DNA of 49,888 nt from Burkholderiales bacterium (GTDB lineage Bacteria > Pseudomonadota > Gammaproteobacteria > Burkholderiales > Burkholderiaceae_D). The stretch is taken from NCBI GenBank assembly GCA_038318315.1, contig JBBQCA010000001.1, positions 1-49,888 of the forward strand, read 5' to 3'. Both the position numbers and the translations under genes were made by a program. How positions within the stretch are numbered: the first letter of the stretch is position 1; every line of letters begins with the position of its first letter. The notes beneath the pieces are model-generated. The model ran no database searches. It was not told where the DNA came from and saw nothing but the letters and a program-made list of their open reading frames with translations. Of this stretch, positions 1-49,888 are shown piece by piece.

Positions 1-936
1 ATGAAGCTGGTTGCCAAGGCCGACGTGCTGGTGCAGAACCTCGCGCCCGGCGCTGCCGCGCGCATGGGTCTGTCGGCGCAGGCATTGCGACCCGCGCAGC
101 CAAGGCTGATCGTCTGCGACATCTCGGGCTATGGCGCCGACGGACCCTATCGCGACAAGAAAGCCTACGACCTGCTGATCCAGAGCGAGGCCGGCTTTTT
201 ATCGGTGACCGGTTCCGAGGACGAACCCGCCAAGGCCGGCAACTCGATCGCGGACATCGCCGCCGGCATGTACGCGTACACCAGCATTCTCGCGGCCCTC
301 TATTCGCGTCAGAAGGACGGCCTGGGCTCGCACATCGATGTCTCCATGCTCGAAGCCCTGGTCGAGTGGATGGGCTATCCGCTCTACTACGCGTTCGACG
401 GGGCCACGCCGCCCGCGCGCTCGGGCGCCGAGCACGCGACCATCTATCCCTACGGTCCCTTTCCCGCGGGTGACGGCAAGACCGTGATGCTCGGCCTGCA
501 GAACGAGCGCGAGTGGGCGGTGTTCTGCAGCAAGGTGCTGGACGCGCCCAAACTCGCGATCGATCAACGATTCGCGTCGAACTCGCAGCGCCATCTGCAT
601 CGCGACGCCTTGCGCGCAACCATCGTCGAAGCCTTCGCGACCCTGACCGCCGAAGAAATCGTCGCGCGCCTCGACACCGCGCAGATCGCCAACGCACGCA
701 TGAACACGATGGACGAGGTGTGGGCGCATCCGCAACTGGAAGCGCGCCGGCATTGGCGCGACATCCAATCTCCGCAAGGCACGATTCGCGCGCCGTTGCC
801 GCCGGGACGCCACGATCGTTTCGAATATCGGATGGGCGCGATACCGGCTCTCGGAGCGCATACCGATGCGATCCTGGGCGAGCTCGGATTCGACGCGGCG
901 CGTATCGATCGGTTGCGCAGCGCAGGCACGGTGTGA
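1..936 (+). CDS. CaiB/BaiF family III CoA-transferase, probably itaconate CoA-transferase (Ict-like); likely 5'-truncated by the window edge
   Basis: ADVLVQNLAPG, CDISGYG, KAYDLLIQSEAG, IADIAAGMYA and HATIYPYGPF motifs. The usual ~80 aa N-terminus is absent. Followed by a CitE-family lyase. Confidence 0.85.
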   Translation: MKLVAKADVLVQNLAPGAAARMGLSAQALRPAQPRLIVCDISGYGADGPYRDKKAYDLLIQSEAGFLSVTGSEDEPAKAGNSIADIAAGMYAYTSILAALYSRQKDGLGSHIDVSMLEALVEWMGYPLYYAFDGATPPARSGAEHATIYPYGPFPAGDGKTVMLGLQNEREWAVFCSKVLDAPKLAIDQRFASNSQRHLHRDALRATIVEAFATLTAEEIVARLDTAQIANARMNTMDEVWAHPQLEARRHWRDIQSPQGTIRAPLPPGRHDRFEYRMGAIPALGAHTDAILGELGFDAARIDRLRSAGTV

Positions 937-1051
937 CGCCTGTCTGTCGAGACGCCCGTCGTTAGGGCAAACTCCCGATGTACCGCGAACCCCGAAATCG
1001 GGTTCAATCCTTTTCTTCACCCGCAGTGCACCCCAGGCGACTGGAATTCCG

Positions 1052-1906
1052 ATGATCGACATGTCTTCGAGTCTGCTGACGGCGCGCAGCTTCCTGTTCG
1101 TTCCCGCAGACCGCGTCGACCGCTATGCCAAGGCGCTCGCGTCGGGCGCGGACATGGCCATCATCGATCTCGAAGACGCGATCGCGCAGGACAACAAGGA
1201 CAGGGCCCGCGCCGCGCTCGATGCGGCATGGGGCAGCTTCGATCACGAAGACCGCGTGGTGATCCGCATCAACGGGCTCGATTCGCTCGAGCTGGCCGAC
1301 GATGCGGCGCTGTGCGCGTCGCTATCGCCCGCGGCTGTGATGGTTCCCAAGGCGGAGAGTGCCGAGGCCCTCGAAGCGCTGCATGCGCGGCTGGGTGAAA
1401 TCCCGCTCGTGCCGATGATCGAAAGCGCGCTGGGCTACTCGGAAATCGCGGCGATCGCGCGCGCCGTCGGCACGGCGCGGCTCGCGTTCGGGCACATCGA
1501 CTTTCAGGCCGATCTCGGCATGATCGCCGACGACGAACAGACCGAACTCGCACCGGCACGCTTCGGCATCGTGGCGGCGTCGCGCGCTGCCGGCATCGCC
1601 GGACCGATCGACGGCATCACGCTGGAGACCACGAGGACGAGCGAGATCATCGTCGCCACGCAACGCGGCATTCGCTTCGGCTTTACCGGCAAGCTCTGCA
1701 TTCATCCCGACCAGATCGCCGCGGTGCACGCGGCGTTCGCGCCGAGCGCGGCCGACGAGGCGTGGGCGCGCCGCGTGGTCGAGGCCGCCGAAGCGTCCAA
1801 GGGCGCCGCGATCAAGGTCGATGGCCGCATGGTCGATCGTGCGGTGATCCTGCTGGCCGAGCGCGTACTCGCGCTGGCCTCGCAGACCAACGAGCGAAGC
1901 GCGTGA
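1052..1906 (+). CDS. CitE/HpcH-HpaI family CoA-ester lyase, probably (S)-citramalyl-CoA lyase (Ccl-like)
   Basis: RSFLFVP, IIDLEDA, IRIN, MIES and GKLCIHPDQ motifs. Start is ATG 1052 or 1061. Confidence 0.85.
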   Translation: MIDMSSSLLTARSFLFVPADRVDRYAKALASGADMAIIDLEDAIAQDNKDRARAALDAAWGSFDHEDRVVIRINGLDSLELADDAALCASLSPAAVMVPKAESAEALEALHARLGEIPLVPMIESALGYSEIAAIARAVGTARLAFGHIDFQADLGMIADDEQTELAPARFGIVAASRAAGIAGPIDGITLETTRTSEIIVATQRGIRFGFTGKLCIHPDQIAAVHAAFAPSAADEAWARRVVEAAEASKGAAIKVDGRMVDRAVILLAERVLALASQTNERSA

Positions 1907-1987
1907 TACGTGTCACGAGCGGCGCTGCGTTTTTCACTCGAGGCGCCGCCCGAGCGCTGGATTCATGATCCAAACCGGAGATTCTCG

Positions 1988-3031
1988 ATGAAGAAGGTTT
2001 TTGCCACGCGCTTCAGGACGATTGCCGCTGCGATTGCCGCGGCGCTTACCGCGTTCGTCGCTCTATCGTTTGCCGCCCGCGATGCGTCGGCGCAAACGAC
2101 GATCGTGATCAAGTTCAGTCACGTGGTCGCGAACGACACGCCCAAAGGCAAGGGCGCCGAACGCTTCAGGCAACTGGCCGAAGAGCGCACCAACGGCCGC
2201 GTGAAGGTCGAGGTCTATCCCAATTCGACGCTCTACAAGGACAAGGAAGAGCTCGAGGCCCTGCAGCTCGGCGTGGTGCAGATGCTCGCGCCCTCGGTCT
2301 CCAAGTTCGGGCCGCTGGGCGCCAAGGAGTTCGAGGCCTTCGACCTGCCCTTCATCTTTCCCGACAAGGCGGTGCTCCAGCGCGTGGCCGAAGGACCGAT
2401 CGGCGCATCGCTGTTCCAGAAACTCACGGACAAGGGCATCAAGGGCCTGGCGTTCTGGGACAACGGCTTCAAGGTGATGACCGCCAACAAGCCGCTGCGC
2501 ACGCCGGCCGACTTCAAGGGACTGAAGATGCGCATCCAGTCCTCGAAGGTGCTCGAAGCGCAGTTCCGCGCGCTCGACGCGTTGCCGCAGGTGCTGGCGT
2601 TCTCGGAGGTCTATCAGGCCTTGCAGACGGGCGTGGTCGACGGCACCGAGAACACGCCTTCGAACGTCTATTCGCAGAAGACGCACGAGGTGCAGAAATA
2701 TCTGACGGTCTCCAATCACGGCTACATCGGCTATGCAGTGATCGTCAACAAGAAGTTCTGGGATGGCTTGCCGCCCGATATCCGCACCATCCTCGAAGGC
2801 GCGATGAAGGATGCGACGCGCTACACCAACGCGATCGCGCAACAGGAAAACGACGACGCGCTCGCGAAGATCAAGGCCGCCGGCCATACCGAGATCATCA
2901 TGCTGACGCCTGCGCAGAAGAACGAGTGGCGAACGGCCTTGCAACCCGTATATGCGGAGATGACGCCGCGCGTGGGCGGCGATCTGATCGACGCGATTCG
3001 CAAGGAGGCTGCGGCGATGGGATACAAATGA
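1988..3031 (+). CDS. dctP: TRAP C4-dicarboxylate-binding periplasmic protein
   Basis: Signal peptide, IKFSHVVANDTPKGK, FWDNGFK, KMRIQSSKV and LQTGVVDGTEN. GGAG RBS upstream. Confidence 0.92.
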   Translation: MKKVFATRFRTIAAAIAAALTAFVALSFAARDASAQTTIVIKFSHVVANDTPKGKGAERFRQLAEERTNGRVKVEVYPNSTLYKDKEELEALQLGVVQMLAPSVSKFGPLGAKEFEAFDLPFIFPDKAVLQRVAEGPIGASLFQKLTDKGIKGLAFWDNGFKVMTANKPLRTPADFKGLKMRIQSSKVLEAQFRALDALPQVLAFSEVYQALQTGVVDGTENTPSNVYSQKTHEVQKYLTVSNHGYIGYAVIVNKKFWDGLPPDIRTILEGAMKDATRYTNAIAQQENDDALAKIKAAGHTEIIMLTPAQKNEWRTALQPVYAEMTPRVGGDLIDAIRKEAAAMGYK

Positions 3032-3049
3032 TGGAAGTGGCGTGAGGCC

Positions 3050-4006
3050 ATGACGCTCACCGAGTTGCGCTATGTCGTCGCGGTCGCACGCGAGCGCCAT
3101 TTCGGTCGCGCGGCGGAATCCTGCTTCGTCAGCCAACCTACGCTCTCGGTTGCGATCAAGAAACTCGAGGACGAACTCGGCGTGACCCTGTTCGAGCGCC
3201 GCGGCGGCGAGATCGGCGTCACGCCGGTCGGCGCACAGATTGCCGCGCAGGCCGAACGCGTGCTCGAACAGAGCGCCGCCATCAAGGAGATCGCAACCAG
3301 CGGCAAGGACCCGCTCAACGAGCCGCTGCGCCTCGGCGTGATCTACACGATCGCACCGTACCTGCTGCCGCCGCTGGTCAAGCGCATCATCGACGACGCG
3401 CCGCAGATGCCGCTGATCCTGCAGGAGAACTTCACGGTCAAGCTGCTCGAGCTGCTCAAGCACGGCGAGCTCGACGCGGCGATCATGGCCTTGCCGCTCC
3501 CCGATTCGGGACTGATGGTCAAGCCGCTGTACGACGAGGACTTCGTCGTCGCGATCCCGCGCGAGCATGCGTGGAAGACGCGCGAGAAAATTTCCGCGAG
3601 CGACCTGAAGAACGAAACCATGCTGATGCTCGGCGCCGGCCATTGCTTTCGTGACCAGGTGCTCGAAGCCTGTCCGGAGCTCGCGCCGTTCGCGGTCGCT
3701 TCGTGGATGCCCGAGACCGGCATGCGCAGGACCTTCGAAGGCTCGTCGCTCGAAACCATACGGCACATGGTCGCAAGCGGCATCGGCGTGACTGTGTTGC
3801 CGCGCACATCGATCCCCTCGCCGCTGCCGCGCGACAGCCTGTTGCGTTATCTGCCGTTCGAGGATCCCGTCCCGAGTCGCCGCGTGGTGCTCGCGTGGCG
3901 CAAGACCTTTCCGCGTCGTGCGGCCATCGAACTGCTGCGAAGCGCGATCCTCGCGTGCGATCTCGAGGGGATGAAGAAGCTCGAGCTCGATGCGTTCGTC
4001 AGTTGA
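3050..4006 (+). CDS. oxyR: LysR-family hydrogen peroxide sensor OxyR
   Basis: LysR HTH ([17 protein letters not shown]), redox cysteine pair [12 protein letters not shown] and [14 protein letters not shown]. Confidence 0.93.
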
Positions 4007-4877
4007 GTTGCTGCGCGAGCGCCTCGGGTTGTATGCGCGGCTGGTGCGCATCGACAAGCCGATCGGAATTCTGCTGCTGCTCTGGCCCACGCTGTGGGCC
4101 TTGTGGATCGCATCCGACGGGCGGCCGCCGCTCTACGTGCTCGCGGTGTTCGTGATCGGCACCGTGCTGATGCGATCGTCGGGATGCGCGATCAACGACT
4201 GGGCCGATCGCGACTTCGACCGGCATGTCGCGCGCACGGCCCAGCGTCCGTTGACCAGCGGCCGTATCGCGGGATGGGAAGCGTTGACGATCGCTGCCTT
4301 GTTGGCGGCGATTTCGTTTCTTTTGATCCTGCCGCTGAACGGATTGACGATCGCGCTCTCGTTCGTGGCCGCGTTCGTCGCGGCCAGCTATCCTTTCACG
4401 AAGCGCTTCTTCGCATTGCCGCAGGCGTACCTCGGCATCGCGTTCGGCTTCGGCATTCCGATGGGGTTCGCGGCGATCGACGATCGCGTGCCCGCGGTTG
4501 CCTGGACCCTGCTCTCAGCCAACGTGTTCTGGGCGCTTGCCTACGACACCGAATACGCGATGGTCGATCGCGCCGACGATGTGAAGATCGGTATCCGCAC
4601 CGCCGCGATTACCTTCGGCCGCTACGACGTGGTCGCGGTGATGGCCTGCTACGCGTGCACGCTCGCGCTGCTCGCGACGGCGGGCGCGATGGCCGGACTC
4701 GGTATGGCTTTTGATGCGGGCCTCGTCGTCGCCGCAGGCATCGCGATCCATCACTACCGACTGATCCGCACGCGCAGCCGCGAAGGGTGTTTCAAGGCCT
4801 TCCTGCACAACAACTGGTTCGGCGCTGCGGTGTTCGCGGGACTGGTGGTCGATCGGCTGCTCGCGAATCTGGCGTGA
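3990..4877 (+). CDS. ubiA: 4-hydroxybenzoate polyprenyltransferase
   Basis: [23 protein letters not shown] and [13 protein letters not shown] motifs. Exact start uncertain. Confidence 0.93.
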
Positions 4878-4907
4878 CGTAGCCGGTGCGTTTGGCACGG
4901 CCAGGCT

Positions 4908-4985
4908 GCGGGAATAGAGCGGGCCGATCATGTCGAGAACCGGGCTGGTCCTGAACAATGGTCCGAACCCTTGCGGAATGGTCAT
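4908..4985 (-). pseudogene. Probable N-terminal remnant of a PaaI-family thioesterase
   Basis: ATG 5 nt after the proC stop encodes MTIPQGFGPLFRTSPVLDMIGPLYSR, which resembles PaaI thioesterase N-termini, then runs antisense into ubiA. Confidence 0.5.
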
Positions 4986-4990
4986 GTCGG

Positions 4991-5851
4991 CTACGCGTCT
5001 CGACCGAACTCGCCGCCCAGCTCGGCCGAGCGCTTGGCGGCTGCATGCACGGCGTCCACGATCGCGGCGCCGACGCCGGCTTCCCGCATGCGCATCAACG
5101 CGGCGTGCGTGGTGCCGCCCGGCGACGTGACGCGTTCGCGCAATACCGCGATCGGTTCTTCGGATGCCGCGGCGAGGCGGCTGGCGCCCACGAAGGTACA
5201 AACCGCGAGTCGCCGCGCATCTTCCTCGGAGAGGCCGAGTTCGCGCGCGCCCTGTTGCAAGGCTTCGATGAACGCGAATACGTACGCGGGCCCGCTGCCC
5301 GAAACCGCGGTGATCGCATCGAGCTTCGCTTCGTCATCGACCCACAGGGTCTGGCCCACCGCGCCCAGCAGAGTCTCCGCAAGCGCGCGTCCGCGGGCAT
5401 CGACCGCGGGCGTTGCGAACAGACCTGCGATGCCTTCGCCGATCAACGCCGGCGTGTTCGGCATGGTGCGGACGATGGGGTGATGCCCGTGTTCGGCGGC
5501 GAGCCAATGAGCGATTTCCTGCGTGCGTATGCCGGCTGCGATGCTGATGATCAGCGGCTGCCGCGTCGGCTGCGTCGGCGATTGGGTAGGCGATTCTCCG
5601 AGCCATCGCGCAGCCGAGGTCGCGGCTTCGCGGAACTGCTGCGGCTTGACCGCGAACACCACCGCGTCGCATGCGGTGAGGTCCGCAGAAGGCACGTCGT
5701 GCAGCGCGATGCGGCGCATGGTTCGCGCCAGCGTCTCACGCGTCGTTGCATGCGGCTCGACGACGACGAAGTCCGCGTCGATGCGCTTGGCGACCAGGCC
5801 GCCCATCAAGGCCTGCGCCATGTTGCCACCACCGATGAAACCGATTTTCAT
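4991..5851 (-). CDS. proC: Pyrroline-5-carboxylate reductase
   Basis: IGFIGGGNMA, AVKPQ, RTMPNTP, SGSGPAY and VTSPGGTT. ATG overlaps the yggS stop. Confidence 0.96.
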   Translation of the reverse strand: MKIGFIGGGNMAQALMGGLVAKRIDADFVVVEPHATTRETLARTMRRIALHDVPSADLTACDAVVFAVKPQQFREAATSAARWLGESPTQSPTQPTRQPLIISIAAGIRTQEIAHWLAAEHGHHPIVRTMPNTPALIGEGIAGLFATPAVDARGRALAETLLGAVGQTLWVDDEAKLDAITAVSGSGPAYVFAFIEALQQGARELGLSEEDARRLAVCTFVGASRLAAASEEPIAVLRERVTSPGGTTHAALMRMREAGVGAAIVDAVHAAAKRSAELGGEFGRDA

Positions 5852-6618
5852 CAATCTTCTTTCTGGAAAAGTTGGGGGGCGGGCGCGAGGATGCCTGCGG
5901 AATCTCGCACCGCGCTTCGCGCGCCGAAGATCGCCGTGCCCACGCGAACCATCGTCGCACCCTCGGCGATCGCGGCTTCGAGATCAGCCGACATGCCCAT
6001 CGACAGTTGATCGCATGGCAGGCCCTCAGCGCGCAATTGTTCGGCGAGCACGCGCAGTCGGCTGAAAGCCACTCGTTGTTCGGCCGGATCGCTGCGTGCC
6101 TCGGGCACCGCCATCAAGCCGCGCAAGCGAAGCCGGGGCAACCCGGCCACGGCGCGCGCGAGCGCACGCAATTGATCGGGCGAGACGCCGCTCTTGCTCG
6201 CCTCGTCGTCGACATTGACCTCGAGCAGAACGTTCAATGGCTCACGACCCGGGTCGCGCTGAGCCGAGAGGCGGTCGGCGATCTTCAGGCGATCTACGCT
6301 GTGCACCCAATCGAAATGCGTCGCGATGATTCGCGTCTTGTTGCTCTGGACCGGCCCGATGAAATGCCACTCCGGAACGCTATGCGAATGGCGCCCGCGC
6401 AGCGACGCATCGACCTCGTGCATCTTTTCGATCGCCTCCTGCACGTAGTTCTCGCCGAACGCGAGCTGTCCGGCTTCGATCGCTTCGAGGACCGCCGATG
6501 CGGGAAAAGTCTTAGAGACCGCGATCAGTTCGACCGCGTCCGGCTCTCGTTGCGCCGCTTCCACAGCGATTGCTATGCGGTGGCGCACTTCTTGCAGGTT
6601 GTTTGCCGTTGCGGACAT
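5851..6618 (-). CDS. yggS: PLP homeostasis protein YggS
   Basis: LIAVSKT, FGENYVQE, WHFIGPVQSNK, LSMGMS and VRVGTAIFG. Canonical pilT-yggS-proC synteny. Confidence 0.96.
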   Translation of the reverse strand: MSATANNLQEVRHRIAIAVEAAQREPDAVELIAVSKTFPASAVLEAIEAGQLAFGENYVQEAIEKMHEVDASLRGRHSHSVPEWHFIGPVQSNKTRIIATHFDWVHSVDRLKIADRLSAQRDPGREPLNVLLEVNVDDEASKSGVSPDQLRALARAVAGLPRLRLRGLMAVPEARSDPAEQRVAFSRLRVLAEQLRAEGLPCDQLSMGMSADLEAAIAEGATMVRVGTAIFGARSAVRDSAGILAPAPQLFQKED

Positions 6619-6817
6619 AATCGACCGAGAAAATTCGCACGGCGGATGGGCCTCGGGCCATCCACCAAATCAACTTTCGCTCGCGTGTGCCGATAACAGT
6701 TGTCGATATCGTGAAGACGCGACCGGCCCGACGAACATAACACGGCGTCGTCGCACGCGAAGCAGGGTCGCGCAACCCGCGCACGCACGCGCATACGCAG
6801 CGCCAACAAGGACATTG

Positions 6818-7861
6818 ATGGACATCTCGGAACTGCTCGCCTTCGTCGTCAAGAACAAGGCGTCGGACCTGCATCTGTCGGCGGGCCTGCCGCCCATGAT
6901 CCGGGTGCACGGCGACGTGCGTCGTATCAACCTGCCGCCGATGGAGCACAAGGATGTGCACGGCATGATCTACGACATCATGAACGACGGACAGCGCAAG
7001 TTCTACGAGGAGAACCTCGAGTGCGACTTCTCGTTTGCAATTCCCGGCCTCGCGCGCTTTCGCGTCAACGCCTTCGTGCAGAACCGCGGCGCCGGTGCCG
7101 TGATGCGGACCATCCCGTCGAAAGTGCAGACGCTCGAGGAACTGAACGCGCCCAAGATCTTTGCCGAGATCGCCAATCAACCGCGCGGCATCGTGCTCGT
7201 CACGGGTCCGACCGGATCGGGCAAGTCGACCACGCTCGCGGCGATGGTCAACCATGTCAATGAAAACGAGTATGGCCACATCCTGACGGTCGAGGATCCG
7301 ATCGAGTTCGAGCACGAGTCCAAGAAGTGCCTGATCAATCAGCGCGAAGTCGGCCCGCACACGCTGTCGTTCAACAACGCGTTGAGAAGCGCCCTGCGCG
7401 AAGACCCGGACGTGATCCTGGTCGGCGAGTTGCGCGACCTCGAAACCATACGTCTCGCGTTGACCGCTGCCGAGACCGGCCACCTGGTGTTCGGAACGCT
7501 GCATACCAGCTCGGCCGCCAAGACCATCGACCGCATCGTCGACGTGTTTCCCGCAGCCGAGAAGGAAATGGTCCGCACCATGCTGTCGGAGTCGCTGCGC
7601 GCGGTGATTTCGCAGACTCTGCTGAAGACCAAGGATGGAAGCGGCCGCATCGCCGCGCACGAGATCATGATCGGCACGCCGGCGATTCGAAATCTGATTC
7701 GCGAGAACAAGGTCGCGCAGATGTATTCGGCGATCCAGACCGGGCAGAACGTGGGCATGCAGACGCTCGACCAGAACCTGATCGACCTGGTCAAACGCAA
7801 TCTGGTCAATCCGGTCGAGGCGCGCAATCGCGCTTCGAACAAGGACAGCTTTCCGGTTTGA
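6818..7861 (+). CDS. pilT: Type IV pilus retraction ATPase PilT
   Basis: ASDLHLSAG, Walker A GPTGSGKSTT, LREDPDVILVGE and AIRNLIRE motif. Confidence 0.97.
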   Translation: MDISELLAFVVKNKASDLHLSAGLPPMIRVHGDVRRINLPPMEHKDVHGMIYDIMNDGQRKFYEENLECDFSFAIPGLARFRVNAFVQNRGAGAVMRTIPSKVQTLEELNAPKIFAEIANQPRGIVLVTGPTGSGKSTTLAAMVNHVNENEYGHILTVEDPIEFEHESKKCLINQREVGPHTLSFNNALRSALREDPDVILVGELRDLETIRLALTAAETGHLVFGTLHTSSAAKTIDRIVDVFPAAEKEMVRTMLSESLRAVISQTLLKTKDGSGRIAAHEIMIGTPAIRNLIRENKVAQMYSAIQTGQNVGMQTLDQNLIDLVKRNLVNPVEARNRASNKDSFPV

Positions 7862-7875
7862 CCGGAGGAGACACG

Positions 7876-8277
7876 ATGGGTCGAGCTATCGTTGCGGTCG
7901 TTGCCGGAGTCGTCGCGGCGTTCTGCTCGATTCTTTTGGGGGAGGTGATCGGACACATCATCGTGCCGGTCGGCAGGGCGCCGCCGGTCGGCGACCCCGA
8001 GCGCATGCGCGAATTCATGAGCACGTTGCCGATATCGGCGTACGCTTTCGTGCTGGCCGCTTACCTCGCCGGCAGCTACATCGGCGGTTTCGTCGCGGGG
8101 TTCGTGGCGGGGTCATTTCGGCTGCGTTGCGTATGGATCGTCGGCGCGCTGGTACTGGCGAGCGCGATCGCGAATCTGTTTCTGATTCCGCATCCGCTGT
8201 GGCTTTCCACGGCAACGGTCGCGTCCATCGTGCTCGGCACGTGGCTCGCGAGCGCGACGACGTCGCGCCGCGTTTGA
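7876..8277 (+). CDS. Small (133 aa) multi-pass membrane protein of unknown function
   Basis: GGAGGAG RBS before ATG 7876, about four hydrophobic segments, fills the pilT-pilU gap. Confidence 0.8.
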   Translation: MGRAIVAVVAGVVAAFCSILLGEVIGHIIVPVGRAPPVGDPERMREFMSTLPISAYAFVLAAYLAGSYIGGFVAGFVAGSFRLRCVWIVGALVLASAIANLFLIPHPLWLSTATVASIVLGTWLASATTSRRV

Positions 8278-8298
8278 ACATTCAACAGGAGTTGCGTC

Positions 8299-9435
8299 AT
8301 GGAACGCGAACAGGCCACCAGGTTCATGTACGAGCTGCTGCGCATGCTGGTCAGCAAGAAGGGCTCGGATCTTTTCATCACCGCTGAATTTCCGCCCGCG
8401 TTCAAGATCGACGGCAAGGTGACGCCGGTCTCGAATCAGGCGATGACCGCGCAGCACACCAGCGAGTTGGCGCGCGCGATCATGAACGACAAGCAGGCGG
8501 CGGAATTCGAAGCCACCAAGGAATGCAACTTCGCGATCAGCCCGGCCGGCATCGGCCGCTTTCGCGTCAACGCCTTCGTGCAGCAGGGCAAGATCGGCCT
8601 GGTGCTGCGCATGCTGACCACGCGCATCCCGACGGTGGAGGAACTGGGCATCCCGCACATCCTGAAGGATGTGGTGATGACCAAGCGCGGCCTGTTGATC
8701 ATGGTCGGCGCGACCGGCTCGGGCAAGACCACCACGCTGGCCGCGCTGGTGGGCCACCGCAACGAAAACAGCTATGGCCACATCGTCACGATCGAGGATC
8801 CGATCGAATACGTGCATCCGCATCGCAACTGCATCATCACGCAGCGCGAGGTGGGCGTCGATACGACCGACTGGTTCGCGGCCCTGAAGAACACCTTGCG
8901 CCAAGCGCCCGACGTGATCCTGATCGGCGAAATCCGCGATCGCGAGACGATGGAACACGCAGTGGCCTTCGCCGAAACCGGTCACCTGTGCATGGCGACC
9001 CTGCATGCCAACAGCTCCAACCAGGCGCTCGACCGCATCATCAACTTCTTCCCCGAGGAACGGCGCGCGCAGTTGCTGATGGACTTGTCGCTGAACCTCA
9101 AGGGAATGATCTCGCAGCGCCTGATTCCGTTGAAGGACACCAAGGGGCGCGTGCCCGCGGTCGAGATCATGCTCAACTCGCCGTTGATATCGGACCTGAT
9201 CTTCAAGGGCGATGTGCACGAGATCAAGGAGATCATGAAGCGCTCGCGCGAACTGGGCATGCAGACCTTCGACCAGGCGCTGTTCGATCTTTTCGAGGCC
9301 GACAGGATTTCCTACGAGGATGCGCTGCGCAACGCCGACTCGGTCAACGACCTGCGCCTGGCGATCAAGCTGCACAGCAAGAACGCCCGCGCCGCCGATC
9401 TGACCAAGGGTATCGAGCACCTGGATCTTGTCTGA
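8299..9435 (+). CDS. pilU: Type IV pilus ATPase PilU
   Basis: GSDLFIT, GATGSGKTTT, LRQAPDVILIGE and GMQTFDQALF. AGGAG RBS. Confidence 0.95.
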   Translation: MEREQATRFMYELLRMLVSKKGSDLFITAEFPPAFKIDGKVTPVSNQAMTAQHTSELARAIMNDKQAAEFEATKECNFAISPAGIGRFRVNAFVQQGKIGLVLRMLTTRIPTVEELGIPHILKDVVMTKRGLLIMVGATGSGKTTTLAALVGHRNENSYGHIVTIEDPIEYVHPHRNCIITQREVGVDTTDWFAALKNTLRQAPDVILIGEIRDRETMEHAVAFAETGHLCMATLHANSSNQALDRIINFFPEERRAQLLMDLSLNLKGMISQRLIPLKDTKGRVPAVEIMLNSPLISDLIFKGDVHEIKEIMKRSRELGMQTFDQALFDLFEADRISYEDALRNADSVNDLRLAIKLHSKNARAADLTKGIEHLDLV

Positions 9436-9936
9436 ATGTCGAGAACGACCATGACCACCATCTACGATTTTTCCGCGAACTCGCTTTCGGGCAAACCCGC
9501 CGACCTCGCCGCATGCAAGGGCAAGGTCCTGTTGATCGTCAATACCGCCAGCCAGTGCGGCTTCACGCCGCAATACAAGGGACTCGAAGCGCTCCATGAA
9601 GAGTTCCACGATCGCGGCTTCGAGGTGCTCGGGTTTCCGTGCAATCAGTTCGGCGGCCAGGAGCCGGGCGAAAGCGAGGACATCGCGCAGTTCTGTGAAC
9701 GCAACTACGGCGTCACGTTTCCGATGTTCGAGAAAATCGACGTCAACGGCGGCGGCACGCATCCGCTCTTCACGTGGTTGAAGAACGAGGCGCCCGGCAT
9801 CCTCGGCACCAGGGACATCAAATGGAACTTCACCAAGTTCCTGGTCGATCGCGAAGGCAAGGTGGTCGGGCGTTATGCATCGACCACGCGGCCCGAAGCG
9901 ATCAGCGGCGATATCGAGAAACTACTCGCTGCTTGA
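9436..9936 (+). CDS. Glutathione peroxidase family protein (Cys type)
   Basis: VNTASQCGFTPQY, FPCNQFG and IKWNFTKFL. Start is 9436 or 9451. Confidence 0.94.
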   Translation: MSRTTMTTIYDFSANSLSGKPADLAACKGKVLLIVNTASQCGFTPQYKGLEALHEEFHDRGFEVLGFPCNQFGGQEPGESEDIAQFCERNYGVTFPMFEKIDVNGGGTHPLFTWLKNEAPGILGTRDIKWNFTKFLVDREGKVVGRYASTTRPEAISGDIEKLLAA

Positions 9937-11244
9937 ATTCGTCTTCGCGGCGGTTTCTGTCGACGGGCGTTCCGCATGGCGGCCGTGCTGTCCCGCGACG
10001 AGTACTACGCGATAGAGGCGACATTCGATCGCGCCGTTGAAGAGCGGCACGCGTCGATCGGGTGAAAGCCTGAGCTTGCGCTGCAGGTTCATGTCCGACG
10101 TCAGGATATGGCAGGTCCACCCCGCGAAGCGTTGCTTGAGCGCGTTGCCGAATTCGATGAAGAAGTCGTCGAGCGCGCTGCTGTCGGCGCTTTGGTCCCC
10201 ATCCCCGCTGTCGTCCTCATGCGATCGAGACGAACGTTCGCCGCGAACGCCTATGCGTTCGCCGTAGGGCGGATTGGTGACGACGATGCCCGCGTCGGCA
10301 TGCGGCCTGACCTGCCGCGCATCGATCTGCTTGCCCGCGATCGTCAGCGCAATGTCGGCGGCGATACCGGCGCGTTCCAGGTTCGCGCGCGTGAGGATGA
10401 CGGCATCGCCCGAGACATCGCTCGCGCGCAGCAATGCTGCCGCCGAGCGGGCCGCGTCGTCGGATGCCGGTGCGCGCGCTGCAGCGCTCTCCTTCAACCG
10501 CGTCCATGCGGCCGCATCGAAGTTCTTCAGGCGCTCGAATCCGAAATCGCGATGGGCACCCGGAGCGATGCCGAAGATCGTCTGCGCGGCTTCCACGATG
10601 AAGCTGCCGCTGCCGCACATCGGGTCGAGCAGCGCGATGCCGGGCTTCCATCCGGCCAGCCTGAGGATGCCCGCGGCAAGGTTCTCGCGCAGCGGCGCTT
10701 CGCCCGCTTCGAGTCGCCAGCCGCGCTTGAAGAGCGGCTCGCCCGAGGTGTCGATGTAGATCGTGCAGGTGGTCGCATCGAGATACGCGAACACGCGCAC
10801 GTCGGGTGCGCGCGTGGCGATGCTCGGCCGTTTCCCGATCGCATTGCGAAAGCGATCGCAGATCGCGTCCTTGACGCGCAGCGTGACGAACTCGAGGCTG
10901 CGCAAGGGGCTCTTGGCCTTGCCGCTGCCGGCCGTCACATCGACGCGCAGGGTCTGTTCGACGGAGAACCACGCCATCCAGTCCTGCGCGATCGCGAGGC
11001 GATAGATGTCGTCCTCGCTGCGATAACGGCCTTGAGCGATGCGCACCAGCACCCGGCTCGCGATGCGCGAATGCAGATTCACGCGATAGGCATCGGACCA
11101 CGCGCCCGTGAAGTGGACGCCGCCCGCGGTCACGCGCGCGTCCTCGATGGCGAGCTCGGCCAACTCCAGGACGAGCGCGTCTTCGAGTCCGCGCGGGCAG
11201 GGCGCGAAGCAGGCGAGACCGAAATCGCTGCGTGGCTCAGTCAC
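9922..11244 (-). CDS. THUMP-domain SAM-dependent RNA methyltransferase (RlmL-like)
   Basis: NLHSRIASRVL, SGEPLFKRGWR, APLRENLAAG, DPMCGSG and TNPPYGER. Confidence 0.9.
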   Translation of the reverse strand: MTEPRSDFGLACFAPCPRGLEDALVLELAELAIEDARVTAGGVHFTGAWSDAYRVNLHSRIASRVLVRIAQGRYRSEDDIYRLAIAQDWMAWFSVEQTLRVDVTAGSGKAKSPLRSLEFVTLRVKDAICDRFRNAIGKRPSIATRAPDVRVFAYLDATTCTIYIDTSGEPLFKRGWRLEAGEAPLRENLAAGILRLAGWKPGIALLDPMCGSGSFIVEAAQTIFGIAPGAHRDFGFERLKNFDAAAWTRLKESAAARAPASDDAARSAAALLRASDVSGDAVILTRANLERAGIAADIALTIAGKQIDARQVRPHADAGIVVTNPPYGERIGVRGERSSRSHEDDSGDGDQSADSSALDDFFIEFGNALKQRFAGWTCHILTSDMNLQRKLRLSPDRRVPLFNGAIECRLYRVVLVAGQHGRHAERPSTETAAKTNSSSE

Positions 11245-11262
11245 CGCAGTCGGCCACCGCAG

Positions 11263-11919
11263 TCAGCCACGCGCATCGGCCACATCGATGGCGCGCGCGA
11301 GCAGATCGAGCCGGTCCTGCCCCCAGAATCGCTGGCCCTCGGCAGGACCGAAGCGCGGCACGTAGGTGGGGGAACCGAACACTTCTTCGGCGATCGCCTC
11401 TTCGGTGTTCGCGTCGTAACGCTGCTGGCTCGCCGCGCTTGCGGCCGCGTCGCGCAACGCACCGGCATCGAGTCCGCACTCGGCGGCGATCGCGTCGAGC
11501 GTGTCTTCGTCGGCGATGTTGCGTTCCTCCGCCCAGACGGCGCGCATCATCGCGCCTGCCAGTCGCAACGCCGCCGCGCCGCCTGCGGCATCGCTTGCCG
11601 TTTGCGAGGCGGCGATGATGCGAAGCGCCGCCGCATTGCCGACCACCGGGAAGAATTTCGGATGCAGGTTCAGCGGCATGTCCAGATATTTTGCAAAGCG
11701 CGCGAGTTCGATCAGGCGATAGCTCTGCCGCTGCTTCGGTCGCTGCGCGAGCGGCAAGCCACCCGAGACCGCAAACACGCGACCGATATCGACCGGCTTC
11801 ACGCGGACCTCGGCATCGGATTGCGCGACCACGTCGGCAAAGCGCTGATGGCCCAGGTAGGTCCACGGCGATTGCGGCGCGAAGTAGTAGTCGATGACGC
11901 GCGGATTGACACCTTCCAT
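11263..11919 (-). CDS. 2-hydroxychromene-2-carboxylate isomerase / GST-kappa (DsbA-like) family protein
   Basis: IDYYFAPQSPWTYLG, VFGSPTY and FWGQDRL. Confidence 0.9.
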   Translation of the reverse strand: MEGVNPRVIDYYFAPQSPWTYLGHQRFADVVAQSDAEVRVKPVDIGRVFAVSGGLPLAQRPKQRQSYRLIELARFAKYLDMPLNLHPKFFPVVGNAAALRIIAASQTASDAAGGAAALRLAGAMMRAVWAEERNIADEDTLDAIAAECGLDAGALRDAAASAASQQRYDANTEEAIAEEVFGSPTYVPRFGPAEGQRFWGQDRLDLLARAIDVADARG

Positions 11920-11932
11920 GATCGGCCTCGAA

Positions 11933-12358
11933 TCAAAAAGGTTTGACGATCACGAGAATCACGATCGCCACGAGCAGCAGCACCGACACTTCATTGAAGA
12001 CGCGAAAGAACTTGTGCGAACGCTTGTTGGCGCCGTGCTGGAATTTCTTAAGCATCACCCAGCACGCATGGTGATAACCGATTGCCAGCAGCACGAAGAA
12101 CAGCTTGGCGTGCATCCAGCCGTTGTGTGGTCCGTGCAGGCCGATGCCATAACCGAGGAACAACCACAGGCCGAACACGATCGCCGGAATCGCCAGCAGG
12201 GTCGTGAAGCGAAACAGCTTCTGCGCCATCAGAAGCAGGCGGGCAATCGCGTCCTCGTGCGTCTCCATCGCAAGGTTGACGAAGATGCGCGGCAGATAGA
12301 ACAGGCCCGCGAACCATGCGATCACGAAGACTAGGTGAAGACTCTTGAGCCAGAGCAT
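11933..12358 (-). CDS. hemJ: Protoporphyrinogen oxidase HemJ (CopD-like membrane protein)
   Basis: KSLHLVFVIAWFAGLFYLPR, WMHAKL, FNE and C-terminal KPF. Confidence 0.9.
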   Translation of the reverse strand: MLWLKSLHLVFVIAWFAGLFYLPRIFVNLAMETHEDAIARLLLMAQKLFRFTTLLAIPAIVFGLWLFLGYGIGLHGPHNGWMHAKLFFVLLAIGYHHACWVMLKKFQHGANKRSHKFFRVFNEVSVLLLVAIVILVIVKPF

Positions 12359-12361
12359 GGA

Positions 12362-15004
12362 CTATCGGGTCACGTCGTTGAGCACGCCATCGAGCACGCG
12401 CTCGAGCGTGGTCAGGTCGTAAGGCTTTGCAAGCAACCCCACGTCGCTACCCAGGCCGTGCCTGCTGAAGTCCGCTCCGTATCCCGATGCAATCACGAAG
12501 CGTTGTTGCGGATTCATTTCGCGCACGCGTTTGAGCAGCGCGACGCCGGACATGCCGGGCAGGCTGATGTCGGTGAAGACCACGTCGAATCGCTCGACCT
12601 CGAGCGTGGCGAGCGCGGCTTCGGCGCTTGCGACCGCGATCACCTCGTAGCCGAGTTCGTCGATGAATTCGACGGTGGTCTCGCGGACATCCTCGCTGTC
12701 TTCGACCACCAGCACACGACGCCTGGGTCCCAGGGCCGGGGGTGCATCCTGTACCGATTCCAGATTTGCGGCGTCCTCGCGGCTCGACGGTGCGGCCGGA
12801 GTGGTGGCCGGCGACGGCGTCTCGTCACCCAGCAAGTAACGCAGCTTCCTGGCCAGTTCCTCGCGGCTGTACGGCTTGCTCAACAAGTTCACGCCCGCGT
12901 CGAGCCGGTTGCCATGCACGATCGCATTGTTGGTGAAGCCCGATGTGTGAAGCACGCACACGCCCGGGAGGATCTCGCGCGCCAGCCTGACCATCTCGGT
13001 GCTCGGCACGGGGCCGGGCATCACCACGTCGGTGAACAGCAGGTCGATCGGCACGCCGCTCCTGATGATCGTCAACGCGCTCTTGCCATCGGACGCGCGC
13101 AGCACGCGGTATCCCAGTTCGACCAGGGTGTCGGCGACGGTCGTGCGCACGGCTTCGTCGTCTTCGACGACGAGGATGGTTTCGCCCTTGCCGGCCATCG
13201 TCTCGCTGGGCATGGCAGTCGCGAAATCGCTGAGGGGCAGGCTGCTGCGCGGCAGATAGAGCTTGATGGTCGTGCCCCGGTTTTCCTCGCTCTCGATCGC
13301 GACATCGCCGCCGCTCTGCTTGACGAAGCCATAGACCATCGACAGCCCGAGGCCGGTACCCTGGCCTTCCGGCTTGGTGGTGAAGAAGGGTTCGAACGCG
13401 CGGCGCTGGACTTCGACGCTCATGCCTTGGCCCGTGTCGGAGATCGCGAGGGTGACGTATTCGCCCGCGCAAAGACCTTCGCGATGCGCCGCATCGGTCG
13501 CGTCGAGCACCGTGTTCTCGAGTCGCATCGTGAGCGTGCCGCTGTGGTCCATCGCATCGCGCGCGTTGAGCGCGATGTTGAGGATCACGTTCTCGAGGCG
13601 CGGCACATCCACCAGCGTATTCCACAAGCCCTCGGCGACGTGGGTGTGAATCTCGATCGATTCGCCGAGCGCGCGATGCAGGAGATCGTCGATGCGCGTC
13701 GACATCACTTCGAGATTGACGACGACCGGGTCGAGCGGCTGACGGCGCCCGAAGGCGAGCAGTTGCGCCGCGAGCTTGGCGCCGCGTTCGACCCCATCGA
13801 GCGCGGCCTTGACGCGCGTCGCCGGCTTGCCGTCGGGCTCCATGCTCTTCTGCACCAATTGAAGGTTGCCGCGGACGATCTGCAGCACGTTGTTGAAGTC
13901 GTGCGCGACGCCGCTGGTCAGCTTGCCGACCGCTTCGAGGCGTTGCGCGCGATGCAGCGCGGCTTCGGCGTTGCGCCTTTCCTCTTCGCTTTTTTCGAGT
14001 GCCCGGGTGCGTTCGGTCACCAGCTCTTCGAGTCGCGTGCGGTAGGCGTGCAACTCGTCCTGCGCGGCCTTGACGGTCGTGACATCGTTGCCGTGCATGA
14101 AGACACCCATGGTCTTGCCGCTGGCATCGACGATCTGCTGGATCACGACATCGACATAGACCACGCGCGTTTCGCCGGTGTCGCCATCGGGTACGCGCAG
14201 CGCCAGACCTTGCTCCACGACCGGCGCGCCGGTCTGATAGACCGAGTCGAGCAGCTTGACCGGCACCGGCGGGTCGCTGCGATGCGCGGCGCCATAAGAC
14301 CGGTCGCGCAGATCGGCCTCGCCGACCAGACGCAGGTAGGCGGGATTGGCAAGCTCGACGATGTGCTCGGGCTCGCGCATGAAGACGGTGAACGACAGCG
14401 ATTGATCGAACAGTCGCAACAGACGCAGGCGGTCGCTCTCGAGCATGCGGTTGGCGTCCTGGACCTGCGCGGCGCGTTGCAGGACATTCGAACGCAGGTG
14501 CATCTGATCAGTTTGCGCGGCAGACCCGTCGAGGGTGCTCGCGCCCCATTGGCGATCGACCGCGGCGACGACCTGCTCGGCATTGTCGCGAAGCGCGGTG
14601 ACGTTCTGCGTATGTTGAAGCACGAGCGCCACGCCTGCCTTCTCGTCGAAGATCGGGTAGTGCGAAACGCTCCAGAACTCATCCCTGAAACCGCTGCCCT
14701 CGATCGTCGAGATCGGAATCGGAAAGCGGATCACGGCCAGGATGTCGGGCTTGCCGGTCTGGAACACGCGGTCCACCGAAGCCTTCAATTCCTCGTGCTG
14801 GTTGAGGTTGCCGCCTTCCGGATCGATCGGAAACGCGTCCAGCAGGTTGTTGCCGACGAGCTCATCGCGCGTTCTCCCGACCAGCCTGAGGTACGCGTCG
14901 TTCGCGTCGCAAATCTGGTAGTCCTGCGTCATCACGAAGTACGCGTTGGGCGATTCGTGAAACAGCCCGCGGTAGTCGATGCGGTAGTCGATTCTGGAAA
15001 TCAT
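12362..15004 (-). CDS. Cytoplasmic hybrid sensor histidine kinase (PAS-PAS-HisKA-HATPase-REC-REC)
   Basis: H-box GVAHDFNNVL, N-box LNARDAM, DTGQGM, FEPFFTTK and GTGLGL. Two receivers (FTDVVMPG..KPY and FTDISLPG..KPY). No TM segments. Start is 15004 or 15067. Confidence 0.9.
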   Translation of the reverse strand: MISRIDYRIDYRGLFHESPNAYFVMTQDYQICDANDAYLRLVGRTRDELVGNNLLDAFPIDPEGGNLNQHEELKASVDRVFQTGKPDILAVIRFPIPISTIEGSGFRDEFWSVSHYPIFDEKAGVALVLQHTQNVTALRDNAEQVVAAVDRQWGASTLDGSAAQTDQMHLRSNVLQRAAQVQDANRMLESDRLRLLRLFDQSLSFTVFMREPEHIVELANPAYLRLVGEADLRDRSYGAAHRSDPPVPVKLLDSVYQTGAPVVEQGLALRVPDGDTGETRVVYVDVVIQQIVDASGKTMGVFMHGNDVTTVKAAQDELHAYRTRLEELVTERTRALEKSEEERRNAEAALHRAQRLEAVGKLTSGVAHDFNNVLQIVRGNLQLVQKSMEPDGKPATRVKAALDGVERGAKLAAQLLAFGRRQPLDPVVVNLEVMSTRIDDLLHRALGESIEIHTHVAEGLWNTLVDVPRLENVILNIALNARDAMDHSGTLTMRLENTVLDATDAAHREGLCAGEYVTLAISDTGQGMSVEVQRRAFEPFFTTKPEGQGTGLGLSMVYGFVKQSGGDVAIESEENRGTTIKLYLPRSSLPLSDFATAMPSETMAGKGETILVVEDDEAVRTTVADTLVELGYRVLRASDGKSALTIIRSGVPIDLLFTDVVMPGPVPSTEMVRLAREILPGVCVLHTSGFTNNAIVHGNRLDAGVNLLSKPYSREELARKLRYLLGDETPSPATTPAAPSSREDAANLESVQDAPPALGPRRRVLVVEDSEDVRETTVEFIDELGYEVIAVASAEAALATLEVERFDVVFTDISLPGMSGVALLKRVREMNPQQRFVIASGYGADFSRHGLGSDVGLLAKPYDLTTLERVLDGVLNDVTR

Positions 15005-15065
15005 GCGCAAACGAAGGCGAGCGCGTGGAGGCGCGCAGAAGCGTGGACGGACAGGGGCAGCGCGC

Positions 15066-15071
15066 ATTGTA
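15066..15071 (-). promoter_or_regulatory. Possible sigma70 -10 element (TACAAT) upstream of kinase-hemJ
   Basis: ATTGTA on + strand within a GC-rich intergenic region. No clear -35. Confidence 0.35.
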
Positions 15072-15124
15072 ACGGCTTGCCCGGCTCGCGACGGCGGCCG
15101 CGCTGCGCGCGATCCGCCACGCGG

Positions 15125-16402
15125 TCAGCCACGCACTTCGCCGTGACCGAAGACCACGTACTTGAGGCTGGTCAATCCTTCCAGACCGACCGGGCCGCGC
15201 GCGTGCAGCTTGTCGTTGGAGATGCCGATCTCGGCGCCCAGGCCGAATTCGAAGCCATCGGCGAAACGCGTCGATGCGTTCACCATCACCGATGCCGAAT
15301 CGACCTCGCGCAGGAAACGCAACGCGCGTGCGTAGTCTGCCGTGACGATGGTGTCGGTGTGCTTCGAGCCGTGGGTGTTGATGTGATCGATCGCGGCGTC
15401 GATGTCGGCCACGATCGCGATCGACGCGATCGGTGCCAGCCATTCGGTGTCGAAGTCGCCGGGCCCCGCGGCAATCGAAACGATGCCTGCGGCATCGAGC
15501 AGCGCGCGGCTCTCCGGGCAGGCGCGCATCTCGACGTTCTTGTCTGCATAGATGCGGCCGATGCGCGGCAGGAATTCTCCGGCGACGGCGCGCGCGACCA
15601 GCAGCGTCTCCATCGTGTTGCAGGTGCCGTAGCGTTGCGTCTTCGCGTTGTCGGCGATGCGAAGCGCGATGTCCGGATCGGCACCATCGTCGACATAGAC
15701 ATGGCATAGGCCATCGAGGTGCTTGATCATCGGCACGCGCGACTCGCGCATCAGGCGCGCGATCAATCCCTTGCCGCCGCGCGGCACGATCACGTCGATG
15801 TATTCGGGCATCGTGATCATCGCGCCGACCGCGGCGCGGTCGGTGCTGTCTATCACCTGCACGATGTCGGTGGGCAGGCCCGCGGCCGCGAGCCCTTCGT
15901 GGATCAAGGCCGCGAGCGCGCGATTGCATCGCAAGGCTTCCGAACCGCCGCGCAGGATCGCGGCGTTGCCCGACTTGATGGTCAGGCCCGCCGCATCCAC
16001 GGTCACGTTCGGTCGCGCCTCGTAGATGATGCCGACCACGCCGAGCGGCACGCGCATGCGGCCGACCTGGATGCCCGAGGGCCGATAGCGCAGTTCGCTG
16101 ATCTCGCCGATCGGGTCGGGCAGTGCCGCGATTTGTTCCAGCCCTTCGGCCATGGCGGCGATACCTGCGTCCGAGAGCGCGAGGCGATCGAGCATCACGG
16201 CATCCAGGCCTGCGCTTGCCGCGGCGGCGAGATCTTCGGCGTTGGCCGCTTTCAATGCGGGCGCCTCGCGCCGGATGGCGCGCGCGATTGCGACCAGCGC
16301 CGCGTTCTTCGTCCTCGTGTCGGCCTTGGCGATCACGCGCGACGCCACGCGCGCGGCCGCACCGATGTGTTGCAGGGTCGCTTGAATGTCGATCGCGTTC
16401 AT
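15125..16402 (-). CDS. proA: Gamma-glutamyl phosphate reductase
   Basis: [45 protein letters not shown] and HARGPVGL. Confidence 0.97.
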
Positions 16403-16413
16403 GCGGGTCGGCG

Positions 16414-17457
16414 CTATGTGTGTGACGCGCCGCGGCCGGCGATGGTCATGCCCAGGCGCGACAACTCGGTCCACGCATCGGTCATTGCGGGACCCTGCGC
16501 GCTGCGCAGTCCCTTGACGACGCGATCGATCTCGGCCGCGCGCGCGAGCGCATCGCGCAAGGTCGCAAGCGAGAGACGCTTCATGGCCGGCTCGAACAAT
16601 CGTTCACGCGCGCCCCATACGCGTAGCTGCCGCAGCAGTCCGCCCAGCGATTGTCCCTTCGCGACCGCGAGCTTGGCACGCAGCAAGGCGCGCACTTCCT
16701 CGGTCATCGCCCAATGCACCAGCACCGGCGACTCGCCTTCGCCCTTGAGGCCATCGACCATGCGCGCCACGCGTGCCGCATCGCCGGCCAGCATCGCTTC
16801 GCCGAGCTTGAAGACGTCGTAGCGCGCGACATCGAGCACGGCATCGCGCACGTCGTCGAAGCCGAGTTTGCCGCGCGGATGAAGCAGGGCGAGTTTCTGC
16901 ACTTCCTGGTGCGCGGCCAGCAGATTGCCTTCGACGCGATCGACGATGAAGGCAAGCGCCTCGCGCTCTGCGCTCTGGCCCTGCGCCGCGAGCCGCTCGG
17001 CGATCCAGCTCGGCAACCGCGTGCGATCGACCAGAGGCGCTTCGATCGCAACGCCCGCGGCCTGCAGCGCGGTAAACCATGTCGAGCTCTTGGCTTCGCC
17101 TCTGAGCCCGGGCAGCGTGACCAGCGTGATCGTGTCGGTGGACTTGCTCAAGCTCTTCACGTGCGACTGCAACGCGAGCGAGCCTTCCTTGCCGGGCTTG
17201 CCGCCGGGGATGCGGACTTCGATCAGCTTGCGGTCCCCGAACAGCGACAGGCTCTGACCGCTTTCGGCCAAGCGACTCCAGCGAAACCAGCGATCGACCT
17301 CGAGCAGGTCGCGCTCCGCATAGCCTGCGGCGCGCGCGGCGGCGCGGATCCTGTCGGACGCTTCGATCGCCAGCAGATGCTCATCGCCGTGCACCACGTA
17401 CAGAGGCGCGAGCGTCTTCGCGAGGTGCGCATCGAGCGCATCGAGCTTGAGGTTCAT
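16414..17457 (-). CDS. holA: DNA polymerase III delta subunit
   Basis: [18 protein letters not shown] and [11 protein letters not shown]. leuS-lptE-holA synteny. Confidence 0.95.
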
Positions 17458-17498
17458 CGGGACGCGGGGTTATGCGGGCTACGCACGTTCACGATGGC

Positions 17499-18038
17499 TT
17501 ACGATGCCGCGGCCTCGGGCTTGACGGCCGCGAGTCGGCGCAGCAACTGCTGGACGAGATCGGACTGCATGTCGCGATAGAGCAGGTTCTCCTCGGCTTC
17601 CTTCGCCAGCTGCGTGTTCTCGTTGACCGAGATGTTGCGCTTCAAGGTGATGCGCGTCGGCGGAATGAAGTCGCGTCCCTTGATGTCGTCGACCTTGAAG
17701 ACGAAGGTGTAGAAGAGGTTGTACTCGCGCACGCGGCCGTCGGCGTTCAGGCTGAGGATCTCCTTGTCGCGCGATTCGCCGAGCACCTGCAGGCGCGCTT
17801 CGGCAAGCGCCGCGTCGTCGACCAGTCGGGTCGACGTGCCGCTGCGTATGTAGCGCTTGAACTCGGTGCCCAGCGGCGACGCATCGGAGAAGCCCACCCA
17901 CAGCGTGCGGAAGGGAAGCTCGGTGGAGCCGCGCAACTGGAAGCCGCACGCGGCCAGCATCACCGACACGAAGCATACGAGCGCGATCGCAAGGCCTCGC
18001 GATCCGGGGAGAGACAACGGGCTGTCGATCGCCTTCAT
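17499..18038 (-). CDS. lptE: LPS assembly lipoprotein LptE
   Basis: Lipobox LAAC followed by GFQLRG; position between leuS and holA. Confidence 0.93.
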   Translation of the reverse strand: MKAIDSPLSLPGSRGLAIALVCFVSVMLAACGFQLRGSTELPFRTLWVGFSDASPLGTEFKRYIRSGTSTRLVDDAALAEARLQVLGESRDKEILSLNADGRVREYNLFYTFVFKVDDIKGRDFIPPTRITLKRNISVNENTQLAKEAEENLLYRDMQSDLVQQLLRRLAAVKPEAAAS

Positions 18039-18052
18039 CGGTGCTTCATCCT

Positions 18053-20764
18053 TTACGCGACCACGTTCACGAGGCGCCCCGGCACGACCACGATTTTCTT
18101 CGGCGTGCCGGTCACGAATTTCATCACGGCCTCATCGGCGAGCGCGGCCGCTTCGATGGTGGCGCGGTCGGCGTCGGCCGGCACGCGGATCGTGCTGCGC
18201 AGCTTGCCGTTGACCTGCACCACCAATTCGATCTCATCCTGGAGAAGGGCCGACTCGTCCACTTGAGGCCACGGAGCATCGATGATCTGTCCATGGACGG
18301 TTGCAAAGCCGAGCTCGTTCCACAGCGCGTGCGTGATGTGCGGCGCGACCGGATGGAGAACGCGCAACAACAGGCCGAGGCCTTCGGCGATGGTAGCGGC
18401 GGTTGCCCCGCGCGCGCTGTCGAGTGTGTTCAACATCTTCATGCAGGCCGACACGACGGTGTTGTATTGCAGCCGTTCGTAATCGAACTGCGCCTGCCGC
18501 AGCGTGGCATGCAATTCGAAGCGCAAGGCCTTGTCGCTCGCCGCGGCGCTCCTGTCGGCCGACTGCGGGGCCACGCGGCCATCCACCTTCGCCTGCATCG
18601 CGAAAACCCACAGCCGATGCATGAAGCGAAACACGCCTTGTGCGCCGCTGTCGGACCACGCGGCGCTCTGCTCGGGCGGCCCCGCGAACATCGAGAACGC
18701 GCGCGCGGTGTCGGCGCCGAAGCGCTCGACGATGGGGCGCGGCTCGACCACGTTGTTCTTGGACTTCGACATCTTCTCGTTGCCGCCGAGCATCACGGGC
18801 TGGCCGTCTTCCTTCGCGATCGCCGCGATCGGCTTGCCGCGCTCGTCGTGCTTCACGTCGACTTCGCCGGGATAGAACCAGCGCGTCTTGCCGGCCGCGT
18901 CTTCGCGATAGAAGCACTCGTTGGTCAGCATGCCCTGCGTGAACAGGCGCGTGAAGGGCTCGCCGAACTTGACGAGGCCCATGTCGCGCATCACCTTGGT
19001 CCAGAAGCGCGCGTAGAGCAGATGCAGGATCGCGTGCTCAATGCCGCCGATGTACTGATCCATCGGCATCCAGTAGTCGTTGCGCGCATCGACCATGGCA
19101 TCGTTCGAATCGGGTGAGCAATAGCGCATGTAGTACCAGGCCGAATCGACGAAGGTGTCCATCGTGTCGGTCTCGCGCTCGGCCGGCTTGCCGCATCTCG
19201 GGCAGGTGCACGAGACGAACGCCGCGCACTTCTTCAACGGATTGCCGCTGCCTTCGGGCACGAGGTCTTCGGGCAACACCACCGGCAGATCGGCTTCGGG
19301 TACCGGCACGTCGCCGCATGCCTGGCAATGGATGATCGGGATCGGCGTGCCCCAATACCGCTGACGGCTGATGCCCCAGTCGCGCAGGCGCCAGGTAGTG
19401 GTCTTCTTGCCAAGCCCTTTGGCTGCGAGGTCGCGTGCGATCGCATCGGTCGCCGTTGCGAAGTCCATGCCGTCGTAGATGCCCGAGTGGATGCAGGTGC
19501 CGAAGTCCGCGAACACCGGCTGCCACTCCGCCCAGGCCGATTCGTCGGTGCGCGGTGTCGATGCGGTCATCGCGTCCGGTGCGATCGTCATGGCCGGGCC
19601 GGGTTCGGCCGTCGCCTCGGCGGTCGCGACCGGATCGTTCTTCGCCCACGATGAAGGCAGCACCACCGGCTTGATCGCCAGGCCGTATTTCTTCGCGAAC
19701 TCGAAGTCGCGCTCGTCGTGCGCGGGCACGCCCATCACCGCGCCTTCGCCGTAACTCATCAGCACATAGTTGCCGACCCATACCGGCACGAGTTCGCCCG
19801 AGAGTGGATGCGTGACGTGGAAGTGCGTCGTCATGCCCTTCTTTTCCATCGCGGCGATATCGGCCTCTGCGACCCCGCCCTTCATGCAGTCCTCGATGAA
19901 GGTCTGCAACGCAGGCTGGTCTTTCGCGAGGTGTTGCGCAAGTGGATGCTCGGCAGCGACCGCGACGAAGGACACGCCCATCAGCGTGTCGGCGCGCGTG
20001 GTGAAGACGCGCAGCGTTTCCTTCCTGCCGTCAATCTCGTAGGGAAACGCAAGCGTCACGCCTTCGCTCTTGCCGATCCAGTTGCGCTGCATGGTCTTGA
20101 CGCGCTCGGGCCAGGCGAGCCCGTCGAGAGTGGACAGCAACTCGTCGGCGTAGTCGGTGATGCGCAGGTAATACATCGGGATCTCGCGCTTCTCGACGAT
20201 CGCGCCCGAGCGCCAGCCGCGCCCGTCGATCACCTGCTCGTTGGCGAGCACGGTCTGATCGACCGGATCCCAATTGACCGCTCCGGTCTTCTTGAACGCA
20301 ATGCCCTTCTCGAGCATCTTGAGGAACAGCCACTGGTTCCATTTGTAGTAGTTGGGCTTGCAGGTCGTGACCTCGCGCGACCAGTCGATCGCCAGCCCGA
20401 TCGGCGCCATCTGCGCCTTCATCTCGGCGATGTTGTCGTAGGTCCACTTCGCGGGCGGAACCTTGTTCTCGATCGCCGCGTTCTCGGCCGGCATCCCGAA
20501 GGCATCCCAGCCCATCGGCATCAGCACGTTGAACCCGTTCATGCGCAGGTAACGCGCCATCACGTCGTTGATCGTGTAGTTGCGCACGTGGCCCATGTGC
20601 AGCTTGCCCGAAGGATAGGGAAGCATCGAGCACGCGTAGAACTTGCCCTTCGGAAAGCGCGGATCGTCCTCCCGCATTTGCCAGGCGTTGTCGCGATCCC
20701 ACTGCGCCTGTGCAGCGGATTCGACGGCGCGATGATCGTAAGCAGGGATGGGCGATTCGGGCAT
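18053..20764 (-). CDS. leuS: Leucine--tRNA ligase
   Basis: [13 protein letters not shown]1 editing motifs ([16 protein letters not shown]), [11 protein letters not shown] and KMSKS. Confidence 0.98.
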
Positions 20765-20843
20765 GGCTGAGGAAACTCGATACGCGCGCTGTGCAGAACG
20801 CGTGCGCAACAGGTTGATTCAAAGCGTGCGGACAAAGGCGTGA

Positions 20844-20849
20844 ATTATA
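20844..20849 (-). promoter_or_regulatory. Possible sigma70 -10 element (TATAAT) for leuS
   Basis: Perfect TATAAT on - strand ~80 bp upstream of the start. No obvious -35. Confidence 0.45.
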
Positions 20850-21041
20850 GCGGTGGGGCTTTGAGGCGCCCGCGGGATTCGGTCGATGTCGATATTTGCG
20901 GTCCCCGCAGAAGTGCCGCGTGAAAGGGCGTTGCACCTACGTTTCTTCAGGGTTGGTCCGAGTGCGTGCAGCAATCTCGACCTCCAGAATCTCGCGCATT
21001 CACGCACTGGTTCAAATCAATCTTTCGATCAAGGAACGACC

Positions 21042-23435
21042 ATGATGTCCGCCTTCTTTCCAGTCGTTCCATTCGGTACGCCTTTAGCGACGCGCGCCAT
21101 CCGCGCATTCTGCTTCGCGCTTTGTGCGGCGCTGGTCGCGGCATGCGGTTCAGGCGGTGGAGGAGGCGGTAGCGGCGGTGGGGCGTCCGGTGGTCTCGCG
21201 GCGGTTGCGCCGGTCATCGTCGCGCAGCCCGCGCCCCTCAGCGTAAAGGACGCGCAGAGCGCGAGCTTCACCGTAACCGCGGTCGGAACCGGTCCGCTTT
21301 CGTATCAGTGGCAGCGCGACGGAATCGCAATCGCCGGGGCCACGGCCCCTACGTTCACCATCCCGGCCGTCCAGATAAGCGACAACGGCGCCGTCTTCAC
21401 GGTCGTCGTCAGCAACACGGCGGGCAGCGTACAAAGCCAGTCTTCCATGCTTACCGTCATTCAGGCAGCGCGAACCATCGCGCTACTGGCGGGCAACGCC
21501 GGCGGTCCCGGTTCGATCGATGGGACCGGCGGCACGGCGCGCCTGCTTTCGCCCACCGGAGCCGCAGTCGACACCGGTGGCACGCTCTACTTCGCCGATG
21601 GCACCACGATTCGCAAGGTCACTGCGGCGGGCGTGGTCACGACCTTCGCCGGAACCCCGAACACGACAGGCGCGGCTGACGGATTGGGTACCGCTGCCTC
21701 CTTCAGTTCACCGATCGGCGTCGCGGTCGACGGTTCGGGAAATGTATTTGTCGCCGACAGCCTGAACAACACGATACGGGAGATCACCCCGGCCGGCGCA
21801 GTGACGACGTTTGCCGGACGTGCGGGCGTCGCGGGCGCGAGCAATGGAAGTGCCGCGTCCGCAACCTTCAACACGCCTGCGGGGGTCGCGGTCGACAGCG
21901 CCGGAAACGTCTACGTCTCCGATACCGGCAATCAACTGATTCGCAAGATCAGCGCGAGCGGCGTCGTGACGACGTTGGCGGGATCGGTGGGCGTCGCGGG
22001 ATCGTCCGACGGTACCGGCAGTGCGGCGATGTTCAATTTGCCGGCGCAGATCGCAGTCGATGGTTCGTCGAACATCTTGGTCGTCGACTCGGGCAACAGC
22101 ACGATTCGCAAAGTGAGTGCCGCCGGCGTGGTGACGACTCTTGCCGGTTCACCCGGCAGCTTCGGGGCCAGGGATGGTACCGGCAGCGCGGCGAGTTTCA
22201 ACGCACCGACCGGCCTCGCGCTGGACAGCGCGGGGAACGTCTATGTCGGCGATGGGGGAAACAAGACGATACGCAAGATCACGCCTGCCGGCGTGGTCAC
22301 GACGCTGGCTGGAACGCCCGGCGCGAACGGCTCTGCCGATGGGACCGGCAGCGCGGCCTCCTTCTCGAATCCGTTCGCGCTCTCGAGCGACGCGAGCGGC
22401 ACGCTCTACGTGACCGATCGCGAAAACAATACGATTCGGAAAATCACTTCCGCGGGCGCGGTCTCCACGTTCGTCGGCGCGCCCAAGATTCAGGGGTCCG
22501 CGGACGGGTCCGGCGTCGCAGCAACGTTCAACGTGCCCATCGGCGTGGCGGTCGATGCAGCGAACAACGTGTACGTGGGGGACTTTTTCAACTCGACCGT
22601 CCGCAAGATCACGCCCAACGGCGTCGTCACGACATTCGCGGGAGCAGCGGGCCAGACGGGCGCGGCGGACGGTCTGGGCAGCGCCGCCCGATTCGTGACT
22701 CCACAAGGCGTGGCGGTCGACGGCGCGGGCAACGTGTATGTCGCCGACAAGTCGGCCAACACCATCAGGAAGATCAGCCCCGCGGGAAGCGTTTCCACCC
22801 TGGCCGGATCGCCGGGCGTCAGCGGAGCGACCGATGGCGTGGGCGCTGCTGCGACCTTCAGCCAGCCGACCAGCATCGCGGTCAGCGCGGCGGGCGACCT
22901 GTACGTCTCCGACAACAATTCCGTCATCAGGAAGGTCAGCGCGACCGGAGTCGTCACGACGTTTGCAGGGGCTGCCGGTCGTGCCGGATCGACCGACGGT
23001 CCCGGCAGCGTGGCTTCGTTCAGATTCATCCAGGGTCTTGCCTTTGACCCGTCGGGGACTCTCTACGTCGCCGACGCCGGCAACAACCTGATTCGTCGGA
23101 TCAATGCGGGTGGCACGGTCACGACGGTGGCGGGTACCTCGGGCGTTGCCGGAAGCACCGACGGTCCGTCCTCATCGGCGCTGTTTTCGTTCCCCACCGG
23201 TGTCGTCGCGGATCGTGCCGGAAATGTCTATGTCGCCGATTTTTTCGGTCCGACCATACGCAGGATCGACACCGCAGGGAACGTGACGACGGTGGCGGGG
23301 ATAGCGGACGGGCGGCGCGGCGTTCGTCCGGGCTCTTTGCCGGGGCACTTCGACGCGCCGGTCGGAATCGCGATCGATAGCGCCGGCAATCTCTATGTCA
23401 CCGATGCCAACGGCGTCCTGAGAATTACCTTCTGA
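21042..23435 (+). CDS. Lipoprotein with Ig-like domain and 12 NHL repeats (two predicted beta-propellers)
   Basis: AAGGA RBS, lipobox VAAC plus Gly/Ser linker, Ig strands PVIVAQP..YQWQRDG, and 12 copies of the ~55 aa unit F..P.G.AVD..GNVYV.D..N..IRKI...G.VTT.AG. Confidence 0.88.
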   Translation: MMSAFFPVVPFGTPLATRAIRAFCFALCAALVAACGSGGGGGGSGGGASGGLAAVAPVIVAQPAPLSVKDAQSASFTVTAVGTGPLSYQWQRDGIAIAGATAPTFTIPAVQISDNGAVFTVVVSNTAGSVQSQSSMLTVIQAARTIALLAGNAGGPGSIDGTGGTARLLSPTGAAVDTGGTLYFADGTTIRKVTAAGVVTTFAGTPNTTGAADGLGTAASFSSPIGVAVDGSGNVFVADSLNNTIREITPAGAVTTFAGRAGVAGASNGSAASATFNTPAGVAVDSAGNVYVSDTGNQLIRKISASGVVTTLAGSVGVAGSSDGTGSAAMFNLPAQIAVDGSSNILVVDSGNSTIRKVSAAGVVTTLAGSPGSFGARDGTGSAASFNAPTGLALDSAGNVYVGDGGNKTIRKITPAGVVTTLAGTPGANGSADGTGSAASFSNPFALSSDASGTLYVTDRENNTIRKITSAGAVSTFVGAPKIQGSADGSGVAATFNVPIGVAVDAANNVYVGDFFNSTVRKITPNGVVTTFAGAAGQTGAADGLGSAARFVTPQGVAVDGAGNVYVADKSANTIRKISPAGSVSTLAGSPGVSGATDGVGAAATFSQPTSIAVSAAGDLYVSDNNSVIRKVSATGVVTTFAGAAGRAGSTDGPGSVASFRFIQGLAFDPSGTLYVADAGNNLIRRINAGGTVTTVAGTSGVAGSTDGPSSSALFSFPTGVVADRAGNVYVADFFGPTIRRIDTAGNVTTVAGIADGRRGVRPGSLPGHFDAPVGIAIDSAGNLYVTDANGVLRITF

Positions 23436-23442
23436 TCGACTC

Positions 23443-23471
23443 AAAAAAGAGGCCGCTCGAAAGCGGCCTCT
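23443..23471 (-). terminator. Rho-independent terminator after the ABC solute-binding gene
   Basis: Perfect 10-bp stem AGAGGCCGCT-TTCG-AGCGGCCTCT followed by a T-run on the - strand, between convergent genes. Confidence 0.88.
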
Positions 23472-23493
23472 ACTCTATTGACTCCCTCGGTCA

Positions 23494-24717
23494 TCACTTG
23501 CCGAGCACGTCTCCGAACAGCACCCACTGCTTGCCGTCGAAGCGCGCAAGCTGCGCCTGCTCGAAGGGCGAGTAATCGGTGGCGCCGGTATTGACCGCGA
23601 TGCCCGGCAACATCATCGGCAGCTTCAAGTCCTTCAAATTGGCGGCCTGCTTCATCACGTTCTCGCGCGTCAGGTCGTCGCCGCACTGCTTCAACACCTG
23701 CACCATGATCTGCGCGGCGAGATAACCGTAGGTATTGCTCGCGTCTTTCAGATTGCCTTCCGGGTAGTACTTGGCCATGAACGCGGCCCATTCCTTCATT
23801 GCCGGATCATCCTTCCACTGCGGGTCGGTGGGGTCCTTGTAGTACTCGATCGTGATCAGGCCTTCGGATTTTTCCAGGCCCGCCGGAGTCAACACCGCGC
23901 CGACCGACGCTGCGACGTTGTTGATGATGTGCAGCGGCTTCCATCCCGAGTCATAGACCTTTCGCACCGCCTGCGCGCCGAACTTGGGCGTGGTGATGTT
24001 CACGAAGGTGTCTGCGCCAGATCCCTTCAACGTGAGGATTTGCGAATCGACCGTGGGGTCGGTCACTTCATAGGTCGCTTCGGCCACGATCATTTTCGCG
24101 GCTGCTGCGCCCAGGCCTTCCTTCAACCCATTGAGCACGTCCTTGCCGTAGTCGTCGTTCTGATAGAGCACCGCGATCTTGGCGTTGGGCTTGTTCTTCA
24201 GCAGGTACTTCGCGTAGATCTGACCCTCGGTCTCGTAGCTGATGTTCAGGCCCATGGTCCACGGATTGTTCTTCGGGTCGGCCCACTTGCTCGCGCCGGT
24301 TGCGAGGAACAGGTGCGGCACCTTCTTCGCGTTCATGTACTTGTGGATCGCCGAATTGCTAGGCGTGCCCAGCGTCTGGAACGTGAACAGCACGTTGTCC
24401 TGCTCGACCAGCTTTCTGATCTGTTCGACCGTCTTGGGCGGGCTGTAGCCGTCGTCCTCGCTCAGGAGAACGAGCTTCCTGCCGTTGATGCCGCCTTCGT
24501 CGTTGATCTTCTTGAAGTAGGCCGTCTCGACCTTGCCGATCGTGCCATAAGCCGATGCGGGCCCGCTGTACGGCATGGTCTGGCCGATCTTGATTTCGGT
24601 GTCGGTGGCACCGGGCCCATATTTCTTTTGCGCGGCAGCCGGCGTCGCCGCGAGCGCTAAGGTCATGGCCGCGATGGACCAGGCGAGGGACAAGAAACAA
24701 GTTGATCGTGATTTCAT
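23494..24717 (-). CDS. Liv-type (HAAT family) ABC transporter substrate-binding protein
   Basis: Signal peptide, IKIGQTMPYSGPASAYG, GGINGRK, DDGYSPPKT and YQNDDYGKD. AAGGAG RBS. Confidence 0.92.
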   Translation of the reverse strand: MKSRSTCFLSLAWSIAAMTLALAATPAAAQKKYGPGATDTEIKIGQTMPYSGPASAYGTIGKVETAYFKKINDEGGINGRKLVLLSEDDGYSPPKTVEQIRKLVEQDNVLFTFQTLGTPSNSAIHKYMNAKKVPHLFLATGASKWADPKNNPWTMGLNISYETEGQIYAKYLLKNKPNAKIAVLYQNDDYGKDVLNGLKEGLGAAAAKMIVAEATYEVTDPTVDSQILTLKGSGADTFVNITTPKFGAQAVRKVYDSGWKPLHIINNVAASVGAVLTPAGLEKSEGLITIEYYKDPTDPQWKDDPAMKEWAAFMAKYYPEGNLKDASNTYGYLAAQIMVQVLKQCGDDLTRENVMKQAANLKDLKLPMMLPGIAVNTGATDYSPFEQAQLARFDGKQWVLFGDVLGK

Positions 24718-24842
24718 GTTGTCTCCTTCAAAGTTGCATTTGAGGACGTGTTGCAGAGTTCGCGCCTATGCATGGGATTCGAGAAAGTACGGAAGCATGG
24801 GTCGGGCATCGCGAATCTGATTGCGAGCCCGCCCAAGCTATG

Positions 24843-26504
24843 TCAATCAAGCTTCTCGAGCCACCGGTAATTACCCGCCTGTCCTGCGACCCTGTATTGC
24901 TTCTTCAGATAGTCGTCGAGCAGAGTGACATGACTGGAACGTGCGCTTTCGTTCGGCTCACGTACGCGATCGGTTCCCAGAAAGAGAACGACGACCCTCA
25001 CGTTCTTGCTTTCCAAATCGTCGATGATCACTCGCTGCACCGATGCCGTTGTGACTTGTCCGGGATGCAGTTCGTGATACCGAGTGGCGCTATCGCGCTC
25101 GGCAAGAAAATAGAACAGGACGTCGTTGAGAAGGACCACGTCATGACGACCGTTGCCTACGAATATCTTTTCGCCCGGAGGAACATGCGCGCGAACGTAG
25201 TCGAGTGCGGCAGCCTGATCCGGTAGAACCAGCAATCCGCCAGCGCGGGGGAAATTCGCCGATCGGGAAAGCGCCGTCGAGTTTGCTCGCAAGCCTTCCT
25301 GCCATTTCAACTCCGTTTGCGCCGTATATATCGGAGCGGCCAACATGGCGAGAAACGCAATCGCCAATACCGCTCCGAAGGCGTGAAATAGCCAACCCCG
25401 TGGCAGCGCAGACCACACCACGGCCCCGAGCAGGAAGCTCAGAATCATTACGTGAATGAGGTGCGCGAGTTGCGGCCTCACCAAGGACTTCAGGAACATC
25501 AGTCCGACCAGCAATGCGAGAAAAAGCACGACCTTGCGGACTTGCGCATATTTCTCCGGCGGCATCGAATGCTGCGCACCAACCAGAAATAAAACGGCGA
25601 TCGCGAGGATCACAAAATGAAAGTAAAAAGGAAAAATAGTTTCCGGTGAGCCGCTGAAGATGGTCGGATAAGGTAGCGACCGGACGGCGGGATATACGGT
25701 CGCCAGGAAGACGATCAACTGATCGAACACATCGGCTGCGGGCGCTTCTGCCGCCAAGTAAAGAACCAGGGGCAAGGCGCCAACGGCGACGCCGGCGCCA
25801 AGCGCAATTCCCATGTGCAGAAGATTCGATGGGCGATTGGCATTCGACCGGACGGCGTCGCGTTCGATAAAGTGCACGCCGAATACCGCCAGGCCTTCGG
25901 CAATGAAAACGTAGAAGGCGATGTCGTGGCGGAAAGCAACGAGCAGCCCCGTGAACAACCCCGTCATGAACAGGTTTCGAATGACCGATTGGTTATGCAG
26001 GAAGCCGATGAAAAACCACACGCTGGCCAGCGTCAGCAATAGCGCGGGGATCAGGGGATAGCCGTAAAAGCGGATGCCCTGCAGCCACACGACACTCATG
26101 ACCGCCGTCAGCAGCGCGTAACGCCGCGGGGCCAGCCGCGCGGTGATCAGGTAGCCGAGCAATACGATTGCTGCGCGCAGCGCGATATCCCAGGCGCGCT
26201 CGACGGCCAGCGACGATCCGAACAACTTGAAGAGCGCGGCGATCGCCAGGAGTTGCCCGGGTGGATAAAGCACCCAGAAATCTCGATAGGGAAGGTCTCC
26301 CTGCAGGATCCGTTGCGCCCCGTATGCAATCACGCCTTCGTCGTAGAAATTGAAGGCAGTAGGGTCTCGACGCAGCCACAGGAACGCCAGCGACACGCCG
26401 AATACAAGCGCGCCCCAGAGCCACTTTCCCGGGAGCCACTGCCGCTTCCCGGCCACCTCGACGGGCAAGCGGGCAAGCTTGTTTTCCGGAATCACGTCTT
26501 GCAT
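24843..26504 (-). CDS. GT-C fold polyprenyl-phosphosugar-dependent glycosyltransferase (ArnT/PMT-like)
   Basis: N-terminal TM, then DEG motif and YRDFWVLYPPG, about 11-13 TM segments and a soluble C-terminal domain. Confidence 0.72.
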   Translation of the reverse strand: MQDVIPENKLARLPVEVAGKRQWLPGKWLWGALVFGVSLAFLWLRRDPTAFNFYDEGVIAYGAQRILQGDLPYRDFWVLYPPGQLLAIAALFKLFGSSLAVERAWDIALRAAIVLLGYLITARLAPRRYALLTAVMSVVWLQGIRFYGYPLIPALLLTLASVWFFIGFLHNQSVIRNLFMTGLFTGLLVAFRHDIAFYVFIAEGLAVFGVHFIERDAVRSNANRPSNLLHMGIALGAGVAVGALPLVLYLAAEAPAADVFDQLIVFLATVYPAVRSLPYPTIFSGSPETIFPFYFHFVILAIAVLFLVGAQHSMPPEKYAQVRKVVLFLALLVGLMFLKSLVRPQLAHLIHVMILSFLLGAVVWSALPRGWLFHAFGAVLAIAFLAMLAAPIYTAQTELKWQEGLRANSTALSRSANFPRAGGLLVLPDQAAALDYVRAHVPPGEKIFVGNGRHDVVLLNDVLFYFLAERDSATRYHELHPGQVTTASVQRVIIDDLESKNVRVVVLFLGTDRVREPNESARSSHVTLLDDYLKKQYRVAGQAGNYRWLEKLD

Positions 26505-27421
26505 GTCGCTCCCTTGCGCGCGAGCTCGTCGCGCCACCACGCCACGCTTCGCCGAATTCCGGATTCGAGTGTGAAGGAAGACGAGAAATGGACCTCGTCA
26601 TTCAAGCGGCGCGTATCGGCTGCGATGCGATCCGGCTCTCCCGGAACCGCGGGCCTCGCACCCCAGCGGATCAGATGCGATCGCTCGGTCACGGCGCCGA
26701 TCATGCGAACGACTTCGCTGACCGGTCGCGCGCTTCCCGATGCGATGTTGACCGGTCCCTCTACCGCGCCCGACAGCAGCGCGACGAGTGCATCGGCCAC
26801 GTCGTCCACATACATGAAATCGCGCAGTTGACGGCCTTCGGTGCAAGCAACCTCGCGATTGTTCAGCAAGGACTCGATGACCGACGAGACCAATCGACCG
26901 GGACGTTCATGTTCGCCGTACATGAAGAACAGCCTCGCCCATGCCATCGACAGACCGGTGCGGGCCGCAAGCGATTCCACCGCCTTGTGGAGTTCGAGCT
27001 TGCAGCGACCATAGAACGTCGCGGGCAGCAAGGGCGTGACGAACTCCGTGCAGACTTCGCCGGTCCACGCGTATTCGGCGCACGTGCCCGCGATTACCGC
27101 ACGCGATCCGCCCGCTTCGACGAACGCTTCGACCAGCGCCTTGCCGGCTTCGACCCAGAGCGCATTTTCGGCGGCGGTCCAGAATTTTCCGGGGAGCGCG
27201 TACCACGCCAGATGCAGGAGATGCGTCGGTCGAACGGCGTTCACGAGGGCCAGCGTGGCGGCCGGGTCGAGCAGGTCGCAGGCATGGGGCACGACACCGG
27301 GTAACGCCCACCCGCCGGGCGCCGACCTGCTCACCGCGTGCACTTCGAATGCGCGGTCCAACAGATGCTGTTGAGTCTTCCGGCCGACAAAACCGCCGGC
27401 TCCCGTAAGCAGGACACGCAT
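26492..27421 (-). CDS. NAD-dependent epimerase/dehydratase-family protein, probable NDP-4-keto-6-deoxyhexose 4-reductase
   Basis: TGAGGFVG, HLAW, TCAEY, YGRCK (YxxxK) and RDFMYVDD. Confidence 0.82.
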   Translation of the reverse strand: MRVLLTGAGGFVGRKTQQHLLDRAFEVHAVSRSAPGGWALPGVVPHACDLLDPAATLALVNAVRPTHLLHLAWYALPGKFWTAAENALWVEAGKALVEAFVEAGGSRAVIAGTCAEYAWTGEVCTEFVTPLLPATFYGRCKLELHKAVESLAARTGLSMAWARLFFMYGEHERPGRLVSSVIESLLNNREVACTEGRQLRDFMYVDDVADALVALLSGAVEGPVNIASGSARPVSEVVRMIGAVTERSHLIRWGARPAVPGEPDRIAADTRRLNDEVHFSSSFTLESGIRRSVAWWRDELARKGATCKT

Positions 27422-27432
27422 GATCGGCAACG

Positions 27433-27960
27433 TCAGAAGAAATCCGGAAACTTCGCGTCGCGTTCCGAAATGATCGGTCGACTCACCGGCCAGACGATGC
27501 CGAAGGCCGGGTCGTTCCAGCGCACTCCGGTGGCCAAGTCAGGTCGATGGCGCTCGCTCATCTGGTAGAACACTTCGGCGGAGGGAGTCAGCGTCACGAA
27601 GCCATGCGCGAATCCGGAAGGGACATAGACGGCGCGCCGGTTATCGCTATTGAGTTCCACGCCGAACCACCTGCGAAACTGCAACGAATCCCGGCGCAGA
27701 TCGACCATCACGTCATAAATCGTACCCGCAGTGCATCGAACCAGTTTGGCCTCTCCGAAAGGCTCGCGCTGAAAATGCATTCCGCGCAGCGTACCGGTCT
27801 TTTCATTGAAGGAAAGATTGCACTGCGGGAATTCATGACAAAGCCCGCGCTCGGAAAATTCGTCGCTGCAGAAAGTGCGCGCAAAGAAACCGCGCTCGTC
27901 GGTTCGCGTTTGTATGTCGACCACGTACGCGCCCGCGAGCGGCGTCTCGACGAAGTCCAT
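27433..27960 (-). CDS. rfbC: RmlC/RfbC-family NDP-4-keto-6-deoxyhexose 3,5-epimerase
   Basis: DERGFFAR, GTLRGMHFQ, KLVRC, GFAHGF and WNDP. ATG overlaps the upstream stop. Confidence 0.9.
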   Translation of the reverse strand: MDFVETPLAGAYVVDIQTRTDERGFFARTFCSDEFSERGLCHEFPQCNLSFNEKTGTLRGMHFQREPFGEAKLVRCTAGTIYDVMVDLRRDSLQFRRWFGVELNSDNRRAVYVPSGFAHGFVTLTPSAEVFYQMSERHRPDLATGVRWNDPAFGIVWPVSRPIISERDAKFPDFF

Positions 27961-29201
27961 CAGAAACGCTCCAGCTTTGGCACCGGCACGACAAACTGTC
28001 CATTCCATTGCCGGATATCGCGCATCTGTTCCGCGATTTCATTTCTCAGATTCCAGGGAAGAATCAAGACGAAATCCGGACGCGTTTCGAAAATTCGCTC
28101 GGGCGGGTAAATAGGGATGCGCACGCCGGGCAGGTAATGCGATTGTTTATGCGGGCTGAGGTCGACCGTGTACTCCAGCAGTTCCGGCCCGACTCCGCAG
28201 TAATTCAGCAGCGTGTTGCCTTTGGCGGGAGCGCCATAGCCGACCACGCGCTGTCCGCTGCGTTTGGCGTCGATCAGGAACTCCAGCAGCCCAAGCTTGA
28301 TCTCCACCACCCGCTGCTGGAAATTCCGGTAGATCGCCATGTCCTCCAGTCCGGCCTGTTGCTCGCGCGAGCGTAGCGCCGGCACGCGGGCGCTCTCCGG
28401 TACGACGGTGTTCTCGCCCAGCCGCGCAAAAACCCGCAGCGACCCACCGTGCGTGGGCAGTTCCTCGACGTCGAATACCGTCAAGCCGTGACGGCTGAAG
28501 ATTTTTTGAACGACACCCAGCGACAGATAAGAAAAATGCTCGTGATAGATGGTGTCGAATTGGGACTGCTCGATCAAATTGAGCAAATGCGGGAATTCAA
28601 CAGTGACGATTCCTCGAGGTTTCAAAAGGCATCGCAAGCCCGCCACGAAATCATTGATATCCGGAACGTGCGCAAGAACATTGTTGACCGCAATCAAATC
28701 CGCGCAATGCCCGGCCTGGGCCAGTCGAGTCGCAGTAGCGACCGAAAAGAAACTCACATCGGTAGGAATGCCTTTTTGTTCCGCAACAGCGGCAACATTG
28801 GCTGCCGGTTCGATACCCAATATCGGTATGCCGGCCTGCGCGAAATACTGTAGAAGGTAGCCGTCATTGCTCGCTACCTCCACCACTTTCGATGCGCCGG
28901 TAAGGCCCAGTGTCTCGATCATCCGCGCCGAATAAACCTGGCAGTGCCGGAGCCAGCTTTCCGAATAGGAAGAAAAATAACTGTAGTCGCTGAATATGTG
29001 CTGCGGGCTTTCGAACTCCTGCAATTGCACCAGAAAGCATTGGTCGCACACATAAACCCGCAACGGATATGTCGTCTCCATCATCTGGAGCCGTGCCGGC
29101 GGAATCAGCGAGTTTGCAAGCGGTGACGTTCCCAGGTCCGCCATGATTTCGTGGAGCGGAGCGGAACAAAAGCGACATCGCGGTTGATTCTCTTTTTCCA
29201 T
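27960..29201 (-). CDS. NDP-hexose 3-C-methyltransferase (Zn-binding, SAM-dependent)
   Basis: CRFC..CDQC Zn site, EVASNDGYLL, NNVLAHV, DTIYHEHFSY, THGGSLR and GYGAPAKGNTLL. Confidence 0.88.
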   Translation of the reverse strand: MEKENQPRCRFCSAPLHEIMADLGTSPLANSLIPPARLQMMETTYPLRVYVCDQCFLVQLQEFESPQHIFSDYSYFSSYSESWLRHCQVYSARMIETLGLTGASKVVEVASNDGYLLQYFAQAGIPILGIEPAANVAAVAEQKGIPTDVSFFSVATATRLAQAGHCADLIAVNNVLAHVPDINDFVAGLRCLLKPRGIVTVEFPHLLNLIEQSQFDTIYHEHFSYLSLGVVQKIFSRHGLTVFDVEELPTHGGSLRVFARLGENTVVPESARVPALRSREQQAGLEDMAIYRNFQQRVVEIKLGLLEFLIDAKRSGQRVVGYGAPAKGNTLLNYCGVGPELLEYTVDLSPHKQSHYLPGVRIPIYPPERIFETRPDFVLILPWNLRNEIAEQMRDIRQWNGQFVVPVPKLERF

Positions 29202-29210
29202 TGCAGGATT

Positions 29211-30341
29211 TCAGTTCAGGAAGCGTTCGATTTGTGCTTTGGTGATCGTCTCGGCACTCTCGCCTTGCGAGACGCGCCGATACCAGTCCACCGTCCATTC
29301 AAGCGCGATACTCAAGGGAAGCGCCGGACGCCAGCCCAGGTCCTGCCGCGCCAGCGTGCAGTCGAGTTCCAGTCGCCCGGCTTCATGCGGTTGTCGCTCG
29401 GTCTCGAGGTCCACCGGCACGGGTGTGCCTCCGCGGCTACTCCACAACTCCACGACCCTGGCGACGACCGTCGCAACCGGCCAGGTATCGATTTCATCGG
29501 GTCCGAAATTCCAGCCGCGAGCAAACGTGCTCGTCTGTGCGCTCCTTTTCGCGTTCGTCTCGCCCCACAGTTTTTCGGCCAGCAACATGTAGCCGTTCAA
29601 TGGATCCAGAACGTGCTGCCAGGGACGAAGCGCGTCGGGATTGCGGATGCGAATCGCGTGGCCGGACAGCATCGCGCGTATGCAATCCGGCAACAACCTG
29701 TCCGTTGCCCAATCCCCTCCGCCGATGACGTTGCCGGCGCGGGCCGAGGCCAGCGCGACTTTGGGACCGGAAGGATCCGCCCCCGAAAAAAACGATTCCC
29801 GATAAGCCGATGTCACCAATTCAGCGCAGCCCTTGCTATTGCTGTAGGGATCTCTTCCCCCCAGACGGTCGCCTTCGCGATAACGGTGCTCTGCCTCGTC
29901 ATTTTCATAGCACTTGTCACTCGTGACGTTGATCACCGCGCAATCGAGCGCCAGTTCCCGCACGGCCTCGAGCAGGTGCACCGTACCCATGACATTGGTC
30001 GAATAAGTGGCAAGCGGATCGCGATAGGAATTGCGCACCAGCGACTGGGCGGCCAGGTGAAAAACGATGGCGGGTCGCAATTCCAGAAGCGTCGACCGGA
30101 GCGCAGCATAGTCGCGCACGTCGCCCCGCACATCGGCCCGCCCGTCACCTTTTCTCGAGACGAGATGCTTGCCGATCCCGGCCATCCGATAAAGGCTGGG
30201 GTCGGTCGGCGGTTCGAGCGCGAAGCCATGGACATCGGCGCCCAGCGCGTCCAGGCACAAACTCAACCAACTGCCCTTGAAGCCCGTATGTCCGGTGATC
30301 AAGACGGACTTGCCGCGCCAGAACGCGGGATCGGGCGTCAC
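29211..30341 (-). CDS. rfbG: CDP-glucose 4,6-dehydratase
   Basis: FWRGKSVLITGHTGFKGSWL, TSDKCY, DPYSNSK, RAGNVIGGGDW and RPWQHVL. GTG overlaps the rfbF stop. Confidence 0.94.
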   Translation of the reverse strand: MTPDPAFWRGKSVLITGHTGFKGSWLSLCLDALGADVHGFALEPPTDPSLYRMAGIGKHLVSRKGDGRADVRGDVRDYAALRSTLLELRPAIVFHLAAQSLVRNSYRDPLATYSTNVMGTVHLLEAVRELALDCAVINVTSDKCYENDEAEHRYREGDRLGGRDPYSNSKGCAELVTSAYRESFFSGADPSGPKVALASARAGNVIGGGDWATDRLLPDCIRAMLSGHAIRIRNPDALRPWQHVLDPLNGYMLLAEKLWGETNAKRSAQTSTFARGWNFGPDEIDTWPVATVVARVVELWSSRGGTPVPVDLETERQPHEAGRLELDCTLARQDLGWRPALPLSIALEWTVDWYRRVSQGESAETITKAQIERFLN

Positions 30342-31138
30342 CAGAGTTTCCAGGGCGGGCTGCCGCCGGACCAGAGCGATTCGAGCTGGCGTTTGTCGCG
30401 CAAGGTATCCATCGGTTGCCAGAAGCCCTCGTGCTTGAACACCGACAGCTGGTTCTCGTGCGCGAGCGTTTCCAGCGGCTCGTTTTCCCACGAAGTTTCG
30501 TCGCCGGCAATGTAGTCGAGACAGCGAGGCGACAAGACGAAAAACCCTCCGTTGATCCAGCCGCCGTCGCCGAGAGGCTTTTCCTTGAACGCGAGCACCG
30601 CATCGCCATCGATTTCCAGCGCGCCGAAGCGGCCCGGCGGACGCGCCGCCGTGACGGTCGCAAGACGCCCTTGCGCCCGATGAAAGTGTGTCAACTCGTC
30701 AAGCGCGACGTCGGCGAGGCCGTCCCCGTACGTGAAGTAGAAATCTTCGCCGCCGAGATAATCCCGAACTCTTTTCAGGCGGCCTCCGGTCATGGTGTCG
30801 CTGCCGGTATCGACGACCGTAATCTGCCAGGGCTCCGCTGAATTCTGCAAGATCTCGACTTTGTTATTGGCAAGGTCGAAGCGCACGTCCGATCCATGCA
30901 GAAAGTAATTGGCGAAGTATTCCTTGATCATGTAACTCTTGTACCCGGCGCATATGATGAATTCGCGCACGCCGAATGCCGAATAGAGTTTCATGATGTG
31001 CCAGAGTATTGGCTTTCCGCCAATCTCCACCATCGGTTTGGGTTTCAGCGATGTTTCCTCTGCCAGGCGAGTACCGAGGCCGCCCGCCAGAATCACTGCC
31101 TTGCGAATGTTCCCGCCAATGTTCCCGCCAATGTTCAC
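30338..31138 (-). CDS. rfbF: Glucose-1-phosphate cytidylyltransferase
   Basis: KAVILAGGLGTRL, PKPMVEIGG, TGGRLKR, INGGFF and FWQPMDTLRDK. Confidence 0.95.
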   Translation of the reverse strand: MNIGGNIGGNIRKAVILAGGLGTRLAEETSLKPKPMVEIGGKPILWHIMKLYSAFGVREFIICAGYKSYMIKEYFANYFLHGSDVRFDLANNKVEILQNSAEPWQITVVDTGSDTMTGGRLKRVRDYLGGEDFYFTYGDGLADVALDELTHFHRAQGRLATVTAARPPGRFGALEIDGDAVLAFKEKPLGDGGWINGGFFVLSPRCLDYIAGDETSWENEPLETLAHENQLSVFKHEGFWQPMDTLRDKRQLESLWSGGSPPWKLW

Positions 31139-31141
31139 GTA

Positions 31142-32179
31142 TCAGGCCCTTTTTTGAATCGATGATTGTCGGGCTCGGCTCGTTCGCGCCAGCCACAGCG
31201 CGCCGCCCGGAAGGCCCAGCGCGATCTGCATCAGGCCGTAGGTGACCGAAATGGCCAAGGCGTCGCTGACCGTGACTCCGAACTGGCCCAGGCCGAAGAT
31301 CATGGCACCTTCCCTGACGCCCCATCCTCCATACGAGATGGGAATCATCGACACCAGCATGATCGCCGGCACGACGAGCAGCGCAGGCCCGAAATGCAAA
31401 GGAATATCCATTCCTCTTGCACACAGATAGATCGCCACCACCAGCAGAAACTGCACCGCCGTGGAAAGCGCGATGATGAGCGCGCTGGTCGCAGTGGAAT
31501 AAAGTACTTTTCGCAGATCGCCTATCAGTTTTCCCAAAGGCCGCGCGATTCGATAATGCGCCAGCAATCGTGCGATCAGATTTCCAAAGACAAACAATCC
31601 CGTCGATCCGCATAAACCGAGCACCGCGATGAACGTGAATAAACGGTTCATCGTCGCGCTGTCCGCGGCTATTTGCGGAAAAACGAGAAAGGTAACGGAA
31701 ATGATCAGCACCAGGACAACCAATGCCACTGCGCGGTCGCACACGATGGCGGTGACCGCCCGCCCGAGCGGCACGCCCTCGCGAGACGAGAGCCACGCGC
31801 GCACGGCATCGCCGCCGACCGCCGATGGAAGAACCTGATTGAAAAACTGACCGATCAGCGTCAGCCTGAAAACCTGCCTAACCGGCATGTACGCATCGAC
31901 CAGTCGGTTGACCAGCAGCCACCGCAAACTGGCGAGCGTGAGTTGAAGCAACAAGACACCCAAGGCGATCGCGGCCACACCCAGCTGCATGCTGCGTATC
32001 TGCGTCAATACCGGCGCGAGATCGACTTTACCCAACAGATAAGCGACCAGAGCGATCGTGACGCCGAGTTTCAGTCCGAACTTGATCCACGCGAAAGTCT
32101 TTTGCTTCATCTCATTCGTCATCTCGTAGCCGCGGATTCGTCCGCTCCTCGGGAGCCGACCCGCTTTGTCGCCATTCAT
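31142..32179 (-). CDS. Lysylphosphatidylglycerol-synthase-TM (UPF0104/AglD2-like) flippase-like membrane protein
   Basis: RW..L, FFNQVLPSAVGGDAVR, DR and PISYGGWGVREG motifs. Start is 32179 (overlaps the upstream stop) or slightly downstream. Confidence 0.85.
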   Translation of the reverse strand: MNGDKAGRLPRSGRIRGYEMTNEMKQKTFAWIKFGLKLGVTIALVAYLLGKVDLAPVLTQIRSMQLGVAAIALGVLLLQLTLASLRWLLVNRLVDAYMPVRQVFRLTLIGQFFNQVLPSAVGGDAVRAWLSSREGVPLGRAVTAIVCDRAVALVVLVLIISVTFLVFPQIAADSATMNRLFTFIAVLGLCGSTGLFVFGNLIARLLAHYRIARPLGKLIGDLRKVLYSTATSALIIALSTAVQFLLVVAIYLCARGMDIPLHFGPALLVVPAIMLVSMIPISYGGWGVREGAMIFGLGQFGVTVSDALAISVTYGLMQIALGLPGGALWLARTSRARQSSIQKRA

Positions 32180-32913
32180 CAGAATTGGAGTCTCTTGTAG
32201 ATACTCCACGGCAACAATCTGAGTATTGCCGCGATCACCGTCCAATAACGTGGCAGAAAAATGTTTCCCTTGTCGCGGTTCAGGCGATTCACGACATATC
32301 GGGCGACGCGGTCGGGCGACGCCGGCGGAAACAGCAATTTGCGCCCGAAGGTCTGTTGGGTATTCAGATAGCCCAGGTGATAGAACTGAACGTGGACGTC
32401 CGAACCGGCGCAGCGATGCCGCAGGCTTTCAAAATAGGACGCAAGTCCTCGTTTGGCCGCAGCATAAACGACGTTGGCGTTGCGACCCCGTATCGCCGCG
32501 ATCGATCCGAAGCCGACGATATTCGCCGGTCCGGAGGTCAGCATCTGGGGCAGGAATTCGGCAACCGTGACCATGACGCTGGTGAGATTCACGTCGAGCA
32601 GGCGGCGGGTCTCGGCCGTGCCGAGCGTCCCGCGATCGTCCTCGAAGGTAAAGCCCGCCGGAAAGAAAAGCCCGTGAATCTCCTGCATCTGGCTGGTCGC
32701 ATCCCGCAGCAAGGCCAGCAATTGATCGAGATCGGCGGCATCGGCCGCCACGGCCACGACGTGTACCGAATACCTGAGGCGCAACGATGCCGCCTGCGCT
32801 TCGACGTCGCGCGCATCTTGCGCGACCAGCACGAGATCATGACCGCGAGCGGCGAGCGCTTCGCTGAGCGATCGGCCCAGTCCTGCGGATGCTCCGACGA
32901 CGATGGCGTTCAT
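32179..32913 (-). CDS. Short-chain dehydrogenase, DprE2-like
   Basis: GASAGLG, SIAAIRGRNANVVYAAAK and C-terminal LP...YKRL. Coupled to the DprE1-like gene. Confidence 0.82.
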   Translation of the reverse strand: MNAIVVGASAGLGRSLSEALAARGHDLVLVAQDARDVEAQAASLRLRYSVHVVAVAADAADLDQLLALLRDATSQMQEIHGLFFPAGFTFEDDRGTLGTAETRRLLDVNLTSVMVTVAEFLPQMLTSGPANIVGFGSIAAIRGRNANVVYAAAKRGLASYFESLRHRCAGSDVHVQFYHLGYLNTQQTFGRKLLFPPASPDRVARYVVNRLNRDKGNIFLPRYWTVIAAILRLLPWSIYKRLQF

Positions 32914-34262
32914 AAGCCGAGACGTTCGGAGACTTCGGAGCGAAAGCGGCGCTCGGGATCGAATGCGCTCAACTGTCGGCGAAAGGCGGCGATCTCGGGA
33001 TAGGTCTGTTCGACGATTTCGCGCGGCAGCCTCGAATCCTTGATGATGTTGGGCCGGCCGCGTACCCGCAATACCAGCGCATCGAGAAACGCGAGCATCT
33101 CGCCGGCATTCCTGTCGCGGGGAAAATCAAGCGCCAGGCAGACGCCTCGACCGTTGAAACGCAGCAGTCTGGATTCGCCGCCGAATATCTTGGCCGAAGC
33201 GAGCGATATGGCGATTCCTCTCGATCGTAAATAATCGGTCAACTCGCGCGTCAATTGATCGACATACTCGCTGGCGACGATGAATTGATATTCGTGAAAA
33301 CCGCGACGACCGAACAGGCTGAAATAGAACTGATTGCTCTCGAGCGGGAATAAGGCCTGATGAATATCGACTCGCCGATGGCGCGATTTACCGTTGAACC
33401 GATGCTTGTACAACCCGTTCATCCACTGCGCCGTATGACGGTTCATCAATCCAAACGGCAATCGCGCCCGCCCTTCGGAAGTCAGTTGCGGACCTTCGTG
33501 GATTTCGTTACTCGCACGCTCGCCCGATGTCGGTTGTCCTTCCGGCACGAACCCGGCACGAAATAGAAACCCTTCGCCAAAGCGGTTCCCGGCGCGCATC
33601 AGGTCGTGCCAGGTATAGACGAAATCCGCTGTCTCCGATGCCGTCTCGAGGGCATGGAGACCCGCGGCCAGATTTGCAACGCGAAGTGCCTCGATATCGA
33701 TCAGGCATCCCGGTAATCGTTGCAGGCGCAGTTCGACCGAGACGATGTGGCCGGTCAACCCCAGGCCTCCGCAAGTCAATTCGAAGATGTCCCGTTCCCG
33801 CTCGCGCGAAAGTTCGAGAACGCCGTGCGCGGGATGAAACAATTCGATGGACTCGACTTGCTCGATGAAATTTCCGTCGCGTTTTTGATTCTTTCCGTGA
33901 ACGTCGGCGGCGATGCAGCCCCCGACCGTGATTCGCCCGTGCCCGGGCTGGATGGGAAGATAGAACCCGTGCGGAAGCAAAAGCGCACAAAGCTCGCCCA
34001 GCGAAATCCCCGCCTCGACTTTCACGCGGGCTCGCGCGCCATCGAGTTCCAGCGCGCGATTGAAGGCGCCGTGCTCCACCGAAATTCCGTCGGCGGAAAA
34101 ACTCGCCGGCGCGTACGACAGTCCGGCGCCGCGCGGAATCGAGACGGCGACTCCCGGCATGTCCAGCAAATGACGATAGCGATCGGGACGCTGCATAGTC
34201 ACCGATGCCGCAACGCCGCCATCGAAGCTGACCAGGTCTTGTCGGCGCGTTGGCGCGCTCAT
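32910..34262 (-). CDS. FAD-binding oxidoreductase, DprE1-like (polyprenylphosphoryl-sugar 2'-oxidase family)
   Basis: RGAGLSY, PG..TVGG.IAADVHGKN, GGLGLTG, EYQF, LALDFP, KDSR and DPERRFRSEVSERL. Confidence 0.85.
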   Translation of the reverse strand: MSAPTRRQDLVSFDGGVAASVTMQRPDRYRHLLDMPGVAVSIPRGAGLSYAPASFSADGISVEHGAFNRALELDGARARVKVEAGISLGELCALLLPHGFYLPIQPGHGRITVGGCIAADVHGKNQKRDGNFIEQVESIELFHPAHGVLELSRERERDIFELTCGGLGLTGHIVSVELRLQRLPGCLIDIEALRVANLAAGLHALETASETADFVYTWHDLMRAGNRFGEGFLFRAGFVPEGQPTSGERASNEIHEGPQLTSEGRARLPFGLMNRHTAQWMNGLYKHRFNGKSRHRRVDIHQALFPLESNQFYFSLFGRRGFHEYQFIVASEYVDQLTRELTDYLRSRGIAISLASAKIFGGESRLLRFNGRGVCLALDFPRDRNAGEMLAFLDALVLRVRGRPNIIKDSRLPREIVEQTYPEIAAFRRQLSAFDPERRFRSEVSERLGL

Positions 34263-34275
34263 TTTCGAATACGCG

Positions 34276-35211
34276 CTAGTCGGACTGCGGACGCGAAAAG
34301 CGGCGCTGCACGATGAAGTTCGGCCGGCCCAGTCCGTTCTTGTACGTGCGCGCGACATACAGCGCAATGAAGGCGATCGTTCCCCCGATATATCCGCAGA
34401 ACAGCAGCGCGTTCAACAACAGCAGCCACGCCTCGTTCTCCCGCAGATACCACGCGCCCAGGAGACCGGTCGCGAGCAACCAGAACGGCAGCAGGTAGAT
34501 GGGCAATCGAAGCATCAATGTCGTGGAGGAAAGGATGCCGGCGACTGCAAACAGCGTCATGCCGCGAAAATTGTAATGCGTCTCTCCCGCGATACGTCGT
34601 TGCCGTTTGTAAGGTATTCCCTTGCGGCGAAAGCCGACTCTGGCAATGGAGCTTCTGATAAAAGGGAATGAACTGCGATCGCGAATGACCGCGTCGCGCA
34701 CCTCGGCCGTGAAGAAGGCGAACTCGGCCAGATACAGAATGATTTCATCATCGCCGACACGACGCACGACGTGATAAAAAAGTTTGCGCAGCGCTTTCAG
34801 GAAACCATTCTCGACGCGATCGATGCGTTCCCCATAAACAATGTCGTAACCCTCTTCATAGGTTCGAACGAAGTCGAGGATCATTTCCGGAGGATCCTCG
34901 CAGTCGACGTCGATAAAAGTCATCAATTCGCCTTTGGCGTGATGCAGGCCACATTCGAGCGATCTTTGATAACCGACGTTCGTGCTCAGGCTGATGTAAT
35001 ACACAAACGGATGATTGCCCGCCAAGTCCCGAAGCGCCTGCAAGGTTCCATCGGTCGATGCATTGTTCAGGAACAGCAGGTCGACTTTGTATCTCGCGGA
35101 AAGACTCTCGATCACCGGCAACATGCGCGAGAAGAACAGTGGGACGGTCTTTTCCTCGTTGAATACCGGGCAGATCACGGTCAGGTGTTGACGACGAATT
35201 TCCGAATTCAT
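34276..35211 (-). CDS. GtrB/ArnC-like GT2 polyprenyl-phosphate glycosyltransferase
   Basis: PVFNEE, STDGT, DVDCEDPPE, GYDIVYGER, two C-terminal TMs and RPNFIV. Confidence 0.87.
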   Translation of the reverse strand: MNSEIRRQHLTVICPVFNEEKTVPLFFSRMLPVIESLSARYKVDLLFLNNASTDGTLQALRDLAGNHPFVYYISLSTNVGYQRSLECGLHHAKGELMTFIDVDCEDPPEMILDFVRTYEEGYDIVYGERIDRVENGFLKALRKLFYHVVRRVGDDEIILYLAEFAFFTAEVRDAVIRDRSSFPFIRSSIARVGFRRKGIPYKRQRRIAGETHYNFRGMTLFAVAGILSSTTLMLRLPIYLLPFWLLATGLLGAWYLRENEAWLLLLNALLFCGYIGGTIAFIALYVARTYKNGLGRPNFIVQRRFSRPQSD

Positions 35212-35346
35212 TTTGAGTTTGTTCTGCGCGGCGCGTGTTGATGGACGGCGCCGGTGGGTCCGTGGTTGAGAGCGACGTACGATGGGATCTCGGTCCCGTT
35301 CGAGATTATCGCCGCAGCGAGAATGACACTGCGTGACACCGCGAAC

Positions 35347-36357
35347 TTACCTGCTTCGAAAGCGCGCCCTGGCGATCGCTCTCGCGCGGCGCACGAGGCC
35401 GGCAACGCCGGTCGGCATCAGATACATGAAGCCGATCAGGAAGACGCCGTAGATCGCCCACGGCGCCGCCTTGGAAATCTGGTCGGCGACGTTGGGGACG
35501 AACTGGATGAAGAGCGCGCCGAAGAAGGCGCCCGAGATCGAGGCGAGCCCGCCGATCACGACACCGACCACCAAGCTGATCGACAGGAAGATCGTGAACG
35601 AATCGGGCGCGATGAATTGCACGACGATCGCGCCCAGCGCGCCCGCGATGCCGGTGTACATCGCCGAGACGCCGAAGGTCAGCGACTTGTAGAGCGCGAT
35701 GTTGACGCCCATCGCAACGGCTGCGATCGGCTGGTCGCGGATCGCGACCATCGCGCGCCCGATCCGACCGCGCAGCAGGTTCCACGCGAGCAGCATCATC
35801 ACGAGCGTGCAGAACAGCGTGAAGAAATAGAGCCACTGGTCCTGCGACAGCGCCATCCACTGCGGCAACCATGACGGCGCGTCAGGCTTGACGATGACGA
35901 TGCCCTGCGCACCGCCGGTCCATTTCCCGATCAACTTGTATTTGAGGATCTGCGGCATCGCCACGCCGAGCGCGAAGGTCGCGAGCGCGAGATACAGCCC
36001 TTCGAGCCGCAATGCCGGCAGTCCGAACAGGAATCCGCTGACCAGGCACACCGCACCCGCGATCGGGATCGTTGCCCAGTACGGAATGTTGAAGCGATCC
36101 ATCAGGATCGCGGCCGTGTAGGCGCCGATCGCGTAGAACGCGCCGTGGCCGAGCGAGATCTGACCGTTGTAGCCGGTCAGCATGTTGAGGCCCATCAACG
36201 CGATCGCATAGACCAGCGCCAGCGTGAATTGGAACGTGCGGTAGTTGCTGATGAAGAAAGGCAGCACGCATGCGGCGACCAGCAGGGCGACAAGGCCCGC
36301 GATCTGCCACATGGTCGGGCGCGACGAGAGCGGACGACCGACCGTCATGGTCTTCAT
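35347..36357 (-). CDS. livM: Liv-type ABC transporter permease (LivM-like)
   Basis: GLNMLTGYNGQISLGHGAF, LRLEGLYLALAT and GRAMVAIRD. Confidence 0.9.
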   Translation of the reverse strand: MKTMTVGRPLSSRPTMWQIAGLVALLVAACVLPFFISNYRTFQFTLALVYAIALMGLNMLTGYNGQISLGHGAFYAIGAYTAAILMDRFNIPYWATIPIAGAVCLVSGFLFGLPALRLEGLYLALATFALGVAMPQILKYKLIGKWTGGAQGIVIVKPDAPSWLPQWMALSQDQWLYFFTLFCTLVMMLLAWNLLRGRIGRAMVAIRDQPIAAVAMGVNIALYKSLTFGVSAMYTGIAGALGAIVVQFIAPDSFTIFLSISLVVGVVIGGLASISGAFFGALFIQFVPNVADQISKAAPWAIYGVFLIGFMYLMPTGVAGLVRRARAIARARFRSR

Positions 36358-36359
36358 CG

Positions 36360-37229
36360 TCAGACCCGCTTCACCTGAACGCTGCCGAACAGGCCTTGCG
36401 GCCTGACCACCAGCACGGTGACGATCAGCACCAGCGCCACCGTGAGCTTGATCTCGGTGCCGATGTAGGTGCCGGCCACGTTCTCGAGCACGCCCACGAT
36501 CAGGCCGCCGAGCACCGCGCCTCCGGGACTGTCGATGCCGCCGAGCAAGGCACCCGCGAAGGCGTAGAGCAGGATGCCCGACATCATGTTGGGCTCGAGG
36601 AAGACGATCGGCGCGACCATCATCCCGGCGATCGCACCGATCGCCGATGCCAGCCCCCAGCCGAGCGCGAGCATCCAGCCGACGCGAATCCCGACCAGCC
36701 GGCTCGACTCGGGATTCTGCGCGGCCGCGCGCATCGCCAGACCCAGCGGCGTGAAGCGAAAGAACACGTACAGGAGCGCGAGCACCATCAGCGTGATCGC
36801 GAGCGAGCCGAGCTCGTGCGACGACACATAGGAATTGTCGAACAGCGGCTTGGCGGGAAAGGGGCTCGGGAAGGATTTGATGGTGTATGAAAAAATCCAG
36901 CCGGCCAGGCTGTTCAGGATCACGAGCAAGCCGATGAACACGATCACGACCGCGAGGATCGAGGAGTTCTCCACCGGCCGAACGATCACGCGTTCGATCG
37001 CGACGCCGGCCACGAAGGCGACACCGACGGTGATGAAGAACGCTCCCCAGTACGGCATGCCCGCATTGATCAGGCTCCATGCGATGTAGGTCGAGCACAT
37101 CGCCATCTCGCCCTGCGCGAAATTCACCAGGTGGGTCGCCTGATAGATCATCACCAGCGCGAGCGCGACGCTCGCATAGATGCCGCCGGTCGCGAGGCCG
37201 GACAGGATCTGATGGATGAGGAGGTCCAT
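36360..37229 (-). CDS. livH: Liv-type ABC transporter permease (LivH-like)
   Basis: GLATGGIYA, VNFAQGE, GLAMRAAAQN and LLGGIDS. Confidence 0.9.
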   Translation of the reverse strand: MDLLIHQILSGLATGGIYASVALALVMIYQATHLVNFAQGEMAMCSTYIAWSLINAGMPYWGAFFITVGVAFVAGVAIERVIVRPVENSSILAVVIVFIGLLVILNSLAGWIFSYTIKSFPSPFPAKPLFDNSYVSSHELGSLAITLMVLALLYVFFRFTPLGLAMRAAAQNPESSRLVGIRVGWMLALGWGLASAIGAIAGMMVAPIVFLEPNMMSGILLYAFAGALLGGIDSPGGAVLGGLIVGVLENVAGTYIGTEIKLTVALVLIVTVLVVRPQGLFGSVQVKRV

Positions 37230-37239
37230 GGTCGAGGCG

Positions 37240-37952
37240 CTAGTAGCCGAGGTAGGAACGGCGCACCGACTCGTTGCCGCGGATCGCATCCGAAGTGCCG
37301 GATACGACCACGCGACCGGTTTCGAGCAGATAGGCATGGTCGGCCAGGTCGAGCGCGAGCGCCGCGTTCTGCTCGACCAGCAGCATGCTGACCTTCTCGT
37401 TCGCGTTGATCGTGCGCAGGATGTCGAACAGGCCCCTGACGATCAGCGGGGCGAGTCCGAACGACGGCTCGTCGAGCAGCAACAGTCGCGGCCTGGACAT
37501 CAGCGCGCGCGACACCGCGAGCATCTGCTGCTCGCCGCCGGACAGCGTGCCCGCCTGTTGTCGACGGCGTTCCTTCAGACGCGGGAAGTAGGCGTAGACG
37601 CGTTCGAAATCCGCCGGTACGTTGGCGCGATCGCGCCGCGTGTAGGCGCCCAGCCTGAGGTTCTCCTCGACCGTCAGGCCGAGGAAGGTGCCGCGTCCGT
37701 CGGGCACGTGGGCCACGCCTTGACGCACGATGTTCTCGGTCGCATCGCCTTCGATGTTGCGGTTCCCCAGGCGAATCGCGCCATCGGTCCTGACCATCCC
37801 GCAGACTGCGCGCAGCGTCGTGGTCTTGCCCGCGCCGTTGGCGCCGAGGATGGTGGTGATGCCGCCTTCCTCGACGTCGAAGTCCATGCCGTGCAGCACG
37901 CAGGTCGCGCCGTAGCGCGCGAACAATCCGCGGACTTCGAGCAGCGCGGCCA

Positions 37953-37953
<1 letters not shown>
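37240..37953 (-). CDS. livF: Liv-type ABC transporter ATP-binding protein (LivF-like)
   Basis: GANGAGKTT, LSGGEQQM, LLLDEPS and VEQNA. Confidence 0.92.
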
Positions 37954-38729
<776 letters not shown>

Positions 38730-38937
38730 GGTAGCGATCGGGGTCTCCTGGTTGAATACGTGTTATCGCGTGCCGACTGGATCGAAAGTCGGTGCTGTCG
38801 CGGGAAATCTATCGACCAACGGACGCGACAACAATCAAGGTAAACACGGGGGTGCCGCCGGTGCGCGTTATCATTCGCGCCACTGAACACTCTCCCAACG
38901 CGGGCCCGGCCATGGGCCGTGCGCACGCAACATCCCG

Positions 38938-41409
38938 ATGCAAGAACCCGACGAACTGCCGTTGCTCGCAACGGCATCGTTCCAGCAATCCCCTCTGCTT
39001 GCCGGCCTGAACCCCGAGCAACTTGCGGCCGTCACTTTGCCTGCGCAACCCGCGCTGATCCTCGCGGGCGCGGGCAGCGGCAAGACGCGCGTGCTCACGA
39101 CGCGCATGGCGTGGTTGATCCAGACGCATCAGGTATCGCCCGCCAACGTGCTGGCCGTGACCTTCACCAACAAGGCCGCCAAGGAAATGCTGGCGCGTCT
39201 TGGAACGATGCTGCCGATCAATTTGCGCGGCATGTGGATAGGCACGTTTCACGGTCTGTGCAATCGCTTCCTGCGCACCCACTATCGCGACGCGGCGCTG
39301 CCACAGACCTTCCAGATCCTCGACGTGGCCGACCAGATCGCGGCCGTCAAGCGCATGCAGAAGAATTTCGGCATCGACGAAGAGCGCTATCCGCCGCGCC
39401 AGACGGCGTGGTTCATCAACGGCGCGAAAGAGAAGGGGCAGCGCGCGAAGGACGTCGAGATCGACAGCGACTTCGACGGCAAGCTCGTCGAGATCTATCG
39501 TCTCTACGACGAGCAATGCCAGCGCGAAGGCGTGGTCGATTTCGCCGAGCTGCTGCTGCGCTCGTACGAACTGCTCACGCGCAATCAGCCGCTGCGCGAG
39601 CACTATCAGGCGCGCTTCCGGCACATCCTGGTCGACGAGTTCCAGGACACCAACGTGCTGCAGTACAAGTGGTTGAAGCTGCTCGCCGGTCTCGGCACGC
39701 CCGACCCCGCGGCGATCTTCGCGGTCGGCGACGACGACCAGAGCATCTATGCGTTTCGGGGCGCGAACGTGGGCAACATGGCCGAGTTCGAGCGCGAGTT
39801 CCGGGTCCAGAACGTCATCAAGCTCGAGCAGAACTATCGCTCGCACGGCCACATCCTGGATGCGGCCAACGCGCTCATCAAGAACAATGGCGCGCGCCTC
39901 GGAAAGAATCTCTGGACCGATGCCGGCGTGGGCGAACCGGTGCGCGTCTATGAAGCGAGCAGCGACGCGCAGGAAGCGCAGTGGCTGGTCGATGAAGTCA
40001 AGGCGTTGGTGCGCGAAGGGCTGAGGCGCTCGGACATCGCGGTGCTCTATCGCTCCAACGCGCAGTCGCGCGTGATCGAACACGCGCTCTTCTCGGCCGG
40101 CATTCCCTATCGCGTCTATGGCGGCTTGCGCTTCTTCGAACGCCAGGAGGTCAAGCACGCGCTCGCCTATCTGCGGCTGATTGCAAACACCGACGACGAC
40201 ACCTCGTTCGCGCGCATCGTCAACGTGCCGGCGCGCGGCATCGGCGCGCGTTCGATCGAGGTTCTGCAGGACGCGGCCAAGAGTGCGAACAGTTCGCTCC
40301 ATGCTGCCGCAAGCGCACTCGCGGATGGCGCGGGTGCGCGTGCGGGCGCGCGTGCCAATGCGGCCGCCGCGGCGAAGCTCGGCATCTTCGTGAAGCTGAT
40401 CGAACGCCTGCGCCTGGAGACGCAGGCGATGCCGCTTTCCGAAATGATCGAACACGTCAATCATGAGAGCGGCCTGATCGCGTTCTACGAGAGCGAGAAG
40501 GACGGCGCCGAACGCAAGGAGAACCTGGACGAACTCGTCAATGCCGCTGCGAGTTTCGCTGGCGAAGAAGGCTTCGCGTTGAACGCACGCGCCAATCGGA
40601 TCCCCGGGTCGATGTCCACTTCGATCCAGGCGCCGCGCGCGGAGTTGCAGACCCCCGGCGCCATCGACGCCGACGTCGAGGTCGGCAATGCCGGCGATCC
40701 GCAGGTGCTCGATGCGGGCACGGTCGAACCGGTGTTCGCGTCGCCGCTCGACGCCTTTCTTTCGCACGCGTCGCTCGAAGCCGGCGACAACCAGGCGGGC
40801 GCGGGACAGGACGCCTTGCAATTGATGACGGTGCATTCGGCCAAGGGCCTCGAGTTCGACGCGGTCTTCATCGGTGGACTCGAAGAAGGACTCTTCCCGC
40901 ACGACAACAGCACCACCGATCAGGCTGGCCTCGAAGAAGAACGCCGCCTGATGTACGTCGCGATCACGCGCGCGCGAAAGCGCCTCTACCTGTCGTTCTC
41001 GCAGACCCGCATGTTGCACGGGCAGACCCGCTACAACCCCAAGTCGCGCTTCTTCGACGAACTGCCCGACGAGACGCTCAAGTGGCTCACGCCGCGCACC
41101 GGGCTGGCGCGTCCGGGTTATGGAGGTGGCTTCGGCGCAGGCTTCGGAAGCAACCCCAACACCTACGGTCGTCACAGCGCCGCATGGGACGACGCGCCGA
41201 CCAGCGAGGCGCTGCCCGCATGGACCGCGAACAAGCGCGGCGGCGATGCGCGCTTTCGCATCGGACAAAGCGTCGTGCACGCGAAATTCGGCGAAGGCGT
41301 GATCGTCAATCTCGAAGGCAGCGGCAACGACGCGCGCGCCCAGATCAACTTCGGGCGGCAAGGCATGAAGTGGCTCGCGCTCGGCATCGCGAAACTCGAG
41401 GCGGCATGA
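38938..41409 (+). CDS. uvrD: DNA helicase II UvrD
   Basis: AGAGSGKT, TFTNKAA, VDEFQD, LEQNYRS, MTVHSAKGLEF, EERRLMYVAITRA and C-terminal Tudor (HAKFGEG). Confidence 0.96.
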   Translation: MQEPDELPLLATASFQQSPLLAGLNPEQLAAVTLPAQPALILAGAGSGKTRVLTTRMAWLIQTHQVSPANVLAVTFTNKAAKEMLARLGTMLPINLRGMWIGTFHGLCNRFLRTHYRDAALPQTFQILDVADQIAAVKRMQKNFGIDEERYPPRQTAWFINGAKEKGQRAKDVEIDSDFDGKLVEIYRLYDEQCQREGVVDFAELLLRSYELLTRNQPLREHYQARFRHILVDEFQDTNVLQYKWLKLLAGLGTPDPAAIFAVGDDDQSIYAFRGANVGNMAEFEREFRVQNVIKLEQNYRSHGHILDAANALIKNNGARLGKNLWTDAGVGEPVRVYEASSDAQEAQWLVDEVKALVREGLRRSDIAVLYRSNAQSRVIEHALFSAGIPYRVYGGLRFFERQEVKHALAYLRLIANTDDDTSFARIVNVPARGIGARSIEVLQDAAKSANSSLHAAASALADGAGARAGARANAAAAAKLGIFVKLIERLRLETQAMPLSEMIEHVNHESGLIAFYESEKDGAERKENLDELVNAAASFAGEEGFALNARANRIPGSMSTSIQAPRAELQTPGAIDADVEVGNAGDPQVLDAGTVEPVFASPLDAFLSHASLEAGDNQAGAGQDALQLMTVHSAKGLEFDAVFIGGLEEGLFPHDNSTTDQAGLEEERRLMYVAITRARKRLYLSFSQTRMLHGQTRYNPKSRFFDELPDETLKWLTPRTGLARPGYGGGFGAGFGSNPNTYGRHSAAWDDAPTSEALPAWTANKRGGDARFRIGQSVVHAKFGEGVIVNLEGSGNDARAQINFGRQGMKWLALGIAKLEAA

Positions 41410-42056
41410 CGATGCCGACCAGTCCACTCGAAATCGCGGCGAACGTATTCAACCTGCTGTCGGTGTGGTTCTCGGCACGCAACAGCGTCCACACGTGGTG
41501 GAGCGGCATCGTCGGCTGTGCGCTCTATGCGGTGATGTTCACGGGCGTCAAGCTGTATGCGGACGTGACGCTGCAGATCTTCTTCATCGCTTCGTGCATC
41601 GTCGGCTGGTGGAACTGGAAGAAGGGTGGGGGGCGCGGCGCGAAGATCGGCAGCGAGGGAATTTCAACGCTCGAGCCCATCTCGACCGAACTCCCGATCA
41701 CGCGCGTCGCACCGCTTGCCGCGCTCGCCTTCGCTGCGCTCGCGGTGTTGTCGGCGGCCGGCTACGGAGCGCTGCTGCACGGCTTCACCGACGCGGCCAA
41801 TCCCTTCGTCGACTCGACCGTGCTGGCGCTGTCGGTCCTCGCGCAATTGCTGATGGTCGCGCGAAAGATCGAGACCTGGCCGGTATGGTTCGCGGTCGAT
41901 TGCATCGCAGTTCCGCTCTATGCGTCCAAGGGCCTTTGGATGACGGCCGTGGTCTATGCCTTCTTCCTGGTGCTGGTGGTGATGGGCTGGCTGCGCTGGT
42001 CGAAACTGATAGCGCGCGGCGCACGTATCGAACCCATGGTTGAAACTCGCGCATGA
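41406..42056 (+). CDS. pnuC: Nicotinamide riboside transporter PnuC family
   Basis: LYAD..LQ, GWWNW, D....LS..AQ.LM..RKIETW..W and LYASKGL. ATGA overlap with uvrD. Confidence 0.88.
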   Translation: MTMPTSPLEIAANVFNLLSVWFSARNSVHTWWSGIVGCALYAVMFTGVKLYADVTLQIFFIASCIVGWWNWKKGGGRGAKIGSEGISTLEPISTELPITRVAPLAALAFAALAVLSAAGYGALLHGFTDAANPFVDSTVLALSVLAQLLMVARKIETWPVWFAVDCIAVPLYASKGLWMTAVVYAFFLVLVVMGWLRWSKLIARGARIEPMVETRA

Positions 42057-42084
42057 GGACTGACGCATGAGGACCGACGCATGA
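42050..42084 (+). repeat. 14-bp tandem repeat (CGCATGAGGACYGA x2.5) at the pnuC/kinase junction
   Basis: cgcatgaggactga cgcatgaggaccga cgcatga. Confidence 0.85.
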
Positions 42085-42722
42085 ATCCGGCAGGATCAAC
42101 GTTGAAGTCGCCGTTCGAGGCGTCGCTCACCCGGCCGTTCACCGAGCCGTTCGCGCTCGACGGGCCGGTGCATCGCGAGCCGCGCGGCATCGCGCGTGTC
42201 GCCGTGGTCGGTGGCGAGAGCACCGGCAAGAGCACGCTGGTGGCGGCGCTCGGTGCGCGTTACGGTGAACCGTGCGTGGCCGAATTCGGGCGCACCTTGT
42301 GGGAAGAGCGCGGCGGTCAGCTCGTCTATGATGACTTGCGCGCGATCGGCGTGCGGCACGTCGCCGACGAAGACGATGCGACCGCGCGCGCGACGCGCTG
42401 CGCGTTCATCGACACCACCCCCTTGACGACGCTCTGGTACAGCCTCGACGGCTATGCCAAGGCCGATCCCGAGCTCGTCGGTCTGTCGTGGCGCCAATAC
42501 GACCTCATGCTGGTCTGCGCGCCTGACTTCCCGTTCGTGCAGGACGGCTCGCGCTCGTCGGAGGATTTTCGTTTGCGGCACGATCGCTGGATACGCTCGA
42601 TCCTGCACGCGCGCGGCGTCGACTACATCGATGCCCGCGGCGCCATCGAAGCACGCGTCGCACAGGTCGCGGCGTTGCTCGACCCGCTCTATGGACGATC
42701 GCGGCGCGAGTCCGCCCCGTGA
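42081..42722 (+). CDS. NadR-type ribosylnicotinamide kinase-like P-loop protein (AAA_28)
   Basis: GGESTGKSTL, EFGR, DTTPLTT and PFVQDG.R. Adjacent to pnuC. Confidence 0.85.
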   Translation: MNPAGSTLKSPFEASLTRPFTEPFALDGPVHREPRGIARVAVVGGESTGKSTLVAALGARYGEPCVAEFGRTLWEERGGQLVYDDLRAIGVRHVADEDDATARATRCAFIDTTPLTTLWYSLDGYAKADPELVGLSWRQYDLMLVCAPDFPFVQDGSRSSEDFRLRHDRWIRSILHARGVDYIDARGAIEARVAQVAALLDPLYGRSRRESAP

Positions 42723-42802
42723 GGCCGCCGCGTAAGTCCGCACATGGGGCCGATCGCCGCCCGCGTTAGAATGCGACGCTTGTGCATCGCTGACGACGCC
42801 TC

Positions 42803-43267
42803 GTGCAATTCGAATTTCCGATTCGCGTCTATTACGAAGACACCGACACCGGCGGCATCGTCTTCTACGCGAACTACCTGAAGTTTTTCGAGCGCGCGCG
42901 AACCGAGTGGCTGCGCAGCGGGCGCAATGCGGGCAGCGATGGCGATCGCGGCATCGTACGGGTCCCCGGAATTTCCCAGCAGCAGGTCGCCGACGAACTG
43001 GGCCTGATGTTCGTGGTGCGTTCGACCGCGGTGGACTACAAGCGTCCCGCGCGACTCGATGACGTGATCCGCATCGTATCGCGCGTCGAGCGCCTCGGCC
43101 GCGTCGGCATCGACTTCTACCAGGAGGCTCTCATCGACAGTTCGGCAAATGGCAACGGCACATTGCTCGCCGCAGGACGCATCAAGGTCGGTTGCGTGAC
43201 GCGCGATGGACTGCGCCCGATGCCGATTCCCGAGGCGGTACGCCTGATCTTCGCGCCGGCGGGCTGA
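42803..43267 (+). CDS. ybgC: Tol-Pal-associated acyl-CoA thioesterase
   Basis: RVYYEDTDTGGIVFYANYLKFFERARTEWL and YKRPARLDD. TAGAAT -10-like element at 42767-42772. Confidence 0.94.
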   Translation: MQFEFPIRVYYEDTDTGGIVFYANYLKFFERARTEWLRSGRNAGSDGDRGIVRVPGISQQQVADELGLMFVVRSTAVDYKRPARLDDVIRIVSRVERLGRVGIDFYQEALIDSSANGNGTLLAAGRIKVGCVTRDGLRPMPIPEAVRLIFAPAG

Positions 43268-43337
43268 GAGTCCTCGACCATGAGTTCCTTCCCACGCGTC
43301 TCCGACGCACTTCGACCATGACCCATTTCAATTGCCC

Positions 43338-44018
43338 ATGAACGTGAACGTCTCGCAGGACATGTCGATCATCTCGCTGGTTACCCACGCGAGCATCCTG
43401 GTTCAGATCGTGCTGGCCCTGCTGCTGATCGTGTCGTTGATGAGCTGGACCTACATCTTCAAGAAGTTCTTCGACGTCAAGAAGGCGCAGCGCCAGACCG
43501 ATCGCTTCGAGGAAGATTTCTGGTCGGGCGGCGACCTCAACGATCTGCATGCGCGCGTCAACAATCGGCGCGAGCACGTGGGCGCGCTGGGTCGCGTGTT
43601 CGAAGCGGGCATGCGCGAGTTCCTCAAGTTCCGGCAGCAGAAGGTCGAACCGGGGGCGCAGCTCGACGGCGCGAGACGTGCGATGCGCGCGGCCTACCAG
43701 CGCGAGATGGACGTGCTCGAAGCGCACCTGTCCTTCCTCGCATCGGTGGGCTCGGTCAGTCCCTACGTGGGATTGTTCGGCACCGTGTGGGGGATCATGA
43801 ATGCGTTTCGCAGCCTCGCGAACGTGCAGGTGGCCACGCTTGCGCACGTCGCTCCCGGCATTGCCGAAGCGCTGGTCGCAACCGCGCTCGGCCTGTTCGC
43901 CGCGATCCCTGCGGTGATCGCGTACAACCGCTTCATCCACGAGACCGATCGGCTGGCGGTGCGCTTCGAGAACTTCATCGAGGAGTTCTCCAACATCCTG
44001 CAGAGACAGGTGCACTGA
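43338..44018 (+). CDS. tolQ: TolQ
   Basis: FEEDFWSGGDL, SPYVGLFGTVWGIM and APGIAEALVATA. Confidence 0.96.
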   Translation: MNVNVSQDMSIISLVTHASILVQIVLALLLIVSLMSWTYIFKKFFDVKKAQRQTDRFEEDFWSGGDLNDLHARVNNRREHVGALGRVFEAGMREFLKFRQQKVEPGAQLDGARRAMRAAYQREMDVLEAHLSFLASVGSVSPYVGLFGTVWGIMNAFRSLANVQVATLAHVAPGIAEALVATALGLFAAIPAVIAYNRFIHETDRLAVRFENFIEEFSNILQRQVH

Positions 44019-44461
44019 TGGCAGGCTCGGTCTCACGCGGCTCCTCGATGCGCGGCGGGCGCAAGCATCGCGCGATGAGCGAGATCAACGTCGTGCCCTA
44101 CATCGACGTGATGCTGGTGCTGTTGATCATCTTCATGGTCGCCGCTCCGCTGGTGTCGCCGGGCACCATCGATCTGCCCAGCGTGGCCAGGAGTTCGCAG
44201 GCGAAAGAGACGCCGATCAACGTGATCGTCAAGGCCGACAAGAGCGTGAGCGTGAAGGACATGAAGACCGGCAGCGAGCAGAAGGCGGCGATGAAGGACG
44301 TGGCTGCGATCGTCGCGCAGATGCAGGCGGGCGATGCCGAGCGGCCGGTCGTGATCTCGGGCGACAAGAAGGTCGAGTACGACGCGATCCTGCAGATCAT
44401 GGATGGGCTGCGGTCGCAAGGCATCGCGCGCGTCGGCCTCTCCGTGCAGCCGCGTAGCTGA
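44018..44461 (+). CDS. tolR: TolR
   Basis: EINVVPYIDVMLVLLIIFMV. ATG overlaps the tolQ stop. Confidence 0.95.
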   Translation: MAGSVSRGSSMRGGRKHRAMSEINVVPYIDVMLVLLIIFMVAAPLVSPGTIDLPSVARSSQAKETPINVIVKADKSVSVKDMKTGSEQKAAMKDVAAIVAQMQAGDAERPVVISGDKKVEYDAILQIMDGLRSQGIARVGLSVQPRS

Positions 44462-44474
44462 ACACTCGATTGCG

Positions 44475-45272
44475 ATGAGCGCCACTCTCGCCCGTCCCAG
44501 CCACGTTCCGCATTCGGGCGGCAGCGCACGCGCGATCGCGTTGGCGGTGCTGATGCATGTGCTGCTCGGCGCGCTGCTGTTCTTCGGCATCCGCTGGCAG
44601 AGCAGCGCACCTGCGGTGATCCAGGCCGAGCTGTGGAGCGCGATGCCGCAGACCGCGGCGCCGGCGCCGCGGCCGGTCCCTCCGCCCACCAGGGTCGAAG
44701 CACCCAGGCCCGAACCCAAGGCCGAGGTAGAGCCGCCGAAGATCAAGCCCGACATCGTCGAGAAGGCGCCCGTCAAGGTCGAGCCGCCGAAGAAGAAAGA
44801 GCCGGTGAAAGTGGAAGCGCCCAAGCCGCAACCCAAGCTCGAGCCGGTCAAGACGCCGCCCAAGCCCGAGCCGGTCAAGACGCCGCCCAAGCCCGTGGTC
44901 GAAGCGCCGCCGCGTCCGCCGTCCGATCTCGCCAACATCCTCGCTTCGGCCGGAACGCCTTCGACCGGCAAGGATCAACAGACCAGCGGACCGCGTGGCC
45001 GCGAGAACTACATCTCGCGCCTGCAGAACGCGATTCGCACGCAGATGCGTTACCCGGCGACCTCTGCGGGCAATCCGTTGGTCGAGATACATATCGAGCA
45101 ATTGCCCAATGGTGAAGTGACCGGCGTCACGGTGCTCAAGGCCAGCGGAGTGCAGAGCTTCGATGAGGCCGTCGAGCGTGCCATTCGCGCCGCATCGCCA
45201 TTGCCGAAGGATGAGCAGGGCAAGGTCGAGCGGGACCTGAAGCTGGATTACAAGATGTACGACAAGCCCTGA
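44475..45272 (+). CDS. tolA: TolA (Pro/Lys-rich linker, TonB_2-like C-domain)
   Basis: N-terminal TM with His, Pro-rich linker and SG...FDEAVERAI..ASPLP. Position between tolR and tolB. Confidence 0.9.
   Translation: MSATLARPSHVPHSGGSARAIALAVLMHVLLGALLFFGIRWQSSAPAVIQAELWSAMPQTAAPAPRPVPPPTRVEAPRPEPKAEVEPPKIKPDIVEKAPVKVEPPKKKEPVKVEAPKPQPKLEPVKTPPKPEPVKTPPKPVVEAPPRPPSDLANILASAGTPSTGKDQQTSGPRGRENYISRLQNAIRTQMRYPATSAGNPLVEIHIEQLPNGEVTGVTVLKASGVQSFDEAVERAIRAASPLPKDEQGKVERDLKLDYKMYDKP
44841..44894 (+). repeat. Perfect 27-bp tandem repeat x2 in tolA (EPVKTPPKP)
   Basis: gagccggtcaagacgccgcccaagccc occurs twice in tandem. Confidence 0.9.
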
Positions 45273-45317
45273 GTGCGCCACTTGTGCGTTTACACCAGCG
45301 CTCTCAATTTTTTTGAA

Positions 45318-46625
45318 ATGAAAATATTCATGACGATGTCTCTTCAAGCTCTCGCAAGACACCTCGCGGCCGGCGCATTGATGTACGCCGCAGCGACCGG
45401 CATCGCGAGCGCGCAGCTCAAGTTCGAGATCTCTGGAACCGGTGCGAACCAGATCCCGATCGCGATCGCCAACTTCGCCACCAGCGGCAATCCGCCGCAG
45501 GACGCAGCGCAGATCGTTCGCGACGACCTGGCGCGAAGCGGGCTCTTCAAGCTCGTCGATGCGGGTGCGACGCCGCTGCCCGACACGACAGCCGTCAACT
45601 ATGGCGAATGGAAAGGAAAGGGCGCTGATGCGATCGTGGTCGGCAGCGTCAATCGCCTCGCCGACGGTCGCAGCGACGTACGCTTCAAGCTCTACGACAA
45701 CGGCCGTCAACTCGACCTGGGCGGCCTCGCTTTGACCTCGACGCAGGCCAACACGCGCCTGTCGGCACACCGCATCTCCGACTACGTGTACGAGAAGCTC
45801 ACGGGTGAGAAGGGCGTCTTCTCGACCCGCATCGCCTATGTACTGAAGCAGGGCACGCAGCGCTACGAGCTGCAGATCGCCGACGCCGACGGCTTCAATC
45901 CGCAGAGCGCGCTGGTGTCGCGTGAGCCGATCATCTCGCCGGCGTGGTCGCCCGACGGGACGCGCCTCGCCTACGTGTCGTTCGAAGCCAGGAAGCCGGT
46001 CATCTACGTCCACACCATCACCACCGGCCAGCGCGTGCCGGTAGCGAACTTCAAGGGCAGCAACAGCGCGCCCTCGTGGTCGCCCAACGCGCGTCAACTC
46101 GCGATCACCTTGACGCGCGACGGCAACTCGCAGGTCTATCTGATCAATGCCGACGGTTCGTCGGCGCGGCGTCTGACGCAGTCGGCCGGCATCGACACCG
46201 AGCCCGAGTTCGCGCCGGATGGCCAGAGCATCTACTTCACCAGCGATCGCGGCGGCGGTCCGCAGATCTATCGCATGTCGGTGGGCGGCGGCGATGCGCA
46301 ACGCGTGAGCTTCAAGGGCGACTACAACATCAGCCCGCGCATCTCGCCCGACGGCAAGTCGCTGGCGTACATCTCGCGTCGCGGCGGGCGCTTCCAGGTC
46401 TATGTGCTCGACCTCGCAGCGGGCCAGGAGACGGCCCTCACCGAGACCGCCAAGGACGAATCGCCGAGCTTCGCACCGAACGGCAAGCTGATCCTTTATG
46501 CAACCGAAGTCGGCGGCCGCGGCGTGCTCGCGGTGGTGTCGTCGGACGGACACGTCAAGCAACGCATCACGACGGTCCAGGGCGGCGACGTGCGCGAGCC
46601 TACCTGGGGTCCCTATCTGCCATGA
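45318..46625 (+). CDS. tolB: TolB
   Basis: DLARSGLF, FSTRIAYV and PD40 repeats (SPAWSPDG, APSWSPN, SPSFAPNG). Start is 45318 or 45330. Confidence 0.96.
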   Translation: MKIFMTMSLQALARHLAAGALMYAAATGIASAQLKFEISGTGANQIPIAIANFATSGNPPQDAAQIVRDDLARSGLFKLVDAGATPLPDTTAVNYGEWKGKGADAIVVGSVNRLADGRSDVRFKLYDNGRQLDLGGLALTSTQANTRLSAHRISDYVYEKLTGEKGVFSTRIAYVLKQGTQRYELQIADADGFNPQSALVSREPIISPAWSPDGTRLAYVSFEARKPVIYVHTITTGQRVPVANFKGSNSAPSWSPNARQLAITLTRDGNSQVYLINADGSSARRLTQSAGIDTEPEFAPDGQSIYFTSDRGGGPQIYRMSVGGGDAQRVSFKGDYNISPRISPDGKSLAYISRRGGRFQVYVLDLAAGQETALTETAKDESPSFAPNGKLILYATEVGGRGVLAVVSSDGHVKQRITTVQGGDVREPTWGPYLP

Positions 46626-46730
46626 ACGGCGTACGCCGGGAGCCCGGCCAACGATCTATGAAGCTCAGTGTGCGACTGATCGACAGTGCACACGACTTCT
46701 GAGATACAGCAGCGATCCATCGAGGGCAGT

Positions 46731-46758
46731 GAACCTTCGAGGGCAAGAATTCGTCATA
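46731..46758 (+). promoter_or_regulatory. Possible sigmaE (ECF)-type promoter upstream of pal
   Basis: GAACCT-N17-TCATA in the tolB-pal gap, resembling the GAACTT..TCnnA consensus. Confidence 0.35.
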
Positions 46759-46787
46759 ACCGCACTTCCATCCTCAAGGAGTCAAAC

Positions 46788-47321
46788 ATGAAGCTCGCCA
46801 CGCGTATTACCGCGCGCAACAGCCTGATCGCAGTCACTCTCGCCGTGCTCGGCGCTTGCAGCCAGGGCGTGAAGCTCGACGACAAGGCACCCGTCGTGGA
46901 CAACACCGGCACGCCCGCAACTGGCCCCGACACGCGCAGCGTTCAGCGCGTCGAGACCGATACCACCAGCCTCGACGCGGCCGCCCGCGAGCTGGCGAAG
47001 AAGAGCATCTACTTCGACTACGACAGCTATGTCGTGAAGGACGAGTTCCGTCCGGTGGTCGAGGCCAACAGCAAGTTCCTCAACACCAACCGCGGCCGCA
47101 AGGTGATCGTCCAAGGCAACACCGACGAGCGCGGCGGCAGCGAATACAACCTCGCGCTCGGCCAGAAGCGCGCTGAAGCGGTTCGCAAGCAACTCGCGCT
47201 GGTGGGAGTCCCCGAAGCGCAGATCGAAGCGGTCAGCCTGGGCAAGGAAAAGCCGCGCGCCACCGGTCATGACGAAGCCGCCTGGGCCGAGAATCGTCGC
47301 GCCGACTTCGTGTATCAGTAA
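46788..47321 (+). CDS. pal: Peptidoglycan-associated lipoprotein
   Basis: AAGGAG RBS, lipobox LGAC, IYFDYDS, GNTDERG, YNLALGQKRA and ENRRA. Confidence 0.97.
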   Translation: MKLATRITARNSLIAVTLAVLGACSQGVKLDDKAPVVDNTGTPATGPDTRSVQRVETDTTSLDAAARELAKKSIYFDYDSYVVKDEFRPVVEANSKFLNTNRGRKVIVQGNTDERGGSEYNLALGQKRAEAVRKQLALVGVPEAQIEAVSLGKEKPRATGHDEAAWAENRRADFVYQ

Positions 47322-48172
47322 TGGGCGGGGACTTGGCTATGTCGCCGTCGAAGTCACTGTCCCTGGCTTCGTCGATGCGGCGCTCGCGCGCGACGGGACC
47401 GGCCCGGCGGCGGGTCGCGCCCGCAAGGCTCGTCGCGTCGCTCGCCACGGCGGCTGCGGCGTCATTGCTGTTGTGGGCCGCGCCGGCCTCGGCCGGCCTG
47501 TTCGACGACGACGAGGCGCGCAAGGCCATCCTCGACTTGCGCTCCAAGGCGGATGCGAACCAGCGCGACATCGCGAGTCAACTCGAACTGCAGCGGCGCA
47601 ATCAGGCCGATGTGACCAACCAGCTCGAAGCATTACGGCAGGAGATCTCGCGGCTGCGCGGGCAGATCGAATCGCTGTCCAACGATCTGGCCAACGAACA
47701 GAAGCGCACCAAGGACTTCTACGTCGATCTCGACGGACGGCTGCGCAAGGTCGAGCCGCAGCAGACCACCGTCGATGGCCAGACCGCGACCGTCGATCAG
47801 AACGAATCCCGGAGCTACGAAGCCGCGCTCGCGCAGTTCAAGAGCAGTGACTTCAAAGGCGCGGTCGGATCGTTCCAGAATTTCCTCGCGCGTTATCCAT
47901 CGTCGGCGTACGCACCGGCGGCGCAGTACTGGGTAGGTACGAGCTATTACGCGCAGCGCGACTACAAGGCCGCGATCGCCGCGCAGCAGATGGTGATCAA
48001 GAATTATCCGACCAGCCCGCGCGCGGCCGACGCGATGCTCAACATCGCCAGCAGCCAGACCGACATGGGCGACAAGCGCGCGGCAAAGCAGACGCTCGAT
48101 GCCTTGATCGCCAAATATCCCGACACGCAGGCCGCCAGCACGGCGCGCGATCGCATTCCGACGCTGCGGTGA
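47321..48172 (+). CDS. cpoB: Cell division coordinator CpoB (YbgF)
   Basis: AGLFDDDEARKAILDLR, coiled coil and TPR (AQYWVG..YY, DAMLNIA). Start uncertain. Confidence 0.93.
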   Translation: MGGDLAMSPSKSLSLASSMRRSRATGPARRRVAPARLVASLATAAAASLLLWAAPASAGLFDDDEARKAILDLRSKADANQRDIASQLELQRRNQADVTNQLEALRQEISRLRGQIESLSNDLANEQKRTKDFYVDLDGRLRKVEPQQTTVDGQTATVDQNESRSYEAALAQFKSSDFKGAVGSFQNFLARYPSSAYAPAAQYWVGTSYYAQRDYKAAIAAQQMVIKNYPTSPRAADAMLNIASSQTDMGDKRAAKQTLDALIAKYPDTQAASTARDRIPTLR

Positions 48173-48218
48173 CGGACCGCTGCGGAGGGTCCACGACGTT
48201 CGCGCGAGGGTGGCCGGT

Positions 48219-48247
48219 TTGACCGAGTAGCCCTCACTTCCTATAAT
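48219..48247 (+). promoter_or_regulatory. Sigma70 promoter of the tRNA-Lys pair
   Basis: TTGACC-N17-TATAAT followed by the GC-rich discriminator CGCGCGC typical of stable-RNA promoters. Confidence 0.85.
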
Positions 48248-48257
48248 CGCGCGCTTC

Positions 48258-48333
48258 GGGTCGTTAGCTCAGTTGGTAGAGCAGCGGACTTTTAATCCGT
48301 TGGTCGCAGGTTCGAATCCCGCACGGCCTACCA
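48258..48333 (+). tRNA. tRNA-Lys (anticodon TTT)
   Basis: 76-nt cloverleaf GGGTCGTTAGCTCAG..., anticodon loop CTTTTAA, GGTTCGAATCC and encoded CCA. Confidence 0.97.
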
Positions 48334-48388
48334 ACCTTCTCAGCGTTCGCAAGGCAAGAACAACCGGCAATCGCGCAACCGTTCACGT

Positions 48389-48464
48389 GGGTCGTTAGCT
48401 CAGTTGGTAGAGCAGCGGACTCTTAATCCGTAGGTCGAGTGTTCGAGCCACTCACGGCCCACCA
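48389..48464 (+). tRNA. tRNA-Lys (anticodon CTT)
   Basis: 76-nt cloverleaf, anticodon loop CTCTTAA, GTTCGAG T-loop and encoded CCA. Confidence 0.97.
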
Positions 48465-48471
48465 GTACTTC

Positions 48472-48505
48472 AAGGGGTTAGCGTCAGCTAGCCCCTTTTT
48501 CTTTT
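48472..48505 (+). terminator. Rho-independent terminator after the tRNA pair
   Basis: AAGGGGTTAGC-GTCA-GCTAGCCCCTT hairpin followed by TTTCTTTT. Confidence 0.8.
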
Positions 48506-48726
48506 GCGGGTTGTGATGGATTTGTGCCGTGAACGGGCCAACTCCCTATCACGCAGCCTGCCCAGGAGCTCCGCACAAGGCGCTAGATGAGCGGAGGAAA
48601 GGTGAGCGTATCGACTCACATCTTCGCACTCGTCCAAGCCCCCGACAGCATCGCAAGTCCGGTTGCCGGAAAGACCCCGTATAAGCGACCATTCCTCATG
48701 AGTCGCGAACCGGGTAGTCGCGATTC

Positions 48727-49888
48727 TCACTTCCACAACGAACACTTCGACTCCGCCTTCGTCGCGAAAGCCTGATCGCCCGGTACTGTCGCGACGAGCT
48801 TGTAGTAATCCCACGGATATTTCGATTCACTCGGGGTCTTGACCTGCATCAGGTACATGTCGTGAACCATGCGGCCGTCTGAGCGGATGATTCCGTTGGT
48901 GGCGAACATGTCGTTGATCCTTGCCGACTTCATCTGCGCCATGACCTTGTCGGCTTCGTCGGTGCCGGCGGCCTTGACGGCCTTCAGGTAGGTCAACGTG
49001 GCCGAGTAGTCGGCGGCTTGGGTCGATGACGGCTCCTTCTTCATCTTGTCGAAGTAGCGCTTGGCCCAGGCGCGAGTCTCCGGAGTGCGGTCCCAATACC
49101 AGGCGTCGGCGAGATACATGCCCTGCGTGACGTTCAGTCCCAATGAATGCACGTCGGTGATGAACATCAGCAAGCCCGCTAGCTTCATCGTCTTCGTGAT
49201 GCCGAACTCGTTGGCGGCCCTGATCGAGCTGACCGTATCACCACCGGAGTTGGCGAGTCCGAGAATCTTGGCCTTCGAGCTCTGCGCCTGCAGGAGGAAG
49301 GATGCGAAGTCCGACGTATTCAAAGGATGCCTGACGCTGCCGAGCACCTTGCCGCCGTTGGCCTTCACCACATCAGACGCGTCCTTTTCGAGCGAGGCGC
49401 CGAAAGCATAGTCGGCGGTCAGGAAGTACCAGGTGTCGCCACCCTGCTTGACGATCGCCGAACCCGCGACCTTCGACAATGCGATCGTGTCGTACGAGTA
49501 ATGCACCGTGTACGGTGTGCACTCTTCATTGGTGAAGCGCGCGCTGCCCGCGGAAACGATGATGATCGGCTTCTTCTTTTCGGCGGCAACCTTATTCATC
49601 GCCAGCGTGGCGCCCGAGTTTGTGCCGCCGATCAAGACATCGACGCCCTGCTGATCGATCCATTCACGGGATTTGCTCGCCGCGACGTCGGCCTTGTTCT
49701 GGTGATCAGCCACCAGCAACTCGATCTTCTTGCCGTTAACCGACCCCCCAAAGTCGGCGATTGCCATCCTGATCGCCTCGACGCCGCCCTGGCCGTCGAT
49801 GTCTGAGTAGAGCCCCGAGATGTCGGTGATGAAGCCGATGCGAATCACATCACCCGAGATCTGCGCGAACACGGGTGCGCTCGCGGCC
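48727..49888 (-). CDS. Liv-type (HAAT) ABC substrate-binding protein, 5' end outside the window
   Basis: IGFITDISGLY, ADHQNKAD, TADYAFG, FLLQAQSSKA and IRSDGRMVHDMYL. Frame is open to the window edge. Confidence 0.92.
   Translation of the reverse strand, partial: AASAPVFAQISGDVIRIGFITDISGLYSDIDGQGGVEAIRMAIADFGGSVNGKKIELLVADHQNKADVAASKSREWIDQQGVDVLIGGTNSGATLAMNKVAAEKKKPIIIVSAGSARFTNEECTPYTVHYSYDTIALSKVAGSAIVKQGGDTWYFLTADYAFGASLEKDASDVVKANGGKVLGSVRHPLNTSDFASFLLQAQSSKAKILGLANSGGDTVSSIRAANEFGITKTMKLAGLLMFITDVHSLGLNVTQGMYLADAWYWDRTPETRAWAKRYFDKMKKEPSSTQAADYSATLTYLKAVKAAGTDEADKVMAQMKSARINDMFATNGIIRSDGRMVHDMYLMQVKTPSESKYPWDYYKLVATVPGDQAFATKAESKCSLWK

What the first reader, a model, noticed from the sequence alone, without database searches (positions are those of the whole stretch)
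24843..35211. Self-contained lipid-carrier glycosylation cassette joining a CDP C-methyl-deoxysugar pathway, DprE1/E2-like epimerase, flippase and GT-C
Seen: ten co-oriented, mostly start/stop-overlapping genes. In order they are a GtrB-like GT2, DprE1-like, DprE2-like, UPF0104 flippase-like, rfbF, rfbG, C-methyltransferase, RmlC-like epimerase, reductase and GT-C. Known: RfbF, RfbG, a 3-C-methyltransferase and a 4-reductase make CDP-3-C-methyl-6-deoxyhexoses (cereose-type sugars in Bacillus cereus). GtrB/flippase/GT-C triads decorate cell-surface acceptors outside the cytoplasm, and DprE1/E2 epimerise a lipid-linked sugar at C2. Inference: this is one pathway that makes a branched deoxysugar, loads it on undecaprenyl-P, remodels it on the lipid, flips it and transfers it to a periplasmic or surface acceptor. 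No wzx/wzy/wzm/wzt is present, so it looks like a decoration system rather than an O-antigen locus. I do not know of a described system with this combination.
Basis: partly seen in the sequence, partly recalled or inferred. Interest (0 to 1): 0.8.

Follow-up and report, generated by a model that had tools for sequence, protein, structure and literature searches.

The report
Branched-sugar surface decoration cassette with lipid-epimerase
A ten-gene cassette, gained and lost as a unit in this bacterial genus, likely builds a rare methyl-branched sugar, loads it on a membrane lipid, likely inverts one of its hydroxyls there with relatives of the tuberculosis drug target DprE1/DprE2, and would attach it to the cell surface, a combination not found in the papers searched.

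Summary
All ten genes are real and correctly named. The cassette sits inside a liv operon. It is syntenic in G011, absent from that site in G006 and deleted whole in G007.

The two halves are linked. All 7 whole genomes with this GT2 subfamily plus the DprE1-like gene carry the C-methyltransferase in the same locus, in several gene orders. An independent GT2-anchored search gave 3 of 3 hits beside a C-methyltransferase; two lack DprE1.

The DprE1-like protein belongs to a distinct 39-row clade: 0 of 39 rows lie near a phosphoribose synthase (43 of 68 other rows do) and 35 of 39 lie near a GT2.

Best reading: a three-component glycosylation system fed by a CDP-3-C-methyl-6-deoxyhexose, with an optional epimerase working on the lipid-linked sugar. 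In several relatives it lies inside wzm/wzt O-antigen loci, so O-antigen is a likely acceptor; here the acceptor is unknown.

Against: three complete genomes carry the epimerase clade without a C-methyltransferase. No chemistry was tested. New variant of a known kind.

The parts
34276..35211 (-). GtrB-type GT2 of a distinct subfamily (here 'GT2X'); predicted undecaprenyl-phosphate sugar synthase with two C-terminal hydrophobic segments
   Evidence: PF00535; sll0501/GtrB E 2e-34, then ArnC; subfamily alignment of 18 with invariant DxDCEDPP motif; hydropathy
32910..34262 (-). DprE1-like FAD oxidoreductase of a clade not linked to phosphoribose synthase; predicted oxidase half of an epimerase
   Evidence: NF053785 247 bits, under cut-off; DprE1 structures E 8e-44; 39-row clade, support 100; H122, G123, K124, W218, Q326, K358, K408 invariant
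32179..32913 (-). DprE2-like SDR; predicted reductase half; deleted in G011
   Evidence: PF00106; NF053786 79 bits, under cut-off; GxxxGxG and YxxxK motifs; G011 keeps only the first few codons, no orthologue found there (best 30%)
31142..32122 (-). UPF0104/AglD2-type membrane protein; predicted flippase (start at 32122 or 32110)
   Evidence: PF03706 E 1e-48; TIGR00374 over cut-off; family flippase role is predicted, not shown (PMC5898192, PMC12713373, passages)
30338..31138 (-). RfbF, glucose-1-phosphate cytidylyltransferase
   Evidence: TIGR02623 432 bits, cut-off 300
29211..30341 (-). RfbG, CDP-glucose 4,6-dehydratase
   Evidence: TIGR02622 456 bits, cut-off 278
27960..29201 (-). NDP-hexose 3-C-methyltransferase
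   Evidence: PF08484 + PF08421; D-mycarose 3-C-methyltransferase E 5e-87, TcaB9 E 4e-73; two CxxC motifs
27433..27960 (-). RmlC-like 3,5- or 5-epimerase
   Evidence: PF00908; TIGR01221 170 bits, cut-off 156
26492..27430 (-). NAD-dependent extended SDR; predicted 4-ketoreductase (start at 27430 or 27421)
   Evidence: PF01370; YxxxK motif; role inferred from context
24843..26504 (-). GT-C fold glycosyltransferase, 553 aa; predicted to move the sugar from the lipid to an outside acceptor
   Evidence: AlphaFold pLDDT 92.7; Foldseek DPY19/STT3/AglB/AftA/ArnT; VIA Pmt4 Z 24.6, rmsd 4.3, 368 aligned, ArnT Z 20.3, rmsd 4.9, 433 aligned; D55/E56 in at least 90% of 63 homologues; many homologues carry PF13231
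23494..24717 (-). livK-like periplasmic binding protein; downstream flank of the insertion site (context, not part of the pathway)
   Evidence: PF13458; next to livM with no cassette in G006
35347..36363 (-). livM-like ABC permease; upstream flank of the insertion site (context; start position inferred)
   Evidence: PF02653

Best explanation
The cassette is likely one three-component glycosylation pathway that makes a CDP-linked 3-C-methyl-6-deoxyhexose, loads it on undecaprenyl phosphate, likely inverts its C2 hydroxyl on the lipid, and would flip it out for a GT-C to attach to a surface glycan. Step 1: RfbF and RfbG give CDP-4-keto-6-deoxyglucose (family assignments shown over cut-off). Step 2: the C-methyltransferase, RmlC-like epimerase and reductase give a 3-C-methyl-6-deoxy sugar, probably of the L series (inferred; stereochemistry open). 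Step 3: GT2X transfers it to Und-P (inferred from GtrB kinship and linkage to the C-methyltransferase). Step 4: the DprE1/DprE2-like pair oxidises and re-reduces the lipid-linked sugar. C2 is the likeliest site, because C3 is tertiary and cannot be oxidised, C4 is set earlier, and DprE1/E2 act at C2 (inferred). This step is an optional diversifier that can be gained or lost. Step 5: the UPF0104 protein flips the donor (inferred). Step 6: the GT-C (fold shown) adds it to an outside acceptor, most likely O-antigen or another lipid-linked surface glycan (inferred from relatives; not known for this genome).
For: The cassette moves as a unit: syntenic in G011, empty site in G006, whole deletion leaving a 109-bp GT-C end in G007, GC3 0.66-0.75 against 0.85-0.90 in three neighbouring genes. 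7 of 7 whole genomes with GT2X and the DprE1-like clade (G000, G011, G890, G483, G601, G583, G941) have the C-methyltransferase in the locus, in several different orders; in G011, G890, G483, G601 and G941 it is the genome's only match. A GT2X-anchored search of two 401-genome samples gave 3 new GT2X genes, all within about 1 kb of a C-methyltransferase; G961 and G1603 lack DprE1, have a PMT_2-like neighbour and branch deepest in the GT2X tree. G052 has another GtrB inside an rfbF-rfbG-C-MT-rmlC-reductase block with GtrA and GT87. DprE1 tree of 107 rows: in one 39-row clade, phosphoribose synthase is near 0 of 39, a GT2 near 35 of 39 and a C-methyltransferase near 15 of 39; in the other 68 rows, 43, 1 and 0. 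The catalytic core is kept while pocket residues invariant in synthase-linked enzymes differ. wzm/wzt or WsaF-type rhamnan genes lie beside the module in G483, G601, G583, G890, L050, L051, L055, L058.
Against: G006 (98% complete), G122 (97%) and G046 (99%, one contig) carry the DprE1/E2-like pair with a different GT2 and no C-methyltransferase match in the genome; G046 also lacks RfbF. The clade therefore acts on other sugars too. 6 of 18 GT2X loci of 14 kb or more (L052, L057, L067, L069, L074, L078) show no C-methyltransferase within the flank held; their wider records could not be read. G011 keeps an intact DprE1-like gene without the reductase. This genome has at least four other GtrB-like GT2 loci or GT-C cassettes that could supply another lipid donor. 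No wzm/wzt or Wzt_C was found in this 79%-complete genome. The GT-C's best fold match is a protein O-mannosyltransferase. The GT2X tree warns of long-branch joins at the two deepest rows. Kin are not independent. No activity was tested.
Confidence: 0.57

Rival explanations
1. Two neighbouring modules. GT2X (or another GT2) and the DprE1/E2-like pair make an epimer of a common lipid-linked sugar, such as Und-P-glucose to Und-P-mannose, for the GT-C, while the CDP C-methyl sugar serves a cytoplasmic transferase elsewhere.
For: Three near-complete genomes have the epimerase pair and no C-methyltransferase; 6 of 18 long GT2X loci show none nearby; in G601, G583, L055 and L058 the CDP block faces the other way.
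Against: GT2X lies beside a C-methyltransferase even with no DprE1 (G961, G1603). The CDP block is inserted between GT2X and DprE1 in G483. The window's cassette has no other transferase for the CDP-sugar. The three genomes without a C-methyltransferase have a different GT2 type. The block was deleted with the rest in G007.
Confidence: 0.2
2. One pathway, but the DprE1/E2-like pair does not epimerise C2 on the lipid. It acts on the soluble CDP-sugar, or at C4, or leaves a keto sugar.
For: Many pocket residues differ from synthase-linked DprE1; G011 keeps the oxidase without the reductase; C2 inversion of CDP-sugars is known chemistry for tyvelose epimerases (PMC7851689 and PMC13098431, search listing only).
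Against: The oxidase gene nearly always adjoins a GT2 (35 of 39). The characterised DprE1/E2 act on a polyprenyl-phosphate sugar at C2 (PMC11127046, passages and Discussion part 1). The catalytic core is conserved.
Confidence: 0.13
3. On the acceptor only: in this organism the GT-C glycosylates a protein (pilin, lipoprotein) or lipid A rather than O-antigen. This is compatible with the main pathway.
For: Best fold match is Pmt4 (Z 24.6), ahead of STT3/AglB/ArnT (about 20). GT-C homologues occur in Chloroflexi and Methylomirabilota by source names. The window locus has no O-antigen genes, and this genome has several such cassettes.
Against: The same GT-C family lies just upstream of GT2X-DprE1-DprE2-wzm-wzt in L055. 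This genome has rml genes and a Wzz-like gene, so it likely makes a polysaccharide. All fold matches are at 10-16% identity and show no function.
Confidence: 0.35
4. The pair is an ordinary arabinofuranose epimerase whose phosphoribose synthase lies elsewhere or is missing from the assembly.
For: Nearest named families are DprE1 and DprE2; this genome is 79% complete; G941 and G483 have weaker UbiA-family matches far from the locus that were not examined.
Against: 0 of 39 clade loci have the synthase nearby. 7 of 9 clade genomes checked have only 1-2 high-scoring UbiA-family genes, including G006, G122 and G046 at 97-99% complete; genomes with canonical DprE1 show the weaker synthase match beside it. 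Scores are far under the DprE1/E2 cut-offs.
Confidence: 0.04

Closest known systems
GtrA/GtrB/Gtr* three-component O-antigen glucosylation (Salmonella, Shigella; as described in PMC11127046, introduction read)
   Same: GtrB-type GT2 making an Und-P sugar, a predicted flippase, and a GT-C acting outside the cytoplasm.
   Different: Donor here would be a dedicated CDP branched deoxysugar made in the cassette, not UDP-Glc or UDP-Gal; the flippase is UPF0104-type, not GtrA; an epimerase pair is added.
Pentofuranose three-component systems (Citrobacter youngae O1/O2, GT136; mycobacterial DPPRS-DprE1-DprE2; Pseudomonas pilin arabinosylation; PMC11127046)
   Same: A lipid-linked donor remodelled by an epimerase before export; epimerase genes can be gained or lost to change the product, as in G011 here.
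   Different: Those start from PRPP through a UbiA-family phosphoribose synthase, which the paper says shares no similarity with GtrB enzymes. Here that synthase is absent (0 of 39 loci), the entry enzyme is GtrB-type, and the sugar would be a branched hexose. The authors knew of no other epimerases in O-antigen side-chain systems.
Bacillus cereus CDP-cereose/cillose four-gene operon (Li et al. 2017, PMC5418060; title seen in a reference list; paper not held; content recalled)
   Same: RfbF, RfbG, a 3-C-methyltransferase and a 4-reductase making CDP-3-C-methyl-6-deoxyhexoses (recalled).
   Different: This cassette adds an RmlC-like epimerase (L-series product likely), a lipid carrier step, a flippase and a GT-C; no sequence comparison with the Bacillus enzymes was made.
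ArnC/ArnD/ArnEF/ArnT lipid A aminoarabinose pathway (recalled; ArnC and ArnT appear)
   Same: A dedicated nucleotide-sugar pathway, GT2 loading on Und-P, a tailoring step on the lipid, flipping and GT-C transfer.
   Different: Different sugar, different tailoring chemistry (redox, not deformylation), different flippase; the GT-C has no ArnT family hit. This genome has a separate arn-like locus on C106.

Membership tests
Three-component extracytoplasmic glycosylation system | GtrB-type GT2 (Und-P sugar synthase architecture) | tested here: met
   Best solved relatives sll0501/GtrB E 2e-34 and ArnC over residues 9-302; DxD motif and two C-terminal hydrophobic segments
Three-component extracytoplasmic glycosylation system | Flippase gene in the cassette | tested here: inconclusive
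   PF03706/TIGR00374 over cut-off, but the family's flippase role is only predicted (PMC5898192, PMC12713373 passages); no GtrA here
Three-component extracytoplasmic glycosylation system | GT-C fold transferase with acidic residues after the first helix | tested here: met
   D55 and E56 in at least 90% of 63 sequences
Three-component extracytoplasmic glycosylation system | Und-P-sugar intermediate made and transferred to an outside acceptor | not testable with these tools
   Needs lipid mass spectrometry and mutants
PRPP-fed pentofuranose (DPPRS/PPPRS-DprE1-DprE2) pathway | UbiA-family polyprenyl phosphoribose synthase linked to the epimerase | tested here: not met
   0 of 39 clade loci; only two high-scoring UbiA-family genes each in G000, G011, G006
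DprE1 (NF053785) / DprE2 (NF053786) equivalogs | Score over the curated cut-off | tested here: not met
   247 against 500 bits; 79 against 250 bits
DprE1-like flavoenzyme superfamily | HGK motif and active-site Gln/Lys residues of DprE1 | tested here: met
   H122, G123, K124, W218, Q326, K358, K408 in 100% of both groups; they align with His132, Gly133, Lys134, Trp230, Gln336, Lys367, Lys418 of the active-site list in PMC6128881 (mapping worked out from the alignment)
CDP-3-C-methyl-6-deoxyhexose pathway (cereose/cillose type) | RfbF, RfbG, 3-C-methyltransferase and 4-reductase present | tested here: met
   TIGR02623 and TIGR02622 over cut-off; PF08484/PF08421; PF01370; reductase role inferred
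CDP-3-C-methyl-6-deoxyhexose pathway (cereose/cillose type) | Product identity and stereochemistry | not testable with these tools
   Needs in vitro reconstitution and NMR
Stand-alone O-antigen synthesis locus (Wzx/Wzy or Wzm/Wzt) | Polymerase or ABC exporter and backbone transferases in the locus | tested here: not met
   None in or near the cassette; present beside the module in several relatives

The most novel reading that the evidence does not exclude
A previously unrecognised clade of DprE1/DprE2-like enzymes, spread across Proteobacteria and uncoupled from the PRPP route, epimerises hexose-type sugars on undecaprenyl phosphate after a Leloir GT2 has loaded them. In this cassette it works on a methyl-branched deoxysugar, making the first three-component system that builds a branched sugar from scratch, re-sets its stereochemistry on the lipid carrier and adds it outside the cell.
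Probability: 0.5. Interest if true: 0.75.

Novelty: new variant of a known kind. Interest (0 to 1): 0.63.

Why it matters
The DprE1/DprE2 chemistry described in the papers read acts on a lipid-linked ribose made from PRPP, and the 2024 paper on Gram-negative three-component systems knew of no other side-chain epimerases (PMC11127046). A large DprE1-like clade fed by GtrB-type enzymes would extend this flavoenzyme family, a major tuberculosis drug target, to pyranose substrates and show how its pocket is re-tuned. It also predicts that three-component systems deliver exotic branched sugars, not only Glc, Gal, aminoarabinose or pentoses. Databases now label these proteins 'decaprenylphospho-beta-D-ribofuranose 2-oxidase', which is probably wrong. 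The claim is directly testable: five soluble enzymes, one GT2 and a two-enzyme epimerase, with named bacterial homologues listed.

Tried and rejected
Pfam and NCBIfam gave no hit for the GT-C and a profile search of PDB sequences gave nothing significant; only the fold search identified it. The search for related loci in genome contigs with the single DprE1-like protein found one true relative. Viral contig scans with the DprE1-clade and GT2X alignments found none, and plasmids held only distant homologues of about 30% identity, so there is no sign of a phage or plasmid carrier in those collections. No sigma-70-like promoter was found and terminator counts were at chance level; an attractive hairpin follows livK. 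No RNA holder was listed, which is no evidence either way. The two other membrane-protein families found beside the module in O-antigen loci (alignments A4, A5) showed no profile similarity to the window's GT-C; a model of A4 was low-confidence (pLDDT 64.7) with only weak Emb-family and CBM-like matches, so their GT-C status is inconclusive. The representative-protein search and the Atlas gave no result. The first DprE1 tree run did not finish and was rebuilt with FastTree; 7 truncated rows of 114 loci with a hit were left out. The local phosphoribose-synthase profile was built from the canonical loci themselves, so 43 of 68 leans upward; the 0 of 39 does not depend on that and was cross-checked with PF01040. 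Literature: ten searches found no paper joining a GtrB-type GT2, DprE1-like genes and a C-methyl sugar; the library lacks most subscription papers, and older structural work on C-methyl sugars in LPS may be missed. Earlier scan notes: none. No complex prediction was run, since no binding is claimed.


Full report
Observation. The window is the whole of contig C1 of a 3.17-Mb, 79%-complete genome; a same-genus relative is titled a Burkholderiales MAG. Ten minus-strand ORFs fill 24843-35211 in the order given. Family searches confirm the GT2, the DprE1-like FAD protein, the SDR, the UPF0104 protein, RfbF, RfbG, the C-methyltransferase, the RmlC-like enzyme and an extended SDR. RfbF, RfbG and RmlC pass curated cut-offs; the DprE1 and DprE2 models do not (247/500 and 79/250 bits). 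The tenth protein has no family hit, but its model (pLDDT 92.7) matches GT-C enzymes: DPY19, STT3, AglB, AftA and ArnT by Foldseek, Pmt4 best by VIA (Z 24.6, rmsd 4.3, 368 aligned). Four of nine junctions overlap and eight are within 13 bp.

A mobile unit. The cassette interrupts a liv ABC-transporter operon between livM and livK. GC3 is 0.66-0.75 against 0.85-0.90 in livK, livH and leuS. Of 15 genomes of the genus, 4 hold this livK. G011 has the cassette at the same site (nine genes, 67-86% identity). G006 has the empty site. G007 keeps only the last 109 bp of the GT-C gene there and nothing else of the cassette. The likeliest history is one insertion and one en-bloc loss. G011 has also lost the SDR, leaving its first few codons, with no orthologue elsewhere (best 30%).

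The DprE1-like protein is not canonical. I gathered neighbourhoods from a metagenome scan (best 80 of 562 matches) and genome samples. A tree of 107 near-full-length rows (7 truncated rows dropped) splits into a 39-row clade holding the window protein and 68 others, with support 100 (FastTree, midpoint root). In the clade, a phosphoribose synthase is nearby in 0 of 39, a GT2 in 35 of 39, the window's GT2 subfamily (GT2X) in 24 of 39 and a C-methyltransferase in 15 of 39. In the other rows these are 43, 1, 0 and 0 of 68. Among loci of 14 kb or more, the C-methyltransferase is in 14 of 25 against 0 of 31. Whole-genome PF01040 searches show only 1-2 high-scoring UbiA-family genes in 7 of 9 clade genomes; G941 and G483 have weaker matches far away that I did not examine. 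Residues matching His132, Gly133, Lys134, Trp230, Gln336, Lys367 and Lys418 of DprE1 (active-site list in PMC6128881, passages; mapping) are invariant in both groups. Positions invariant in synthase-linked enzymes differ in the clade, among them E324, S356 (Val365) and N405. This fits the same redox chemistry on another sugar (inference). The clade is rare: 3 of 400 other genomes in the phylum sample, 3 of 250 in the family, 3 of 251 in genus g144.

Are the halves one pathway? All 7 whole genomes with GT2X plus the clade (G000, G011, G890, G483, G601, G583, G941) have the C-methyltransferase in the locus; G583's contig ends inside it. The orders differ: block after the flippase (window), after a second membrane gene (G890, L050, L051), between GT2X and DprE1 (G483), convergent (G601, G583), split around the module (G941), divergent (L055). 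To avoid anchoring on DprE1, I searched two 401-genome samples with the GT2X alignment. Three new GT2X genes appeared (G941, G961, G1603), each within about 1 kb of a C-methyltransferase. G961 (98%) and G1603 (95%) have no DprE1, have a PMT_2-like neighbour and branch deepest in the GT2X tree, with a long-branch warning. Of three weaker GtrB-level hits, G052 has its GT2 inside rfbF-rfbG-C-MT-rmlC-reductase with an O-methyltransferase, GtrA and GT87; the other two (G1227, G029) show no CDP block. So the GT2 tracks the branched sugar, and the epimerase is the add-on.

Results against. G006, G122 and G046 (97-99% complete) have the clade with another GT2 type and no C-methyltransferase match; G190 has two, on other contigs. 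Six of 18 long GT2X loci show none within the flank held; two of them are sisters of loci that have it, and their wider records could not be read. This genome has other GtrB-like GT2 genes and GT-C cassettes on C118, C165, C59 and C106, so another lipid donor cannot be excluded. Related genomes are not independent samples.

Acceptor. The window locus has no O-antigen genes. In G483, G601, G583, G890, L050, L051, L055 and L058 the module lies beside wzm/wzt or WsaF-type rhamnan genes; L055 has the window's own GT-C family upstream of wzm-wzt. This genome shows no Wzt_C but has rml genes and a Wzz-like gene. O-antigen or a similar lipid-linked glycan is the best guess; a protein or lipid A acceptor stays open given the Pmt4-like fold.

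Mechanism. Glc-1-P goes to CDP-Glc and CDP-4-keto-6-deoxy-Glc (family-level, shown), then to a CDP-3-C-methyl-6-deoxyhexose, probably L-series (inferred). GT2X loads it on Und-P (inferred, about 0.75). The DprE1/E2-like pair inverts C2 on the lipid (inferred, about 0.65 given loading); C3 is tertiary and C4 is fixed earlier. The UPF0104 protein flips it (family role predicted only; PMC5898192 and PMC12713373, passages), and the GT-C transfers it.

Comparison with print. PMC11127046 (introduction, passages, Discussion part 1 and a supplement search read) describes Gram-negative three-component systems with epimerases, all fed from PRPP by a phosphoribose synthase unrelated to GtrB, and says the authors knew no other epimerases in O-antigen side-chain systems. 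The cereose operon paper was not held; its content is recalled. PMC4053727 (passage) lists an rfbF-rfbG-C-methyltransferase block in Sinorhizobium meliloti, so that block alone is ordinary. Ten searches found no paper on this combination. PMC7725333/bioRxiv 2020.01.15.908491, PMC12961483 and PMC10050317 were read in passages only; the bioRxiv supplement on sugar pathways was not seen and may bear on how common the CDP block is.

Verdict. Observation confirmed; interpretation largely supported but refined. It works like a three-component glycosylation system and meets the testable features; it is not a member of the PRPP-fed DprE1/E2 pathway. New variant of a known kind; interest 0.63.

Noticed in passing
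L027 (G000:C118), L028 (C165), L030 (C59): This genome carries several more GT2 / UPF0104 / GT-C cassettes, with GT-C paralogues at 26-28% identity to the window's, methyltransferases, a split transketolase pair and an epimerase-GT2 fusion.
   Followed up: partly
L029 (G000:C106) 3-4813: An arn-like locus: ArnT-type GT-C, DegT aminotransferase and ArnC-like GT2.
   Followed up: no
L169 (G052:C2) 5700-14800: A complete three-component cassette for a C-methyl CDP-sugar without DprE1: rfbF, rfbG, C-MT, rmlC, GtrB-like GT2, reductase, CmcI-type O-methyltransferase, GT2, GtrA, GT87. A simpler model system for the same idea.
   Followed up: partly
L159 (G006:C9) 5880-14750: rfbF-rfbG and an NAD epimerase lie directly downstream of a type IV pilin gene and a 630-aa membrane protein, suggesting CDP-sugar pilin glycosylation.
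   Followed up: no
L063, L129, L130, L165: B12-binding radical SAM genes and asparagine-synthase-like amidotransferases recur beside the DprE1-like clade or GT2X, hinting at other tailored lipid-linked sugars.
   Followed up: no
L050 7127-9010 and 13114-15558 (families A4, A5): Two unnamed 610-660 aa membrane-protein families replace the window's GT-C in rhamnan O-antigen loci, often both together; A4 has a C-terminal CBM-like beta domain; GT-C status inconclusive.
   Followed up: partly
L171 (G007:C17) 2745-2852: A 109-bp remnant of the GT-C 3' end marks a clean deletion of the whole cassette.
   Followed up: yes
window 20886-23435: An 849-aa predicted secreted protein with an Ig domain and many NHL repeats lies just downstream of livK on the opposite strand.
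   Followed up: no
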